Shown one piece after another: positions 1-64,000 of a stretch of DNA of 64,000 bases. The notes beneath the pieces were generated by a model. That model did no database searches and was not told the origin of the DNA. It worked only from the letters and a program-made list of their open reading frames with translations. The stretch comes from Octopus vulgaris. Taxonomy: Eukaryota. The stretch covers positions 55,428,001 to 55,492,000 of the forward strand of contig OX597831.1 in NCBI GenBank assembly GCA_951406725.2. Reading direction: 5' to 3'. Made by a program: the position numbers and the translations under genes. How positions within the stretch are numbered: position 1 is the stretch's first letter; every line of letters begins with the position of its first letter.

Positions 1-162
1 GTTACAACGTGGTTTAGAGGCATCCTTATTTTTTTCATTTGAACAGGTATTTAGTAGATATCTACTCTTCTGGCATAGCCTTGTGGGTGACGGATGCATT
101 TATCGTGGGTCTTGGAAAGGTCATAATTCTTGAAAATATTATTGGTATTGCGGGATATGCAC

Positions 163-334
163 CACTAGCGTAGCTAGAGTGGGGTGGGATGGAAGGAGCG
201 GTCCACCTCGGGCGGTACTTTCATGGGGGTGGCACCACTTTTGGGTTTGCTGTAGGCAATATGTATTCTTCGTGGGGGCCCGATGGCGGTAAATTGAAGG
301 ACGCCTCGGGCGACGTACTCTAGCTACGTTAGTG
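163..334. mobile_element. hAT-type MITE
   Basis: 18-bp TIRs cactagcgtagctagagt / actctagctacgttagtg (1 mismatch); 8-bp TSD atatgcac / atatgtac. Confidence 0.85.
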
Positions 335-360
335 ATATGTACTCCTGCACAACTTTCTTC

Positions 361-576
361 ATACACACACACATTCACTCATTCATCCATTTATTTATTC
401 ATACACACGCACACATACGCACACACACACACACACGCACGCACGCACGCACACACACATACATACATACATACATACATACATACATACATACATACAT
501 ACATACATACATACATACATACATACATACATACATACTTACGTACGTACATACATACATACATACATACATACAT
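361..576. repeat. (CA)n/(TACA)n compound microsatellite
   Basis: Direct inspection. Confidence 0.95.
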
Positions 577-980
577 TCGCCTTTCTATGGCGAAAGAGAT
601 GTAGTGGCCTGGATCCGTAAGGTCAAGGTGGTGGCCAGGCAACAAGGCATCGACGATGTAGCAGGTTTCATGGCACTGTACCTGGAGGGAAGCGCGTTGT
701 ACCTTGGGATGGCCGTGGAAGACCAATTGAGCGCGGCGAAGATCGATTAGCACTTGAGGGAAGCCTATACGGAGGAAAGGTACGCCGCGTTTGCTAAGTT
801 GGGAAGGGTCAATTGGACAGACGAACAGCATGCCGCGGAGGTTCGGAGACTGGCCATGCTATCCGGTTTCACCGGAGAAGGTCTAGTGAAGACGGCACGA
901 CTGGTCTTCGGAAATGGCTTTCCCGACGACATATCTGTTTGGTGGTGCAGGGGTGTCATGCGACGTGAGTCTGCAACATG
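577..980 (+). pseudogene. Ty3/Gypsy-like gag fragment, interrupted by a stop
   Basis: PFYGERDVVAWIRKVKVVA...FMALYLEGSAL...LREAYTEE...EVRRLA resembles a retrotransposon gag N-terminus. Confidence 0.65.
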
Positions 981-2044
981 AGAGGGAGCAGAGCTCCGCG
1001 AGGGACTGTACTACGCCATTGAAGACAAAATCCCCTTCAGGAGCAATGGACATAAATGTTTCGCCATTTTTGTGGCTTATCAACATCATGTACTTAAACC
1101 AGATTAGAAACGAACTGAATCGTCAATTCATGACTATATACAAATGGTGAAAAAAAAAGAAAAAACAATTGTTGGTCTAACAGCGATTTTCGTTTTCAGC
1201 ATGCAAAACTACAAAACTAAAAAACAATCTGGTGAAAATTTGAAATATTTAAAGTGGTTGGAAGAAATATAAGATCATAAAGATCCCTCACATTTTCTGA
1301 TCATAAAACGAAAGAACGCTTCAGTGAGGTTGTTTCAAAACTCTCTACCCTGACCCCAATGTTTGTTTTGTCTGTCCTCGTATCGTCCCCTCTTTTTCTC
1401 AACCTTATGGTGAATAAAGAAATTCACTCTCTCTCTCTCTTTCTGTATTCCTATTGCTTTTGCTTGTCTAGGCTGAATGGGATAGATGTTTTTGGAATGA
1501 GGTATCGTACAGGTAATTTCCATTTGACAAAAACTGGGGGTTGAAAGCTTGCTTTGTGAACGGGGTGTGTTACTTGTCTGTTGTGTTTATAAGTCTGCTG
1601 CTTTTGTCGTTGCTGTTAATGTTCTCCTACTTTCTTATCCGCCCATGATTTCTCTTCTTTTGTAAAGACGTCATTTAAACATCACATGTTACGCATATCT
1701 GTGGAATGCTCAGTCATTTGCACATTAATTTTATGAGCAGGCTCTTCTATTGATTTCTTTACAAAAGTAACCATTCATTTAGAAAGCAATTCTCTGAAAG
1801 AATTTGATTTTACTCACCAGGAAGAAAACCAACCAACCAACCAATCAGGCAGCTAGCCGAACCAGTGAGTCAACCAACCAAACAAAAAAGCAACAAAGTA
1901 TTACTGTATATATTTTAGCTGTTTTATTTTTATCTGTTTAACATGTCTGTCACTTCTCTGTTTATTTGTTTAGCATGTCTGTCGTTTCTCAGTTTATACA
2001 TTGTGAGTAAGGTCGAGCGACTGCAATGTCTAGCCGGCAGTTAT

Positions 2045-2250
2045 CCAGTACCGAGGGAAATAACCCAGAAATTATAGTCTGTTGGTACTGCTAACAGCTA
2101 GAGGAGAGTCGTATGCTCCCTTGTTCACAGTAAATTTCGGATACAGATCGTGTGTCGATAACCAGCTGGAAAAGATGTTTTCCTGGGGTTAAAAGGTAGT
2201 AACATAGATCTGCGTAGGACAGCCACCTTACGTTGGCAAATACACTTTAC
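2045..2250 (+). mobile_element. Decayed HHR-bearing short element (group 1)
   Basis: ccagta-CCGA[TGA lost]-GGGaaataaCCC-a-GAAA-ttata-GTC-tgttgg, then ccagctgg...cctggggttaaa...gtaaca and a gcca-8nt-tggc hairpin homologous to 25680-25850. Confidence 0.55.
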
Positions 2251-2499
2251 TGTATAATGTTTGATTTTTCACATTTGGTACCTTGAATTCACATTTGGTA
2301 CCCTATCCTCTGTATTTTTTAGCTTTAGCAATAATTTTCCACCCTATCTAGGGGTTGCTTATTCCACCTTCTTTCGATGTTCATAGGGATGTTGCATATT
2401 GCTTATGTTTGTCTCTGAATGATGCCAGATATTGTGTATGCCCTTCCTTGAACAACATTACATAGGAACACAGAAGAATCACAGATATATGAAACTTCA

Positions 2500-3430
2500 G
2501 TTCAGACTATCTCTTTTCAACAAGAGTTTACCAGTTGCCATTTTCGCAAACATAACGTATGAGGGATAACCTTGACGGAGGGACCGCATGATCCATGTGG
2601 TTCCAATAAGTGATCGTTCACCCCACCATCGAGTAAGTGTCACCGTATATTGCAGCAATCCAACCAGCTGTGAAAAGAGTACCAGGAATTGGTGATCCAT
2701 CTGTTAGAAAGATTTTGATCGAAGTAAATTGGTCTGGTCTCCACCCAACAGGTTCTTTACCCACCCTCGCTTTGATGTATCGCATGAGATAGAGGTTATT
2801 GTGGATAGATTTGTTCGAGATGGCGTATGTTTGTGCATCATCAGTTCGACCGTCGATGACAAGTGCTAACTTCTTTGTTAACACCTTGGCCACAATTTCG
2901 AAATTTGCATTAAACAGAGATATGGGCCGAAAAATATCAATGTGTTCCCTTTTGTTTGGGCCTTTCTCAGCCTCTTGATTCACAGAAGGGGGAATTCATG
3001 AGTTTTGTCTCTATTTGCAGCAGATATCTACCTAAAGGTCTCCAAACAAGTCTGAAAACCAGAGCTCGTGGGGCTGATCATCTAAACCAGGTTATTTACC
3101 TGCCCTCTTCATGCAGCCAACCATTGCTTCCTCTATATCCACGTTTGTTATCGGGTTTTCGAGAGACTCAACCTCTCTGTGCAGAGAGGCACGCTGTTGA
3201 GGTTGGCTGTGGAATCTATCCTGCGTTCCGTCAGCCAGTCGTCCCGATCAGTTGAGCAAAGTGCTGTCGAAATTTGCTAATACCTGCTTGCGGTCAAGTA
3301 ACATGCGCCCATTTTGGTCCATCAAAGACCAAATTGTGGCTTTGTTGTTATCTTGCACCTCTTCCACTCGGGTCCATCGAATGGTTTTTGAACCGTCGTG
3401 TCTTAGATCACGCGCCTTTGCTCTGATTAG
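2500..3430 (-). pseudogene. Tx1/L1-clade LINE reverse transcriptase fragment
   Basis: FRPISLFNANFEIVAKVL...QTYAISNKSIHNNLYLMR matches L1/Tx1 RT domains 1-2. Confidence 0.8.
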
Positions 3431-3514
3431 AGTGGTTAAAATGTATGATTGTAAACGGCTTTATAACGTTATATATATGCTTGTTTGTATACATACATAC
3501 ATTTTTTATTATTT

Positions 3515-3817
3515 ATGCGCCCTTTTCAAGCCTAGCCAGGCTCATGGGCCCGGTTTCCCGGTTTCTGTGGCATATGTGTTCCCTCCAGCTGGATGGGACG
3601 CCAGTCCAATGCAGCATTACCCAAGAAACAGGAAGAAGAGTGAGAGAAAGTTGGGGCGAAAGAGTACAACAGGGGTCGCCACCACCCCCTGCCGGAGCCT
3701 CGTGGAGCTTTAGGTGTCTTCGCTCAATAAACACACACAACGCCCGGTCTGGAAATCGAAACCGCGATCTTCCGACCGCAAGTCCGCTGCCCTAACCACT
3801 GGGCCATTACGCCTCCA
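3515..3817 (-). mobile_element. tRNA-derived SINE, family C
   Basis: Reverse complement begins gtggaggcgtaatggcccagtggttagggcagcggact (A box) ... ggtttcgatttcc (B box); homologous to 41502-41885 and 49497-49771. Confidence 0.85.
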
Positions 3818-3838
3818 CGCACGCACGCACACACACAC

Positions 3839-3888
<50 letters not shown>

Positions 3889-3899
3889 GCATGCATGCA

Positions 3900-4220
3900 T
3901 TCCATCGGTTACGACGAGTAAAGTTCCAGCTGATCCGATCGATAGAACAGCCTGCTCGCGAAATTAATGTGCAAGTGGCTGAGCACTCCACAGACACGCG
4001 TAACATTAACGTAGTTCTCAAGGAAATTCGGCGTGACACAGAATGTGACAAGGCTGGCCCTTTGAAATACAGGTACAACTCATTTCTGACAGCTGAGTGA
4101 ACTGGAGCAACGTGAAACAAAGTGTCTAGCTCAAGGTCACAACTCGCTACCAGGTATCGAACTTACAACCTTACGATTGTGAGTCGAATACCTCTAACCA
4201 CTAAGCCACGTACTTTCACA
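3900..4220 (-). mobile_element. tRNA-derived SINE related to family C, with CORE-like segment
   Basis: gagtgaactggagcaacgtgaaacaaagtgtctagctcaagg...taaccactaagccac; related copy at 59135-59382. Confidence 0.75.
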
Positions 4221-5021
4221 CACTCATAATTAGCTTTTTACGAAAAACCTATCCTGTTTTTACAGATTATTAACGTAGCCTTAATTGATATATCACGTCT
4301 TGTTTATTTTATGCATAAGTGCACCCACACACACACAAACACACATAAACGCGCGCGCGTTCGCGCATGTGAACCTATAAAGGCATAGCTGTCGTTCCTC
4401 TAAGCGTGTATAATGAGGCAACATGAACCATACCGTCGCTAATTGTTTTATGTGTCAATGCAGAGATAGATAACCAGTTGCACATCGTACCCTCGACACA
4501 GCAGAACATCATCCAGGGTATGACAGCTGGTGGGCTGCGCGAGAAAATGGCCTGGTAATTATTTTCAGCAGAATAAACTGGAGCAACGCGAAATAAAGAG
4601 TCAGATCCGAAGCATCAGCAGGTCTAGATATTGAGTTCTTATGATCGTGAGCTCAACTTCTTCGATTTTTCTAGTTGCAGATAACAGAATTTCTTCGTTG
4701 TAGATAACATAGTCTTCAAAATCGTTGTGTCACTATTTCTTCACAGCTTTTTTTATGAGTATAATGTCAGATTAGGATATATTTTTCGACTGCTTTCATG
4801 CGAGTGGATCTTCAGATGAAGGTTTCTTGCGCGGCAACTGTCCCGTTATAGAAGCACGATGTGTCTGGCTGTTATTCAGTTTTTGGTGCAAGGACTAAAC
4901 GTCTACAAAAAAACTGTTTCAAAGAGACAAAATTGCTGTGGAATGTTACTAAAGGAGCTGGCCTTGCACAATAGGATACAGTAAAAGAATGTATTCGATA
5001 TGGTGAATGAGAGAATGAGAG

Positions 5022-5056
<35 letters not shown>

Positions 5057-5899
5057 TTCCTTGTCACAGAACAAAGACACGATAAAAAAATCGAAGCAAA
5101 TAGTGAGAAAACAATGTTTTCTCCGTCGGAGCTAGTGGTGACTAGCATGATTACATAGAGAGGAAATTGGTTAAGAAAACACACAAAATCAATGACCTAT
5201 CGAGAGGAAAGAAATGCTAATGAGAGAGAAAATAGGTTTATTTTAGAGTGGGGAGAGGAAGTTATAGAAGGGGAAAGGGGCTTGAGTCAATGTTTGAAAG
5301 GGATAAAGAAATAAGGATAGGACGAGATTGTCAGGTTTGGGAAGAAGTGAAAATTTAAAAAGCTACAAAAAAAAAAAAGTAAGGAAACTAGATAAATTGT
5401 TAAGTTGGCGATCTGGTAGGGACGTTAGACGTGTCTGGAAAGAAAGTAACAGTAAACGTCAGTGGGAAAAATAATCACATTTTATTTATATACTATAAAC
5501 AATTAAACTAATAAAGCAAAAATTATATTTAACCAAGTTATTAATTACTAATGACTTCTACACAAATTATATATGTTGGCATTACACACATGAAAAAAAA
5601 AGGAAAAAGAAAGCAAAATAAAAAATAAACCCTTTTTATTCATTTTCTTAAAGAAAGTATGACAGTGAAACAAAGATTTCAGTTAGTCATTTATCGACAA
5701 CATATAGCTTGTACACTATATATGATAGCATTACACATATGTGAAAAAGGGACTTTTATTCATTTTTTAAAGCAAGGTAAGATAATGAAACAATGGTGGC
5801 ATTTTTTTTTTTTTGTAACCCTTTCTCCCGTGACTTATTTCTCTGTATTCTCGTTAGAGCGTTGGAGAAAATACATCGGGTATAGGTTACGTCTCCTGA

Positions 5900-6352
5900 C
5901 ACTGAGGTCGATGTAATCGACTTACACCCTCCCCCGAAATTGCTGGCCTTGTGCCAAAACTTGAAACCAATTTTGTTATTATGAATGAAGGCGACGAACT
6001 GGGAGAATCGTTAGCACCTCGAGAGAAAATACTTTCGTCCGTCGCTTACGTTCTGAGTTCAAATTCCGTCGACTTCGCTTTTCCTTTTTTTCGAGATCGA
6101 TAAAATAAGTACTAGTTGTGTACTGGGGTCGATGTAATCGACTTACCTCTTCTCTCGAAATTACTGGCCTTGTACCAAAATTTGAAACCAATATTTAATT
6201 CTTTATTGCCCACATGGGGCTAAACATAGAAGGGGACAAACAAGAACAAAGGGATTAAGTCGATTGCATCGACTCCAGCGCATAACTGGTACTTATTTAA
6301 TCGACCCCGAAAGGGTGAAAGGCAAAGTCAACCTCGACGGAATTTGAACTCA
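5900..6352. mobile_element. SINE family A fragments, both orientations
   Basis: aaggcgacgaactgggagaatcgttagc...gagttcaaattccg...gtcgatgtaatcgac. Confidence 0.8.
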
Positions 6353-7514
6353 GATGAAGCCAATATCAAAATAAAAAAATTCACACAGCAAACGCAGTAG
6401 AATTTTGTTTATTTTCAGCACGTAGCATAAAAGAACCAATTCAATTTCCATAATTCAATAGGTGGAGTTGACTCTATGATGTGATTAACTTCAATATTTT
6501 TCCAAGTAGGTCCTTCTTCAGAGTTCCGGCATAAATGTTAATTCTTATTAAAAAAAAAGGGAGATGTTAACAACCACTTTGCACAAACTAAGTTCAGCTT
6601 ACCACTTGTCTCAAGTGAAGATGGTATGCAACTGCATAGTTTGTCTAATGTCATGTTTTATATCCCTAACAATGGAATAATTGACGGCTAAAACTGCATT
6701 TTATTCACACGAAGAGAGAATCGTGAGTGGAAGTAAAGATAAACGGAGATTGTAGTTGATGTAGCATTAGCCTGATGTCCACTTCATCTGTACACGATTA
6801 AGAAAGATCCATACATGTAAAATATATTTTGATGTAAAGTGAAATACACAGTTCTATATTTGTCATACTTGTACCTAATAGTATATTTATTATTCGCTGT
6901 CGTGTATTGGCCCAGCAACAATGAAACACCACGAACAGTCAATAGTAACGGTAATGAATAATTGCACTTAAATTTCAGGTCAAACGTTGCGGAGACAAAG
7001 CAGTATTTCTGTCTTTTGTCACGTATTTCAAGCATATCTTATGGTTGGTTGAAATGGATATTCCTAAGGGACTGAGCAGGCAATGCAAAACTGATATGGT
7101 CTCTGGATCATTTTTATAGTTATGACAAATTTATTGAGGATAATTACTAAGGTATACGTTATTGTCAAAAGTTCGACTTAAATCTCTTTCGATTTTCACC
7201 CGTTCATATGAATATCATATGTCGTATTATACACCAGTGTTTTCAAACCTTTTTTTAGATAGGCCCACCTCACTGGAACGTTTTTTTTCTTCTGTGCCCC
7301 CCCCCCCCAAACTGACATTAATGTTAAAAAGAAAAAACAACTTCAGCTTTGTAATAAATGGTTGGCGATGTTTCGGTTGCCAAATGGTTAATAGTAGAAA
7401 CAGATCCCTATTGATAAAAATTAAAAGTCTTTCATGAAAATAGAATTTGTAATATTTATGTACTAACGTTATTTTAAATATTGCTTTAAATTAGTTTTAT
7501 TATTTCAAAATTTA

Positions 7515-7745
7515 AGGCGGCGAACTAGCAGAATCTTTAGCACGCCAGACAAAAATGCCTAGCGACATTTCGATAAAAATGCTTAGCGCACTTCGACCAT
7601 CTTTACGTTCCGATTCCGCTGAGGTTGACTTCGCCTTTCATTCACCGGAAATCAATAGAAGTACCAGTTGAGCACTGTCGTTGATGTAATCGACTAGTCT
7701 CCACAATATTTCAGCCCTTGTTCTTATAGTTGAAAGGATTAATAC
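7515..7745 (+). mobile_element. SINE family A, diverged
   Basis: aaggcggcgaactagcagaatc...gaggttgacttcgcctttcat. Confidence 0.8.
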
Positions 7746-7949
7746 GAAATATATTTCTATGAAAATAGATAATTGGTATGAAAACAATTTTTGGAGAAAA
7801 ATTTATAATAATAAAAAAAACCTAAAAAATTTTGTTGAAAGGTAACCTGCATTCGACCATTAACATAAACTTCATAAGAATATCAGTATCTGTTAATTGC
7901 ACATTATTCTATTTCTATAAAACAACCATTTATAATCACTCACTACTTT

Positions 7950-8780
7950 TCTGATACAACACGCACAAGAAACTTCTGTCGATACCCAGAGAAATAACGT
8001 TTATAAAAGGATTTGTACCTTTAATTAGGCACACAATAATATGAAATATCAGAGTCAACAGTTGTAACGATAAAAAATTGTTGTTATAACGGCATGCTGT
8101 AGGATGTGAAAGATGAACAATGCATGACGTTTTAAGAAAGTATTTATTTACCGTTACGCTGAAAATACCTTGCCGCGTCGGGCAGGTTATAAAATCCGAG
8201 AGCATGCGAAAGAAAGTTAGATGTGGTAGAAATTTTCTTTGTATAATTTTGTGTACACGTTTTCTTAGCAGTAAGCCGCCGATAGCGATAGAATGGTGTA
8301 AGATAACAGATATAGAGCTAGTGAAAGTTGTAGGGTTATGGGACGTTGTCTCACAGTTTCTGACAGTAAATTTCATTTCTCTGTCTGACTATTGTCTTTA
8401 GTAGCTGCCTTGCTTGTGATCATGATTCTAGCAGTCCGTTCCCTAACTGATTGAGTTGTCACCAAGTGACTACTGATTTTTGCTTGGGGTTCTTGCTTTT
8501 ATAACTATCCAGAAGGATAGACATATCGTCAAGAACAATAGGCTTCGTTGGTGGTACTGTGATACCTCTATTCTAGCTTTTGGCGAAGTAGAAGAAGTTA
8601 TAAGGGTCAAGTTGTGAAAGCATTATTTCGGCGTAGCTAAAGGCATTTGGCATATGTAAAACTGCTGTCACTGAAAGAAAACAGTGTTCCACCGTGAGAA
8701 AAGTTCTGTTGAACTGTTAATTTAAATTTGGCTATGGTGGATCGAATCCACTTCATACCTGCAAGATTCACCACAGATTT
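7950..8780 (-). pseudogene. Possible highly decayed Penelope-like RT-thumb/GIY-YIG remnant
   Basis: Manual minus-strand translation gives LFSFSDSSFTYAK, YC*ENVYTKLYKENF and TTVDSDISYY...FSGYR in the order expected for a PLE thumb, linker and GIY-YIG; many frameshifts. Confidence 0.35.
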
Positions 8781-9054
8781 TTTGAGAGGGAAAATCTAAA
8801 ATAAAAATACATTTTATTACCTTTGTATTGTATTTATTCAGTAAGATCGTTGTGGTTGACAATGAAATGTATTTTTACTTCTTGTCAAAGCAATGGAAAT
8901 TTCATAACAATTTCACTACTTGTCTATTAATTATTGACCCTTGTAGTTAAATTTAGCTTAAGCAGTTTAATTTCTCTACACTCAATAAGAACTTCTGGCT
9001 TTTTCGCCACCACTCTTTCCTCCAACATCTAGCAGCTCATCTACGATGGACCGG

Positions 9055-9605
9055 CGCCCAGTCCGCGAAAATTTTTATTCCCACGAGAGTTCCAGACCCC
9101 AGTTATGAACTCATTTGCATGCAACCAATCAGAGCTCAACTATCAAACTAATTTATGAGCGCATAACAAGTGATGGTCGATAAGATAAGGTCACTTGGGT
9201 AAGGAATGACCATGCCTCTTTTTTCTTCTGAGAATGCTTGTTGCTCTTGTTCTTACCATAGCTGCCTCTGCGTAGTTATTTGTGTCGTTTATTTGTAATA
9301 AACTGTAAGGGGGAAGGGTTGCTAGCACATCACCCTCTGCCCACATTTTCCTCATCCATATCTTTACCATATGGTTCCCTAACAAAATCCGATAATAGCT
9401 GCAAATCTATCTAATTACTTGTCTCCTAAAATTAGGCATAGCTTGGTGATCGGTCGACTTACAATACTGTTCTTCGTCTTGAGTTAACTTGGTAGAGTGT
9501 GTTTGTTAACTTGACAAGGTTTAGGCGAGCTCTGATTGACTGTATGCTAATGAGTTCATTCTGGAGTCCGAAACTCTCGTGGGAAAAAAGTTTCGCGTCC
9601 CGTAC
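9055..9605. repeat. Diverged inverted repeat (old MITE)
   Basis: 9062-9140 (cgcgaaaat...cccacgagagtt...ccaatcagagctc) is the reverse complement of 9527-9600. Confidence 0.7.
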
Positions 9606-9866
9606 AGGTGGGGAACATATACGCAAATGAAACCGGAAAAACCGGCCCTTATGAGCCAGGTATATCTCAGGAAGAATCAAACAACAACATATTACTGTTA
9701 CTTATTTTTATTGGAACTTAAAAAGAATGAAAAGTGAAGTTGGCTACCATGAAATATGAACTCAGAATCTATAAGTCCGAAGCTTTGTATTAAATCCTTA
9801 CAATGGCATAAATTCATAAATTTGTAGACAGAAAGAAATGTGTATTGTCGATATGATTGGCATTTT

Positions 9867-10238
9867 AAGGCGGCGAGCTGGCAGAAACGTTAGCACGCTG
9901 GGCGAAATGCGTTGCCGTATTTCGTCTGCCGTTACGTTCTGAGTTCAAATTCCGCCGAGGTCGACTTTGCCTTTCATCCTTTCGGGGTCGATAAATTAAC
10001 TACCAGTTACGCACTAGGGTTGATGTAATCGTCTTAATCCGTTTGTCTGTCCTTGTTTGTCCTCTCTGTGTTTAGCCCCTTGTGGGTGGTAAAGAAATAG
10101 GTATTTCGCCGAGGTCGACTTTGCCTTTCATCCTTTCGGGGTCAATAAATTAAGTACCAGTTGCGTACTGGTTCGATCTAATCGACTGGCCCCTCCCCCC
10201 AAATTTCGGGCCTTGTGCCGAGAGTAGAAAAGATATTA
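9867..10238 (+). mobile_element. SINE family A, full copy plus partial second unit
   Basis: Head ggcggcgagctggcagaaacgttagc; B box gagttcaaattcc; central gcctttcatcctttcggggtcgataaa; tail tttagccccttgtgggtggtaaagaaata. Confidence 0.9.
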
Positions 10239-10239
10239 T

Positions 10240-11065
10240 TGGCAAGACCATTGGAGATATAGTGTTGAGAGTGTGGGTGGAGGGCAGAATCCCTCGTTGC
10301 TTTAAATGTGGCCAAAATGGTCCCATTAGAACACACTGCCCTCTACAGAAGCAGAGAAGTCCGGAGGAAGTTGGAAAGGAGCCGGAGGAGGTGCAGCCGG
10401 AAGAAAAGAGAAACGAAGAACAGTGGACGGTAGCTGAAAGAAGAAAAAGGAAGAGGAAGAAAGGACAGAGTGAAGTAGAACCCCAAACCATACCCTCTCA
10501 TAATACCCACAGACACCAAACCCACCCATTACCCTCCTACACAAAGCAAAAGAAATACAAACACACAAGGATCAACAAACTCCCCCTCCCACTGAAAATT
10601 CTTTCGTTGAAGGTGTGGACAAGGAACTGCTCAATAAGAAAACAAAATGGAAGACTGCAAGATTTGTCCATGTCAAAGGATGAACAAACATTGATGGATG
10701 GCACTCATGTGATCGGGTATCCGAAAGCCAGCCAAAAAGACGAGATATTGAAATTCAAGAGGTGTTGTAAGGCGATATGTGATTTAAAGACGATACCAGA
10801 CAATATAAAGTACGAGGAGCTGTCCGAGAAATATGGTATAGACATTTTAAAGGACTCGGAATTAAAAAGATAAAGGAAGCAAGTGATGCTGCTTGAGGTG
10901 GGGCAAGTAACTCATTTTTATTATCATTTTCATTGGATCATTCATGTACATCATAGTTTAATTTTTAATTTTTTAATTTTTTAATTTATTTTTTTCGTTT
11001 TTATATGTCACCACATGTTTTTGTATTGTCCCCTCTTCGTTGGCCCCTTGTGGGTTATAAAAAAA
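10240..11065 (+). mobile_element. 5'-truncated ORF1-only (HAL1-like) L1/Tx1-type element
   Basis: ORF 10262-10873 with zinc knuckle CFKCGQNGPIRTHC; about 190 bp later a tail tgtcccctcttcgttggccccttgtgggttataaaaaaa; no ORF2. Confidence 0.65.
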
Positions 11066-11080
11066 TCAACTCCGTCGGTT

Positions 11081-12160
11081 ACGACACTCAGGTTTCTTTC
11101 CGTGTTTCCGTTTGGGTTGTTATATTGTTTTGGGAGAGTGATTGTGTGTTATTTTGTGCTTCTTAATATGAAAAAATAAAGACATATGCAGCAGCGACGG
11201 GGAGTCAGGCTTCTGTTGTCCCGAGCTCGTTGAAACAATTTGAAATACGTTGCGATTCAGACACGTTTCAGAGACTTGAGAAATATCAAAATATGGTGAA
11301 AAGAGAGGGGCCAAACGTAAAGTTGGCCCCATCAGATGAAGACAAGATGAAAATAGAAAACAAAGTAGTGGAATACAGATCATTTTCAAGGAAAAATAGA
11401 TTAGAAAACACAACGAAGGAGGAGGTGGAGGAATGCTTAGAAGATTTAAAAGAAAATATATCGTTTTTTACAAAAGGAAAGAAATACGCGATTGTAGAGG
11501 TCACATTTGTATCGGAAGAGGCAGAAAATAAATACGCCAATAAGACGATAACTGGAAAAGAATGGATGTTTCTACCCAATCATCAGGGTAAAAGGCCAAT
11601 GAGGATTAGGGTGGGCAGGATCCCGCCGAGAATTGAGCCAGACTGGCTACTGGCAGCAATTTTTACTGCAGAAAAAGAAGACAATGAAGATGTGAGTTTT
11701 CTTATGGTAACCAGAACCCAGTAAGTAAATTGGTTTAGAGGTTATTTTCACGAGAAGTCAGAGACTATATGATACAATGCCGGAGACACTAGAACTGCTG
11801 AACGGAAACAAACTGGATGTAATGTTGGAAGGGAGACTTCCAGGTGCTATGAATGTGGCGTAAGAGGACACTTTAAAAGAAGATGCCCGAAAATAACAAT
11901 GGAAACGCAAGAAGGCGTGATAGAGGGGAAGAAACAGACACAGGAAGAGGAACAGAAAGCCGAGTTTGTAGAAGTCAAGGAAGAGAGAAAGGAGGGGCTC
12001 ATCGCCGAAAGCTGAACAAGGAAAGAAATATGAAGCACAGGAGCAAGTGGGATCACCGAGGAAAGAGGATAAAAGCAGAATATCACCAAATAAACATACA
12101 GACTCACAATCACACAAACGCACAGATTCACAGATGCATAAACACATAGACATGCATATA
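11081..12160 (+). mobile_element. L1/Tx1-type ORF1 (RRM-like plus CCHC), disrupted
   Basis: ORF 11230-11724 (YAIVEVTFVSEE, IRVGRIPPRIEPDWL); after a stop and frameshift RCYECGVRGHFKRRCP near 11842-11890. Confidence 0.75.
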
Positions 12161-12608
12161 CACAAATTCCGCCGAGGTCGACTTTACCTTTCATTTTTTT
12201 CGGGATTTGTCCCCCACCGGCGCTTGACAACCGTTGTTGATGTGTTTACGTCGTCGTAACCTAGCGATTCGGCAAGAGATACTGGTACAATAAGTAATAG
12301 GTTTTAAAAAATAATTATTATAGTCGATTCATTCGACTAAAATTCTTCAAGGTAGTGCCCCAGCATGACCGCAGTTTAATGACTGAAACAAGTAAGAGAT
12401 AAAAGAACCCACTGCATGAGTTGCCCAATGCCTATAATGATACTAAGGCGGCCTTTGTGAACTACACTTGAATTTTGTAGAGAACTAAATCTCTCTGAGA
12501 GATTTTGAAATGTATTATTTCTATTTTTGAAATCAGTGAATGTATTTTACTAGAATTCTTATGTTTACAAGAGCTAGATGGGCATCTCCAACTAGCAGGC
12601 CATGCTAC

Positions 12609-12651
12609 TCCAGGCTGATGACGAGCAAAGACTCAGAAACTAGTCTCTGAA
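12609..12651 (+). ncRNA. Minimal type I hammerhead ribozyme
   Basis: tccagg-CTGATGA-c-GAGcaaagaCTC-a-GAAA-C-ta-GTC-tctgaa; palindromic stem III ACTAGT; lies in a ~210-bp element (12590-12805) homologous to 38895-39100. Confidence 0.8.
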
Positions 12652-12966
12652 TGCATGCTTAACTGGGTGGAAGTGCTTATCTCCCCCTTGTAAACATAAG
12701 GACACGGGAAATGTGTCAAGGCCGACAGGAAGCGTTGCTGCTTCGTAGGGCTAAACAGCAATAATATTTCCCCCTTCATGGGACTGTCACATTAAGTTGA
12801 CAGTATACAACTACTTTAACAATTGTTGAGGGTTGAAATATTTTCTAGCCCAGAGTCAGAGGTATGCTGGAACAGTTGTCTTTCTTCTACAAACGAATCT
12901 AAATACAGTATTTTCGGAGGGGAATTATTGCCAGCATATGTTAGGCGTTTTTGACACATACTAGAA

Positions 12967-13280
12967 AAGTGGTTCTCAACCGGTTTCCATGTAAAAGTTT
13001 TGGGGGATCACGCAAGAAATATAGTAAATTGGAGATTTATTGAGCGGGACCATGAAACAATTTTGTTTTAGATGTATTTATGGCACGAAAAGGCTAGGTT
13101 TCTTTCTTTAATGCTTTACATAGTTTAACCTACACAAATTAATGTGTGAATAACAAAATAGGAATTTTGAAAGAAGCATCTATATAGCTGGCTTTTAAAC
13201 ATCGAATGGCTACGGGAGTCCACCAGAATGGAATAGTTATCAAAGGGGTCCACAAGCAAAAAATAGGTTGAGAATCACTG
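12967..13280. mobile_element. hAT (Charlie/MER5-like) MITE
   Basis: TIRs agtggttctcaacc / ggttgagaatcactg; related copies at 14983-16256 and 50927-51075. Confidence 0.75.
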
Positions 13281-13482
13281 TGCTAAACGTTTCTGTCCAG
13301 TCTTTGAAATACACTCCTAGCTATGTTAAGGGTGTATTTTCGTCAAGAGAGATTCTCAGTGATAATGAGGGCTGTAGCTGAGTACCCTCATGTTAAGTAG
13401 AGTAAAATGTAATGATGTTTTCCTTACTTGAGTGGTACTAGAGTTGTTTTTCTTTTTCATTTCAAACCGTTGGCTTTTAAAT

Positions 13483-13657
13483 CGCAGGAGTGGCTGTGTG
13501 GTAAGTAGCTTGCTTGCCAACCACATGGTTCCGGATTCAGTCCCACTGCGTGGCACCTTGGGCAAGTGTCTTCTACTATAGCCTCGGGCCGGCCAAAGCC
13601 TTGTGAGTGGATTTGGTGCACGGAAACTGAAAGAAGCCCGTCGTATATATGTATATT

Positions 13658-13704
<47 letters not shown>

Positions 13705-14036
13705 CTGTGACTGTGTTTAATATCTATTTATTATATATGTATATGTAGGCGCAGGAGTGGCTGTGTGGTAAGTGGCTTACTTACCAACCACATGGCTCCA
13801 GGTATAGTTCCACTGCGTGGCACCTTGGGTAAGTATCTTCTACTATAGCCTCGGGCCGACCAAAGCCTTGTGAGTGGATTTGGTAGACGGAAACTTAAAG
13901 AAGTCCGTTGTATGTATGTATGTATGTATGTATGTATGTATGTATGTATGTATGTATGTATGCATGCATGCATGCATGCATGTATGTATGTGTGTGTTTA
14001 TGTGTGTATGTGTGTATGTGTGTGTGTGTGTATGTA

Positions 14037-14094
<58 letters not shown>

Positions 14095-14325
14095 TGTATG
14101 TTTGTGTGTTTGTGTTTGGCCTCCCACCAACATCGCTTGGTAACCGATGCTGGTGTGTTTACGTCCCCGTAACTTAGCGGTTCTGCAAAAGAGACCGATA
14201 GAGTAAGTACTAGGCTTCCAAAGAATAAGTCCTGGGGGGTCGATTTGCTCGACTAAAGGCGGTGCTCCAGCATGGTCGCAGTCAAATGACTAAAACAAGT
14301 TAAAGGTTAAAAAGTGAGTAAAAGA
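13483..14325 (+). mobile_element. Two SINE family B copies (truncated 13483-13705, full 13747-14325) with internal microsatellite
   Basis: ggcgcaggagtggctgtgtggtaag head; ccttgggcaagtgtcttctactatagcctcggg CORE-like segment; tail ggcggtgctccagcatgg. Confidence 0.9.
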
Positions 14326-14502
14326 GAGACGCCCGGTTGGATTTTGGATTCGGAAATATGAAGAGAGAAAAAGGTAAATTCAGCCATTTATTTACTCAGA
14401 TGAAGGCCTTGACATTATGGACCACCTTTCACCACTGACTTCATAGCGGCAATTATTAACATATATCTCCTCTCCCTCTCACTTCCTCGATGAAAGATAA
14501 GC

Positions 14503-14700
<198 letters not shown>

Positions 14701-15037
14701 ACAGAGATAGAGACAGAGAAAGTTTGCTTGTTGCTGCGTAGTTAATTGCGCGGAAATGTAAAAATGTGTAGAAGTGAACGGGAAGAACGTATACGCATTT
14801 CTATTATTGATGTTTATTTAGACCAGCGTCTATCAGACGAAGGGACAGTCTATTTACCACTTCTTCCATCATGCTGGGCTCTAACGCTTGAAAAGGGGCA
14901 AACAAATGGCTAAGTTTAACAAAACTAAAATGGTTTTAAACAAGTCTCCTTATCATGGCGAAGACAGAAGGATAATATAGAGCAGCGGTTCTCAACGGGG
15001 GTCCATATGACTCCTGGCGGGGGAGGGGATCTATATA

Positions 15038-15456
15038 CAGTGATCCCTCGTTTATCGCGGTAGATTGGTTCCAAGACCGGCCGCGATAACTGAATTTCCG
15101 CGAAGTAGGGACACCATATTTACAGTATTTATTTAACGTGTATTTGGACTTTTAAAACCCTCTCTGTACTGTTAACAACCCACCCATTACAGTAGTCTAT
15201 TTATAACAAGGACAACTGTTAAGCAATAACACTTTAGATTTACAAAAATAAAGATTGTTACTGTTACATAGGCCGGATTACAAAATAGAAAGCTGTGATT
15301 TGTCGTCTCTCTCCATTGCACCAATCACAGCCCGTCATAAGTTTAAATACCCCTGTATATGCTTTTTTGCTATTTTACGCTTGTTTTGTTGTTCCTAGAC
15401 TAGGAAATAATATTTATTATTAATATTTTAATGGATTTAATGAACAATTTTAGGCG

Positions 15457-15522
<66 letters not shown>

Positions 15523-15557
15523 AAATCCGCGATAGTTGAACCGCGAATTTGGAGGGT
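15038..15557. mobile_element. pogo/Tigger-like MITE
   Basis: ta|cagtgatccctcgtttatcgcgg start; ccgcgatagttgaaccgcgaatttggaggg end (right TIR eroded). Confidence 0.65.
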
Positions 15558-15960
15558 TCATGCAAGCAAAACAGTAAATTGAGAGTTTACAGTTGTATTT
15601 TAAGCGTCCAGAAGAAAAATTTTGCTTTAGATGGATTTATCGCAAGAAACAGCTAAATTTATTCTAATTAGTCTTGTAAAAAAACAACGTGACTAAATTA
15701 GTTGTTTGTGTCAAGGATGTATGTTGTTTATGTAATCCACAAATAAAGTAAAAATTTCAGTCTGAATATTATAAGCTGGAGCAATTCTTTGACTCTGTAA
15801 CATCCCCCAGTTATTAATAGGGTATCAAGCAATAAAATTTTTATCTGAATTCAACGTGTTTCCAGCTAATGAAACATGTTCTTTCAGAGTGTGCTATGGC
15901 AAACCTATACAAGCGAACGTGTGAAAATGAAATTGGGAATTTTGAAATAATTAACATATG

Positions 15961-16152
15961 GCTTATGGCCATATCACGTTGAAAGCATCGGTTCTCGTCT
16001 GATCACCGAAGTTAAGCAACGTCGAGCCTAGTCAGTACTTAGATGGGTGACCGCTTGGGAAACCTAGGTGCAGTAAGCATAGCACAGTTCAGCGGTGGTG
16101 CCCCAGCATGACCGCGGCCTTCGGGCTAAAACATTTTTAAGGATTTAAGGAT
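15961..16152 (+). mobile_element. 5S rRNA-derived SINE (SINE3) or 5S retropseudogene with LINE-type tail
   Basis: 15961-16080 is a full-length 5S-like sequence (gcttatggcc...gaagttaagcaac...agtacttagatgggtgaccgcttgggaa...gtaagcat) with no oligo-T terminator; followed by ggtgccccagcatg stem-loop tail and (ttaaggat)x2. Confidence 0.85.
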
Positions 16153-17414
16153 ATTAAAACTAGTTTTTAAACATCGAATGGTAATGGGGGTCTACAAGAA
16201 TAAAATGGTAATCAAAAGGGTTCATAATTTTTTTTTAAAATGACTGAGAACCGTTGATATAGATGCATTTTCAGTTTTCTCTTTAATAATCATTTTACCA
16301 ATTCGTTTTGCAAGATTCCTGATGAGGAGTCGTGTGTTGAAACAGATATTGTTGTATTTCGGGATGGTCATTTTATTTTATTTTGTTTACTTATTTATTG
16401 CCTGGACATAAGCCTGAATTTTTTAGGTGAGGGAGCTAGTCAATTACGTCGACTCCAGAGTACACTTGGTACTCATTTCATCGACCTCGAAAGGATAAAA
16501 ACGTAAAATTGAACTCGGAACGTTAAGTCAGACGAAATGTCCGATAAGTATTTTGTCTGGCGTGCAAAAAATTTTGCCAGATCGCTTTGTTTCGCTCTAT
16601 AAACTAGAATATTTCAGGCCCATCGCCACGCATTCATGCCTAGGGGTGCTTCAGGATATTCTGGGTGGGTACTAATTTGGGTCAATACTCACCCGTTAAT
16701 GAAAAAAAAACCCAAAAAACCCAGCCTGCTGGGTGTTAACAACTGTGTAGAAAACGAAACCAGTGCAAAACATCGTGTGTTTGTGAAACTGAAAATGGTC
16801 TTGCCCATTTAAGATTTGGCTGTTATTTCTAGCCTGTGGATAGCCTGCTTGAAGGCCAAGGCAATAGAATTGGGAGGGGAGGGTGTTGGGTTTTTTTTTT
16901 TTTTTCAATACATATCCATTTTCCTGAAAGTTATGAGGGAAAAATCGGACCTTGTGTATTTTCCGAAATTCCTCTCCCCACCCTCCAGGTTTGTTTGCGC
17001 AATTTTTTTTCTTTTCATATTCGTTTTCTACACAGTTGGTCAACGAGTGAAGATCCTTATATTGACCCTAATTTGTAATAATGCTAAAGTGAAGTAAATC
17101 TGAGGGTGCACCATTGAATAGTGAAATATTAGTCAATTTGTGAATCATGGATTTAAACCCACGTCAAGCCTGATAGAGTAAACATATTTCATCTACGGTG
17201 TTCCATCCGTAACCATCACGTTCTTTTGTATACCAGGGACAACATTACTCCGCGTGACTTTCTCGCAATTTTTTTTTTTTTTTTTCAAGAAGAAAATAAA
17301 ATAAAGGGCGGATGAAATTTGGCTGCTATTTCTTTCTAACTGTTCAAGCATAAAGGTTCCCTTATAAATACGTTTTTTGTATATTTCGTAGATGCGCATG
17401 AACAAGTTGACGCG

Positions 17415-17531
<117 letters not shown>

Positions 17532-18413
17532 TATACATCTAAATTTAAAACTAGGATGTAAAGTAATTTATGCGTATCAACGAGTACGCTATTCAGGTCT
17601 TAAAACTTATAGTTACTTCTGCGTGTTTTCCCCTTATCCCTTACAAAAGAGAACAGGAACGTCTGAAAATAGTCATCAAAGTTATAGCCAATCAGAAGTG
17701 TTGAAAAATAAACAAAAACACCACCCGGCAGCTATAAAACAAAGCAACGCCTTCGAATTAAAGGAAGATAAAAGATTGCCAAGGTTATGAACAACATTCA
17801 CATACACGCACAAACACATACAAACATACACACCCACACACACACACGCGCACACACATCTATATACCCACAGATACTCACATACAGACATGCATGCACA
17901 TACATACACAAATACACACACAACCACACTCAAACATACGTACATGTACGCACACACATACACGCACAAACACTAAACAAACATTTCCCCCACACACAGA
18001 CACACACATACTCTCTCCGTCAGTGTGTCGGTCTCGTTTATGTTCAAGGTCACAATCTTTTTTCTTTTTTTTGCAAAACCGTAGACGCTTATATTCCCCC
18101 CTTTCCTAAACGAGTAGTAATTTATTGACTACGTGACGCTTGAAGGTAAAATGGAAAATTTGGAACGTACGCATAACAGCCTCGATTTTATTAGCAAAAG
18201 CAAATATGGTCGATCTAACCGTCTTTTTTATATAATAATAATAATAATAATAATTGTGTACAGTGCTCAGGTGCACTACAACTCATCTAAAGTGTATATA
18301 TAATCAGGTGAAGTTTCGGCGGATTTCGGAACAGAAAGAAACACAAGCGGCGATTTTTCTCTTACATTTATGTACTAGATCTCAGAATGATAGAAGTCGA
18401 ATCTGACAAGAAT

Positions 18414-20525
18414 ATGTTCTGAGTTCAAATACCGTCGGGGTCGTTTTAACGTATCAGACGCACGGATCTTTTCGGTTTGAACGGCAATTTTTTCTAGCGG
18501 TGTCATATGAAATTACCTTTCATCCTTTCGGAGTCGATAAATTAAGTACCAGTTACGCACTGGAGTTGATGTAATCGTCTTAATCCGTTTGTCTGTCCTT
18601 GTTTGTCCCCTCTGTGTTTAGCCCCTTGTGGGTAGTAAAGAAATAGGTATTTCATCTGACTTTATTTTCTGAGTTCAAATTCCGCCGAGGTCCACTTTGC
18701 CTTTCATCCTTTCGGGGTCGATAAATGTTTATTTGAGTAATTGGAATTCGGAACAGAAAGAAACACAAGCGGCGATTTTTCTCTTACATTTATGTACTAG
18801 ATCTCAGAATTGTTTGTCCACTTTATGTTTAGCCCTTTGTGGGTAGTAAAGAAATAGGTATTTCGTCTGCCGCTACGTTCTGAGTTCAAATTCCGCCGAG
18901 GTCGACTTTGCCTTTCATCCTTTCGGGATCGATAAATTAAGTACCAGTTACGCACTGGAGTTGATGTAATCGTCTTAATCCGTTTGTCTGTCCTTGTTTG
19001 TCCCCTCTGTGTTTAGCCCCTTATGGGTAGTAAAGAAATAGGTATTTCATCTGACTTTATTTTCTGAGTTCAAATTCCGCCGAGGTCCACTTTGCCTTTC
19101 ATCCTTTCGGGGTCGATAAATTTAATACCAGTTGAACACTGAGGTCGAGGTAATCGACTTAACCCCACCCTAAAAATTTATGTTTAGCCCTTTGTGGGTA
19201 GTAAAGAAATAGGTATTTCGTCTGCCGCTACGTTCTGAGTTCAAATTCCGCCGAGGTCGACTTTGCCTTTCATCCTTTCGGGATCGATAAATTAAGTGCC
19301 AGTTACGCACTGGGGTCGATGTAATCGTCTTAATCCGTTTGTCTGTCCTTGTTTGTCCCCTCTATGTTTAGCCCCTTTTGGGGCAGTAAAGAAATAAGAA
19401 AATAAGAATCGTCAGCACGCCGGCCGAAATGCTAAACTGTATTTCGCCCGTCGCTACTTTCTAAGTTCAAATTCTACCGAGGTCGATTTTTCCTTCCATC
19501 CTTTCGGGGTCGATAAATTTAATACCAGTTGAACACTGAGGTCGAGGTAATCGACTTAACCCCACCCTAAAATTTATGGCCTTCTGCTTACAGTAGAAAG
19601 GATTATTATTATTATTATTGCTTTCCGGCTCTTTACGTTCAGAACTCAAATGCCGATGAGGTCGCTTTTGCCTTTGATCCTTTCCGGGTCGATGAAATAA
19701 GTACCAGCTGAGAACTGGGTCGATGTAATCGACTTACACCCTCGCTTAAAATTCCATGCCTTGTAACTATAGTAGAAAGAATTATTATTTGTAACTATAG
19801 TAGAAAGAATTATTATTGCTGTAACTATAGTAGAAAGAATTATTGCTGTTGCAAAGGCGGCGAGCATGGCTGAAGCGTTAGAGCATCAGATAAATATACC
19901 TATTGATGTTTCTTCCAGCTCTTTACATTGTTAGTTCGAATTCCGTCAAAGTCAATTTTACTTTTCATCCTTTCGGGGTCGATAAAGTAAGTACCAACCA
20001 AATATTGGGGCTAATGTAATCAATTAATCCATCTCCCCTAAAATTGCTGACTTTGTTCCAATATTAAAACAACTTTTTACATTATTGTCGTTGTTAAGGC
20101 GGTGAGCTTGGCCAGAGCGTTAGAGCGCCGGTCAAAATGCCTTGAGCCAAAATTCGAATCTATTATCGTAAGCACGTCATAAGAAATGCCTAGTGGTACT
20201 TCTGACTCTTTACTTTCTGGTTCGAAATTCCGCCGAGGGCGACCTTGGCTTTCATCCTTTCGGGGTCGATAAAATACTGGCGCCGAAGTAATCGACTTAG
20301 CCTATCTCTCAAAACTACTGACCTTGTTCCAAAATTTGAAATCATTATAAGACAGCGAAATGGCAAAATCGTTAGCCCACCGGACAAAATGTTTAGCGGC
20401 GTTCAAATTCCGCCGAGGTTGTCTGCATTCCATCCTTTCGAGGTCGATAAAATAAGTACCAGACAAGTCCTGGGGTCGATGTAATCAATTAACTCCCTGC
20501 CTTAAAACATTTCAGGCCTTGTGCC
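18414..20525. repeat. Cluster/tandem array of SINE family A units with local duplications
   Basis: Repeated aaagaaatag|gtatttc junctions near 18646, 18857, 19041 and 19213; unique block 18325-18388 duplicated at 18746-18810. Confidence 0.85.
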
Positions 20526-20539
20526 TACTCTTTGCTGTT

Positions 20540-20753
20540 TACTCTCTCTTTTACTTGTTTCAGTCATTTTGATAGTGGCCATGCTGGAGCACCGCCTTTA
20601 GTCGAGCAAATCGAACCCAGGACTTATTCCTTGTAAACCTAGTACTTATTCTATCGATCTCTTTTTGCCGAACCACTAAGTTACGGGGATGTAAACTCAC
20701 CAGCATCGGTTGTCAAGTAATGTTGGGGGGTGGGGACAAACACAGACACACAA

Positions 20754-20784
<31 letters not shown>

Positions 20785-20952
20785 AATATACGACAGGCTT
20801 CTTTCAGTTTCCGTCTACCAAATCCACTCACAAGGCTTTGGTCGGCCCGAGGCTATAGTAGAAGACACTTGCCCAAGGTACCACGCTGTGGGACTGAACC
20901 CGGAACCATGTGGTTCGTAAGCAAGCTACTTACCACACAGCCACTCCTACGC
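20540..20952 (-). mobile_element. SINE family B
   Basis: Reverse complement of the 13747-14325 type. Confidence 0.9.
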
Positions 20953-21094
20953 CATATCTCCATTTATTTTGTTTATTTTCACCTGTTATTTACCTATGTG
21001 GGTACCGAATTAATTTCCACGCGTTTTATGTCTGGCTAAAAATTAATTTTGGGAATTTTTTTCAATTGCAACAAATTCATTTATTATTATTATT

Positions 21095-21130
<36 letters not shown>

Positions 21131-21259
21131 TATCAACGAATTATTTAAATATTGAGATTTTGCTTTAAAATCTTTCTTGAATTATTTATTCTCATTATCT
21201 TTTCTAATTGGAATTATAATCACGAAATTTATTAATAGAAAAACTTTGATAGAGAAATG

Positions 21260-22030
21260 GTTATTTAGAACGTTGCTTATTGTGAACATGCATTGCTGGC
21301 GCACCGTCTGTGCACACGCCAACAACGTGCTCCCAGTTTATGCCATGCGTGTTAAAGAATTGGATCCACTTTCTGGGATACATCGTTTGTAGCGGTTCGG
21401 GTGTTACGGGTTTCGCAAAAAAGGAATTCATCTTAGAGATGCTTGTTATGCACATAACGTACATAAACACAAAGTTGTGCTAAATCCACCACGTCAGTGG
21501 TTTCATCAATTTGGATGGCGACATAGTTAAATATTGATGTTTTTTATCTTTGAGATGACCTGAGACAAAATATTATCAGGCATCTCAGCGATTTTTTGAC
21601 TGACGGTGTTGTTGGAAAGTGAAACCTGTTTAAGCTTCTATAGTTCGGACGTTCCGAGCACGATGCCCTCCAAAGTTATGAGGTCGTTTTTTTTTTTTGC
21701 TTTTTTTGGGGGGGTTCAGCAATTTTCCTTGAAACCTCGAAGGAGGCTTTCAGACCAGAAACAATGTCCTGCATATACATTCCTGTGTCAGCAATCCTGG
21801 ATTTGACCAATTTGTCATCTTGGTGTCTGAAAAATTCCTCGTCTTGGTTGACTGCACTGGGATGTTTCATTTCCAAATGTCTCTTTAGCCTGCTGGGCTT
21901 GAGCGGAGAAGCTGCTAATATATCAGAGCACAAAACACACTGTGGTTTTTCCACTCCACCAGCAGTAAGCACGGTGAAACTGAAGCTCAAATATGACTTG
22001 TCATATCTCATTTTCTTTGTAAAAGACATT
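21260..22030 (-). pseudogene. hAT Buster/Charlie-type transposase remnant
   Basis: RYDKSYLSFSFT...PQCVLCSDIL...KPSRLKRHLEMKH (BED finger); WEHVVGVCTDGAPAM (catalytic D motif); probable TIR gtttgggaaccaagg near 24968-24982. Confidence 0.85.
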
Positions 22031-22132
22031 CTACAAATAAATATAACAATATGTAACTGTTGGACTGTAAATGCACAGAATTTTGTACTATTTCATTCTG
22101 TTGAGAAAACTTTGTTACTTTTACCAGTATAA

Positions 22133-22210
<78 letters not shown>

Positions 22211-22217
<7 letters not shown>

Positions 22218-23065
22218 AGGGATATTAGCCAACCGAATATGGCTAGGGACAGGGCAGGGTGGTGGGGGTGTCACTGTTGCATTTAGCCCCAGGCGAACAT
22301 CAACGTCACCAGATAGGCCTGACGCCATCACGGCGTCCTCTATCTTGCAAAGGGAGATCATTCACCAAGAAGCAGATACCACACACAAGGTGTATTGCTT
22401 ATTATCAACGTGTGGTAGGCATCGCTTCTCGATGAACGACCAACTGTGCAAGATATATATAAGGATTTTCAAGTAAATACATTTACTGATTTCGAAAATC
22501 TGTTCGACAGCAATAATAATTCTCTAAATGAGATGTAGACAGTGACTGCTCCATAATATAAGGGATATTAGCCAACCGAATATGGCTAGGGACAATGCAA
22601 CAGTGACACCCCCACCACCCTGCCCTGTCCCTAGCCATATTCGGTTGGCTAATATCCCTTATATTATGGAGCAGTCACTGTCTATATCTCATTTAGAGAA
22701 TTATTATTGCTGTCGAACAGATTTTCGAAATCAGTAAATGTATTTACTTGAAAATCCTTATATATATCTTGCACAGTTGGTCGTTCATCGAGAAGCGATG
22801 CCTACCACACGTTGATAATAGGCAATACACCTTGAAACCTAGGTCCGTGTGTGGTATCTGCTTCTTGGTGAATGATCTCCCTTGCAAGATAGAGGACGCC
22901 GTGATGGCGTCAGGCCTATCTGGTGACGTTGATGTTCGCCTGGGGCTAAATGCAACAGTGACACCCCCACCACCCTGCCCTGTCCCTAGCCATATTCGGT
23001 TGGCTAATATCCCTTATATTATGGAGCAGTCACTGTCTATATCTCATTTAGAGAATTATTATTGC
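22211..23065. mobile_element. Inverted pair of >1-unit tandem copies of a 355-bp HHR element, inside (TA)n
   Basis: Right arm periodicity 22594 to 22949 (355 bp); left arm is the reverse complement (343 bp); junction at 22593/22594; (TA)n on both sides. Confidence 0.85.
22806..22851 (+). ncRNA. Type I hammerhead ribozyme, U3-A8 core variant
   Basis: cacacg-TTGATAA-t-AGGcaatacaCCT-t-GAAA-C-ctag-GTC-cgtgtg; perfect 6-bp stem I. Confidence 0.8.
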
Positions 23066-23068
23066 TAT

Positions 23069-23138
<70 letters not shown>

Positions 23139-23139
23139 C

Positions 23140-23345
23140 AATATGTGACCGCGTGTGTATCGTTGGCGATTTTCTTTCTCCGTTTTACCTTCTTTAGACT
23201 TTTGCTATATTTTTGGTGAAGGGCTCCGTTGGAAACGTGAAACCATCTTTCTTTTCTTTCCTTTCCTGAGCCTCCAATAACACAGTACTTGTTCCACGTC
23301 CTCGCGTTGTTGTTTTTTCTTACTTGTTCTTCTTTTGATTGACTA
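23140..23345 (+). mobile_element. Short (TA)n-embedded element (group 2) with dead HHR
   Basis: Reverse-complement homolog of 26568-26769; TTGGTGA-a-gggctccgttg-GAAACGTG at about 23213-23240. Confidence 0.7.
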
Positions 23346-23349
23346 TATA

Positions 23350-23665
23350 TATATATATAAATGGAACAAAGATGCAATAGAGTGCATTAAAACGTTCGGA
23401 CAGATAGCCGATACAAAGGCAGACAAGAGAAGGACAGGCAAAAACAGACGGGTCATTCTTGGCTCTCTTTCATCAGTCAAGTCCCAGAAGTCACGATCAT
23501 TTTGGGCAGTTACACTTGAGATGGTTCGATCTGGTTGCCCCCCAAAAAAGTCTAAGCTAAGAGCGTTAGACCCCTTTGTAAGAAAGCTATCGAATGTGTA
23601 CGGCAACAACGACAAAAAAAAAACGGAGAAAATGGTACACAATTACGAATACAAACAACGGTAAG
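23350..23665 (+). pseudogene. Possible pogo-like transposase N-terminal HTH remnant
   Basis: KWNKDAIECIK...LEMVRSGCPPKKSKLRAL..FVRKL resembles psq/CENP-B HTH. Confidence 0.35.
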
Positions 23666-24035
23666 TTCTTATTCATGCAGAAGTTACTTCGATATTGGTT
23701 AATTTTGTTTTACTTCAATATCTTCATTTTAGTCATTCAGTTGGACTAAGGTCAAGCTTCTTACCATTGTGATGCCTTGTAGCTACTTTAAAAAAGTTCG
23801 ACTAAAAGTCGCTAGGTACTTTATGATATTGCTACTAGCTTGTCCTTTTATTGGCTTATTATGTCCTTACTTATTGATGCTTAATACAAACATAAAAAGT
23901 AAAATTAAGAATGAACTTACGATGATAAATATGTTGAAAATATAGGCGTTCTTAAATGTGTGATGGTGAAAACAAATCGCAACCTCTTTATGAACCACTC
24001 TCGCGGACTATGTCATCAATGAGCCGATATTACGG

Positions 24036-24667
24036 CCGCTGTAACAGCCTAGAATATACCCCTGCCCAGACGATACCCGGAGTTAGTCTAAGCTAGCCCC
24101 GACTATAGCCCTGTCCAGACTTATACCTCGTGCTTGCGGCCAAATAACACAGATGCACCTCACTTATAAAAGTTGCCTCAGAACATATATAAAATTTGAT
24201 ACCAATCGATGAAGAATTAAAAGTTACATGTAAATTCCGATTTAAACATAGCAATTTAGAATTATCAAATGCAACTATTCAATGTACCAATATAAACCCA
24301 ATGTATAGGTGGATTAGGAAAAAATTGACGACTCGCGCATGCTGCGCAGCGCACCTATACTATGAGTCATAGCCAAGACTCGCGCAAATATGGCCATTCG
24401 TGTTGGGTTTATATTGATATATTTTAAAGTATTTTGAATTTGATAATTCTAAATTGCTATGTTTAAATCGAAATTTACATGTAACTTTTAATTCTTCATC
24501 GAGTGATATTAAATATGTGTTCTGAGGCAACTTTTATAAGTGAGGTACATCTGTGTTATTTGTCTGCAAGCATGGGGTATATTCTGGCCTGGTTATCTGG
24601 AGGGGGTATAGTCTGCGCTAGCCCAGACGAGCTCCGGATAGGGGTATAATCTGGGCTGTTACACTGC
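24036..24667. mobile_element. Fold-back non-autonomous DNA element
   Basis: Arms of about 280 bp are reverse complementary (tgtaacagcc...ggctgttaca; cacttataaaagttgcctcagaaca / tgttctgaggcaacttttataagtg). Confidence 0.8.
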
Positions 24668-25379
24668 CAATTTTCAATCCTGTTTAGACTTGTGCCCATA
24701 TCCCCGCACCGATCGATAAAACCGCAGAGAGACGCCTGTATTCAAGTACGTGCATGTATGCCCTGCGCGCGTCGTGACGCGTTGTCTCAAATGCATTCTA
24801 TCTGTAAGGGGTTTTTTTTTACACATAAATTAGGGCTTCTGGGTAGTGTGTGCATGTTCAATGGTTCCAATTTTAGCTAAAACCGGAAAATCTAGGGTTT
24901 TGAACATTAAAAATCTGAAAATTGGCGACTCCTTCCCGGAACACTAAAATCGCTTCGCAGACTCCAGTTTGGGAACCAAGGCTCTAACATATGACTTTAA
25001 CATTAATAATCTTGCCGAACGCACACATACTGAACGTCTTTGACATCCGGCATGAAAAAAAAACACTAAGCATAAAGCAATGTGTTTACTGTTTATAAAA
25101 TATACTACAAAAAAGTAATAAACTCAGTTTAATTGATCTTAGTACCCACTGATGTGAACTGGTTGCAACAGAAACCGGAAGTGATGGCAGTTACTTCCTA
25201 TAATTTCACGTAAACAATGTATGTGACATAACCAACATATAGAATAAAGTAATATTTAACCCCACTTAAACGTCGATGTTCTGTTAGAACAAAATTTACA
25301 GCAGTAGATACCATGAAAGAAACTCTCGTAAAGGCTTTTGTTAATCTTTGATGAAAACCATACATATATCTATATATAT

Positions 25380-25487
25380 ATATATAAAACTGAGAATGTA
25401 TGTCTGTCTGTGTGTTTCCCAAAAACTTGAGAACTACACAACCAATTTCATTCAAATTTTACACATGCCTTAAGTAAGGCATGTGTA
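25380..25487 (+). mobile_element. Helitron-like 5' fragment ending in a hairpin
   Basis: tatataaaactgagaatgtatgtctgtctg...aaccaatttcattcaaattttacac; near-perfect palindrome tacacatgccttaagtaaggcatgtgta. Confidence 0.5.
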
Positions 25488-25514
25488 TATATATATATAC
25501 ATATATATATATAT

Positions 25515-25910
25515 AAAGTATAGAAGCCATCTTAATATGGCTAACCACAAAGGGGAGGGGGTGTTACTGTAGCTTTATAGCCCCAGGGGATCATCGTCTC
25601 CAGCTGGCTTTAGACAGCATTTCAGTGCCCTTGAAGTATTTGCAAATACTTCAAGGGCACTGAAATGCTGTCTAAAGCCAGCTGGAGACGATGATCTCCT
25701 GGGGCTATAAAACTACAGTAACACCCCCTCCCCAAATACTTCAAGGGCACTGAAATGGTGTCTAAAGCCAGCTGGAGACGATGATCTCCTGGGGCTATAA
25801 AGCTACAGTAACACCTCCTCCCTTTTGTGGTTAGCCATATTAAGATGGCTTCTTTACTTTACATTATCGAGCGATTACTGTTTACATCTCATTCTGAGAT
25901 TTAATAATTA
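25515..25910. mobile_element. Fold-back plus tandem duplicate of a group 1 element 3' module, inside (TA)n
   Basis: Spacer-less palindrome centred at gaagtatttg|caaatacttc (about 25642); ~90-bp tandem repeat; single copy at 54230-54350. Confidence 0.85.
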
Positions 25911-25922
25911 TATATATATTTA

Positions 25923-25988
<66 letters not shown>

Positions 25989-25989
25989 T

Positions 25990-26225
25990 TATTGTTGGCA
26001 TCCTTTTTGTCTCGGGAGACAATGGAGTTGCGCATAAAGTAGTCTAGTCCGGCTTTTACATTTCATGTCCTGATACATTTCCTGCTGTGGTTGTGTAGTC
26101 CTATCCTGGACAAACACTCCCTCTGGCAGGTGCCGCAAATGTAGCAAAGACTTTGCCTGGCTGGTTGTAATGCCATAGTTTCTTGTTGACGTCTTTTCTT
26201 GTCTTTCCATTTCTCCTCTCTCTCT
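25990..26225 (-). pseudogene. RTE-clade LINE 3' end
   Basis: [24 protein letters not shown]-terminal zinc finger. Confidence 0.75.
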
Positions 26226-26248
26226 CTGTCACTCCTTTGTATAAATGT

Positions 26249-26313
<65 letters not shown>

Positions 26314-26348
26314 ATATATATATAGATATATAGATAGATAGATAGATA

Positions 26349-26427
<79 letters not shown>

Positions 26428-26492
26428 TATATAGATATATATAGATATATATATAGATATATAGATATATATAGATATATAGATATATATAT

Positions 26493-26561
<69 letters not shown>

Positions 26562-26665
26562 TATATAGTTAATCCAAACAAGAAAGCACAAAAAAACACA
26601 ACAACGCGAGGACGTGGAACAAATATAGTATTATTGGACGCTCAGGAAAGAAGGAAAGAAGGAGG

Positions 26666-26700
26666 GTTTAACGTTTCGAGCGGAGCTCTTCATCGGAAAC
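26666..26700 (-). ncRNA. Minimal hammerhead motif (C4 variant) in a 200-bp element (26568-26769) flanked by (TA)n
   Basis: gttt-CCGATGA-a-GAGCtccGCTC-GAAA-CGTT-aaac. Confidence 0.7.
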
Positions 26701-26787
26701 ATAGGCGAAGGAAAGATCCAGAGAAGGGAAGACAGAGGGGAAAAATCGCTAACGGTACATACGAGGTCATATATATATATATAGATT

Positions 26788-26875
<88 letters not shown>

Positions 26876-26895
26876 TAGATATGTATATAGATATA

Positions 26896-26941
<46 letters not shown>

Positions 26942-27036
26942 ATAGGATTAGCTCGTATACGAGTAGGTATATATTTGTAAAAAATGAAGTTCGAAAATGC
27001 TGCTATATTATACAATTTTTAATTTTTATATATACA

Positions 27037-27078
27037 TTATAACATGTTTCAGTTCCTGAAATGAACCTTATCAAAAAA
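27037..27078 (-). ncRNA. Hammerhead motif, U3-A8 variant, in inverted-repeat element 26960-27290
   Basis: TTGATAA-GGTTCatttcagGAACT-GAAA-C-at-GTT; stem I weak. Confidence 0.55.
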
Positions 27079-27278
27079 AGTTATATATAAAAAAAGACAG
27101 CTCATGCCGTCAAACACAAGAAATTCATTTACAATACACAACGTAGTCAGACATCTTAAAGTTCAAATATAGTCTGAAGTAAGTTCATTCATGCTATATG
27201 TTCAAAGTGTTATGTTATAATGTATATATAAAAATTAAAAATTGTATAATATAGCAGCATTTTCGAACTTCATTTTTT

Positions 27279-27364
<86 letters not shown>

Positions 27365-27390
27365 TCATATATATATATATATATATATAT

Positions 27391-27849
27391 ATACAAATAA
27401 GAAAATGGAGGAACAGATTCCTTTCAATCATCGACTTACAGATAATACCAATTATAGGCACAATGAGATACCTTTATCTACAGGCTGAAACAGCTGTAAG
27501 ATCCATTTTATATGTATTATTTTTATGGTATTATCTTACTTATTGATGTATATTGTTTTATTCTGGTTTATTCTGTTGGATTTGGATGTTCCTATTTAAG
27601 TAGTTAATAAATAATATGAATTGGTAATATCTGTAAGTCGATGATTGAAAGGAATGTGTTCCTCCATTTTCTTATTTGTATTATGAATTTGTGGTAAAAC
27701 ATTTTACCTTTGCCCATATAATACAATAAATGAATTAACTGCATCGCAATTCTTAACATTTATGTATTAACTTTGTTGGGTACTTCACTAGCAGTATATT
27801 GGATAACTGATATCCCATAGTGGGTTACACTCAACCCCCTATCTCTCTT

Positions 27850-27934
<85 letters not shown>

Positions 27935-28320
27935 TTACAAATTGAGATAGGGGTTGTAAATGCAACCCTCCATGGGATATCAGTTATCCAATATACTGCT
28001 AGTGAAGTACCCAACAAAGTTAATACATAAATGTTAAGAATTGCGATGCAGTTAATTCATTTATTGTATTATATGGGCAAAGGTAAAATGTTTTACCACA
28101 AATTCATAATACAAATAAGAAAATGGAGGAACACATTCCTTTCAATCATCGACTTACAGATATTACCAATTCATATTATTTATTAACTACTTAAATAGGA
28201 ACATCCAAATCCAACAGAATAAACCAGAATAAAACAATATACATCATTGTGCCTATAATTGGTATTATCTGTAAGTCGATGATTGAAAGGAATCTGTTCC
28301 TCCATTTTCTTATTTGTATA
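27391..28320. repeat. ~930-bp imperfect palindrome centred on (TA)n, with half-HHR
   Basis: 27545-27820 is the reverse complement of 27975-28247; outer 70-bp arms also inverted; GAAAC-agct-GTA at about 27487-27498. Confidence 0.85.
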
Positions 28321-28888
28321 TATATAATGGAGAAACACACCTTAATCAATAATCAACTACCAGATAATACCCATTCACATAATTTATTAACCAACTACAT
28401 ATGAACATCAAGGTCAAACATAATAGTGCAGAACGAAACAGTGCACATCAATGAGTAATATGATACAATAAGTACAATATGTATAAATAAATATAGATAA
28501 ATATAAATATAAATATAAACTATTAATAGTTAATATGTGGTTATAAATGAGACACTTACAAATATATCTCAAGGCCGCTTCAGAGATTATAAAGTACAAT
28601 CCAAATATGAATATCAGAGGAGGTACACCCATACAAGAGTGGGTACATACCCATAATATATAATATACACATACATATAAGTGTATATACACATGCACCT
28701 ATATATATATATATATATATATATACGTATATACATAATAATATATAATAATATACATACATATATATATAAGGTTACAGTTAGTCAAATTAATATATTA
28801 GAATAATAGAATATACAAACATACACATATCCACATGATAATGTACATATACAAAGTCAAGAGTTCATTATATTAAGTTACAAAATGC

Positions 28889-28952
<64 letters not shown>

Positions 28953-30322
28953 AATAATAATAATAATAATACCAGTAAAATAATATGTGCATCACGCCAT
29001 TCCCAGTACATATTAGGTGGAAAAAATCCCATAGAATACATCAACATCATAATATAGTGAAATAGTAACATAATAATAATACAATACAATACAAAACATT
29101 ATAGATCCATAAACACATATAAATTGAAAAATATTGATTTACATCATAGAAAAATCCAGAAGTGTACATGCATATAAACGCATACAAATCAGAGTTTTGA
29201 CAGGCATGTGTCTTCTGCTATAGCATCATACCAGCCAGAGCTCGCTCTGGGCGACGTTGGGTCGACCGTCCACAGCTACCAGTCCACAGTCGACAAGGAG
29301 AAATGAAAGTGTCACCTCTGGAGTTTGCAAATGATCGCTATGCAGAAACGTAACTGGACTGAATAAATTTAGTGGAGGCAAAGATGCTATGGCGACCAGA
29401 GCTCGCTCTGGCGACGTTGGGGCGACTGTACACAGCTACCAGCCCACAGTCAACGCTATGGGGGTTGGGTTGGGTTGGGAGGAAAGAATTTCCATTATAT
29501 ATTGAGAACTATAGCGCGAAGGCAGCATAAAAACACAACCCTTCCTCAATTGTTGGCAGATTTACCTACTCTGCATTGCGAGCTGTGCAACAAGATGCGT
29601 CTTCGTCAAAGCAATTGCTCCCCCAAAGCAAATTAAATAAAATTTGAGATACGTGCAAGGTCAAAGCTGCTAACAAAAACAGGAGAGTGAAAACATTCGG
29701 TAAGGGTTGTTTAACCCTAACGAGGTGAAGTGGTGAACGCTGGAGAAAAAAAGCTTTGTCAAGAGACAGACAAGAATGCGTGTTATAGTTATAAACTGAA
29801 CGAGAAGAAAAAGAATTACATTTAGAAATAGAGATCTATAATTATTGAGGACAGAATTTAAGTTAGAAATAGAGAACTATAAATATTGTTTTAAGCATAA
29901 AGTGGTGGCTTACATTCGGGGCTTCCAATTTCTCTGTAAAATATAAGATAGTCGCAAAATCATCGCACATGTCACCATCGATTACAAACACCGGTGAAAG
30001 GATCGTATTGTGTTTCGGCTTAAAATAAATTATAGATACAAATATAATGTATAGAAATATATAAAAACCAGAATAGAAAATAAACGTCTTAGGCATATAA
30101 AATGAGATAACATGAGATATCAAGGTGTTATAAACTTGAAACCTACTAGAATATCATAGATTATATATATCAAGTCATCCAATCAGTTCTGTCCAATTTT
30201 ACCATTTATTTTTAGATTTGAATGAAATTTAATAGTATTTTCAAATGTCTAATTCAATTAAAAATGATTTTTATGCATTTGTGTACGTTTAAACTGATTC
30301 AATATTTTTTTACAAAATAATA

Positions 30323-31685
30323 GAGGGTGTCCACAAAGTCTACGTACATGGGGATTAACACATACTTTTAAAATAAATCAATTTTATTTAATTATAATGT
30401 TAATAAATAATATTTTCAAAGTGATTGCCATCATTTTTCAATGCACAACTTGATGCGCCTTGCAAAATTCAGGTGAACTTGATTAAATAAGTCTACATTG
30501 CCATCAATTTCAGCACACTGACTGGTAATGCGTTCTCTCGTGTGTTTTAAATCTGTAATCTTTATTGTAATCTTTCTCTTTCAACATAGCCCAGAAAAAG
30601 AAATCAAGGGGAGAAAGGTCTGGTGTACGAGGGGACCTTTCCATATGAGCCCTTCTTTCAATCCAGTGAGGAAAAGTGTCATTAAGCCAATCTCTAACAG
30701 TTGTGGCAAAATGGGTAGGGGCCCCATCCTGCTGAAAACAATTCGGAAGGCCCTCGCCTAGGCGCTCAATTTGAGATATTAATTTGTCTCTCAATATGTT
30801 TACATAAGTCTCATCCGTTACATGTTCAATGAAGAAGGGTCCTAGAACATGAGCTTTCCACAAACCACACCACACCATCACCTTTTTGCTGCCTTGCTGT
30901 TTGGATGGATCCATCCAATGTGGATTACCTCGAGACCAGTATAGAAGATTCTGTCTGTTGACCTCACCATTTACATAAAACGTAGCTTTGTCACTGAACA
31001 ACAAAGTTTTTCTTAAAATTGATATTTTCATCCAATTTATCTGAAAACCATTCGCACGTCTACATTCGTCTACCAGGGTCGTCTTCATTTAAGTGAAACA
31101 ATATTTGTAGGTTGTATCGATGAAACTTTTCCTCAACCAGCATTTTGTGGATGGTTGGTTTTGGAACACCTAACACCGTGGATGTCCGACGAAGTGATTT
31201 CTTTGGGCTAGCAGAAACTTTAGCCATGACAGCCTCTTTCGTTTCATCTGAAGTTTTTGGTCGCCCGGAACGGGGTTTATTCAAAACACTGCCTGTTTCT
31301 TTAAATTTCTTGATCAATTTCCCGACGGCAGTAAAAACAATAGATTACCTATAAGTCGAAGATTAAATTCTTCCGCAATTTTGAGATAAGACCATCCCTC
31401 TCGTCCACTTAATAATACTAACTCGATTCTTTCTTCTTTAGACAGATCCATCATTCGATCTGGTATTTTTCTTCTTTAGACAGAGCCATCATTCGATCTG
31501 GGATTTTTCTTCTTTAGACAGAGCCATCATTCGATCATCTGTAGAAAAAATAACAAATAAATTTAGAAAAGTAAAGTATTTCTTTTTACTTAATTTAAAC
31601 AAAAGTAAAAAAGGAAAATTATTATTTCTTATATCTGTTTATGTTATGGTTTTATTCCATGTACCCAGACTTCGTGGACACCCTA
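30323..31685 (-). mobile_element. Tc1/mariner element, DD40D (rosa/DD41D-like), frameshifted transposase
   Basis: TIRs agggtgtccacaaagtct / agacttcgtggacaccct; KFKETGSV..RSGRP, FSDKATF, FQQDGAP, PDLSPLDFF; 40 residues between second and third D. Confidence 0.9.
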
Positions 31686-31729
31686 AAATTGCTTTGATTA
31701 AAACCCTTTCAACATGGTTGACCTACAGA

Positions 31730-32150
31730 TTTTAAAAATAATTTTTTGTAACTAAACACTTTCAAACTTCAGACACTGGTAGAATGTGTCATATAAAACA
31801 TCTTTTACTCTTAGCATTTTTGAGAAAAACTTATATTTACGAAGTTATTTCACCTTAAAGTTCTCTAATTTCGGTAATTTCAACCAATCAATGACGTGTA
31901 TCCAGCTGAATAAAATTACTGCCGTTGTTTGTCAACAACAACTATCGGCGGTGTATTTTTCGCTTGTCACTGTTATTTATGACATCGTTCGTACGTTTGT
32001 ACTGGTTTTAAGGTTTTAGGGTTAGGGTTAAGGTTTTAGGGTTAGGGTTAGGGTTTTAGGGTTTTAGGGTTAGGGTTTTAGGGTTAGGGTTGTCATAAAT
32101 AAAAGTGACAAACGAAATATACTCCTCTCATCCTGTTACATGCCAAATTT
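31730..32150. mobile_element. Non-autonomous DNA element with internal TTAGGG-like repeats
   Basis: gtaactaaacacttt...actggtagaatgtg shared with 63354-63757; (ttaggg/ttttaggg)n at 32005-32090. Confidence 0.65.
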
Positions 32151-32983
32151 TGAAAACCATTATATCTGTCTTATTAAACGGTTTTGTATATACTCGGTTG
32201 TTGATTCCCTTAGTAAGATAAGCTGTTAACGGTTGCATGCATTAAATGAGTTGGAGCAGGTTTAAAGGTGATGGTCACCATCATTATGTTGGCAGCTTGT
32301 GTTGTGATAGTAATAAGAGTGATGTTGTTTTGAGAGAAGCCAAATTTGAGGCAGCTCTTGTAATCAAAATGGCTGTCGAGTGCGAACTCTTCTAAAATAA
32401 TTTATACTCCAATCTCATCAAAATTATTTTCTTTTCCACCACTTGTTTAATTTTTCTAAACAATATGTCAAAATATCTTAAATTTTTGGACTCTTGTTTT
32501 CCCACTCCCTGAAATTTCGTCTTGTAAATATTTCTATCATCTCATGCTCTTCAGCCCATACACTCAACCTCTCCTTCTAATATAAGTATTTGTGTTAATG
32601 TATTCGACAATCTCTCCATTCCTGCATCCATCATGTAACAAACTACTTCCTATGTATTATATATATAGACTATCAACAGTTTCCTCGGATTCCGGATTCC
32701 TCCCACCACCATCATTTTTCTCATCCGCCATATTTGTTTGTATTGGATGTGTGTATGTGTGTGAGCGTATAGCATGTGTGTATACGTGTGTGCGTGTGTG
32801 TACGTGTGTGCAGGTACGTGTGTGTGTGTGTGCGTGTGTAGATAGATAGATAGATATACAAACATACGTGCATGCATATACATACATACATACATACATA
32901 CATACATACATACATACATACATACATTCATACATATACATACATACATACATGTATGTGTGTGTTATATAAAGTTGTGTGTG

Positions 32984-33015
<32 letters not shown>

Positions 33016-33016
33016 C

Positions 33017-33087
<71 letters not shown>

Positions 33088-33473
33088 CGTTTGCCAGTCC
33101 AATTATCTGGCGGTTATATGATTTTTTTTGTGCTTATTCTATTCAATATGGTAATCATTCAACTTAACTTATCTATCAATTAATGAACTAATCAACCGGT
33201 TTGTCCATTTCTCATTTTCCCTCCACCTTTCCCTCCCTCCCCCCTCTCTTTCATTCTATATCTGCAAGCACATGTCTACACATTACATCTCCCTCTCTCT
33301 CTCCGTCTCTCTCTTTCTCTCTCTCATGCACACACATACACTCACGCGCGCATATTTATAAATAGAGCCTCTCTCGGTCAAGGCTGATAATTCATCTGCA
33401 CAATGTATGAGGGGGTAAAGTTACTGGCTTTGGGTAAAAGAAAATACTGGACGATTAGTTATTTATGATTTTA

Positions 33474-33773
33474 TCTTTATATATAAAAGTGAAGTTGTGT
33501 GAGTGTCTGTCTCCTACGATTTAGATTCCTAACTACTCCCACATTTCGCGGTGCAGTTTAACCAAAACCGGGTATCTTATAGTCGTGATTCATATCGAGC
33601 CCTTCTGGGTATTAGCGCGCGTCTACGATGAGTCTACGATTTTAAAAAAAATTTACCATCATTTTTTTCATTTTTAATGCATTTTTTTGGCTATTTTGGG
33701 GCTATAACTCTCTTAAAATGCTTATATAGTTATTTCCCTTACAAACCCGAGCAACGCCGGGTGATACTGCTAG
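33474..33773 (+). mobile_element. Complete 300-bp non-autonomous Helitron
   Basis: A|TC start; cccgagcaacgccggg hairpin; CTAG|T end; no TSD. Confidence 0.85.
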
Positions 33774-34039
33774 TTTAATTTATTACCCTCTCAGATTCAC
33801 ACGCTTACTGCAGCGACCCTTCAGTTTTTTTAAGCCCTGTAAAAGAACTCGGAATTGGTGGGCTTCTAATCCGGCTTTTCGCAATACCTTTAAAGTCAGA
33901 AACTGTTCAGCCCCTCCCCTCGTATATATCGTGTGTATGATATTATTTTAATTTAAGGCGGCGAGCTGGCAGAAACGTTAGCACGCCCGGCGAAATGCGT
34001 AGCAGTATGGAAGACTAGGATAAAAGGAATTAAGACAGG

Positions 34040-36694
34040 TGTTACGAAATGTGTGAATATCTTCTCTGCACTGTTTGGGTGCAAGAAGCAATCACTATCC
34101 GTTGCCTTTAATAATCCAGATTCTACCAGTCAGAAACAACAAGACGCAGACGTAAAAAATATATATCTACTTTATTCTCTTATGACAGTAACAAATAAGT
34201 GGTATATCTGGTATCCCTTTGGTATAGATGTGTCAGAGCTGAACTTTATCGCTGTAGAATTTACAGTGTTCAAATGCTAACGACACTGGTCAAAGATGGC
34301 GTCCGGAGAAAGGAAGATGATGTGGTCGGCAACAAATGTCAGGGAGAAACGAAGATAATACGCGTCTTCTTCTATGAAAAGGCTGACTGCTGCTATCAAA
34401 TCCGGACAGAGAGAAATATACGTGTTGTACCTTCGATAGCCGTGTCTCAAGTCACTGCCTACTGGACGCTGGTGGTCAACGTCCTACGCTCCCCTTGCCT
34501 CGCGGCTAAACTGCCACGTAGGCAAATGGTCCTACTTCCGGTGGTGAAAAGCACCAACCCCGCACGCGCGAAACAGAAATGGACGGTGCGCGAGCGCGCA
34601 CCGTTATATAGGATCACTACAAAGCTCCCCTCCAGTGCCTAAGCACGACACAAAATTCCTTGTAGTGACTTTAAAACTCAAGGTGGACACCAGATAACCA
34701 AATAGCACACAATATAATAAAAATGGCAAAATTTACATCATACACAAGAAATTTACCAAAAGGAAAAAAGAGAAAAAATACTCAAAATGAGCAAAAATCA
34801 AAAGTGCATGCGTGAAAGTGGATACGTCACAAAGCATAGAGCCTTCCGCTGTAGGGAGCGGAAGGTAGGCAAACCTACAGTTAATAAACCTAGGCGAAGT
34901 TAAAATCCAACTCCTCTAAAGGTGGTTGATCCTGCGAAATAACAGTTAAATCAATTGCTGCAGGAGAGGAAATTGGAATCGACAGATAGATCGCCAGTAA
35001 CACAAAAGGCAGACAGTGCTTCAGCTGAAAGTGTAAGGTTAGCAAGGTGACAGTGCAAACATGCTGGTGTGATGCGCGGGACAGATAATTTTCTCTGTTA
35101 ATTGCGTGACCAACAGGGGTCTAACAGGGAAAAAATTACGCCTATACATAGGCGCAGCGCATGTGAACATCCGACGTTCTTTGAGTCGGGAAAAGAACTA
35201 AGCTAACGCAAACGTGTTGCAAAAACAAGGCAGTACACGTGCTGAGCAATGGTGCATGAATGCAATAGGGCTTGCCAGACCGAAAAACAGCAATGAATAT
35301 GCCATGGTTAATGTAGGAACAAAAGTGTGACATGCTGGCGCGTTATAATGGACAAACAACCCTCTCTATGTATACGTGACCCCTAGGGTCTTACAGAAAT
35401 GAGGTGTGTCCACAAAGGCAAATTTAGCATGGAAAAAAAAAGCGAGAAAAGCATGTGTGACGTATGAATGTGAGAGAGATAGCATTTATGTGTGTACGTG
35501 TGTGCGACAGAAATACAAACAAGGTGAATGCGAGCAAAAATAAAAACACAGCGCATAGGAAAAAAGTCTCTCAGGGCTATTTCAGACAAGATGGAGTTAG
35601 TTTACCAGTCCGTAATAGCCTGATACACAATAGCAGTTCGTTCTGTAACAGAATGTTGAAATCACAAATGCAGATGCCGATTGAACACATATCGTGTAGC
35701 GGTTGTAGCTTCGATGCTGTGACAGGTTAAATCGTTACAGAAGATCTCGCAGGTAGACTGTGCTGTTAATTCTTGGTGTGCTATGCACGAACAGCGTGAA
35801 AGCTAAACTTCCGCGAGTTGCTATTTACATCTTGTTGAGGTCGACGGTGTTGATAGGCGACGGTGGTGGAGGCGACTGTGGTGGACTTGAGACACATTGT
35901 TCTTAGTGGTGATGGCGACGAAGATAACGACGACGTGAAGTCGAAAGACGACGATGGCGATGACGGTAGAGAAAAGGCATCGATGATATGATGGCGTCCG
36001 TCATTATTGCTGAAGAATAAGAAAGGCTCCTTCTATAACTGTTGAGGGGACCGGAAACAAATCGTCGAAAGATGATGACTGCGTAGAGTTGATCGTGTTC
36101 CGACTTGGCAGAAAAACTGGATTTCTTTGTTGTGAAGTGATCTCTGGTTTTAGACGAGAATCACGTCGGGGGTCACCAGTGTTCCGACTTGTGTGAATAT
36201 CTTCTCTGCACTGTTTGGGTGCAAGAAGCAATCACTATCCGTTGCCTTTAATAATCCAGATTCTACCAGTCAGAAACAACAAGACGCAGACGTAAAAAAT
36301 ATATATCTACTTTATTCTCTTATGACAGTAACAAATAAGTGGTATATCTGGTATCCCTTTGGTATAGATGTGTCAGAGCTGAACTTTATCGCTGTAGAAT
36401 TTACAGTGTTCAAATGCTAACGACACTGGTCAAAGATGGCGTCAGGGAGAAACGAAGATAATACGCGTCTTCTTCTATGAAAAGGCTGACTGCTGCAATC
36501 AAATCCGGACAGAGAGAAATATACGTGTTGTACCTTCGATAGCCGTGTCTCAAGTCACTGCCTACTGGACGCTGGTGGTCAACGTCCTACGCTCCCCTTG
36601 CCTCGCGGCTAAACTGCCACGTAGGCAAATGGTCCTACTTCCGGTGGTGAAAAGCACCAACCCCGCACGCGCACCGTTATATAGGATCACTACA
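34040..36694 (-). mobile_element. Complete non-autonomous LTR retrotransposon (Gypsy-type)
   Basis: LTRs 34040-34621 and 36180-36694 (TG...CA); PBS TGGTGACCCCCGACGTGAT; PPT ggaggggag near 34625-34633; 4-bp TSD cagg; 1.56-kb decayed internal region with no recognisable pol. Confidence 0.9.
36160..36178 (-). promoter_or_regulatory. Primer binding site complementary to tRNA-Trp 3' end
   Basis: Plus strand atcacgtcgggggtcacca directly next to the LTR. Confidence 0.85.
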
Positions 36695-37080
36695 CAGGCA
36701 ACTTTATCGCTGGTCACAATTTACGATCTTTTTTTTTTCTTTTCATTTGAAAAGGAAACTGTGGCTGGAGAAGAGGTGTCTGTCGGAGTGTACGTTCCAA
36801 AAAAGATGGAAGCATGTTGCACGAGTGTTGTGCGTGCAAGGAACCGTGTGAATAGACGGGAAAAAAAAGGTATCAGCGGTAGATCGGGGCTTGTGGGATC
36901 GGAGCGTAACTTGATCATCGCTTCATTTGTATTGTTTTTGTACAGTGTATTCCATTCGATTTTTTATGTATTGTATTTTATTTTTAAAGTCACATTTATG
37001 TAAAATCATATCGATTCACTGATCCCATCAGTTGTACTATCCATATCTATGTTTGGCCCCTGGTGGGCAATAAAGAAATT

Positions 37081-37634
37081 CGTATTTCGTCTGCCGCTAC
37101 GTTCTGAGTTCAAATTCCGCCGAGGTTGACTTTACCTTTCATCCTTTCGGGGGTCGATGAATTAAGTACCAGTTACCCACTGGGGTCAATATAATCGTCT
37201 TAATCCGTTTGTCTGTCCTTGTCGGGCCTCTCTGTGTTTAGTCCCTTGTGGGTAGTAAAGAAATAGGTATTTCGTCTGCCGCTACGTTCTGAGTTCAAAT
37301 TCCACCGAGGTTGACTTTACCTTTCATCCTTTCGGGGTTGATGAATTAAGTACCAGTTACCCACTGGGGTCGATGTAATCGACTTAATCCGTTTTTCTGT
37401 CCTTGTCTGTCCTCTCTGTGTTTAGCCCCTTGTGGGTAGTAAAGAAATAGGTATTTCGTCTGCCGCTACGTTCTGAGTTCAAATTCCGCCGAGGTTGACT
37501 TTGCCTTTCATCCTTCCGGGGTCGATGAATTAAGTACCAGTTACCCACTGGAGTCGATATAATCGACTTAATCCGTTTTTCTGTCCTTCTTGGTCCTCTC
37601 TGTGTTTAGCCCCTTGTGGGTAGTAAAGAAATAG
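37081..37634 (+). repeat. Three tandem headless SINE A units (~184 bp)
   Basis: Units start gtatttcgtctgccgctacg at 37082, 37267 and 37451. Confidence 0.9.
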
Positions 37635-38084
37635 ATATTATTTTAATTCTTGTTTTTGTTGACAAATTTAGCGAATAATCAATCTAGTCTGTCTCTCTCA
37701 CATGCGCGCACATGGATGCGAGTGTGGAGGGGTTGTATGCGTGTATGAGAAAGGAAACGAGAACAAAAGGAATTCTGAGCGACTGAGTGCGGGTAGAGAC
37801 AAATCAGGAGTGTTTTTGGAGTCCTTCAGATTTTTTTCTCTTTTCTTTCATGCACCCAAATATTTCTGCCCACATTACAAAACACAATACGCACACATCG
37901 TATTATTCTCCATTCTTTTACTTCGTTACGCACGTCCTCAACTCTAAACGTATTCATACAAATAATCCCAGCCCCCAGCCCCCACCGCTCTTTCAAATCA
38001 TTTCATATTTCCATTTTTTTTGTTGTTGTTGTTGAAAACATCACCGTTATCATTCATCATCATCATTAATAGTAGACGGTGGCA

Positions 38085-38113
38085 CGACGTCATCGTCATC
38101 GTCGTCGTCGTCG

Positions 38114-38177
<64 letters not shown>

Positions 38178-38213
38178 AATAATAATCATCATCATCATCA
38201 TCATCATCATCAT

Positions 38214-38252
<39 letters not shown>

Positions 38253-38356
38253 AATCATCATCATCATAATCATCATCATCATCACTATCATAATCATCAT
38301 CATCATCATCATAATCATCATCATCATCACTATCATAATCATCATCATCATCATCA
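38085..38356. repeat. (CAT)n microsatellite
   Basis: Direct inspection. Confidence 0.95.
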
Positions 38357-38720
38357 TGCTGATAGATGGCGGCCGTATTCTTAGCTTTCTCTTCCTAAAA
38401 TATTACTGAATAAAAAAAGGAAGTATTTTTATGCTAATCATCGACAAACAAGCATTTTGACACCTGAGAAACTTCCACGTCAGCTGTTTCTTTTTGACGC
38501 CAGTAAAGAAAAACCAGTTCTTTATGTTAGGAGAAAAGTATCAAAAAAATTTATTTCTTTTTGGTTTTGCTGTTAATGTTTACAACTTTCTATTATTTCT
38601 TCTTCGTGGTTCATATGAGTAACATTTTTTCTTACCAAAAAACGCACCATCCGAAGGAACCAGCCTTGGCGTTTTACTCAGAGAAATTCGATATCTGCCT
38701 GAATATCATTTCCCTCCTCT

Positions 38721-38776
<56 letters not shown>

Positions 38777-39037
38777 CTAATGTAGGATAAACATTTTTTC
38801 GGGAAAAAAACTTCATCAATGGCCAGCATATCAAAGAATACCTTTAAAGGTTAAATTTATAATATATATATATATATAAAGTGGTGGTTTGTTGCTGTTG
38901 CCAACTTAATGTTGCAGTCCCAGGAAAGGGAAGAATGCTACTGCTATTTAACTCCAGTTGGCTATGTAACACAAGCGTTCTGTGTCCTTAAGTTTTCAAA
39001 CAGGGGAGATAAGCACCTTCACCCAGCAAAGCCAGCA

Positions 39038-39080
39038 TCCAGAGACTAGTTTCTGAGTCATTGCTCTTCATCAGTCTGGA
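39038..39080 (-). ncRNA. Minimal type I hammerhead ribozyme
   Basis: tccaga-CTGATGA-a-GAGcaatgaCTC-a-GAAA-C-ta-GTC-tctgga; perfect 6-bp stem I. Confidence 0.85.
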
Positions 39081-39100
39081 GTAGCTTGGCTTCCTAGCGG

Positions 39101-41040
39101 ATTTTATTTTTATTAGGACAATAAATGCCATACACAGATGGTACGATACAGGACAATACATAAAAAAAAAAACGTTATAATGAGTTCGAATGATGCTTTG
39201 TTCTTTTTTAAATTTTTATGAAATAATTAGATTTAATTATCGTCTTTTTTTCCTTTTAAGGGAGGGGATTATACCCGGTTGCCTCAGCGGCCCAGCGACT
39301 GCCCCTTTCCTTTTTTTTTAATGCAGATTAAGTAGAGTTACTTGCACCCAGCTTTCTTAACATAGCCTTCCATCTTTCATCAAACACACTTTGCGACAGG
39401 ATCCTCTTCTCCATCCCTACCTCGCTCTTCAGGTGATATCTGAAGAATTGTAGCAAACCAGGGCCAGAGATGAAGGATCCCGTCACGAGTCCTTGCATTC
39501 TAGTCTTCCACACACATTCTTTCAACACAGCAACTGTACAGAAAAAACATACCTCACCTTCCTTTGAGTGTCCAGTGGGCGGTACAATCATTATTATAGA
39601 TTCAGCCGATAGCTGTACTCTTCCTAAATGCGACAACACCTGTTCGACGTAAATCATCTAGCCTGACAGCTCCCGACAATGTACAAGGGCGTGCTGGACG
39701 GTTTCATCGTCCAGCCCACGTCTTGGACATGTCGTTGGCACTGACATTCCGTGCCTGGGTAACTTATCTCGAACAGGTAAAGCATTCCTGTAACACTGCC
39801 AGGTCAGGGATTTTTGGTAATTACCCAAATACCCTGGCCCGAAAGTATTTTTGAACAAGTTGGTGAGTTGGTTCTCATCGAACCCCAGAGCTTCTCCTAG
39901 AGCGTCATCGTTGTTCTGCTCTACCAACCCTCTATACAAAACCGAGGCGGCGTTCCCACTGCCGGCCTTGCCCGTCTTGTGGATAAGCACAAGTGCCTGT
40001 CGACACTCCTTTTGCCATTCAGTCAGATTACGTCTTTTAATAAAACCGGGTTTAAATCGCTCCAGAGAAGCTAGTCGCAGAAAGAAATCCTCTGCTAGCG
40101 GATTCCATACCTTATCTCACCTTCCAGGTAACGCCAGAGATGCCTCAGCCCCCAACTCATGTCTGCGCATCATTAGCCAGGGCATCCCCAACCATCATTT
40201 AGCGGTTCCTGGCAGCAAACGGAGCGCCTCACAAGCGGCTTCCCCTCTTCCACAAAAAGCGGAAAAGGAGGCGTTCCAACTGGTTTAGCCGCAAATCAGG
40301 AGAAGGGACAACGGTCAGGCGGTAGGTGATTACAGATGCAATAAACAACTGTACCACCTCTGCCCTTCCTTTCAAGGATAGAGCCTTTCCAGACCAAGTC
40401 CGTACTAGAGCTTCTACCTTGTCTGCCACCTCGCTCCAATTCTTCTCCGTCCGGGAGTCTGGTCCAAACCAAACTCCAAACAACCTAACAGAACCATCTG
40501 TCCAGTGACACACGACACTGGACGATATCGACTTGCTCCTCTAGATGCCGTGGTGCAAGCCAATGGACTTGTCCTTGTTAACTTTTGCCCCTGCCACCGC
40601 CTCGTATCCTTTGATAGCGTCCTCTACACAAGGTAGCTGCGCTTCATTGGACTCGATGAAGGTGACGTCATCCGCATAAGCAGAAACCGACTTACAGCAT
40701 CCGATTTCACTAGGGTTGCCTCCCAACTTCTCCAGCTTCCGCAACAATGGCTCAAAAGCCAACACGTACAGAAGCGGAGACAGGGGATACGCTTGATCGA
40801 AAATAGCTCCGACAGGTAACCGTTTATCTGGACGGTAGATTTAATGCCGCTATACATGGTGGAGATCTACCTACGGAAGTACGAGCCCAGCCCAGCCGCT
40901 TCGAGGGCCGCCGCCAGGTACTGGTGGTCTACCCTATCAAACGCTTTACTTTGGTCTAAATGGACCATGGCCCCCACCTTTGCCGGTTAATTTACCCACC
41001 CTGTCTAAGGTGTAGCGGATAAGGTGAAGATTGTCCTGAA
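39101..41040 (-). mobile_element. 5'-truncated Tx1/L1-clade LINE (RT plus C-terminal domain, disrupted) with A-rich tail
   Basis: SAYADDVT, FGVWFG, WSGKALSLKGRAEV, CPR..DETVQHALVHC; SINE A head abuts its 5' end at 41041-41100. Confidence 0.9.
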
Positions 41041-41146
41041 CAGACGAAATACCGCTAAGCATTTCGCCTGGCGTGCTAACGTTTCAGCCAGCTGGCCGCC
41101 ACCGTGGGAAGCTTCTTACCACACAACCACTCCTGCGTCTATATAC

Positions 41147-41248
<102 letters not shown>

Positions 41249-41501
41249 ACGCACACACGCCCACGTGCAACATATATGGATCAAGCAACGTGTTTTATTG
41301 CATAATACTGCAATCGCTTCATTGCCACTTTACAGTTTTCGCTGCAAAAAACACGTTTGATAGCTAATACCCATACTTGGGCTTTCTAAAGCAAAATACA
41401 AGGTTAACAACTAAACTGAATTCATATAATTATATAGCTGTACACACACAGACACACACGTGCGCGTTTCTACGTGACTGTGTATGAATATATATCTGCC
41501 C

Positions 41502-41885
41502 TGTGGAGGCGCAATGGCCCAGTGGTTAGGGCAGCGGAATCGCGGTCATAGGATCGCGGTTTCGATTCCTAGACCGGGCGTTGTGAGTGTTTATTGAGCG
41601 AAAACACCTAAAGCTCCACGAGGCTCCGGCAGGGATGGTGGTGATCCCTGCTGTACTCTTTCACCACAACTTTCTCTCACTCTTACTTCCTGTTTCTGTT
41701 GTACCTGTATTTCAAAGGGCCGGCCTTGTCACTCTCTGTGTCACGCTGAATCTCCCCGAGAACTACGTTAAGGGTACACGTGTCTGTGGAGTGCTCAGCC
41801 ACTTACACGTTAATTTCACGAGCAGGCTGTTCCGTTGATTCGGATCAACCGGAACCCTCGTCGTCGCAACCAACGGAGTGCTTCC
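41502..41885 (+). mobile_element. SINE family C, full length
   Basis: tRNA-like A/B boxes; TSD atatatatctgccc on both sides. Confidence 0.9.
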
Positions 41886-42479
41886 ATATATATATATCTG
41901 CCCACGGGCTACTACCGCAATCTATGGGATGACGCAATAAAAAGAGTCACAGCAAAGGATATTTGCAATGGCATTGACCTTTAGCAGGTAATTACATTTC
42001 AAGTTCAGTATGGGCAGTGTGGTGAACGTCAGAGTGTCTAGAAACGACATGTCTCATTCTAGAATTGTGCCCCGTCGTTGGTGTAGAAAGAAAAGTAGGA
42101 GAACTTCCTTGAGGAGCTGGAAAAGTAGAAGAGGAAAAAATACAGTAGACAGCAACAGAACTAGTTACAACAGCACCGAGTCTTAGAAGCTTCTATTTCC
42201 AGAGTATGACCAGTTTCACAACCGGTTGCAGCTTCGATAACGGCAAAAGAAATTACCCCATACTCAGTGTCAGAAACTAAAAACTAAGGTTCCCATCCCT
42301 TTGCACAGCCTGTGGTACATTCCATAGTTATGTGAAAAATAAAGAGGTTAATTTGGTATTTCAACCCTTCGCAATAAATTACTAGTTAAGTACTGGGGTT
42401 GATGTAACCAACTTTCCACCTCTCCTAGAAATTACTGGCTGTGTGCCAAAAATTTGAACCCGTTATTTTTATTCACTTA

Positions 42480-43115
42480 AACTTCTTATTTATCTATGTC
42501 GCATCTCAGTTCCATCCCGCAGCTTAGAGACACAACACTTTCCTCAACACATGAGATGTTCCAAGTATTACTGCCAACCGAATACTTCCCATGAAGTTTG
42601 GCATTTGCAGTTTTTGATGCCAGAATATTGCTATCTTGAGATGGGCCGAGCGCACCGATCATAATAGGTACACCACTCCCATTTGAGGCTTCATGGTTTC
42701 TTTTTGCTTCCAATCCTAAGTCTTGGTACTTCCTAACTTTCTCATCCTCTGTCTTCTCAATATTTTGCTCTACAGGTCTGTGAACTCCTTCAGTAGGAGA
42801 GTGATATCTGATCTGTTATGCTACAGCTTTTTGTCTGTGTATATTCGCATATCCCATGTGAGTTTCGCCTGATCATTCTCTGCTACTGGCTCGCGTTACT
42901 TATTGGAACGTTCTGGCCCATACTTCTTGCACAACCTCCAGCGTATTCGCACGTTGTCATGGTTCTTGGAGGCCAGTTTTTCACATCCATTAATTATATT
43001 TCTCTCTCAGATGATTTTTCCACATAATTTACACAAAGGTGATACAGCTGTCTTATCAATGCTACACTTGATTGAGTTGGTTCTTGAGCAGCAAGAAACA
43101 GTCATTCTACCTCCT
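42480..43115 (-). pseudogene. R4/Dong-like RLE non-LTR retrotransposon C-terminal remnant
   Basis: IINGCEKLA..HDNV, EDEKVRKYQDL, VPIMIGALG motifs; next to TTA/TTG repeats. Confidence 0.75.
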
Positions 43116-43341
43116 TCTTTATTATTGTTGTTGTTGTTGTTGTTGCTATCATCATCACCATCATTACTATTATTAACAAAGCAACTGCGATGGTAATGAT
43201 GTTTTACATTAGCATGCGTCTACATGTTTATGAGGAAGTAAGTATAAACTAATGCTCCTGAAGCATTTTAAACTCATTTCTTTTACTAACAACATTTCAA
43301 CGATCCTCGTTACTTTTCGAGAAAATCAAATACACATTTAC

Positions 43342-43428
<87 letters not shown>

Positions 43429-43478
43429 ATTGAAGAAATGGAGTTGAACGAAGATTGAACAGAAATCGTTTTATTGCA

Positions 43479-43558
43479 TTCTACACGTGTTTCGAAAGCC
43501 ACAATTTACCAAATTCCGATTGAATAAGGAGACCATATTGTGTCTTTCTCTTCAGGAA
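43479..43558 (-). ncRNA. Type I hammerhead ribozyme with long stem II, in inverted element 43424-43860 within (TA)n
   Basis: ttc-CTGAAGA-GAAAGacacaat...attgtggCTTTC-GAAA-C-acgt-GTA-gaa. Confidence 0.85.
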
Positions 43559-43857
43559 GAAATAGGAAATCCGTTGGAAAAAACAAAAACAGAACAGAGG
43601 CAGAGCAAAACAAATCGAACGAGGCTCCTAAGAGCCTCGTGTAGAATGCAATAAAACGATTTCTGTTCAATCTTCGTTCAACTCCATTTCTTCAATTCAC
43701 TAATAATATTAAAATTCAATTATCCGCACCAACGCATGGTTGCAACACCATATGGTTGTACCTCCAACCGTGCTGTCTTCTGCTGTGATTTTTGCTACCA
43801 AGGTATCGGTTAAACTTTTGATTAATCTGCAACAAGATTATTCATCTTTCTATTTCA

Positions 43858-43889
<32 letters not shown>

Positions 43890-43931
43890 TACAAATAAGA
43901 AAATGGAAAAGCACATTAGTTGGTTTACCAG

Positions 43932-44000
<69 letters not shown>

Positions 44001-44001
<1 letters not shown>

Positions 44002-44766
44002 CTTACTTGGAAAAGGATGCGCGGCGTTCGATCATATAATAATATAAATAATATATAAATATATGCATATATACATACATATATGTACATACCTACATAT
44101 ATATATGTATATATACATGCATATATGGGTACAGGACATCAAACAAACGTTGAACAGAATGAGAAGTGAAAACATTAAAACAAAAACATAGAAACGAACT
44201 TTTTCTTCGAACAACGAAAAAAACAGAGAAACGGGACATACAGCATAAAGAATAATCTCCATTTTCGATTGTCCCTGTTTCAACTACTCTGCTTATCGAA
44301 GGCAAGGACAAAACGCGACTTCATTGAAACAGTCCTTCCCGCAAAGCAAATTAAATAGAATTTGGGATTTTTTGCGGAGAGTGAAAGTGGTAACAAGAAC
44401 AGGACAATGAGAACAGAGAACAAAACAGTAAAAACAAATGGTGAGGGCTGTTAAGCCAAGACGATAGAAAAATTATTATGAACGCTAGGAAGACGAACTT
44501 ATGAAAGAGACAGTATAAGCACCTTTAGTCTTTACGAAGGTTGTGGGTAGAAAGGTAGATTCTCTTTCGTCACGTGTCAGCGACGAGAGAGTCGAGGAGG
44601 AGAAGTGAGAGAGAGGAAACGGCGAAGAGGAGAGGAGAAGAATAGGGAAGGGTGGGAGAGAAAACAAGAAAAGATGAAGAACAAGAGATGGAGAGAGATA
44701 GATAGAGAAGAAATAGTAAAGATAGAAGAAGATAAAACTTACTTGGAAAAGGATGAGTGGCGTTCG

Positions 44767-44775
<9 letters not shown>
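44001..44775. mobile_element. 737-bp (TA)n-embedded element with terminal direct repeat (group 4)
   Basis: acttacttggaaaaggatg.g.ggcgttcgatcata at 44001 and 44738; relatives at 48720-49230, 53880-54205 and 29480-29800. Confidence 0.7.
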
Positions 44776-44817
<42 letters not shown>

Positions 44818-45171
44818 CATAATTAAAGGATAAAATCATCAAAATTGATTAATTTTATCAGTGGCCACCATATTAAAAAAGGTAAAATACATTTGTAGAG
44901 ATATATAATTGTATAGGGTACAATTATACTTAAGAACACAGAAGTTATCATGCCTATATGCTGAAAGAAGGTGCCGAGTACGTCCAACCACTATTATTTA
45001 TTATTTTATGAATTTTTAATCAGTCTGCTTTCTAGCTTTCAACTTGCGTAAAATATATCTGGAGTGAAGAAGTTATTACATGACCACTAAATCTGCTAAA
45101 ATTAGCACCCAAATGTAAAAAATATACCTCAAATCTCTACTATTTTAAGAGAAGACACATTGGCTAATGTA

Positions 45172-45550
45172 TTGGGTCATCCCATAAATAGTGTGATGTT
45201 TTCAATTGCATGAACTAAAAGACGGATGGGGGACGGGATGAACTACATGCATCAACTTGTTATAAAAGCAGGTATTAATTTTAACTTCTACTTATTCTTA
45301 GTAGATAATGTTCGGCCACATACAGCGAGGATGACATTTTAAAAGCTGGAGAAATTTCAATGGGAAACGATGCCCCACGCACCATATTCGATGGACATTG
45401 CCCCATCATTTATTCCACAGTCTTCAAAATCATTTGGACGGGGAAAAAATAGGAATTCTGTAGACGAGGTCTACAGAATTTTTCGTTACGTGCAAGTGAA
45501 TTTTGGAAGAAAGAGAGAAAGAAAACCGCATTATTTATGGGATGACCCAA
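45172..45550 (+). mobile_element. Internally deleted mariner element
   Basis: TA|ttgggtcatcccataaata ... tatttatgggatgacccaa|TA; DNVRPH, HAPYSMDIAPS. Confidence 0.85.
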
Positions 45551-46017
45551 TAGTTCTAAGTACATTATACCTGAAAGAGAGAGATAAAGATGGATGGTCA
45601 CAGCTGATATACCTTTAATCATATGTTCTCTTGTTCAGAGTTGGTCTGCAACTAAACAAGTAAATGTATAATGAAGGAACAAGGCCAGTTATTATTTTAT
45701 TCCCCGAATTCTTCGAATTCTTCTCTTCCCCGTCTTCATATTTTATCACAATCAAAGCTTTGTTTCTTTTAAATAATGCATCGTAATATAAGCGTAGATA
45801 TTTAAACATACATACATACGCACATACATCCATGCATACATAATATATAGAAAATGCCTGAGATGAAAAAGAGCCTCGACCTGGTTACAAAATTCTCAAA
45901 GGATATAGGGCTGGAGTTTGGTGAGGGAAAATGCTGCTATATGTTTGTGAAAAGAGGGAAAACTCTAAACCAGACTAGTAACATCCCCATCGATGACTTG
46001 ACTGTTTCCCTCTATAT

Positions 46018-46094
46018 CTGATGAGGAATGTTACAGGTGTCTGGGGCTAGATCAAAACATATCTTACAATGACACCTGTAAGAAAATACGTGTC
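46018..46094 (+). ncRNA. Decayed hammerhead motif
   Basis: CTGATGA-g..ttacaggtgtc...gacacctgtaa-GAAAA-t-acgt-GTC; stem I not intact. Confidence 0.45.
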
Positions 46095-47341
46095 ACTAAA
46101 GACTATTCTAGTCGAATAAAGAAAATTTGAACCTCAGAACTCTCTACACTCAATAAAACAGTTTTGCAGTGCCACTACTGATACCGACATTTGGGCTGCT
46201 TGATTGGACGCTTGATGAGATTCGAGCTATTGATGTGAGAACCCGAAAAACACTAAACAACACTCATAATTTCCACATCAGTAGTATGTAGACAGCCCCT
46301 ACCTACAACGAAAACAAGGCGACAAAGGTTTAATATCGACCCAGACTGCCTTTGAATGTAGTGTCATATCCTTTCGACAGCATCTATTAACCACTAAGTG
46401 CCGAAGTGCATCCCTCGACTCCCTTGACTAAGTTTGCATACATGAGGCTGATAACATTATAAGACTTGCAAAGCAGTTCCTTGAGCAGCATTCCTTGTCT
46501 GATAGTCTTAAATACATGTCCAAAGAAGTCGTACGACTCTACCGCAATGTATCATCAGATGAAAGGATGAGCGTAGAAATGAGTTGCGACGTCACGGGTG
46601 CCAAGCTGTATCGGCCCCTTTTGCCTTTCCCTTGGATAACACTGCTGGCGAGGAGAGGGGAGGCCGGCCTTGCCCGGACTTGTGCCTAGGAGGGTAACTT
46701 TCTTGGTGCAATCCCATGGTCAGTCATGACCGAAGGGGGTCTCTCAGCATTGCTTGACAACCGGTGTTAGAACTGACATAAAGGAAAACAACAACAACAT
46801 TAAAACAGCAATTACGGACACATATTATCATACTATTTATTAGAGCAGCCAACAATTTGTAGGAAGAAGTTGAAGGAGTGAGGTAGTGTAGTTCGACTGT
46901 CATGCTTTTCTCGTGGATTCGTCTATATTTCAATCCGATCCCAAAATATATTTATTTTAGATGGTAACTGGAGTCGCAATACTTGAGAGGACTGGCTGTA
47001 TTTTCTTCACACTCTTTATCTGTTTCCATTCCATCGTCGTTGTCGGTGCTTGTCACGAAGGTATAAAATCGTTCTTTCACTGGCAGGTATATAATTATGG
47101 TCGTGATGTATTTGAAAAGAGATATGCTAGAAAGAACCTATTATTTCTTCTAGGTGTTTACCAGATTTTTCAGTTCAAAACATTATTTATTTATTCATTC
47201 ATTTATTATTTTTTCTTCTCATGAAACCTAATTACAGTTTGATGAATAGGGGCCACCTGAGTCTTTTCCGGGAATAAAGTGTAGTACCGGAGATAAATAG
47301 AGGTTCAATTTTTGGCACTTGGCCGTGTAGGCTGACACTTC

Positions 47342-47342
47342 T

Positions 47343-47375
<33 letters not shown>

Positions 47376-47381
47376 CCCACC

Positions 47382-47425
<44 letters not shown>

Positions 47426-47454
47426 CCCCACTACTACTACTACTACTACTACCC

Positions 47455-47497
<43 letters not shown>

Positions 47498-47541
47498 CCC
47501 CCACTACTACTACCCCCTCACTACTACTACTACTACTGCCC

Positions 47542-47608
<67 letters not shown>
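47342..47608. repeat. (TAC)n microsatellite
   Basis: Direct inspection. Confidence 0.95.
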
Positions 47609-48392
47609 AACGTCTGCATGCATAGTGAGGATATAAACAGAAAATGCAAACTGAAATATCTGACATTTGCCGGCAACTCAATCTTTTAGCTTCCTATTCT
47701 CTGCTACATTCTAACGATTATGATATTTCTGTACTTCCTGTCCAATTACTCTCCAGCTCCCTTCCTTCTGTCAGTACCAAGAACTGAACAAGTGACTACT
47801 AATTTCTAAAATACCGAAAGTTCAACTAACAGAAAAAACAGCCAATCAGAAAGCAAGAATTTTGCAATTGTGCTATGTGGGAAAATACGTATGTCTAAAT
47901 CAGTCTACATACATCTTTATTTCACTTTTGAAACTAAATAACCAGGTCATCTTGACCTCTCAAGTAGAATATTACCACTATGTTGGCTACAGATGTATAC
48001 ATCCAATACCTGTAAAAGATATATATATTTTTTTTTTGTTTACTTCATTAAATCGACTCACCTACTCAGGTGTTCTCTCCACCCAACTATGTTTCGCATT
48101 CAGAAAGATTGGTATTTCAAAATTTTTTATGGTGGACTTTCGGGATATCATACCACAACTTTACAAATGATGGAAACTTGGTTGCAAGGTTGGGAAGCGA
48201 AGCATTTTGTTCAGTTCATCATCCTTTAGATCTTAAGAAGGTCTCGAAGAGATTTTTATAGTCCCAAATAACGGGATCATCTGTAGTGTATGAAGTATGT
48301 ATGTATGTATGTGTGTGTGTGTGTGTGGGGGGGTTTATGTGCGTATGTATGTTCATGTGTTTGTTTATATATGTGTATGCATGTATGTATGT

Positions 48393-48440
<48 letters not shown>

Positions 48441-48449
48441 ATACATACA

Positions 48450-48500
<51 letters not shown>

Positions 48501-48534
48501 GCTTTATTTAAAGCAGCAGAAAATTCAACAAAAC

Positions 48535-48572
48535 CTGTTACTCTGAGTTTCCCGTTGCCGTTCATCGGACAG
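48535..48572 (-). ncRNA. Minimal hammerhead motif (C4 variant) in 160-bp inverted-junction element 48501-48660 within (TA)n
   Basis: ctgt-CCGATGA-a-CGgcaaCG-g-GAAA-CTCaGAG-TA-acag. Confidence 0.7.
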
Positions 48573-48658
48573 TTTTTGCTAGATAAAGCATATTACTCTA
48601 CCACTGGTATTTGAGTACTCTTTTTTCCACCTTGTTTCACATTTATGTGTTTACTCCG

Positions 48659-48715
<57 letters not shown>

Positions 48716-49096
48716 GCGACTCTAACCTATACTGTTCTCTCTCTTCCTTTCTAATTCTTTTTTCTCCTCATCACCATTTTCTATCTCTCTCTCGCCCTCT
48801 TTCTCCTTTACTCTCCCTCGTTGCAGTAACAACTGCTTTATCGAAAGCGCATATTTAATGCTCGAAATACGAGAGTAGAAAAACAACCAACAACTGATGA
48901 AGGATCGTTCTTTATGTTGTTTGTTTTGTTTTCCATTTCTGTTTTTCGTTGTTCGAAAGAATAGTTCATGTTCCATGTACTCGTTCTTCCTTTTTTTTTT
49001 GTTGTACGTTTCGTGACGTCCTGTGGCAACACACACACACATGTATAGATGTAAGTATGTACATATACGTATGTATAAAAGCATATATATATATAT

Positions 49097-49182
<86 letters not shown>

Positions 49183-49232
49183 TATATTATTATATGATTG
49201 AACGCCACGCATCCTCTTCCAAGTATATATAA

Positions 49233-49312
<80 letters not shown>

Positions 49313-49496
49313 ATATAATATAAAGTCAGGAGGTTTGAGATGAAAATATTTCTTTCCCCAGTTGATATCCATAAGATGACGATCGTTTTGCAGCCATCAT
49401 CATGATGAAAATTAATTTATATTAGCGTATAACAAATTATTTTACACATCTGCACTAGTGTGTATGTTATAAATTATATATTTGTTTCTTCTCGAG

Positions 49497-49771
49497 TCAT
49501 GTCTGGCTCATAAGGGCCGGTTTCCCGGTTTCCTTGGCATATAGGTTCCCCACCTGGACGGGACGCCGGTCCGTCGCAGGTGAGCTGCAAGAGGAAAGAG
49601 TGAGAGAAAGTTGTGGCGAAAGAGTCAGCAGAAGTTCGCCATTACCTTCTGCTGGAGCGGCGTGGAGCTTAGGTGTTTCGATCATAAACACATACATCAC
49701 CCAGTCTGAGATTCGAACCCGCGATCCCTCGACCGCGAGTCCGCTTTAACCCCTAGGCCATGTGCCTCCAC
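49497..49771 (-). mobile_element. SINE family C variant inserted in an old inverted repeat (49325-49925)
   Basis: Homology to 3515-3817; ttataaatta on both flanks; 32-bp perfect palindrome ttataaattacatagtactatgtaatttataa at about 49772-49803. Confidence 0.8.
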
Positions 49772-50205
49772 TTATAAATTACATAGTACTATGTAATTTA
49801 TAACATACACACAAGTTCATAGATGTAAAATAATTTATTATGCACTAAGATATTTTTCCATGATGTTGGTCGCGAAATGACTGGTGAAATAAATATTTTC
49901 ATCTCATGCCTCCTGAATTTCTTTATGTTCTATATACTCCTCATAAAATAATCATCACTGATTGCATTTACTGGATTTAACAACATAGAACTCTACAGTA
50001 CACCCCAATCTATTGGTTTACTATGTTTGTAGCCTGGTGAACTAAAGGACATTTTTACTGATTACGACCGGATTAGATAAATCCATATATTGTGCATTAA
50101 ATGTAAATGTATGTATGTGCGCGCACGCGCGTGCATGCATTCATGCATGTATGTCTGCATTCTTTGGACATGTCTATATGTATTCTTTGGATCTTTCCCT
50201 TTCTC

Positions 50206-50240
50206 TTTTCCGACGAAGAGCTTTGCTTGAAACGTCAAAA
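50206..50240 (+). ncRNA. Minimal hammerhead motif (group 2)
   Basis: tttt-CCGACGA-a-GAGCtttGCTT-GAAA-CGTC-aaaa. Confidence 0.65.
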
Positions 50241-51075
50241 ACCCTCTCGTTTTCGTATGGTGTGAATCTACATATGGCTCCTAACGTACACATACACACA
50301 CTCACACATATGTATACGCATCTATCTATCTGTCTGTCTGTCTATCTATCTATCTGTGTTTGTGTGTGTGTGCGTTTGTAGGTATTTTGGTACATTGCAT
50401 GCACCCATTGAAACACGTGATTGCTTTAACCTTAAGCAGATCTGATTAATGACACCCCTTCAAAAATTGGGGCACTAAATGTTACATACTTCCCTGATGA
50501 AATAAATTGTTATAAGATTCTGAAGTTGAGTGACCTGCTTTGATTGACTGAACTTTCAGCTTCGTAAGTAGCCATTATCAGAACAGTGAAACTACGTATT
50601 TTGTCTTAGAGCAGGGTTTTTAAAAAATGAGCAGTCCTGCTTACTTTTATATTTTAACTTTTATATGATTATCTACTGGGTACAAAGGGATGTGAGAGCG
50701 AAATATACACCTGAAGAAATTTTTGAAGTGTTTATTTCCTATTTAAATAGTATCTATTAAAAATTCAGTATGATCGAAATCACGTGATTTGGTGGTCTCG
50801 GCGCTAGAAGTGGCGGGGATTTATCTTCCAGCTAAATATATAAGCAAGAATGCATTTTCCACCAAAAACCAATTTGAGACTTTTTCTGGTGGTAACTAGT
50901 GCCTGGAAACTACATTACTCTCGTCCAGTGGTTCTTAACCGTTTTTTTTTTTTACTTACGGGCCCCTTTATTATCCTATTCTGGTAGACCCCAAAAGCCA
51001 CTCGATGTTTAAAAATGAGTTTTATAGATACTTCTTTCAAATTACTGTTTTGTTTTTCACACATTAACTTATGTA

Positions 51076-51130
51076 AGCCTTGTGAGTGGATTTGGTACAC
51101 GGAAGCTGAAAGAAGCCCGTCGTATACATG

Positions 51131-51175
<45 letters not shown>

Positions 51176-51286
51176 TATGTCTGTATTTGTCCCCCCAACA
51201 TCACCTGACAACTGATGCTGGTGTGTTTACGTCCCCGTAACTTAGCGGATCGGCAAAAGCGACCGATAGAATAAGTACTAGGCTTA
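51076..51286 (+). mobile_element. SINE family B fragment
   Basis: gccttgtgagtggatttgg...aagtactaggcttac. Confidence 0.85.
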
Positions 51287-51454
51287 CATTAAAGAAAGAA
51301 GCTGAGCTGTTTCTTGCAATAAACACATCCAGAGAAGCATATTTTCATGGACCCTTAAAATACTAATGTGGATCCTCAATTTACTATTTTGCTTGCGTCG
51401 ACCCCCAAAGGTCTTATATGACTCCCACAGGTCATAAAGACCCCAGTTGAGATC

Positions 51455-51712
51455 CAACTTTAGTTGCCGGGTTTTCGCAATCACAGCATATCTCCAAAGG
51501 TCTCGGTCTCCTATCATTGCCTCTGTGAGGCTCAACGTTCGAAGGTCATGCTTCCCCACCTCATCCCATGTCTTCTTAGGTCTACCTCTTCCACAGGTTC
51601 CTTCAACAGTTAGGGTGTGGCACCTCCTCCCACAGCTGTCCTCGTCCATACGTAACACCTGACCATACCAGCGCAGTCGTCTCTCTTGTTTACCACATTT
51701 GATGCTGTTTAT
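51455..51712 (-). pseudogene. RTE-like LINE ORF 3' fragment
   Basis: RRLRWYG..LRMDEDSC...VEGTCGRGRPKKTWDEV. Confidence 0.85.
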
Positions 51713-52198
51713 GTTGAGAAAGTGTTAGTTACCAGTGTTTGTATACATCGTTGCAGAGTATTGGTTTTGGGGAGACAGGGAAACAGCTGTTAGGAGTATA
51801 TTTATGCGTGTATGTGTCATCCGGGTTAAAAGTGGTTGAGCTGGGAGTAGTAGAGAATGATTAAATTGGCGAACGTCGTGTGATGGAATGCTGTATGTTT
51901 GTTGGTTGTTATAGACGTGAGAAATAATGAAGTGACTATGTGCACATATTGGTTGAATAGAGACATTGTCTCAATGAGAGTGTCATCTCCGTAGGTGTAG
52001 TTGTATAACTTCTATTTTCGAGTGTTTAACACTAATTGTTTTAATCTTTCATCACATGTTAGACTCAAGTATGTAGCTAAACACATACTTCAACTTTGAG
52101 ACAAGTGTATGCATGCATACATGTATATATAGTTAATCCTAACATGAAAACACAAAGAGAAAATACAACAACGCGAGGAAAGGAAAGAAAGAAGAAGG

Positions 52199-52233
52199 AT
52201 TTAACGTTTCGAGGAGAGCTCTTCGTCAGAAAC
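52199..52233 (-). ncRNA. Minimal hammerhead motif (group 2), canonical core
   Basis: gttt-CTGACGA-a-GAGctctcCTC-GAAA-CGTT-aaat. Confidence 0.7.
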
Positions 52234-52354
52234 ATAGAATGTATGTATGTATGTATGTATGTATGTATGTATGTATGTGTATGTATGCATGTGTATATGT
52301 GTGTGTGTGCGCGCGTGTGCGTGTGAGCACTTCCATATATATATATATATATAT

Positions 52355-53036
52355 CATCATCGTTGAACGTCCGTTTTCCATGCTAGCATGGGTTGGATGT
52401 TTGACTGAGGTCTGGAAAGCCAGCGGGTGCACCAAGCTCCAATCTGATCTGGCAATGTTTCTACAGCTGGATGCCATTCCTAATGCCAACCATTCCGTGA
52501 GTGTAGTGGGTGCGTTTTACGTGCCACCGGCACAGGAGCCAGTCGGGGGATACTGGCATCGGCCACGTTCGGATGGTGCTTTTTACGTGCCATCTGTACG
52601 GGAGCCAGTCAGGGGGCACTGGCCACAGCTACGATTTTGGTTTTACTTGACCCAACAGGTCTTCTCAAGCATATCATATTGTCCGATGCATCAAGGACAT
52701 GCAGCACTGGCATCGGCCATGACTGCGATCTCACTTTAGTTGCCGGGTCTTCGCAATCACAGCATATCTCCAAAAGTCTCGGTCTCCTATCATTACCTCT
52801 GTGAGGCTCAACGTTAGAAGCTCATGCTTCACCACCTCATCCCATGTCTTCTTAGATCTACCTCTTCCACAGGTTCCTTCAACAGTTAGGGTGTGGCACT
52901 TCCTCCCACAGCTGTCCTCGTCCATACATAACACCTGACCATACCAGCGCAGTCGTCTCTCTTGTTTACCACATTTGATGCTGTTTATATCCAAATTTTC
53001 TCTCGGGGCGCTCACACTCTGTCGTGTATTTACACT

Positions 53037-53040
<4 letters not shown>
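52355..53040 (-). mobile_element. RTE-like LINE 3' end with 3' UTR and (GAT)n tail
   Basis: ORF 52731-53040 nearly identical to 51455-51712; tail ...ggacgttcaacgatgatgat. Confidence 0.85.
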
Positions 53041-53078
<38 letters not shown>

Positions 53079-53180
53079 GGAGTAAACACATAAATGTGAA
53101 ACAAGGTGGAAAAAAGAGTACTCAAATACCAGTGGTAGAGTAATATGCTTTATTTTAAGCAGCAGAAAATTCAACAAAAT

Positions 53181-53218
53181 CTGTTACTCTGAGTTTCTCG
53201 TTGCCGTTCATCAGACAG
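53181..53218 (-). ncRNA. Minimal type I hammerhead ribozyme (group 3), canonical core
   Basis: ctgt-CTGATGA-a-CGgcaaCG-a-GAAA-CTCaGAG-TA-acag; the element starts at the (TA)n edge at 53076. Confidence 0.8.
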
Positions 53219-53861
53219 TTTTTGCTAGAATGGAACCGATATATCAATTCAATCTAGACTCTTACAAACGCTACACCTTTAAAAAGAAATGGACTTGTTT
53301 GATTGGCCCTTTAGAAAAAAACGGTCAATCTTCGAGCGATAAACAAAAAGGTCAAAAATATATGTATATATATATAAAAAAACTTATAAAAATTATAAAA
53401 TCCGAGGAAAAAACCTTACATTGGATAAAATACATATTGACGTTAATGAAGAAAGTATAAATTAATGCAATTAAACCTGTTATAAATATTACACTGCAAT
53501 ACATATTTATATTAAGATGTACATATATATATCAACATACACAAGAGGATGCGCGCAAACGCCATACATATACAGACGTATGAATATAAATCTAAATATA
53601 CACATAAATGCATGTGTACATATATTCACGCAAACCATCTCGCACGCAAGTTAAAAATCATCTATGTAGCGATTCTCATATACTGAGTAAGGTGGGGGGA
53701 ACGAAAGAAAGGAAGAGAGAGAAAAAGGAACGAAGGAGGGGTGGGGAAAAAAAACGAAATAAGAAAAAATTATGTATACAAGCTGTGTAACGGCGTTATT
53801 GGCATATATGGAGACAAGTATACTTGTCTCCATATATATATATATATAAGATATATATATA

Positions 53862-53894
<33 letters not shown>

Positions 53895-54229
53895 TGCATA
53901 TATGGGTACAGGACGTTACCAACGGTGCAAATAACATGAAATACGTAAACAGACGATGGAAAACAGGACAAGTAAGCACAGAGAAAGGACCCTTCATCAG
54001 TTGTCAGCTGTCTTTCTACTCCTCATTTCAAACATTCAACGACAATATGAGTCTTCGAAGACAGTTGCTCCTATAAATACCAAAATAAAATCTGGGATTT
54101 ATGGAGGGTCAAAGCTGGGAGCAAAAGCAGGGCAGCGGAGACATACAAGGAAACCGAACGAAAACAAACGTGGAGGGTCGTTAGACCAGGACGAGGGTAA
54201 AATACCGATATATATATATATATATATAT

Positions 54230-54350
54230 AAAGTATAAAAGCCATCTCAATATGGCTAACCACAAGGGGGGTTACTGTAGCTTTTTAGCCCCAGGAGATC
54301 ATCGTCTCCAGCTGGCTTTAGACACACTTTCTGTGCCCTTAAAGTATTTG
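54230..54350 (-). mobile_element. Group 1 3' module copy adjacent to (TA)n
   Basis: Collinear with 25515-25642 and has the same end, aagtatttg. Confidence 0.8.
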
Positions 54351-55684
54351 CCCCCGCCTCCCACCATGCCTTCTATGAAAAGTCCTTGTGAAAGTCCTAA
54401 GTGTCCTATAACGCTGGAGGATAAGTAGGCAATGATAAAACGTCATGAAAAAGTTGCAGCGATTGCACGATCTTTTGAGAGTAAATCGGACAACTGTATC
54501 GACGATTGTGCATAATAAAGACAAGATTTTAACATATATCACATCTGAAGCACCAGAGATGAGGAACACAGTCTTAAACAAGAAAAGAAGCAAAATCTTT
54601 GAAGAAATGGAAAGTCTTCTAACTATTTGGATTGATAGGCAGAATCGCCAGAATGCTACTCTTAGTCAAGAGATCCTTCAGGAGAAAGCGTTGTCTTTGG
54701 GGACCTGAAGGAAAAATATCCAGATAAGAAAGATATAGAGTTCAAGGCAAGTCAAAGATGATATATGAGATTTAAAAAACGGAGACGTTATCACTTCCTT
54801 AAGAAGCAAGGTGAAAGCGCATCAGTTGACAAACATGCAGCAGCGAATTTTCCTGCGACATTGAAGAAAATCATTTTCACACATTTGAAAAAAATATCTT
54901 GCTATGTTCGAAGATATGGATCCAAATGCTCAACGCTTTTCTAAGATTATGGGGGCTTATCACGAAGCTTTTGCTCCTTATAATGTAATCCTTGACGAAA
55001 AGAAGACAGTTCAAGGCACTCTTGACTAGTTTTTTTTAAACGCATCGAACGACAACGAGAACTGCCAGAATCAGCTGATGACATTGACGTCGACGATCCT
55101 CGGCCATCTAGGGGCGGCGAGCTGGCAGAATCGTTAGCACGCTGGGCGAAATGCGTAGCCGTATTTCGTCTGCCGTTACGTTCTAAGTTCAAATTCCGCC
55201 AAGGTCGACTTTGCCTTTCATCCTTTGGGGGTCGATAAATAAAGTACCAGTTACGCACTGGGGTCGATGTAATCGACTTGATCCGTTTGTCTGTCCTTGT
55301 TTGTCCCCTCTATGTTTAGCCCCTTGTGGGTAATAAAGAAACAGATACTCGGCCATCTACATCTACAATGTAAACATCACCGAATTTTACGTATTGGTAA
55401 ATTTAAAATACTTTATTATTTCTTTTTTTTTTTTCTTTACTTTATTACAAAATAATAATTATTTGCTTCTAAGCTTAAAATAGGTTTTTATTAACCGTGT
55501 CTTACTGAAATTGTAAGCTTAAAAAATACTTTTATTAACCATGTCTTATCGAAAATGCATTCATAGAGTGCTGGGGAACGGCTATTAGCAGTTTAGGCTA
55601 GGCTAGCCTGGCCTATAGACACGCAATTCGACTTAAGTCGTGTCTCCTGGAACCAATTAACGACTTAGAGTGAGGTATACCTGT
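54351..55684 (+). mobile_element. Tigger/pogo element remnant (CENP-B HTH), internally deleted, with SINE A insertion 55110-55342
   Basis: NRTTVSTIVHNKDKI...EEMESLLTIWIDRQNR..LSQEILQEKALSL; end gaggtatacctg|ta; SINE flanked by ctcggccatcta TSD. Confidence 0.85.
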
Positions 55685-55918
55685 AGTTATCTTTGGAGTG
55701 TCAGCGGTTGTCATTGTCGGATATTTGTTACGTATCTGGGAATCTAGTCGAACGGCTATTAGCAGTTTAGGCTAGGCTAACCTGGCCTATAGACGCGCAA
55801 TTCGACTCAAGTCGTGTTTCCTGGAACCAATTAACGACTTAGAGTGAGGTATACCTGTAGTTATCTTTGGAGTGTCAGCGGTTGTCATTGTCGGATATTT
55901 GTTACGAATCTGGGAATC
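55577..55918. repeat. ~175-bp tandem duplication spanning the Tigger right end and its flank
   Basis: gaacggctattagcag...tctgggaatct occurs twice. Confidence 0.9.
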
Positions 55919-56862
55919 TTGTCTTTCTCATTCCCAAAATGAGCCCCCACTCCTTAATTTTGCTCAGATTGCTTTCAATTTTGGTGTATCAATGCAACTC
56001 TGAATTTTGATTGCGATCAACCGATTGCTTTATCTCGTAATTTAAAGAATTCTGATGTTATTTGGAATTAAATTTGGGAAATTTGGGTAATCTTAGCCAA
56101 TCAACAGACAGCGTGGCATTAGCAGCTTGTTATCATGACAACCGCATGCTGTGTTTTGGTTCACTGTTGTCTGTGCCGCTGTTGTCTATGTTGATTTTTC
56201 ACTTGATTCTTCACAACATGAGATTCTTTTCACCCGCATGTTTTATTTTAATTTTTCTGTGTATTAGTATGTTGCATATTTTCTGTGTTTCTGTGTGCTA
56301 GTATTTTTTCTGTGCTTTTTTCTGTGTTAGTATTTTTACATATTTTTCATTTTATATATTTTTGAGATTCATTGACTCAGCTTGATTTATGATTTCCATG
56401 GGTTAATTCTACTCCTAAAAACTTAAATTAGGAGTATTTGTTAAACCGTTGGCTTCACATTTCAACAGCCCACGTAACAGGAATTGAGAGGTATATCATG
56501 GAACAGAGAAACTGTGGGTGATTCAGATAATTTGACATTATTTTGGAAATTCTGCATGCGAAAACATAAGAGATACAGTTATTCTTTTCCTTGGGACAAA
56601 TTCTTTGTTGACCAGTGTTATTCTTATCGTAGTTTACAAATCCAGGCATGAAAACGTTACTCAAATTTGGAGTTTTGGAGAGAGATGTCACTCCCCCCCA
56701 CACACACACACTTTATACTACATTGTTAATACTCTGGTAATACTATGTAGTGGCTTAATGCAGGCATACACATAACTTATACATACATGCATAACACACA
56801 CATGTATGCATGCATGTTCATGTATATATCTTCTTATATATACATGAACATGCATGCATGCA

Positions 56863-56916
<54 letters not shown>

Positions 56917-57615
56917 GCATGTCTGTATAAGTTATGGGTATTCTGTAATGACACACTCCATGTTTTTAGCAGCTGTTACAAAACCTATAAGAATTGCTTT
57001 TCTAATGACTCCTTTTATCATAATAAAACTGATATACGTTGACATATGAAGAAAAACAAGAACAAATTGTTAGAAATGCACAACTAGGGCAAATATATTG
57101 TATGTATTATACGAAGATAAAAATACAAGTGAAATATTTAAAAGGATGCATTTTCAAATTCTTATTTTATATAGATGGGTGCATTGCCGTTGAGCACTAT
57201 TAATTATAAGGCGACGAACTGGCAGAATCGATAGTATGCCGGGCAAAATGCTTAGCGGCATTTCGTCCGTCTTTACGTTCTGGGTTCAAATTCCGTCCAG
57301 GTTGACTTTGCCTTTCATCCTTTCGGGTTTAATAAAACGAGTACCAATTGAGCAGTGGATCGATGTAATCGACTTAACCCCTCCCTTAGCTAACCTTTTG
57401 CCAAAATATGAAACCAATATCGGTTGTTTTACAGTATTTCATTTTAAAATCGTAGAAATAGCTTTCACAACAAGCACCTTCAGATTGTACAATTATGAAT
57501 AGCTGCCTTGCTTAGATTATATAAATAAAATAAAAAAACTTCAAACGGCGGTGCCCCAGCATGGCCACAGCTCGTGAGCTGAAACTAGATAAAATAAAAT
57601 AAAATAAAATAAAAT

Positions 57616-58010
57616 AGGCGCAGGAGTGGCTGTGTGGTAAGTAGCTTGCTAATCAACCACATGGTTCCGGGTTCAGTCCCACTGCGTGGCATCTTGGGCA
57701 AGTGTCTTCTGCTATAGCCCCGGGCCGACCAATGCCTTGTGAGTGGATTTGGTAGACGGAAACTGAAAGAAGCCTGTCGTATATATATGTATGTGTGTGT
57801 TTGTGTGTCTGTGTTTGTACCCCTAGCATTGCTTGACAACCGATGCTGGTGTGTTTACGTCCCGTCACTTAGCGGTTCGGCAAAAGTGACCGATAGAATA
57901 AGTACTGGGCTTACAAAAGAATAAGTCCCGGGGTCGATTTGCTCGATTAAAGGCGGTGCTCCAGCATGGCCGCAGTCAAATGACTGAAACAAGTAAAAGA
58001 GTAAAAGAGT
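57616..58010 (+). mobile_element. SINE family B, full length
   Basis: Same family as 13747-14325; more copies at 58228-58460 (-) and 59495-59885 (-). Confidence 0.9.
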
Positions 58011-58479
58011 ACTAAATAGTAAGAAGATAAAATAATATCTACCTTCTATTTTCGCTAAAATGCAGCTTATTATTTTAAGCATGTACCTAATGTAAAGATG
58101 AGTTGCGCCTTGGTTGTAGTACTGGTCGCATTGTCTTTGAACTATAAAATATAATTGTCAAATAAAACACATGAAAAGTCGTAAATGATATCGGTTGTAT
58201 AACTCAATACACATTTTCCTTTTTATACCTTTTACTTGTTTCAGTCATTAGACTGCGGCCATGCTGGAGCACCGCCTTGAAGAATTTTTAGTCGAATGAA
58301 TTGACCCCAGTACTTCTTTTTTTTTTGGTTAAACCTCGTACTTATTTTATCGAAATCTTTTGCCGAACTGCTAAGTTACGGGCGCGTAAACACACCGACA
58401 CCGGTTGTCAAGAGATAGTGGGGACAAATACAGATACAAACATACACAGACACACTGATACAAACATACACACAACTTA

Positions 58480-59117
58480 TAATACGGTCGAGAAATGAAT
58501 CGGTCTGGTTTCGGAGAAGCGACGAACAAACTTCATGTCTGCACATTTTGTAATTTTCATTCAAATCGTGTGGTACCCATTTGTCGAGTTTTTTTTTAAA
58601 TTTATGATCGCATGCACATAGTTACAGGCAGTTTTCTGGCTAACTTGAAGTTCTTTTGCCAGTTCTCGAGTGATTTTACGTGGATCTTTCTCAATGATGA
58701 CCTTTAATTGACCGTTATCAATGACAGATGGGCGTCCACTACGCTCACGATCTTCAAGGTTCAGGTTTCCACTGCGAAATCGTTTAAACCATTTTCGAAC
58801 TGACCCTCACTGGTCATTTCCTCCCCAAACGTTTCACTGATATTGGAAACAGTTTCAGCTGCTTCTCGTCCTTTTTTGGAGTTGAAGAGCAAAATTGCTC
58901 GAATATCGCACTTTGACAGTTCCATTTCAGATGATTGTAACAACGGTTTTTAAAAAAATCAATGTTAATGTATTGATGCATTTGGGCAAGTCTATGTCTG
59001 TATTATCAAACAATTGCAAAAAAAAGTTTTTAAAAAATTCAAAACTCTACAAAAACCACTCGAGAACTGGCAAAATTCATGGTTCAAAACATCGCTTACT
59101 TTTTACTCAACCTGATA
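58480..59117 (-). pseudogene. mariner transposase 5' half
   Basis: IRAILLFNSKKG, WFKRFRSGNLNLED.ERSGRP, LDKWVPHDL, FLDRII; TIR tttttactcaacctgata. Confidence 0.85.
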
Positions 59118-59134
59118 TATAATAAGATAATAAA

Positions 59135-59382
59135 TGCGCCCTTTTAAAGCTTAACCAGGCTCATGGGCCCGGTTTCTCGGTTTCTATGGCGTATGTGTTC
59201 CCCAGCTGGACGGGACGCCAGTCCATCGCAGCGTTACTCATTTTTGCCAGCTGAGTGGACTGGAGCAACGTGAAATGAAGTATTTTGCTCAAGAACACAA
59301 CGCGTCGCCCGGTCCAGGAATAGAAACCAGAATCTTAGGATCATGATGCTGACACCCTAACCACTAAGCCACGCGCCTCCAC
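59135..59382 (-). mobile_element. tRNA-derived SINE (family C-related)
   Basis: A/B boxes on the minus strand; caacctgatat on both flanks. Confidence 0.8.
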
Positions 59383-60530
59383 CAACCTGATATGTGTGTG
59401 TGTGCGTGAGTGTATGTATATAAAGTGACTTTGAAATGATTAGAATCTTCATCAGATACTGTGGAGGCATATGTATATGTATATATATTCTTTTATTCTT
59501 TTACTTGTTTCAGTCATTTGACTGCGGCCATGCTAGAGCATCGCCTTTAGTCGAGCAAATCGACCCCAGGATGTATTCTTTGTAAGCCTAGTACTACTTA
59601 TTCTATCGGTCTCTTATGCCAAACCGCTAAGTTACGGGGACGTAAGCACGCTAGCATCGGTTGTCAAGCGCTGTTGGGGGGGGGGAGACAAACACAGACA
59701 CCCAAACACACACATACATATATACATATATACGACGGACTTCTTTCAGTTTCCGTCTACCAAATCCACTCACAAGCCTTTGGTCGGTCCAAGGTTATAT
59801 TAGAAGACACTTGCCCAAGGTGCCACGCAGTGGGACTGAACCTGGAACCATGTGTTTGTAAACAAGCTACTTACTACACAGCCAATCCTATATATATATA
59901 TATAGCCGGTCTCGTCACATGCCATAAAGAAATTGCATCTTTGCTTTACACATTTAATAATGGAAATGCTGAAGTAGCAGATGGTACTGTAAAGAAGTAT
60001 AAACATAAAATAAAATGAGAATACATTTTTAGAGAGGTCTATCTCTGGAGACGTCAGCTGGAGATCGCAATGCCGTAGGCGTTTCTGCACACACATGCAT
60101 ATACATGCTAACACTCATATTTTTATCTATTGACAGGTTAAAATGGTTAGCAACAATCCCCCCCAACCACCACAATTTGCTGTGTTTTCTTCATATTCTG
60201 GATCAGGGAAATTAACAGATGTTATTGGCAGAAATGTGACACTAGCAAATCCAAAGACAGAGATAATAATAGCAATATCAGTAATTTCTCGGCGAGCTGG
60301 AAGAATAGTTAGGAAGCCAAGCAAAATGATTCGCATCATTTCGTCTGTCTCTATGTTCCGAGTTCAAATGCCGCAGGGGTCGACTTTGCCTTTCATCTTT
60401 TCAGGGTCGATGAAATAAATACCAGTTTCGCACTCTGGGGTGGATGAAATAACTAACAGTTTCGCACTGATGTCGACGTAATCGACTAGGCCCCTCCCTC
60501 AAAATTTCAGGCTGTTTGCCTTTAGTAGAA

Positions 60531-60584
<54 letters not shown>

Positions 60585-60732
60585 ATTATTATTGTTATTA
60601 TTATTATTATTATATAAACTCTATATATACTCAACAAATACAGCATATAATTCTATGAAGGAGTTCCTCATTTGCATACCGAAAATTTTTAACAGTCATT
60701 GTTACGCTAGGCCATCGGCCAGGAGGAGGATG

Positions 60733-61003
60733 CGAAGAAGAAGAAGAAGAAGAAGAAGAAGAAGAAGAAGAAGAAGAAGAAGAAGAAGAAGAAGAAGAAG
60801 AAGAAGAAGAAGAAGAAGAAGAAGAAGAAGAAGAAGAAGAAGAAGAAGAAGAAGAAGAAGAAGAAGAAGAAGAAGAAGAAGAAGAAGAAGAAGAAGAAGA
60901 AGAAGAAGAAGAAGAAGAAGAAGAAGAAGAAGAAGAAGGAGAAGAAGAAGGAGGAGAAGAAGAAGAAGAAGAAGAAGAAGAAGAAGAAGAAGAAGAAGAA
61001 GAA
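60733..61003. repeat. (GAA)n microsatellite
   Basis: Direct inspection. Confidence 0.97.
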
Positions 61004-62174
61004 GGAGGATGAGCAGGAGGTGGAGAAGGAGGAGACTAGGGTGGTGGTGGTGGTGAATCGAACTCTGGCCACCCGTGCGAGAGGCAGGGATACTCATCAG
61101 TGTACTACCAAGAAGAAACAAGAACATGTGACAAATGTACCCTATTAACTAACTTGAGATACGTGCCTCACGCACTCCCTTGCCTTGGCCCTCCTAAATA
61201 TAGTTACATGTAACAAAGAGAGAGAAAGAAAAAGAGAAAGAGTGGCTTTTGTGCTTAACAAAAAGTATGTAAGTGGGCACTTGTGTGTTGTATCTGACTT
61301 TCAATGTTGATTATGTGTATAAAGACATGATCGTCATCTAGAAACTATCATTTGGTTGGTTGTCATTTACTCTAACCTCATTTGGAATGTTTGTTCAAGG
61401 TTAACTTTCAAATTGCACTTTAGTAAAAGTAAAAGAATAAAAAGAATAGCACAAAATAATATTTACTAACTGGATCCGTGAAAACCTCACGGAAAATATA
61501 AAAGTTGTAAGCATCTTTAATTTGTGTGCTAGTGCCATGAGAAATGTTTCTATATTGTTACTATTACAGAATATAGAAAGAAGTGTAAAACCGATAACTA
61601 TGTAATCCAACCAAAATATCTGTTACACAAACGTAAACATAATTGCTATTTAGCCTTAAAATACATTATACATATTCAAAGAACCTGTACTTTTTAGTTA
61701 TCTCTCCCCATTAAAAAATTGGGCTATCTCTCACCGTTGTATGAAAAAAAAAAGATTAAACATCTTATTGAATGCATATTGAGGCCAAAAGTCAACAATA
61801 TGTTGAAGTATTGAATCAAAAAGATTTAACCCTTTTAATCCACTCTCTTGTCGTCACATAAACTCACACATATATGAGTCCAGTAGACCTATGTGAGTGC
61901 CATTTTGCCTTTTTTTTTTCTTTTGCACTCTTCCTAAGTCTTTTAATATTTTGGGTGTGAGCTCTATTAGTAGGAATGACAAAGTGTAGACAATGATTCA
62001 CAGTGAGAGGTTGAAAATTACCAATATTGATTATATTTTTATATCCTGACTATTCGTCACTTATGATGGTAGTACCCGGTCTTATATTATTTTCTATTAT
62101 TGGAAGAACTGTTGTCGCAGATCTGTCAGGGACGATAAACATGAAACACTCTTTTGTTTCTCTACAAATACTTC

Positions 62175-63053
62175 TGTAGCGGCACAAGCAGTCAGCGCCA
62201 TATTGGAAGAGATCTCGCGGCAACCATTGCTATCTGCGAGACTGGAGCGAGACCTCATCTGCATCCATTTGCTATGCGCGAGATCACAACGAAGGAAAAC
62301 CCTCATCAAATCGCTCTTTTGGGCGTCACCTCACAGCAGCACTGGCTGAACACCACCACTGGCTGAGGCTTTCTGTATGTATATCTCCAGAGGCAATGTG
62401 CCTTCACTAACGGAGCTACGTACACAACGCACACAGCTAAAGATGTGTAACAGGATCTGGAATCGGTATCACTGAAGGGGTGTCCGATCCGATTCCATCA
62501 CATTCAATTTAGTTAGATATAACAGACGAAGTCAGGTTATCTGGGAAAGACAGCAAATGTTGTTTATTACTCGTGATGGTGTACATATTTCTGAGGGGAA
62601 ACGACAGCCGAATCTTTGTACTGCTTCTTGTTGGTTGATTGACGTGATTCGATGTGGTCCGTTGCTAAGCCGGTGTAGAGTTCTCAGAGACTACCAAATG
62701 CACGTCTGTTCACGAGGGCTGAAAGGGCCAGAGAGAGTGAGTGGATGGACTGTGTTTTAGGGGTCAGTTTCCCGCACATGCGCATGGGGAAGACTTCCGG
62801 TGGCCACCCGGAAGTAGTCCCATTCTGCGCATGCGCGCTGAACCTTACACAGCAGCATCACTACAGATGTTAGCTGAGGGCAGCACACTACACCTATCCT
62901 GTAAATCCTGTAAACAAACCAGTTGTGAAATAGCGTTTGTACTTGAAGTCTTCTCTCTTCGCCTTCCGAAAGCCTGAACTACACGAAGAACAAAAGCTGA
63001 TGAATGGAAACGATATTCTTCCAATATCGTAAATCTTGCCTTCCATTATTAAA
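62175..63053. mobile_element. Probable solo LTR (~880 bp)
   Basis: Cleanly interrupts the Merlin ORF at FGG|ICRE; starts TGTAG, ends ttaaa (eroded CA); 4-bp TSD cttc/cctc. Confidence 0.6.
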
Positions 63054-63353
63054 CCTCCAAAAACCCATTGTTGAAGTAGTTGACGTTCGACACAATTTTT
63101 TTCTTTTAGTGAACCATCTTTTGTCAATTTCAACAGTCATGTTGGGTCCTCCAATCACTCTTGGGATAGCCAAAATGTGTGCAGCACAAACTTCTCTCAA
63201 ATAATTATTCCAGTCAACAACATAATTGGTTTCTCCTCACGTTCACAAAATTTGATACTTGTCATGTTGTGTGCCCGGCAATATATGAAAAGTGCTGCTT
63301 TACATAAAGATATACGTGAATTAGCAAACCAATTATCTGTTGTTAGTTCTTTT

Positions 63354-63757
63354 GGGTCTTTTTGGTTTGAACGGCAGTTTTTAAAAATAATTTCCACGTA
63401 ACTAAACACTTTTAAATTTCGTATACTGGTAGAATGTGTTTATAAAACATCTTTTTCTCTTGGCTTTATTGAGAAAATTCTATAGTTTGTAAGATATTTG
63501 TTGTTTTTTTTTCTTCCATTTCAACCAATCAATGACGTCTATTGAGGTAAAAAAACATTCTGTGCCGTATGAATATGTCCCTCGTTTAAGAAACAGATTG
63601 GGTTTATTTACATTTGTGAAGAAAAAAAAGATACCCTTCCCCCCACCCCTAACCCTAAAACATTGAAATGCAATAGATCGATACTAGGGTCATAATTATG
63701 GGTGACAATTTCATATGACACCGCTAGAAAAAACTGCCGTTCAAACCGAAAAGATCC
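63354..63757. mobile_element. MITE with GG...CC termini and 8-bp TSD (Merlin-type)
   Basis: ~29-bp TIRs gggtctttttggtttgaacggcagttttt / aaaaactgccgttcaaaccgaaaagatcc; TSD gttctttt; end fragment also at 18464-18514. Confidence 0.85.
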
Positions 63758-64000
63758 GTTCTTTTTCTTGTCTGCATCCACGAATTCTACACCGCCATCT
63801 ATTTTGACTTCCAACTGAGAAATTCATAAAATGACCGTTGTTGCATTGTCTTTCTAGGTGAAGAATTCCTTTTTCTTGAAAAAAAGAAAGATTGGATGTT
63901 TTATCTTTGGAAATTTTGCTTAGACGTAAAAGATTCATAACGTACAGGAAATCAATCAGGCAAAAAAACAAGACGAAACAAAATCGTTGAGTTGACGGAA

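Follow-up and report, generated by a model that had tools for sequence, protein, structure and literature searches.

Why should a repeat that encodes no protein carry, downstream of its hammerhead ribozyme, a second RNA structure kept across diverged lineages? This question is raised by a group of repeats in the window, by which we mean the whole 64,000-nt stretch of Octopus vulgaris DNA that was analysed. Penelope-like elements (PLEs) have been proposed as the helpers of animal retrozymes, the RNA signal being unnamed in the available portions of the two reports (PMC7229834; 10.64898/2026.07.22.740005), and the window offers a bounded, covarying candidate for such a signal beside Penelope-type end points.

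The repeat family

Six loci of the window, as recovered by self-comparison together with a covariance model, contain ten copies, complete or partial, of a non-coding, hammerhead-bearing repeat of about 350 nt. The six copies cited in the original prediction, named here by their positions in it (2180, 12745, 22940, 25788, 38897 and 54240), were all found where it had placed them and on the strands it gave. Its description of them as six diverged copies applies to four that differ pairwise and to one pair, 25788/54240, whose members are 91% identical while the remaining 14 pairs are 48-66% identical, so that five lineages are represented. Four more copies or parts of copies are found at 22216 (-), 22594 (+), 25514 (-) and 25643 (+). 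The copies are as follows.

1901..2256, +: diverged copy with a decayed hammerhead (GAAATTATAGTC at 2068-2079) and the hairpin domain at 2139-2237
12486..12818, +: near-full monomer, the reference copy (333 of about 349 nt); contig cover goes up at 12472-12487 and drops beyond 12823
22216..22594, -: copy of the 22940 insertion in inverted orientation, with terminal (TA)n
22594..23066, +: partial tandem with a unit of 355 nt (22594 to 22949), then (TA)n; its parts are a decayed hammerhead (22812-22845), the domain (22894-23004) and an extension of about 50 nt (23017-23066)
25514..25642, -: inverted hammerhead-less copy (H1-H4), with terminal (TA)n
25643..25909, +: partial tandem that lacks the hammerhead (25643-25732, followed by 25733-25861), an extension of about 48 nt to about 25909, then (TA)n
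38877..39097, -: 5′-truncated copy with an intact hammerhead core (39074-39044), H1, a shortened H2 and H4, and terminal (TA)n
54229..54351, -: hammerhead-less copy consisting of nothing but H1-H4 and the end motif, with terminal (TA)n

The length of the unit, 346-355 nt across copies, can be read from several of them. A 10-nt direct repeat (1901-1910 and 2247-2256, 346 nt apart) brackets the 2180 copy, and the direct repeat at 22594-23066 has a spacing of 355 nt. When 12440-12900 was compared with the contigs of four public runs, matches at 80% likeness were found in 3135, 2839 and 3998 contigs from three organisms and in 276 contigs of run X20, a presumed RNA run whose contigs cannot demonstrate transcription or circles; these thousands of contigs concern one lineage, that of the reference copy. 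Contig cover was restricted to about 12486-12818, and a head-to-tail joint from 12818 to 12486, with 16 letters between, was present in all four runs (7, 11, 5 and 1 contigs, as counted among the 15 joints listed of 45), which gives a unit of about 349 nt. No array with two complete hammerheads in succession was seen within the window. The segment that follows the end of the 22940 unit aligns with the 5′ part of the 12745 copy (score 83, against a shuffled maximum of 50), while the 2180 and 38897 copies align to this segment no better than shuffles do.

Among the 124 reading frames scanned in the window, those over the repeat copies match no Pfam domain. An autonomous element with a reverse transcriptase and a GIY-YIG domain was found neither in the copies nor adjoining them, none of the 124 frames having a GIY-YIG match and the sole reverse transcriptase match being a LINE-type remnant. 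By their DNA features (type I hammerhead, tandem units, no coding frame), the repeats are animal non-LTR retrozymes and thus an element of a known kind; the new part is the hairpin domain, which is apparently undescribed. As far as the available text of the retrozyme papers goes (PMC7229834; 10.64898/2026.07.22.740005), those elements are likewise tandem units that encode no protein and have a type I hammerhead, low G+C and many solo or partial copies, and mobilisation by PLEs has likewise been proposed for them; the mussel units measure 350-390 bp against 346-355 nt here, and the unit size found here falls in the 150-450 bp range of non-LTR retrozymes. In the same portions of these papers, no conserved domain but the hammerhead is described and the sequences are called species-specific, whereas the octopus repeats contain a separate covarying domain. 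Beyond the retrozymes as described there, they also show a pair of Penelope-type end points and hammerhead-less copies.

The hammerhead and its predicted rod

The reference copy shows the hammerhead and its surroundings most completely.

12610..12650, +: type I hammerhead, with core CTGATGA at 12615-12621, GAAAC-TA-GTC at 12636-12645 and a predicted cut after 12645
12558..12700, +: predicted long rod whose tip carries the hammerhead; its basal helix pairs 12558-12571 to 12687-12700, with pair probability 1.0

Four of the cited six have a hammerhead upstream of the domain. Its core is intact at 12615 (+) and 39074 (-), where stems I and II and a palindromic loop 3 are also present, and the hammerhead is decayed at 22812 (+) and about 2050 (+); the assignment is a descriptor match, Rfam having reported no hammerhead at these sites. 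The module had been placed about 100 nt downstream of the hammerhead, and in these four copies GGGGCTAAA does lie 88-105 nt after the predicted cut, with H1 at +48 to +59. This spacing does not extend to the 25788 and 54240 copies, which lack a hammerhead and start about 12 nt before H1.

The basal helix of the rod is predicted, with different letters, in the 22940 and 2180 copies as well (probabilities 0.99 and 0.97), and the 38897 copy is truncated at the rod base. The rod is based on single-copy folds, which were used because MAFFT/RNAalifold misaligned it in three full monomers. In the copies concerned, the predicted rods span 12558-12700, 22765-22891 and 2000-2131, with the basal helix retained in three lineages. 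The stretch after the hammerhead had been called poorly conserved, which is true of its letters (25% invariant columns in three lineages), but it is predicted to form the 3′ strand of the rod that encloses the hammerhead.

Variants of the reference-copy hammerhead in run X13 look matched, although unphased: 12614 G/A occurs with 12646 C/T in similar shares, and loop 3 (12641-12642) changes from TA to AT with the palindrome retained. A second family, with minimal hammerheads of the GAAAC-GTY form typical of PLEs, is present at 26696 (-), 52229 (-) and 50210 (+). The model of the hairpin domain has no match behind any of these three, so that the domain appears specific to the retrozyme-type repeat group. 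Another possible decayed hammerhead of yet another family (stem II GCCA/TGGC) lies at 1083 (-), within a region with an LTR-element-like reading frame, with no hairpin domain after it.

Anatomy of the hairpin domain

The domain occupies about 120 nt just inside the element end and comprises hairpins H1, H2, a variable H3 and H4 (12700-12803 in the reference copy).

12700..12717, +: hairpin H1, GACAC / GTGTC, 6 bp; 30 of 30 cells paired in five lineages (hand anchoring), two-sided changes in two pairs
12720..12752, +: hairpin H2, with an outer stem closed by GGCT, an inner stem and a variable loop, then an AAA linker
12753..12783, +: H3 region, an RGYRCAGTR-like motif and a pyrimidine-rich linker; 23% invariant columns
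12784..12803, +: hairpin H4 with a constant 8-nt loop
12804..12818, +: AC-rich spacer and the proximal end motif CTTTA

The motif first described is real and constitutes the 3′ half of this domain, which starts about 45 nt upstream of the reported start: H1 precedes it, and GGGGCT is the 3′ arm of H2. The terminal hairpin with its constant 8-nt loop is present in all six copies, as had been observed. The 38897 copy has lost most of H2, and some lineages fold the H3 region into a hairpin, with no pairing demonstrated in common. In the 22940 copy, a single-sequence fold in longer context favours alternative pairings for H1 and H4, which means that the consensus fold is not the lowest-energy one in every copy. 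Most copies allow a pseudoknot to be drawn between the pyrimidine linker and the AAGG that precedes H1; it is poor in one copy and likely due to chance.

H1, the outer stem of H2 and H4 retain their letters, loop length and loop motif across lineages that are about 50-65% identical. Invariant columns over three lineages amount to 47% in H1 and 56% in H4, compared with 37% in the hammerhead core region and 25-27% in the rod strands, percentages that rest on three rows, which are few. The letter retention of H1 and H4 would suit a surface read by a protein better than a plain scaffold.

A combined motif pattern occurs at five places in the window and at none in each of 100 shuffles; its source was the copies themselves, and three of the cited six (12745, 38897 and 54240) do not match it. 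An unrelated short repeat, which forms tandem runs with a period of about 184 nt at 18625-19375 (-) and 37060-37613 (-), also contains GGGGCTAAA, and for this reason GGGGCTAAA by itself is not diagnostic. The Rfam search that had been suggested yielded no family for the domain at gathering score, the scan of the whole window returning a 5S rRNA and nothing else; scans by E-value over the 12745, 22940, 25788 and 38897 copies gave sub-threshold matches alone, and the 2180 and 54240 copies were covered by the gathering scan. The domain is undescribed in the searched literature on retrozymes and PLEs, while supplements, Repbase and Dfam may already contain the family or a similar domain.

Covariation and held-out lineages

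Over the whole domain in the six copies, 92% of 111 cells are paired, compared with 25-44% in slid controls, and two-sided changes occur in 8 of 20 pairs. This number of two-sided pairs was matched by 1 of 500 shuffles and the covariation score by none of 500, figures that are not probabilities, since the structure was derived from the same, related sequences, in an alignment of five lineages with two rows that are near duplicates. The covariation claimed in the original prediction thus belongs to the domain as a whole; the 8-nt-loop hairpin is weak when taken alone, the 4-bp core of H4 having one two-sided pair and one broken cell, a result equalled or exceeded in 67 of 500 shuffles and not significant.

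A fairer test than shuffling is to hold out a lineage. With models built from four other copies, the 12745 copy scored 42.1 bits with structure and 26.1 without it, and the 38897 copy 21.9 and 15.8 bits, respectively. Four viral decoys, chosen by sequence pattern, scored about 16 bits without structure; with structure, one fell to 11 bits and three were no longer listed. Among the 40 differences listed of 110 (unphased), 17 within the family fall in 12700-12807: 2 in stems, 4 in the H2 loop, 11 in the linker and none in H4. Both stem differences in this list (12706 and 12745) replace a weak or broken pair of the reference copy with a Watson-Crick pair. Single-copy folding z-scores are weak (0 to -2.1). 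Taken together, the covariation, the held-out models and the absence of an Rfam family support the claim that a Penelope-related repeat with a hammerhead contains a structured cis-element so far unannotated.

Several candidates were set aside. Viral contigs contained six loci with one pattern and none with another, and metagenomes contained none and then two; on reading, all eight loci proved to be chance matches with no hammerhead or other hairpins, and their sole use was as decoys. Weak model matches in the window at 24361 (14.6 bits) and 31602 (14.0 bits) showed no likeness on reading. Peaks of contig depth over H1 and H4 were excluded as evidence because contig depth is unable to rank parts.

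Insertion ends

Of eight copies that end after H4, six stop 7-22 nt beyond the hairpin, at the CTTTA motif or close to it, and the other two extend about 50 nt further; (TA)n adjoins six of the eight. Both compound insertions (22216-23066 and 25514-25909) have one end at the proximal motif and the other about 50 nt further on, and both consist of a partial tandem with an inverted copy on its 5′ side. Loose contig ends at 12815-12818 were excluded as proof of an end point, as the reference copy itself stops there.

The 5′ ends are equally regular in the hammerhead-less copies, since two independent insertions (25643/25733 and 54351), with three junctions between them, start 12 nt before H1. This shared start coincides with the foot of the predicted hammerhead rod. 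Stalling or fold-back at the rod foot is the simplest reading of it, a separate short family being a bolder one.

In PLEs, an optional tail of 30-40 bp and inverted 5′ copies have been described (PMC8557442, in the part available), and the accessible portion of PMC11167929 reports from work in vitro that two internal start sites of reverse transcription delimit the tail, that insertion occurs into AT-rich targets, that mutating the hammerhead does not prevent insertion and that the RNA needed, or binding region, lies downstream of the hammerhead start. By analogy with that system, the domain would lie immediately upstream of the first start site, and judged from sequence the end pattern of the copies is the Penelope ‘tail’ pattern. 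The likeness extends further in what is available of these sources: in the pLTR/tail of PLEs, including PAc of the green anole (PMC11167929; PMC8557442; PMC4209133), the hammerhead is followed by about 100-170 nt ending at one of two points, as here, and the AC-rich end sequence of two octopus copies also has a parallel in this region; partial tandems, an inverted 5′ copy and AT-rich or (TA)n targets are common to the repeats and to endonuclease-positive PLEs. Unlike PLEs as described there, the repeats have no reading frame, their hammerhead is canonical-looking and not minimal, and the extension is about 50 nt instead of 30-40. With the PAc stem-loop shown in supplement 1 of PMC11167929, as far as available, no sequence likeness was seen by eye.

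Proposed function and competing explanations

We put at roughly 55% the probability that the H1-H4 domain acts, as RNA, as the signal by which a Penelope-like reverse transcriptase, produced from another place in the genome, recognises the repeat and starts copying it. A reverse transcriptase recognition signal was among the roles originally suggested, and it is the best reading, by analogy, on account of the position of the domain just inside the insertion ends and of the copies that keep it without a hammerhead. Under this proposal, tandem units would be transcribed and cut by the hammerhead to monomers, perhaps to circles. A Penelope-like reverse transcriptase/endonuclease, supplied in trans, would bind H1-H4, whose stems conserve both letters and pairing, and nick AT-rich DNA, and reverse transcription might start a few bases downstream, primed either at CTTTA or where the extension stops. 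The enzyme may often drop off or fold back at the rod foot, which would yield the hammerhead-less H1-H4 copies. Among the points against recognition of this kind are that the scanned frames yielded no autonomous partner, that the extension of about 50 nt exceeds the 30-40 bp of published Penelope tails, and that the domain lies wholly upstream of the putative start sites, unlike the required RNA of the anole element, which reaches past its starts.

A bolder form of the proposal, which we regard as possible but doubtful, is that H1-H4 and the end motif are a complete, portable landing pad of about 125 nt for a Penelope-like reverse transcriptase, sufficient without the hammerhead for copying into (TA)n DNA. 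If this were true, the landing pad would be the missing cis signal linking animal retrozymes to PLEs, and the hammerhead-less copies would amount to a Penelope-driven SINE. In LINE/SINE pairs, the LINE protein recognises 3′ stem-loops that the two elements share. These are likewise small structured RNAs located by the start of reverse transcription and kept by a non-autonomous element, but they are element-terminal, whereas the octopus domain consists of several hairpins, lies within the tandem unit, with an optional extension after it. The candidate domain and the short copies, natural deletion forms in which the hammerhead is dropped and the domain kept, bring retrozyme recognition within reach of a test that uses a single purified protein and a handful of short RNAs, and confirmation would define an RNA partner of a telomerase-related reverse transcriptase.

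An unlikely alternative is that the hairpins merely keep the monomer or circular RNA compact, stable or free of misfolding with the hammerhead, with no specific protein involved. The entire monomer is indeed predicted to be highly paired, as has been reported for retrozyme circles (PMC7229834, in the part available), and much of the variation does no more than preserve pairs. The rod, however, varies freely in its letters, while H1, the H2 outer stem and H4 show the retention of letters and loops described above, and domain-only copies exist, both of which count against this explanation.

The signal might instead act as DNA, either as a site for the GIY-YIG endonuclease or as an internal promoter for the next tandem unit, which we consider rather improbable. 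There are precedents in the available parts of two sources, since the Drosophila virilis Penelope endonuclease, as related in PMC11167929, required tail sequence for recognition, and an internal promoter has been reported in Penelope (PMC2377424). Folding energies, moreover, favour neither one strand nor RNA over DNA, and the 5′ end common to two independent hammerhead-less insertions could mark a DNA feature, although it coincides with the rod foot. The matched two-sided changes indicate a folded single strand, and in four monomers no B box or octamer was found, with one A-box-like match located in a region that one of the copies has deleted.

Still less probable is a role of the domain as tertiary partner or regulator of the hammerhead, the former being another of the original suggestions, or as a second self-cleaving RNA cutting just before H1. 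Such a role would account for the fixed distance of H1 from the cut and for three 5′ junctions, in two insertions, at one base before H1; three of six listed opposite-strand joints also touch 12688-12694, each in one contig per run, and the inverted repeat of the rod could explain them. The hammerheads, however, are canonical type I-looking and not minimal, sit at the far tip of a separate rod, possess a loop 1 and a loop 2 of their own, and do not occur in two of the cited copies; the suggestion of a tertiary partner is not supported. A relaxed search for a nested double pseudoknot with a J4/2 catalytic C gave one poor candidate for an HDV-like topology among 12 strands, the other 11 having none, and no Rfam ribozyme family was matched.

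The least credible explanation, a coding relic from the start of a Penelope-like frame or a captured LINE 3′ tail, can draw on the anole element, whose reading frame begins in the hammerhead (PMC11167929, in the part available), on one copy that reads from the hammerhead ATG through H4 with a single stop, and on a possible reading of H4 as A-T/I-L-R/S-W, but the frame between GGGCTA and H4 is preserved in three of six copies only, no relative of greater length was found for the peptide in 81 candidates at E 0.01 (weak evidence), and the domain is internal to the tandem unit and followed by more element sequence, with no copy joined to the LINE remnant of the window (39661-40840), which no model match adjoins. 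Even if the recognition reading should fail, the repeat would still be a well-defined, high-copy and apparently unannotated family.

Surroundings of the repeats

The window has 38% G+C and abundant microsatellites, dispersed repeats and transposon remnants, among which are short repeats that we take to be reminiscent of octopus SINEs. The 5S rRNA is a lone gene or copy at 15961-16079 (+; 104.7 bits). Transposon remnants comprise a Tc5/Tigger DNA-binding domain (54439-54705, +), the LINE reverse transcriptase with zf-RVT (39661-40840, -), HTH transposase pieces (31063-31344, -, and 58564-58806, -) and a BED-type zinc finger (21679-22092, -). A G+C-rich segment is duplicated at 34502 and 36605 (+), about 2.1 kb apart, with near-identical reading frames.

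Follow-up and report, generated by a model that had tools for sequence, protein, structure and literature searches.

Animal retrozymes that lack long terminal repeats (non-LTR retrozymes) consist of a non-coding unit of 150–450 nt (350–390 nt in mussels) that is repeated in tandem, has a GC content below 50%, contains a type I hammerhead ribozyme with a weak, palindromic helix III, and is predicted to form a strongly self-paired circle in genomes where Penelope-like elements (PLEs) coexist (PMC7229834; 10.64898/2026.07.22.740005). Circular RNAs have been shown for the 350–390 nt repeats of molluscs (mussel) and for those of axolotl (PMC7229834). In a 2026 preprint, animal retrozymes were interpreted as non-autonomous PLEs on the basis of co-occurrence and pLTR phylogeny, retrozymes were considered 'active' when two consecutive units each have a complete hammerhead, and eight of nine predicted Xenopus retrozymes did not cleave (10.64898/2026.07.22.740005).

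Insertions of EN+ PLEs such as Neptune and Poseidon are truncated at the 5' end, include partial tandem copies and an inverted truncated copy, have a tail of 30–40 nt, usually at one end, and lie in AT-rich or (TA)n targets (10.1101/2021.04.23.441226; PMC3846280). A PLE protein was found in vitro to cut and extend both target strands, using two internal reverse transcriptase (RT) start sites that bound the tail and are alike on the top and bottom strands, and the PAc PLE has a hammerhead upstream of its two start sites (PMC11167929). Cercyon PLEs (Schistosoma) carry minimal hammerheads without helix III that have a U3-A8 core covariation and occur as opposite-strand pairs 100–700 bp apart, and copying from a circular template has been proposed in the same work (PMC4209133). 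Chlamys elements such as MRC1 are non-coding partners of a PLE that form pLTRs head-to-tail; they lack a hammerhead and their 3' ends match those of their partner (10.1101/2021.04.23.441226). The spread of animal retrozymes and the formation of inverted, tailed Penelope insertions both still await explanation.

A head-to-head retrozyme insertion in Octopus vulgaris

We analysed a 64,000 bp stretch of Octopus vulgaris contig OX597831.1 (positions 55,428,001–55,492,000), here called the window, in which all coordinates below are counted. Two head-to-head arms of a 355/356-nt repeat unit occupy 22210–23066 and are bounded by (TA)n tracts. The right arm (22594–23066, plus strand) is 473 bp and is made up of a 355 bp unit, one T short of the usual 356 nt family unit, and a repeated 118 bp that is 100% identical. 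It contains one intact type I hammerhead motif (22806–22851, plus strand) with predicted cleavage after 22845. The left arm (22210–22594, minus strand) is 385 bp and runs from unit position 33 round to 74, and the arms meet at 22594 with 1 nt common to both. To the left lies a (TA)n target tract (22128–22209) and to the right an AT-rich spacer with a further (TA)n tract (23067–23136); any target-site duplication is unreadable inside (TA)n. This layout agrees with a first-pass annotation made from the sequence alone, which had described arms of about 1.3 and 1.1 units in different registers, the left the reverse complement of the right, one intact hammerhead and (TA)n on both sides. The same annotation considered the arms nearly identical except for a 13-nt deletion in the left arm. 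The deletion is there, but two substitutions and a 1-nt indel also set the arms apart. In the left-arm hammerhead (22379–22415, minus strand), which the deletion breaks, the deletion junction is 22387/22386, and a substitution at 22399 disrupts a pair of helix II.

When a 23-mer from the motif was used to search the genome (2.8 Gb, 227 contigs), 191 exact matches were returned, against none for the reversed control, and the abundance of the motif is therefore not due to chance. As the first 100 of the 191 listed matches represent 64 loci, we estimate at least about 120 insertions. Ends were surveyed in 43 distinct insertions (77 arms), taken from the 30 best DNA matches and the first 30 pattern matches, and their median identity to the copy at 22210–23066 is 97%. 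The 356-nt unit has a GC content of 0.445 (44.5%), again below 50%, and there is no LTR. Its length is not a multiple of three, no PLE protein match was found in the window, and the open frame at 22697–23197 is presumably a chance one. In these properties, and in its tandem non-coding unit, type I hammerhead with weak palindromic helix III, strongly self-paired predicted circle and coexisting PLEs, the family resembles the animal retrozymes described above. It differs from them in that copies are mostly inverted pairs of 0.3–2.7 units rather than arrays. We conclude that the element is of an already known kind, an animal (non-LTR) retrozyme, and that 22210–23066 is a real, young and likely PLE-inserted copy of it. 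Ribozymes and retrozymes do not appear in the main text of an octopus repeat annotation (PMC13282606). Assembled contigs of four sequencing runs, two of which we presume to be RNA, contain pieces of the family, in a form in which strand, ends and circles are unreadable.

Two or more intact motifs were present in 12/77 family arms, and among the first 100 of the 191 listed matches no locus exceeded three motifs. With its one intact motif, the copy at 22210–23066 falls below the two-consecutive-hammerhead criterion for an 'active' retrozyme. Because only one ribozyme is intact, this copy is, judged by its sequence, a product and not a source, and would not release a monomer by double cleavage. 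The earlier view of it as the best candidate here for a recently active retrozyme is not supported, as neither arm has two ribozymes and arms elsewhere do.

Hammerhead motif and predicted fold

Parsed by hand, the motif has a 6-bp helix I, a helix II with a U-U at its base, which is also seen in axolotl retrozyme motifs, and a helix III of one base pair with a palindromic loop. The core is UUGAUAA, a U3-A8 variant, instead of CUGANGA; of 69 motifs parsed across the family, 60 have UUGAUAA and nine UUGAUGA. The U3-A8 core distinguishes the family from the animal retrozymes, and hammerhead activity is here a prediction from sequence. The covariation at these core positions is the same as in the Cercyon hammerheads, and the opposite-strand arrangement of motifs is also like theirs, whereas the helix I of canonical size and the short helix III differ from those minimal motifs. 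Rfam hammerhead models had no match to the motif, either at the gathering score or at E values up to 10, and the search gave only sub-threshold matches to miRNA hairpins. The hammerhead helices are conserved across 64 units, and comparison with a sister family that has a 357-nt unit, alignable to the 356-nt unit over its full length, revealed covariation in helix II and in the palindromic helix III. The sister family retains U3-A8, while its helix II and helix III palindrome are altered in a compensated manner.

The circular monomer has a predicted fold of −114.0 kcal/mol, against −83.1 ± 5.0 for 100 shuffles (z = −6.1), in the form of a rod that joins both monomer ends. In the right arm, the predicted rod (22767–22889, plus strand) extends helix I and would pair both ends of a cleaved monomer. 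Comparison of 64 units revealed one clear compensatory pair in the rod, in 11/64, while in an older subfamily several of the rod pairs are disrupted. For one motif alone, the minimum-energy structure differs from the active hammerhead fold; copies with two ribozymes would self-cleave, probably as a dimeric fold. A register of distal helix I drawn by hand was unsupported by the comparison of units, and we claim no tertiary contact.

Fixed 3' ends and one putative start site per arm

The 3' ends of 69/77 arms from the 43 insertions lie at unit position ~74 or ~118, with 37 at 69–74 (short ends) and 32 at 110–120 (long ends), and (TA)n follows directly beyond the fixed end in 63/69. The 5' ends are variable and scattered across the entire unit. 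Head-to-head inverted pairs account for 30/43 insertions. Where both ends could be classed, 25/25 pairs combine a short and a long end, with no short+short and no long+long pairs (binomial p = 3e-8 against independent 50:50 choice); each of the other five has one short end and one unclassifiable end. Single-arm insertions include six short and seven long ends, and two further pairs, from loci found in a search for shortened motifs, also obey the rule. In 19/30 pairs the arms share 1–7 nt of microhomology at their junction. The copy in the window has the same configuration: the outer end of the left arm, at 22210, is the short fixed end and has no tail, and the outer end of the right arm is the long fixed end, with a 44-nt tail (23023–23066, plus strand; unit 75–118) that lies between the two fixed ends and appears to be the interval between two RT start sites.

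In the sister family, classed by eye, 17 pairs were found in 29 loci, of which 12 are short+long, one (L121) is long+long, an exception to the rule, and four are unclassifiable; as the query demanded a long end, short+short pairs could not appear in this count. A coding element with RT and GIY-YIG domains has the tail on a single arm in 7/7 pairs (21 loci).

Fixed ends, one per arm, are the published signature of Penelope insertion. As the insertions start at two fixed points, one in each arm, a Penelope-type enzyme likely inserted the family. The 5' truncation, partial tandem, inverted truncated copy, one-end tail and (TA)n target are all shared with EN+ PLEs, and the hammerhead lies upstream of the two start sites, as in PAc. 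The family differs from the EN+ PLEs in having no RT/GIY-YIG open reading frame and in its tail of 44 nt versus 30–40 nt, and from the animal retrozymes in showing a PLE end signature, their ends being unmapped in the parts of those papers that bear on this. Given the end rule and the published PLE marks, the 'different registers' at this locus reflect two start sites combined with random truncation. The description of a tail as usually on one end is thereby sharpened to a near-strict rule of one site per arm. A search of the literature on Penelope twin priming and on target-primed insertion of retrozymes, with subscription papers mostly outside its scope and the supplements of the 2026 preprint likewise, found neither a one-site-per-arm count nor end maps of retrozymes.

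A circular or a multimeric template

Arms below 85% identity and L016, a compound insertion that BLAST had misaligned, do not enter the counts within arms and of read-through. The cleavage site is crossed two or three times in 13/73 arms, 56/69 arms are too long for a cleaved linear monomer, and 0/77 arms have a 5' end within 3 nt of the cleavage site, where about 1.5 were expected. Tandem units within an arm differ at 78/6783 sites (1.15%), compared with 3.0% between insertions. Paired arms have 208 non-majority variants in common and differ at 79/7324 positions, and private variants are repeated in both units or both arms in L024, L009, L056 and L019. As the site is read through, no arm stops there and both arms carry one haplotype, the sequences favour a template that was likely a circle, read round and round. 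The first-pass annotation had proposed that longer-than-unit, permuted copies arose by reverse transcription. Copying by RT, probably from a circle, is supported, while the permutation is not, since in the copies collected only the 5' ends vary and the 3' ends are fixed at two sites.

The same Penelope-type insertion could have used as its template a linear multimer that was never cleaved and came from transcription of tandem copies, with the ribozyme dispensable and no circle formed. Read-through and the lack of stops at the cleavage site fit a homogeneous multimer equally well, and arms with two or more intact motifs exist. For the PLE studied in vitro, insertion was unaffected by ribozyme mutations, most of the substrate was RNA that had not been processed, and the RNA-seq data had no reads with an end at the cleavage site (PMC11167929). 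We nevertheless regard a multimer as unlikely. No long master array was found, the longest clean arm among the 43 insertions being 955 bp, and the first 100 of the 191 listed matches include no more than three motifs per locus. Copying of a linear RNA could not by itself restore length. Homogeneity of the units in an arm is seen across many different haplotypes, and differences within arms rarely recur, with 7/67 seen in two loci, four of them at CpG. In addition, the motif is strongly conserved and covaries.

The 13-nt deletion

The deletion corresponds to 22834–22846 or 22835–22847 of the right arm, the alternatives reflecting a 1-nt G microhomology. It takes G12–A15.1, helix III and the GUC triplet, plus 1–2 nt 3' of the predicted scissile bond, and the earlier statement that it removes exactly the cleavage segment is accurate to within 1–2 nt. 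A search with the junction returned one match, this locus, and the deleted form was not found elsewhere in the genome. In the assembled contigs of the four runs, none of the 27 pieces listed out of 63 spans 22386/22387, a result of no weight because such contigs drop single-copy variants. One other deletion search was weak, as its anchors fit only 6 of ~64 sampled motifs, and a search for shortened motifs was used instead. It found seven, against 191 intact; the one in the window is the sole multi-nt deletion and the other six lack one base. In 29,763 arm bases of the family there is one other deletion of at least 8 nt (13 nt, in L005, elsewhere in the unit); an 8-nt deletion in L049, which lies in an arm of the sister family, does not count towards the main background rate. 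At that rate, a breakpoint no more than 2 nt from the site would turn up somewhere in 191–250 motifs with a probability of 5–13%, which is an underestimate because the loci were chosen for high identity.

Most likely the left arm suffered a single lesion, on the plainest reading during repair or later, and the deletion is probably incidental; as a singleton it loses the special status it had been given. An RT that met the ribozyme-cleaved nick and jumped 13 nt via the 1-nt microhomology would account for one breakpoint lying 1–2 nt from the predicted scissile bond, for the lost piece being the segment between helix II and helix I, and for the rarity of deletions of this size in the family. We find such a fossil doubtful, since this is a single case selected after the fact, the background alone gives the percentage above, and the same left arm has two further substitutions. 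A left arm copied from a mis-ligated circle, as the first-pass annotation had suggested, would explain why the deletion spans the ligation junction. However, both arms share two non-majority variants (unit positions 50 and 266), which fits a single template haplotype, the junction is undamaged in the right arm, and genome searches did not find the deletion in sibling insertions. As one haplotype is present in both arms and the right arm is intact, this origin is very unlikely. Palindromes between microsatellites assemble poorly, and the inversion or the deletion might for that reason be an assembly artefact, but four events separate the arms, their fixed ends are not the same, and this asymmetric inverted form, not to be expected of a fold-back artefact, recurs in 30/43 insertions. 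An artefact is therefore extremely improbable.

Coding Penelope-like elements and the partner enzyme

No RT/GIY-YIG frame is present in the element, and tblastn matches in 1.5-kb flanks were found at only 3/99 loci (L012, L032 and L056), all beyond the arm ends; the L012 fragment is broken and set off by (TA)n and other DNA. Of 6136 GIY-YIG candidates, 150 were scored, and 59 coding-PLE loci drawn from these were compared with the unit; none resembled it in sequence, and the unit cannot be aligned to these sampled PLEs. Because of this, the partner is deduced from the footprint and is not named. The family is like the Chlamys elements in being non-coding, head-to-tail, pLTR-forming and the putative partner of a PLE; it differs in having a hammerhead and in the lack, in the loci sampled, of a match between its 3' end and a partner. 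One match of the unit to a PLE locus (L103) was rejected, as the matching sequence belongs to an independent sister retrozyme, 650 bp beyond the element end. The first-pass annotation had raised the possibility that copies have fixed ends and are simply pLTRs attached to a coding PLE. Fixed ends were found, at two sites, and no examined copy runs on into a coding element.

A young coding element in the genome has RT and GIY-YIG domains, the nuclease being preceded by a zinc-finger-like motif. It inserts in (TA)n and would be Neptune-type by the description in 10.1101/2021.04.23.441226. Of its 76 matches, 75 are at one score. Two copies of a young Neptune-type PLE (L101, 81–3784, and L100, 406–4090) retain an intact RT+GIY-YIG frame of 781 aa, with another open frame upstream that overlaps it, and a hammerhead-like U3-A8 motif was recognized by eye shortly before the 3' end. 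In a PLE family with a 775-aa frame (L138–L157, L103), the long ends of 7/7 inverted pairs stop within the element's own (AT)n run, and seven single-ended long copies extend a few bases past the (AT)n stop.

Proposed route of insertion

We propose, with a probability of about 0.72, that 22210–23066 is a recently inserted copy of a 356-nt non-coding repeat with a hammerhead, likely mobilized in trans by the RT/GIY-YIG protein of a PLE, probably Neptune-type, and likely from a circular RNA monomer. Copies with two ribozymes would be transcribed, would self-cleave, probably in the dimeric fold, and would be ligated to a circle. A Penelope-like enzyme would then cut both strands of a (TA)n tract, and each target 3' end would prime cDNA at one of the two sites, with a run of variable length round the template, before the two cDNAs join head to head via 0–7 nt of microhomology. 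The orientation of the arms suggests that each is first-strand cDNA joined to one target strand. Several observations speak against this route: no partner was found in the loci sampled, the minimum-energy structure of one motif is not the active fold, start sites did not differ between top and bottom strands in the PLE studied in vitro, and the sister pair L121 breaks the end rule. A bolder version, in which a PLE dimer primes one ribozyme-made circle from both cut target strands, always at a different one of the two sites 44 nt from each other, and rolls round it, and in which the deletion is also the fossil of a jump over the ribozyme cut that traces U3-A8 cleavage in vivo, is improbable as a whole.

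The family ties the spread of retrozymes to the formation of Penelope insertions through its insertion footprint, not through sequence likeness. The useful result is the end rule at the level of the family; this one locus, with its deletion, contributes little further. A 356-nt template is small enough for the end rule and the need for a circle to be tested with purified PLE protein.

Sister copies and neighbouring features

The window includes two copies of the sister family. At 25511–25910 lies an inverted pair, one end short and the other long, that contains an internal duplication of 90 bp, and at 54226–54350 a single short-ended arm. Elsewhere in the genome, both arms of four sister pairs (L119, L127, L135 and L108) begin at the same unit position, at short palindromes, and their junctions are near-perfect hairpins. 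The compound insertion L016 has several family arms nested around an internal (TA)n, which suggests re-insertion into the (TA)n tract of an earlier copy.

Directly to the left of the insertion is a broken transposase-like frame (21676–22092, minus strand), presumably of hAT/zinc-finger BED type. To the right, 23137–23345 is the end of another abundant repeat, also found near 52143–52380, with a minimal hammerhead-like motif (52229, minus strand); the 23137–23345 repeat is 76% alike to DNA beside a GIY-YIG match in L079. An isolated 5S rRNA copy (104.7 bits) lies at 15961–16079, and an 11-nt likeness between the hammerhead motif and this gene, at 16059–16069, is at chance level. The window also contains a two-copy 174-bp tandem (55576–55923) and two three-copy 184-bp tandems of a SINE-like repeat (18810–19396 and 37046–37639).

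What the first reader, a model, noticed from the sequence alone, without database searches (positions are those of the whole stretch)
33957..37634. SINE A seems to carry the target site of its own Tx1-like partner LINE, giving self-nesting arrays
Seen: a Tx1-like LINE 3' end sits in SINE A between ...cgtagcagtat and cgtatttcgtctg. Its tail (tatgtttggcccctggtgggcaataaagaaat) closely matches the SINE A tail (tgtttagccccttgtgggtagtaaagaaat). Tandem SINE units restart at the same gtatttc site after a tail (about 10101, 18647, 18858, 19042, 19214, 37267, 37451). A second Tx1 copy joins a SINE A head at gtatttcgtctg (41041). Established: many Tx1-clade elements are sequence-specific, and SINEs borrow LINE 3' tails. 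Inference: a loop in which the SINE is both cargo and landing pad.
Basis: partly seen in the sequence, partly recalled or inferred. Interest (0 to 1): 0.7.

Follow-up and report, generated by a model that had tools for sequence, protein, structure and literature searches.

The report
Octopus SINE carrying its LINE's target
In what is likely an octopus genome, a short jumping element (SINE) shares its tail with a Tx1-like LINE, and one LINE copy and several SINE copies join the same spot inside the SINE's own head, so the SINE likely serves as both passenger and landing site, although the three-unit array here was likely copied from one unit rather than built by repeated fresh insertions.

Summary
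The observation largely holds. A 413-bp 5'-truncated L1/Tx1-like LINE end sits in a SINE head at 34008/37081. Its tail matches the SINE tail (0/2000 shuffles). 8 of 13 such tails in the window (7 SINE, 1 LINE) are followed by the same head site, and 3 of the other 5 by a look-alike word (GATATT, GATACT or AATATT) that opens a 12-16-bp TSD. Corrections: 86% of the 3.07-kb insert is an unmentioned non-coding LTR element. The second LINE is another family (43% aa), has no significant tail match and no SINE at its 3' end. The seven SINE-SINE junctions collapse to about four groups. The three bodies at 37081-37633 form one mosaic group inside one 15-bp TSD, which points to local or multimer copying. 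Most likely the LINE nicks at S-GTATTT, which the SINE head carries; nesting created the tail-to-head-site junction (twice into an older-tailed subfamily), and copying then multiplied it. Only one intact LINE 3' flank supports this, and no eukaryote DNA collection was available. Closest precedent: crocodilian Tx1-Mar/SINEU, whose target is a Mariner, not the SINE itself. New variant of a known kind; interest 0.5.

The parts
33939..33953 (+). Left copy of a 15-bp target-site duplication that encloses the whole head + LINE + three-body structure
   Evidence: 15/15 match; 1 of 400 random window pairs scored 13 or more
33954..34008 (+). SINE A head (5' part, A-box-like word), cut at the loop of a 12-bp inverted repeat
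34009..34039 (+). 5' piece of the truncated L1/Tx1-like LINE (ORF2 C-terminal codons); joined to the head through a 4-5-nt microhomology
34040..36694 (-). Non-coding LTR retrotransposon inserted into the LINE piece: LTRs 36180-36694 and 34040-34621 (TG...CA), primer-binding-like and purine-rich tracts, 4-bp TSD at 34036-34039 and 36695-36698
36699..37080 (+). 3' piece of the LINE: end of ORF2 (to about 36851), 3' UTR, and the tail shared with SINE A (about 37048-37080, 4-bp stem with 5-nt loop)
37081..37265 (+). SINE A body 1 (rest of the interrupted SINE, starts cgtatttc; B-box-like word at 37106; Tx1-type tail)
37266..37449 (+). SINE A body 2 (headless, starts ggtatttc; T5 at 37392)
37450..37633 (+). 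SINE A body 3 (headless, starts ggtatttc; T5 at 37576)
37634..37648 (+). Right copy of the 15-bp TSD; begins with a look-alike of the head site
41041..41104 (-). SINE A head (older-type sequence) ending 13 nt into the head site
39101..41040 (-). Second, different L1/Tx1-like LINE family, 5'-truncated in the RT domain, with stops and frameshifts; 3' flank is not SINE A
9866..10244 (+). Mixed dimer: young head and body with Tx1-type tail, then ggtatttc and a body with the older tail; 12/13-bp TSD-like repeat at 9850-9862 and 10232-10244
18321..19620 (+). SINE A cluster with four tail-to-site junctions, partly produced by local duplication (98% identical blocks); includes old-type bodies after Tx1-type tails
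55095..55359 (+). Solo full-length Tx1-tailed SINE A (55113-55343) with 15/16-bp TSD starting with a look-alike of the head site
6184..6370 (-). Solo 5'-truncated Tx1-tailed SINE A (6354-6196) with 11/12-bp TSD starting with a look-alike of the head site

Best explanation
SINE A carries the 3' tail of an L1/Tx1-like LINE, and that LINE's machinery likely prefers to insert at a short word (S-GTATTT, relaxed to GATAYT) that lies in the SINE's own head, so the SINE likely acts as both cargo and landing site; nesting likely created the tail-to-head-site junction, and arrays were then likely multiplied by copying rather than by a fresh insertion for every unit. Shown in the sequence: the shared tail with a stem-loop, one LINE inserted at the site, seven SINE tails followed by the site, solo insertions at look-alike words with 12-16-bp TSDs, and one origin of the three focal units. 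Inferred steps: (a) the LINE endonuclease, perhaps aided by pairing of read-through RNA (tail + ggtatt) with the nicked strand, opens the site; (b) the second nick 12-16 nt downstream leaves an overhang identical to the SINE's own sequence, so a SINE cDNA anneals in register and gives a headless unit with no second head; (c) the old head's A-like box and the new unit's B-like box keep their spacing and young bodies mostly lack T4 runs, so Pol III could read through and multimers could move as one piece; (d) unequal exchange or conversion between neighbouring units changes number and sequence afterwards. A LINE landing there separates the two boxes and likely silences that SINE copy.
For: Tail match 0/2000 shuffles; a stem of 4 bp or more round a CTTGT-like loop in 13 of 14 Tx1-type tails (relaxed search) against 12 of 172 exact CTTGT words window-wide. 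8 of 13 tails followed by the head site. 2 of 3 ORF2 fragments in the window have a junction within 16 nt of the site; post-hoc chance 2e-5 to 6e-5 counting one end per fragment, about four times higher if either end counts. 3 of the 5 tails not followed by SINE are followed by a hexamer within 2 mismatches of GGTATT, which occurs at 4.2% of positions (about 7e-4 by my arithmetic). TSDs of 15, 16 and 12 bp bracket the 13-nt offset of the second LINE's 5' junction. Two separate junctions (10101; 18647/19042) lead from a Tx1-type tail into an old-type body, which simple tandem duplication of one copy cannot make. Copying step: array units differ at 9-11 of 184 positions from each other and 13-21 from other loci, form one group (80/91), share variants in all three pairings, and lie inside one TSD. 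Precedent for Tx1 families that target other repeats, for SINEs sharing that target, and for co-transcription aiding specificity: PMC4494074.
Against: Only one LINE 3' junction lies at the site. The second LINE's 3' flank is another repeat and its tail match is not significant. The third ORF2 fragment (2624-3433) shows no SINE A at either end. An ORF1-like element with the same tail type (0/2000) ends at 11067 on an unrelated flank. The first LINE's 5' junction has at most a 5-nt duplication, not 12-16. No old-type head precedes the mixed dimer at 9866, so head replacement or whole-dimer mobilisation must be assumed. None of 151 LINE homologues starts with a SINE-head peptide and no protein matched the tail-to-body junction frame; both tests are weak. 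Pol III boxes are assigned by eye: a strict B-box pattern failed and no tRNA was called.
Confidence: 0.6

Rival explanations
1. Strict self-nesting: each headless unit is a fresh, target-specific insertion of a SINE transcript into a resident SINE head, so arrays grow one retrotransposition at a time.
For: All seven SINE-SINE junctions are identical in position and match the LINE 3' junction. Every unit has a complete tail, unlike arrays from internal unequal crossover (contrast PMC11481361). Mixed young/old dimers exist.
Against: Focal units are one group with three variants absent from the four other young copies compared, and mosaic pairwise variants. The 18.3-19.6-kb junctions include a 98% duplicate. 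Junctions carry G where young heads carry C. Units 2 and 3 share a T5.
Confidence: 0.15
2. One historical accident: a single ancestral junction (for example the event that gave the SINE its LINE tail) made a multimeric master; all arrays descend from it by read-through retrotransposition and unequal crossover, and the LINE has only a loose A/T-rich preference, so the SINE head is not a special target.
For: Invariant junction in 7 of 7 SINE-SINE cases; one TSD round the whole array and a TSD-like repeat round the whole dimer; solos insert outside SINEs; two of three ORF2 fragments lack a SINE 3' flank.
Against: It does not explain a LINE inserted exactly at the site with its own junction bases, a second LINE family joining 13 nt away, or two different old-type bodies behind the same junction.
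Confidence: 0.15
3. Structure- or RNA-driven junctions: the site is the loop of a 12-bp hairpin. SINE RNA is cut or reverse transcription stops there, and the reverse transcriptase jumps end-to-end between SINE and LINE RNAs, giving headless units and head-LINE chimaeras without DNA target specificity.
For: The site lies at the loop of a long inverted repeat in young heads. The second LINE looks like a head + LINE chimaera with no SINE remainder. Template switching adds heads in SINEU and Tx1-Mar (PMC4494074).
Against: The first LINE would need a jump in and a jump out at the same site. Solo insertions at look-alike DNA words have no such hairpin yet show the same word. No TSD surrounds the head + second LINE unit. 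Head folding is not clearly beyond shuffles (z -1.7).
Confidence: 0.1

Closest known systems
Tx1-Mar LINEs and SINEU of crocodilians (Kojima 2015, PMC4494074; main text read)
   Same: Tx1-clade LINEs and the SINEs they likely mobilise share a target inside another repeat; tandem SINE insertions result; dependence on target co-transcription is proposed.
   Different: The target there is the DNA transposon Mariner-N4_AMi, tandem SINEU-3 copies are whole and separated by a TSD, and SINEU shares no 3' tail with a known LINE. Here the target is in the SINE's own head, units are headless, and the tail is shared.
Xenopus Tx1 in Tx1D; Keno (U2), Kibi/Koshi (microsatellites), Utopia (seen as passages in PMC4494074 and PMC4640811)
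   Same: Non-LTR elements with precise 3' and variable 5' junctions at a site in a multicopy sequence; some families relax to short look-alike words.
   Different: Targets are DNA transposons, RNA genes or simple repeats, not a SINE that uses the same LINE.
Tandem Alu inserts mobilised by L1 (passage in PMC3415434; mechanism via the A-tail and TSD recalled)
   Same: A SINE provides sites for the endonuclease that moves it, and copies cluster.
   Different: Low-specificity T/A-rich site at the tail or linker, whole elements added; no fixed internal restart point in the promoter region.
Bivalve tandem SINEs TSD-(SINE)n-TSD (PMC11481361, section 15 read) and SINE-derived satellites of squamates (PMC10702118, passages)
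   Same: One full head, several head-truncated units, one enclosing TSD; ascribed to unequal recombination.
   Different: There the internal units also lose part of the tail; here every unit keeps the whole tail and restarts where a LINE also inserts.
Octopus tRNA-derived SINEs OK/OR1/OR2 (Ohshima and Okada 1994; seen only as a citation, family name OK recalled)
   Same: SINE A translations occur in Octopus vulgaris and O. bimaculoides predicted proteins at 82-95% identity, so it is an abundant Octopus repeat and probably already catalogued.
   Different: No reference sequence could be compared; no description of a Tx1 partner or self-target was found in the searched papers.

Membership tests
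Tx1 clade (L1 superfamily) LINE | ORF2 with APE endonuclease, RT and C-terminal zinc-binding domain | tested here: met
   Second LINE has RT-region homology and zf-RVT; first LINE matches the same C-terminus (E 4e-8); near-full-length relatives P0163 (Argonauta hians) and P0159 carry Exo_endo_phos + RVT_1 + zf-RVT. The endonuclease itself is not in the window.
Tx1 clade (L1 superfamily) LINE | RT closer to L1 than to R2-type elements | tested here: met
   Relative P0001 hits LINE-1 ORF2p at E 2e-17 to 5e-17 and R2 at 2e-6 or weaker.
Tx1 clade (L1 superfamily) LINE | Placement within Tx1 rather than L1 proper on an RT tree with named references | not testable with these tools
   No hit carried a Tx1 name; the label Tx1-like rests on recall, on the non-poly(A) tail, and on L1-Tx1 being the L1-type group listed for O. 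vulgaris (PMC13282606).
Target-specific Tx1 family (criterion of PMC4494074) | More than 20% of flanks lie in one type of sequence | tested here: inconclusive
   1 of 1 copies of family 1; 1 of 2 ORF2-bearing LINEs with a 3' end; 2 of 3 ORF2 fragments with either junction at the site. Too few.
SINE with LINE-derived tail | 3' tail shared with a partner LINE | tested here: met
   About 34 bp at 82-91% identity, 0/2000 shuffles, shared stem-loop.
SINE with LINE-derived tail | Short, non-coding, dispersed, flanked by variable TSDs | tested here: met
   About 230 bp, over 20 pieces in 64 kb, TSDs of 12-16 bp.
SINE with LINE-derived tail | tRNA-derived head with Pol III A and B boxes | tested here: inconclusive
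   A-like word at position 14 in 3 of 3 heads tested; strict B-box pattern not found though a one-base-longer word is present; ARAGORN and Rfam call no tRNA. Box consensus recalled.
Octopus OK SINE / CORE or Meta SINE superfamilies | Sequence match to the family consensus or central domain | not testable with these tools
   No repeat library available; supplement search of PMC4824008 found nothing and one file could not be searched.
Tx1-Mar/SINEU system | LINE and SINE insert into a Mariner DNA transposon; snRNA-derived head | tested here: not met
   Target is the SINE head; no U1/U2 match in the window. Works like it, is not a member.
Bivalve-type TSD-(SINE)n-TSD recombination arrays | Internal units truncated at both head and tail | tested here: not met
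   All three focal units have complete tails; the single enclosing TSD is met.

The most novel reading that the evidence does not exclude
A family of Tx1-like LINEs in octopods is sequence-specific for the promoter region of the very SINE it mobilises. Every new SINE copy is a new safe harbour for the LINE and for further SINE copies; in-register annealing regenerates an intact promoter and a fresh target at every round, and read-through RNA carries the target word behind the tail and sharpens specificity. The SINE would be a self-renewing target array, a feedback loop that could help explain the SINE load of Octopus genomes (11.6% in O. vulgaris, PMC13282606).
Probability: 0.35. Interest if true: 0.72.

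Novelty: new variant of a known kind. Interest (0 to 1): 0.5.

Why it matters
Target-specific LINEs usually depend on host repeats (rDNA, snRNA genes, telomeres, microsatellites) or on an unrelated transposon. A LINE whose target is supplied by its own non-autonomous passenger would turn the SINE from pure parasite into a provider of harmless landing sites, with positive feedback on copy number. It is directly testable: O. vulgaris has 13 recently active L1-Tx1 families with 421 near-full-length young insertions (PMC13282606), so flanks can be counted and an intact endonuclease recovered. It also matters for repeat annotation, since headless multimers and nested LINE/LTR pieces distort SINE consensus sequences and age estimates.

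Tried and rejected
Protein proxies for junctions: no SINE-head N-terminus among 151 LINE homologues; no hit for the 41-aa frame across the LINE-tail/SINE-body junction among 22-72-aa proteins; the SINE head frame found 4 Octopus proteins, none fused to RT. These are weak negatives. A 6-nt match to the SINE body just after the second LINE's tail was considered as a remnant of the target and rejected: it overlaps the start of another repeat that has a second copy at 12592. Folding energies of single tails are no better than shuffles (the window given for the second LINE cut off its tail end, corrected); the hairpin claim rests on stem counts only. Rfam and ARAGORN gave no tRNA call for either SINE head. 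The ORF1-like element got no Pfam family and only unnamed eukaryotic look-alikes in the Atlas. My first LTR boundary (34031) was wrong and gave 514/524; corrected to 34040 and 511/515. The site count double-counts a few copies (20 used, about 17 real), which makes the chance estimate conservative. Pure unequal crossover as the origin of the first junction was rejected because the junction is identical at three loci and leads into different subfamilies; it is kept as the likely later multiplier.
Full report
Setting. The window is repeat-rich eukaryotic DNA with no tRNA gene and one 5S match. A reading frame of the SINE A head hits predicted proteins of Octopus vulgaris and O. bimaculoides at 82-95% identity, and named close relatives of the LINE come from the octopod Argonauta hians. 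An Octopus origin is therefore likely. No eukaryotic DNA collection was open, so all nucleotide evidence comes from these 64 kb.

Anatomy of 33939-37648. A perfect 15-bp TSD (33939-33953, 37634-37648) encloses the whole structure; 1 of 400 random window pairs scored 13 or more. Inside lie a SINE head (33954-34008), a 3072-bp insert, and three SINE bodies (37081-37265, 37266-37449, 37450-37633). Only 413 bp of the insert are LINE (34009-34039 and 36699-37080). The rest is a minus-strand LTR element (34040-36694) with TG...CA ends, a 4-bp TSD, LTRs identical at 511 of 515 aligned positions, a primer-binding-like tract (tRNA-Trp-like by recall) and no coding frame. The order of events shown by nesting is SINE, then LINE into the SINE head, then LTR element into the LINE.

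The LINE and the tail. The LINE piece encodes an ORF2 C-terminus that matches relatives with APE endonuclease, RT and zf-RVT domains; a relative is far closer to LINE-1 ORF2p than to R2. No hit carried the name Tx1, so 'Tx1-like' is by recall and context. The LINE's last 34 bp match SINE A tails at 82-91% and beat all 2000 shuffles. A stem of at least 4 bp closes a CTTGT-like loop in 13 of 14 tails of this type under a relaxed search, against 12 of 172 exact CTTGT words in the window. SINE A has a second, older tail on the same head and core; several of these keep the loop with a different stem.

What follows the tails. Of 13 Tx1-type tails found with up to 3 mismatches, 8 are followed by the head site: 7 SINE tails by ggtatttc and the LINE tail by cgtatttc. 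Three are followed by TSDs of 15, 16 and 12 bp that begin gatatt, gatact and aatatt; words within two mismatches of GGTATT occur at 4.2% of positions, so 3 of 5 is unlikely by chance (about 7e-4, my arithmetic). Two tails do not fit: 19395, and 11066, which ends an ORF1-like element. This points to a preference for a short word that the SINE head happens to carry; it cannot tell endonuclease preference from pairing of read-through RNA with the nicked strand.

The second LINE. 39101-41040 (minus) is a different family: 43% identity over 46 residues to the first, tail match not significant (112 of 2000), though a 4-bp stem with a 5-nt loop is present. Its 5' end joins a SINE head 13 nt into the site, which fits the TSD lengths of solo copies. 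Its 3' flank is another repeat, not the SINE remainder, and no TSD surrounds head plus LINE. It supports targeting only by one junction and could be a template-switch chimaera. A third ORF2 fragment (2624-3433) has no SINE A at its ends. Two of three fragments touching the site within 16 nt has a post-hoc chance of 2e-5 to 6e-5 for one end, about four times more for either end.

How the arrays formed. The seven SINE-SINE junctions reduce to about four groups: 10101; 18647/19042 (inside blocks 98% identical over 214 bp); 18858/19213 (6 differences in 184); 37267/37451. In two groups the unit after the tail is old-type, so a Tx1-tailed SINE was placed in front of a different subfamily at exactly the head site. 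This is the best sign of real SINE-into-SINE insertion, although no old-type head is left upstream. The focal array tells another story. Its units differ from each other at 9-11 of 184 positions and from the four other young copies at 13-21, form one group (80/91), share three variants absent from those copies, and share further variants in all three pairings. Units 2 and 3 share a T5 run that would likely end Pol III transcription, which suggests at least one DNA-level copy event. All seven junctions have G before gtatttc while young heads have C, so the junction looks inherited from a master or templated by RNA. Divergence within the array is similar to that between some separate loci (9 of 184 for 9916 versus 18857), so the array is about as old as the insertion.

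Mechanism (inferred). The LINE machinery recognises the tail and primes at S-GTATTT or a look-alike, with a second nick 12-16 nt downstream. In a SINE head the overhang equals the SINE's own sequence, so a SINE cDNA would anneal in register and give a headless unit. The A-like box upstream and the B-like box in the new unit would keep their spacing, and most young bodies lack T4 runs, so read-through multimers are plausible. Later exchange between neighbours reshapes arrays. The site also lies at the loop of a 12-bp inverted repeat, which leaves room for a structure- or RNA-driven rival. Pol III boxes are by eye. Confidence 0.6; strict one-insertion-per-unit nesting 0.15; single ancestral junction with no real targeting 0.15; hairpin/template jumping 0.1.

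Known systems and novelty. PMC4494074 (parts 1-4 of 5 read) describes Tx1 families that target Tx1D, U2, microsatellites, Mariner, Harbinger and LTR elements, SINEU sharing the Mariner target, and tandem SINEU-3 by sequential insertion. PMC11481361 (passages and section 15) describes bivalve TSD-(SINE)n-TSD arrays, whose internal units also lose tail sequence. PMC13282606 (parts 1-2 of 3 and a supplement search) lists 80 L1-Tx1 families in O. vulgaris, 13 recently active, with no target analysis; its library is on Zenodo and could not be read. Seen as passages only: PMC4824008, PMC10294476, PMC4758252, PMC10702118, PMC3747384, PMC4640811, PMC8967140, PMC10088271, PMC3415434. Ohshima and Okada 1994 and Kojima and Fujiwara 2004 were seen only as citations. 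Ten searches returned no listing that describes a LINE targeting the head of its own partner SINE; Repbase reports and subscription papers were not searchable and may hold one.

Verdict. New variant of a known kind; interest 0.5, rising to about 0.7 if genome-wide flanks confirm a self-supplied target.

Noticed in passing
window 34040-36694 (-): Young non-coding LTR retrotransposon (LTRs 99.2% identical, 1.56-kb internal region without ORF, 4-bp TSD) nested in the LINE fragment; one LTR lacks 37- and 30-bp stretches present in the other.
   Followed up: partly
window about 10245-11067 and 11068-12160 (+): Two head-to-tail elements with ORF1-like zinc-knuckle frames and no RT; the first ends in a tail like that of SINE A (0/2000 shuffles). 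Possibly half-LINE (ORF1-only) passengers of the same machinery; no Pfam family, unnamed Atlas look-alikes. The second starts with a word resembling the antisense tail of the other SINE family.
   Followed up: partly
older SINE A tails, e.g. 5960, 10235, 20530, 42460: The older tail type keeps the same 5-nt loop as the Tx1-type tail but with a different, still pairing stem in several copies (others are broken), hinting at a shared RNA recognition signal across partner LINEs.
   Followed up: partly
window 18321-19620: Local duplication (98% identical blocks, including 68 bp of non-SINE DNA) inside a dense SINE cluster; could be a real rearrangement or an assembly artefact.
   Followed up: partly
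window 41505-41885 (+), 3624-4079 (-), 49588-49769 (-): A second, tRNA-like-headed SINE family; at 3624-4079 its two halves lie in swapped order round a microsatellite.
   Followed up: no
window 38880-39097 (-) and 12592-12802 (+): Repeat with a hammerhead-like core word (Penelope-like by recall) directly after the second LINE's tail.
   Followed up: no
window 15961-16079 (+): Full-length 5S rRNA match (104.7 bits), isolated.
   Followed up: no
window 32004-32091: Short interstitial run of TTAGGG-type telomere repeats.
   Followed up: no
window 30510-31088 (-) and 21676-22092 (-): Frames that look like DNA-transposase fragments (Tc1/mariner-like and hAT-like by recall); not searched.
   Followed up: no
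proteins P0153-P0156: Octopus gene models (cytochrome P450, EF-hand, MFS) end in translated SINE A sequence: likely annotation artefacts or exonisation.
   Followed up: no
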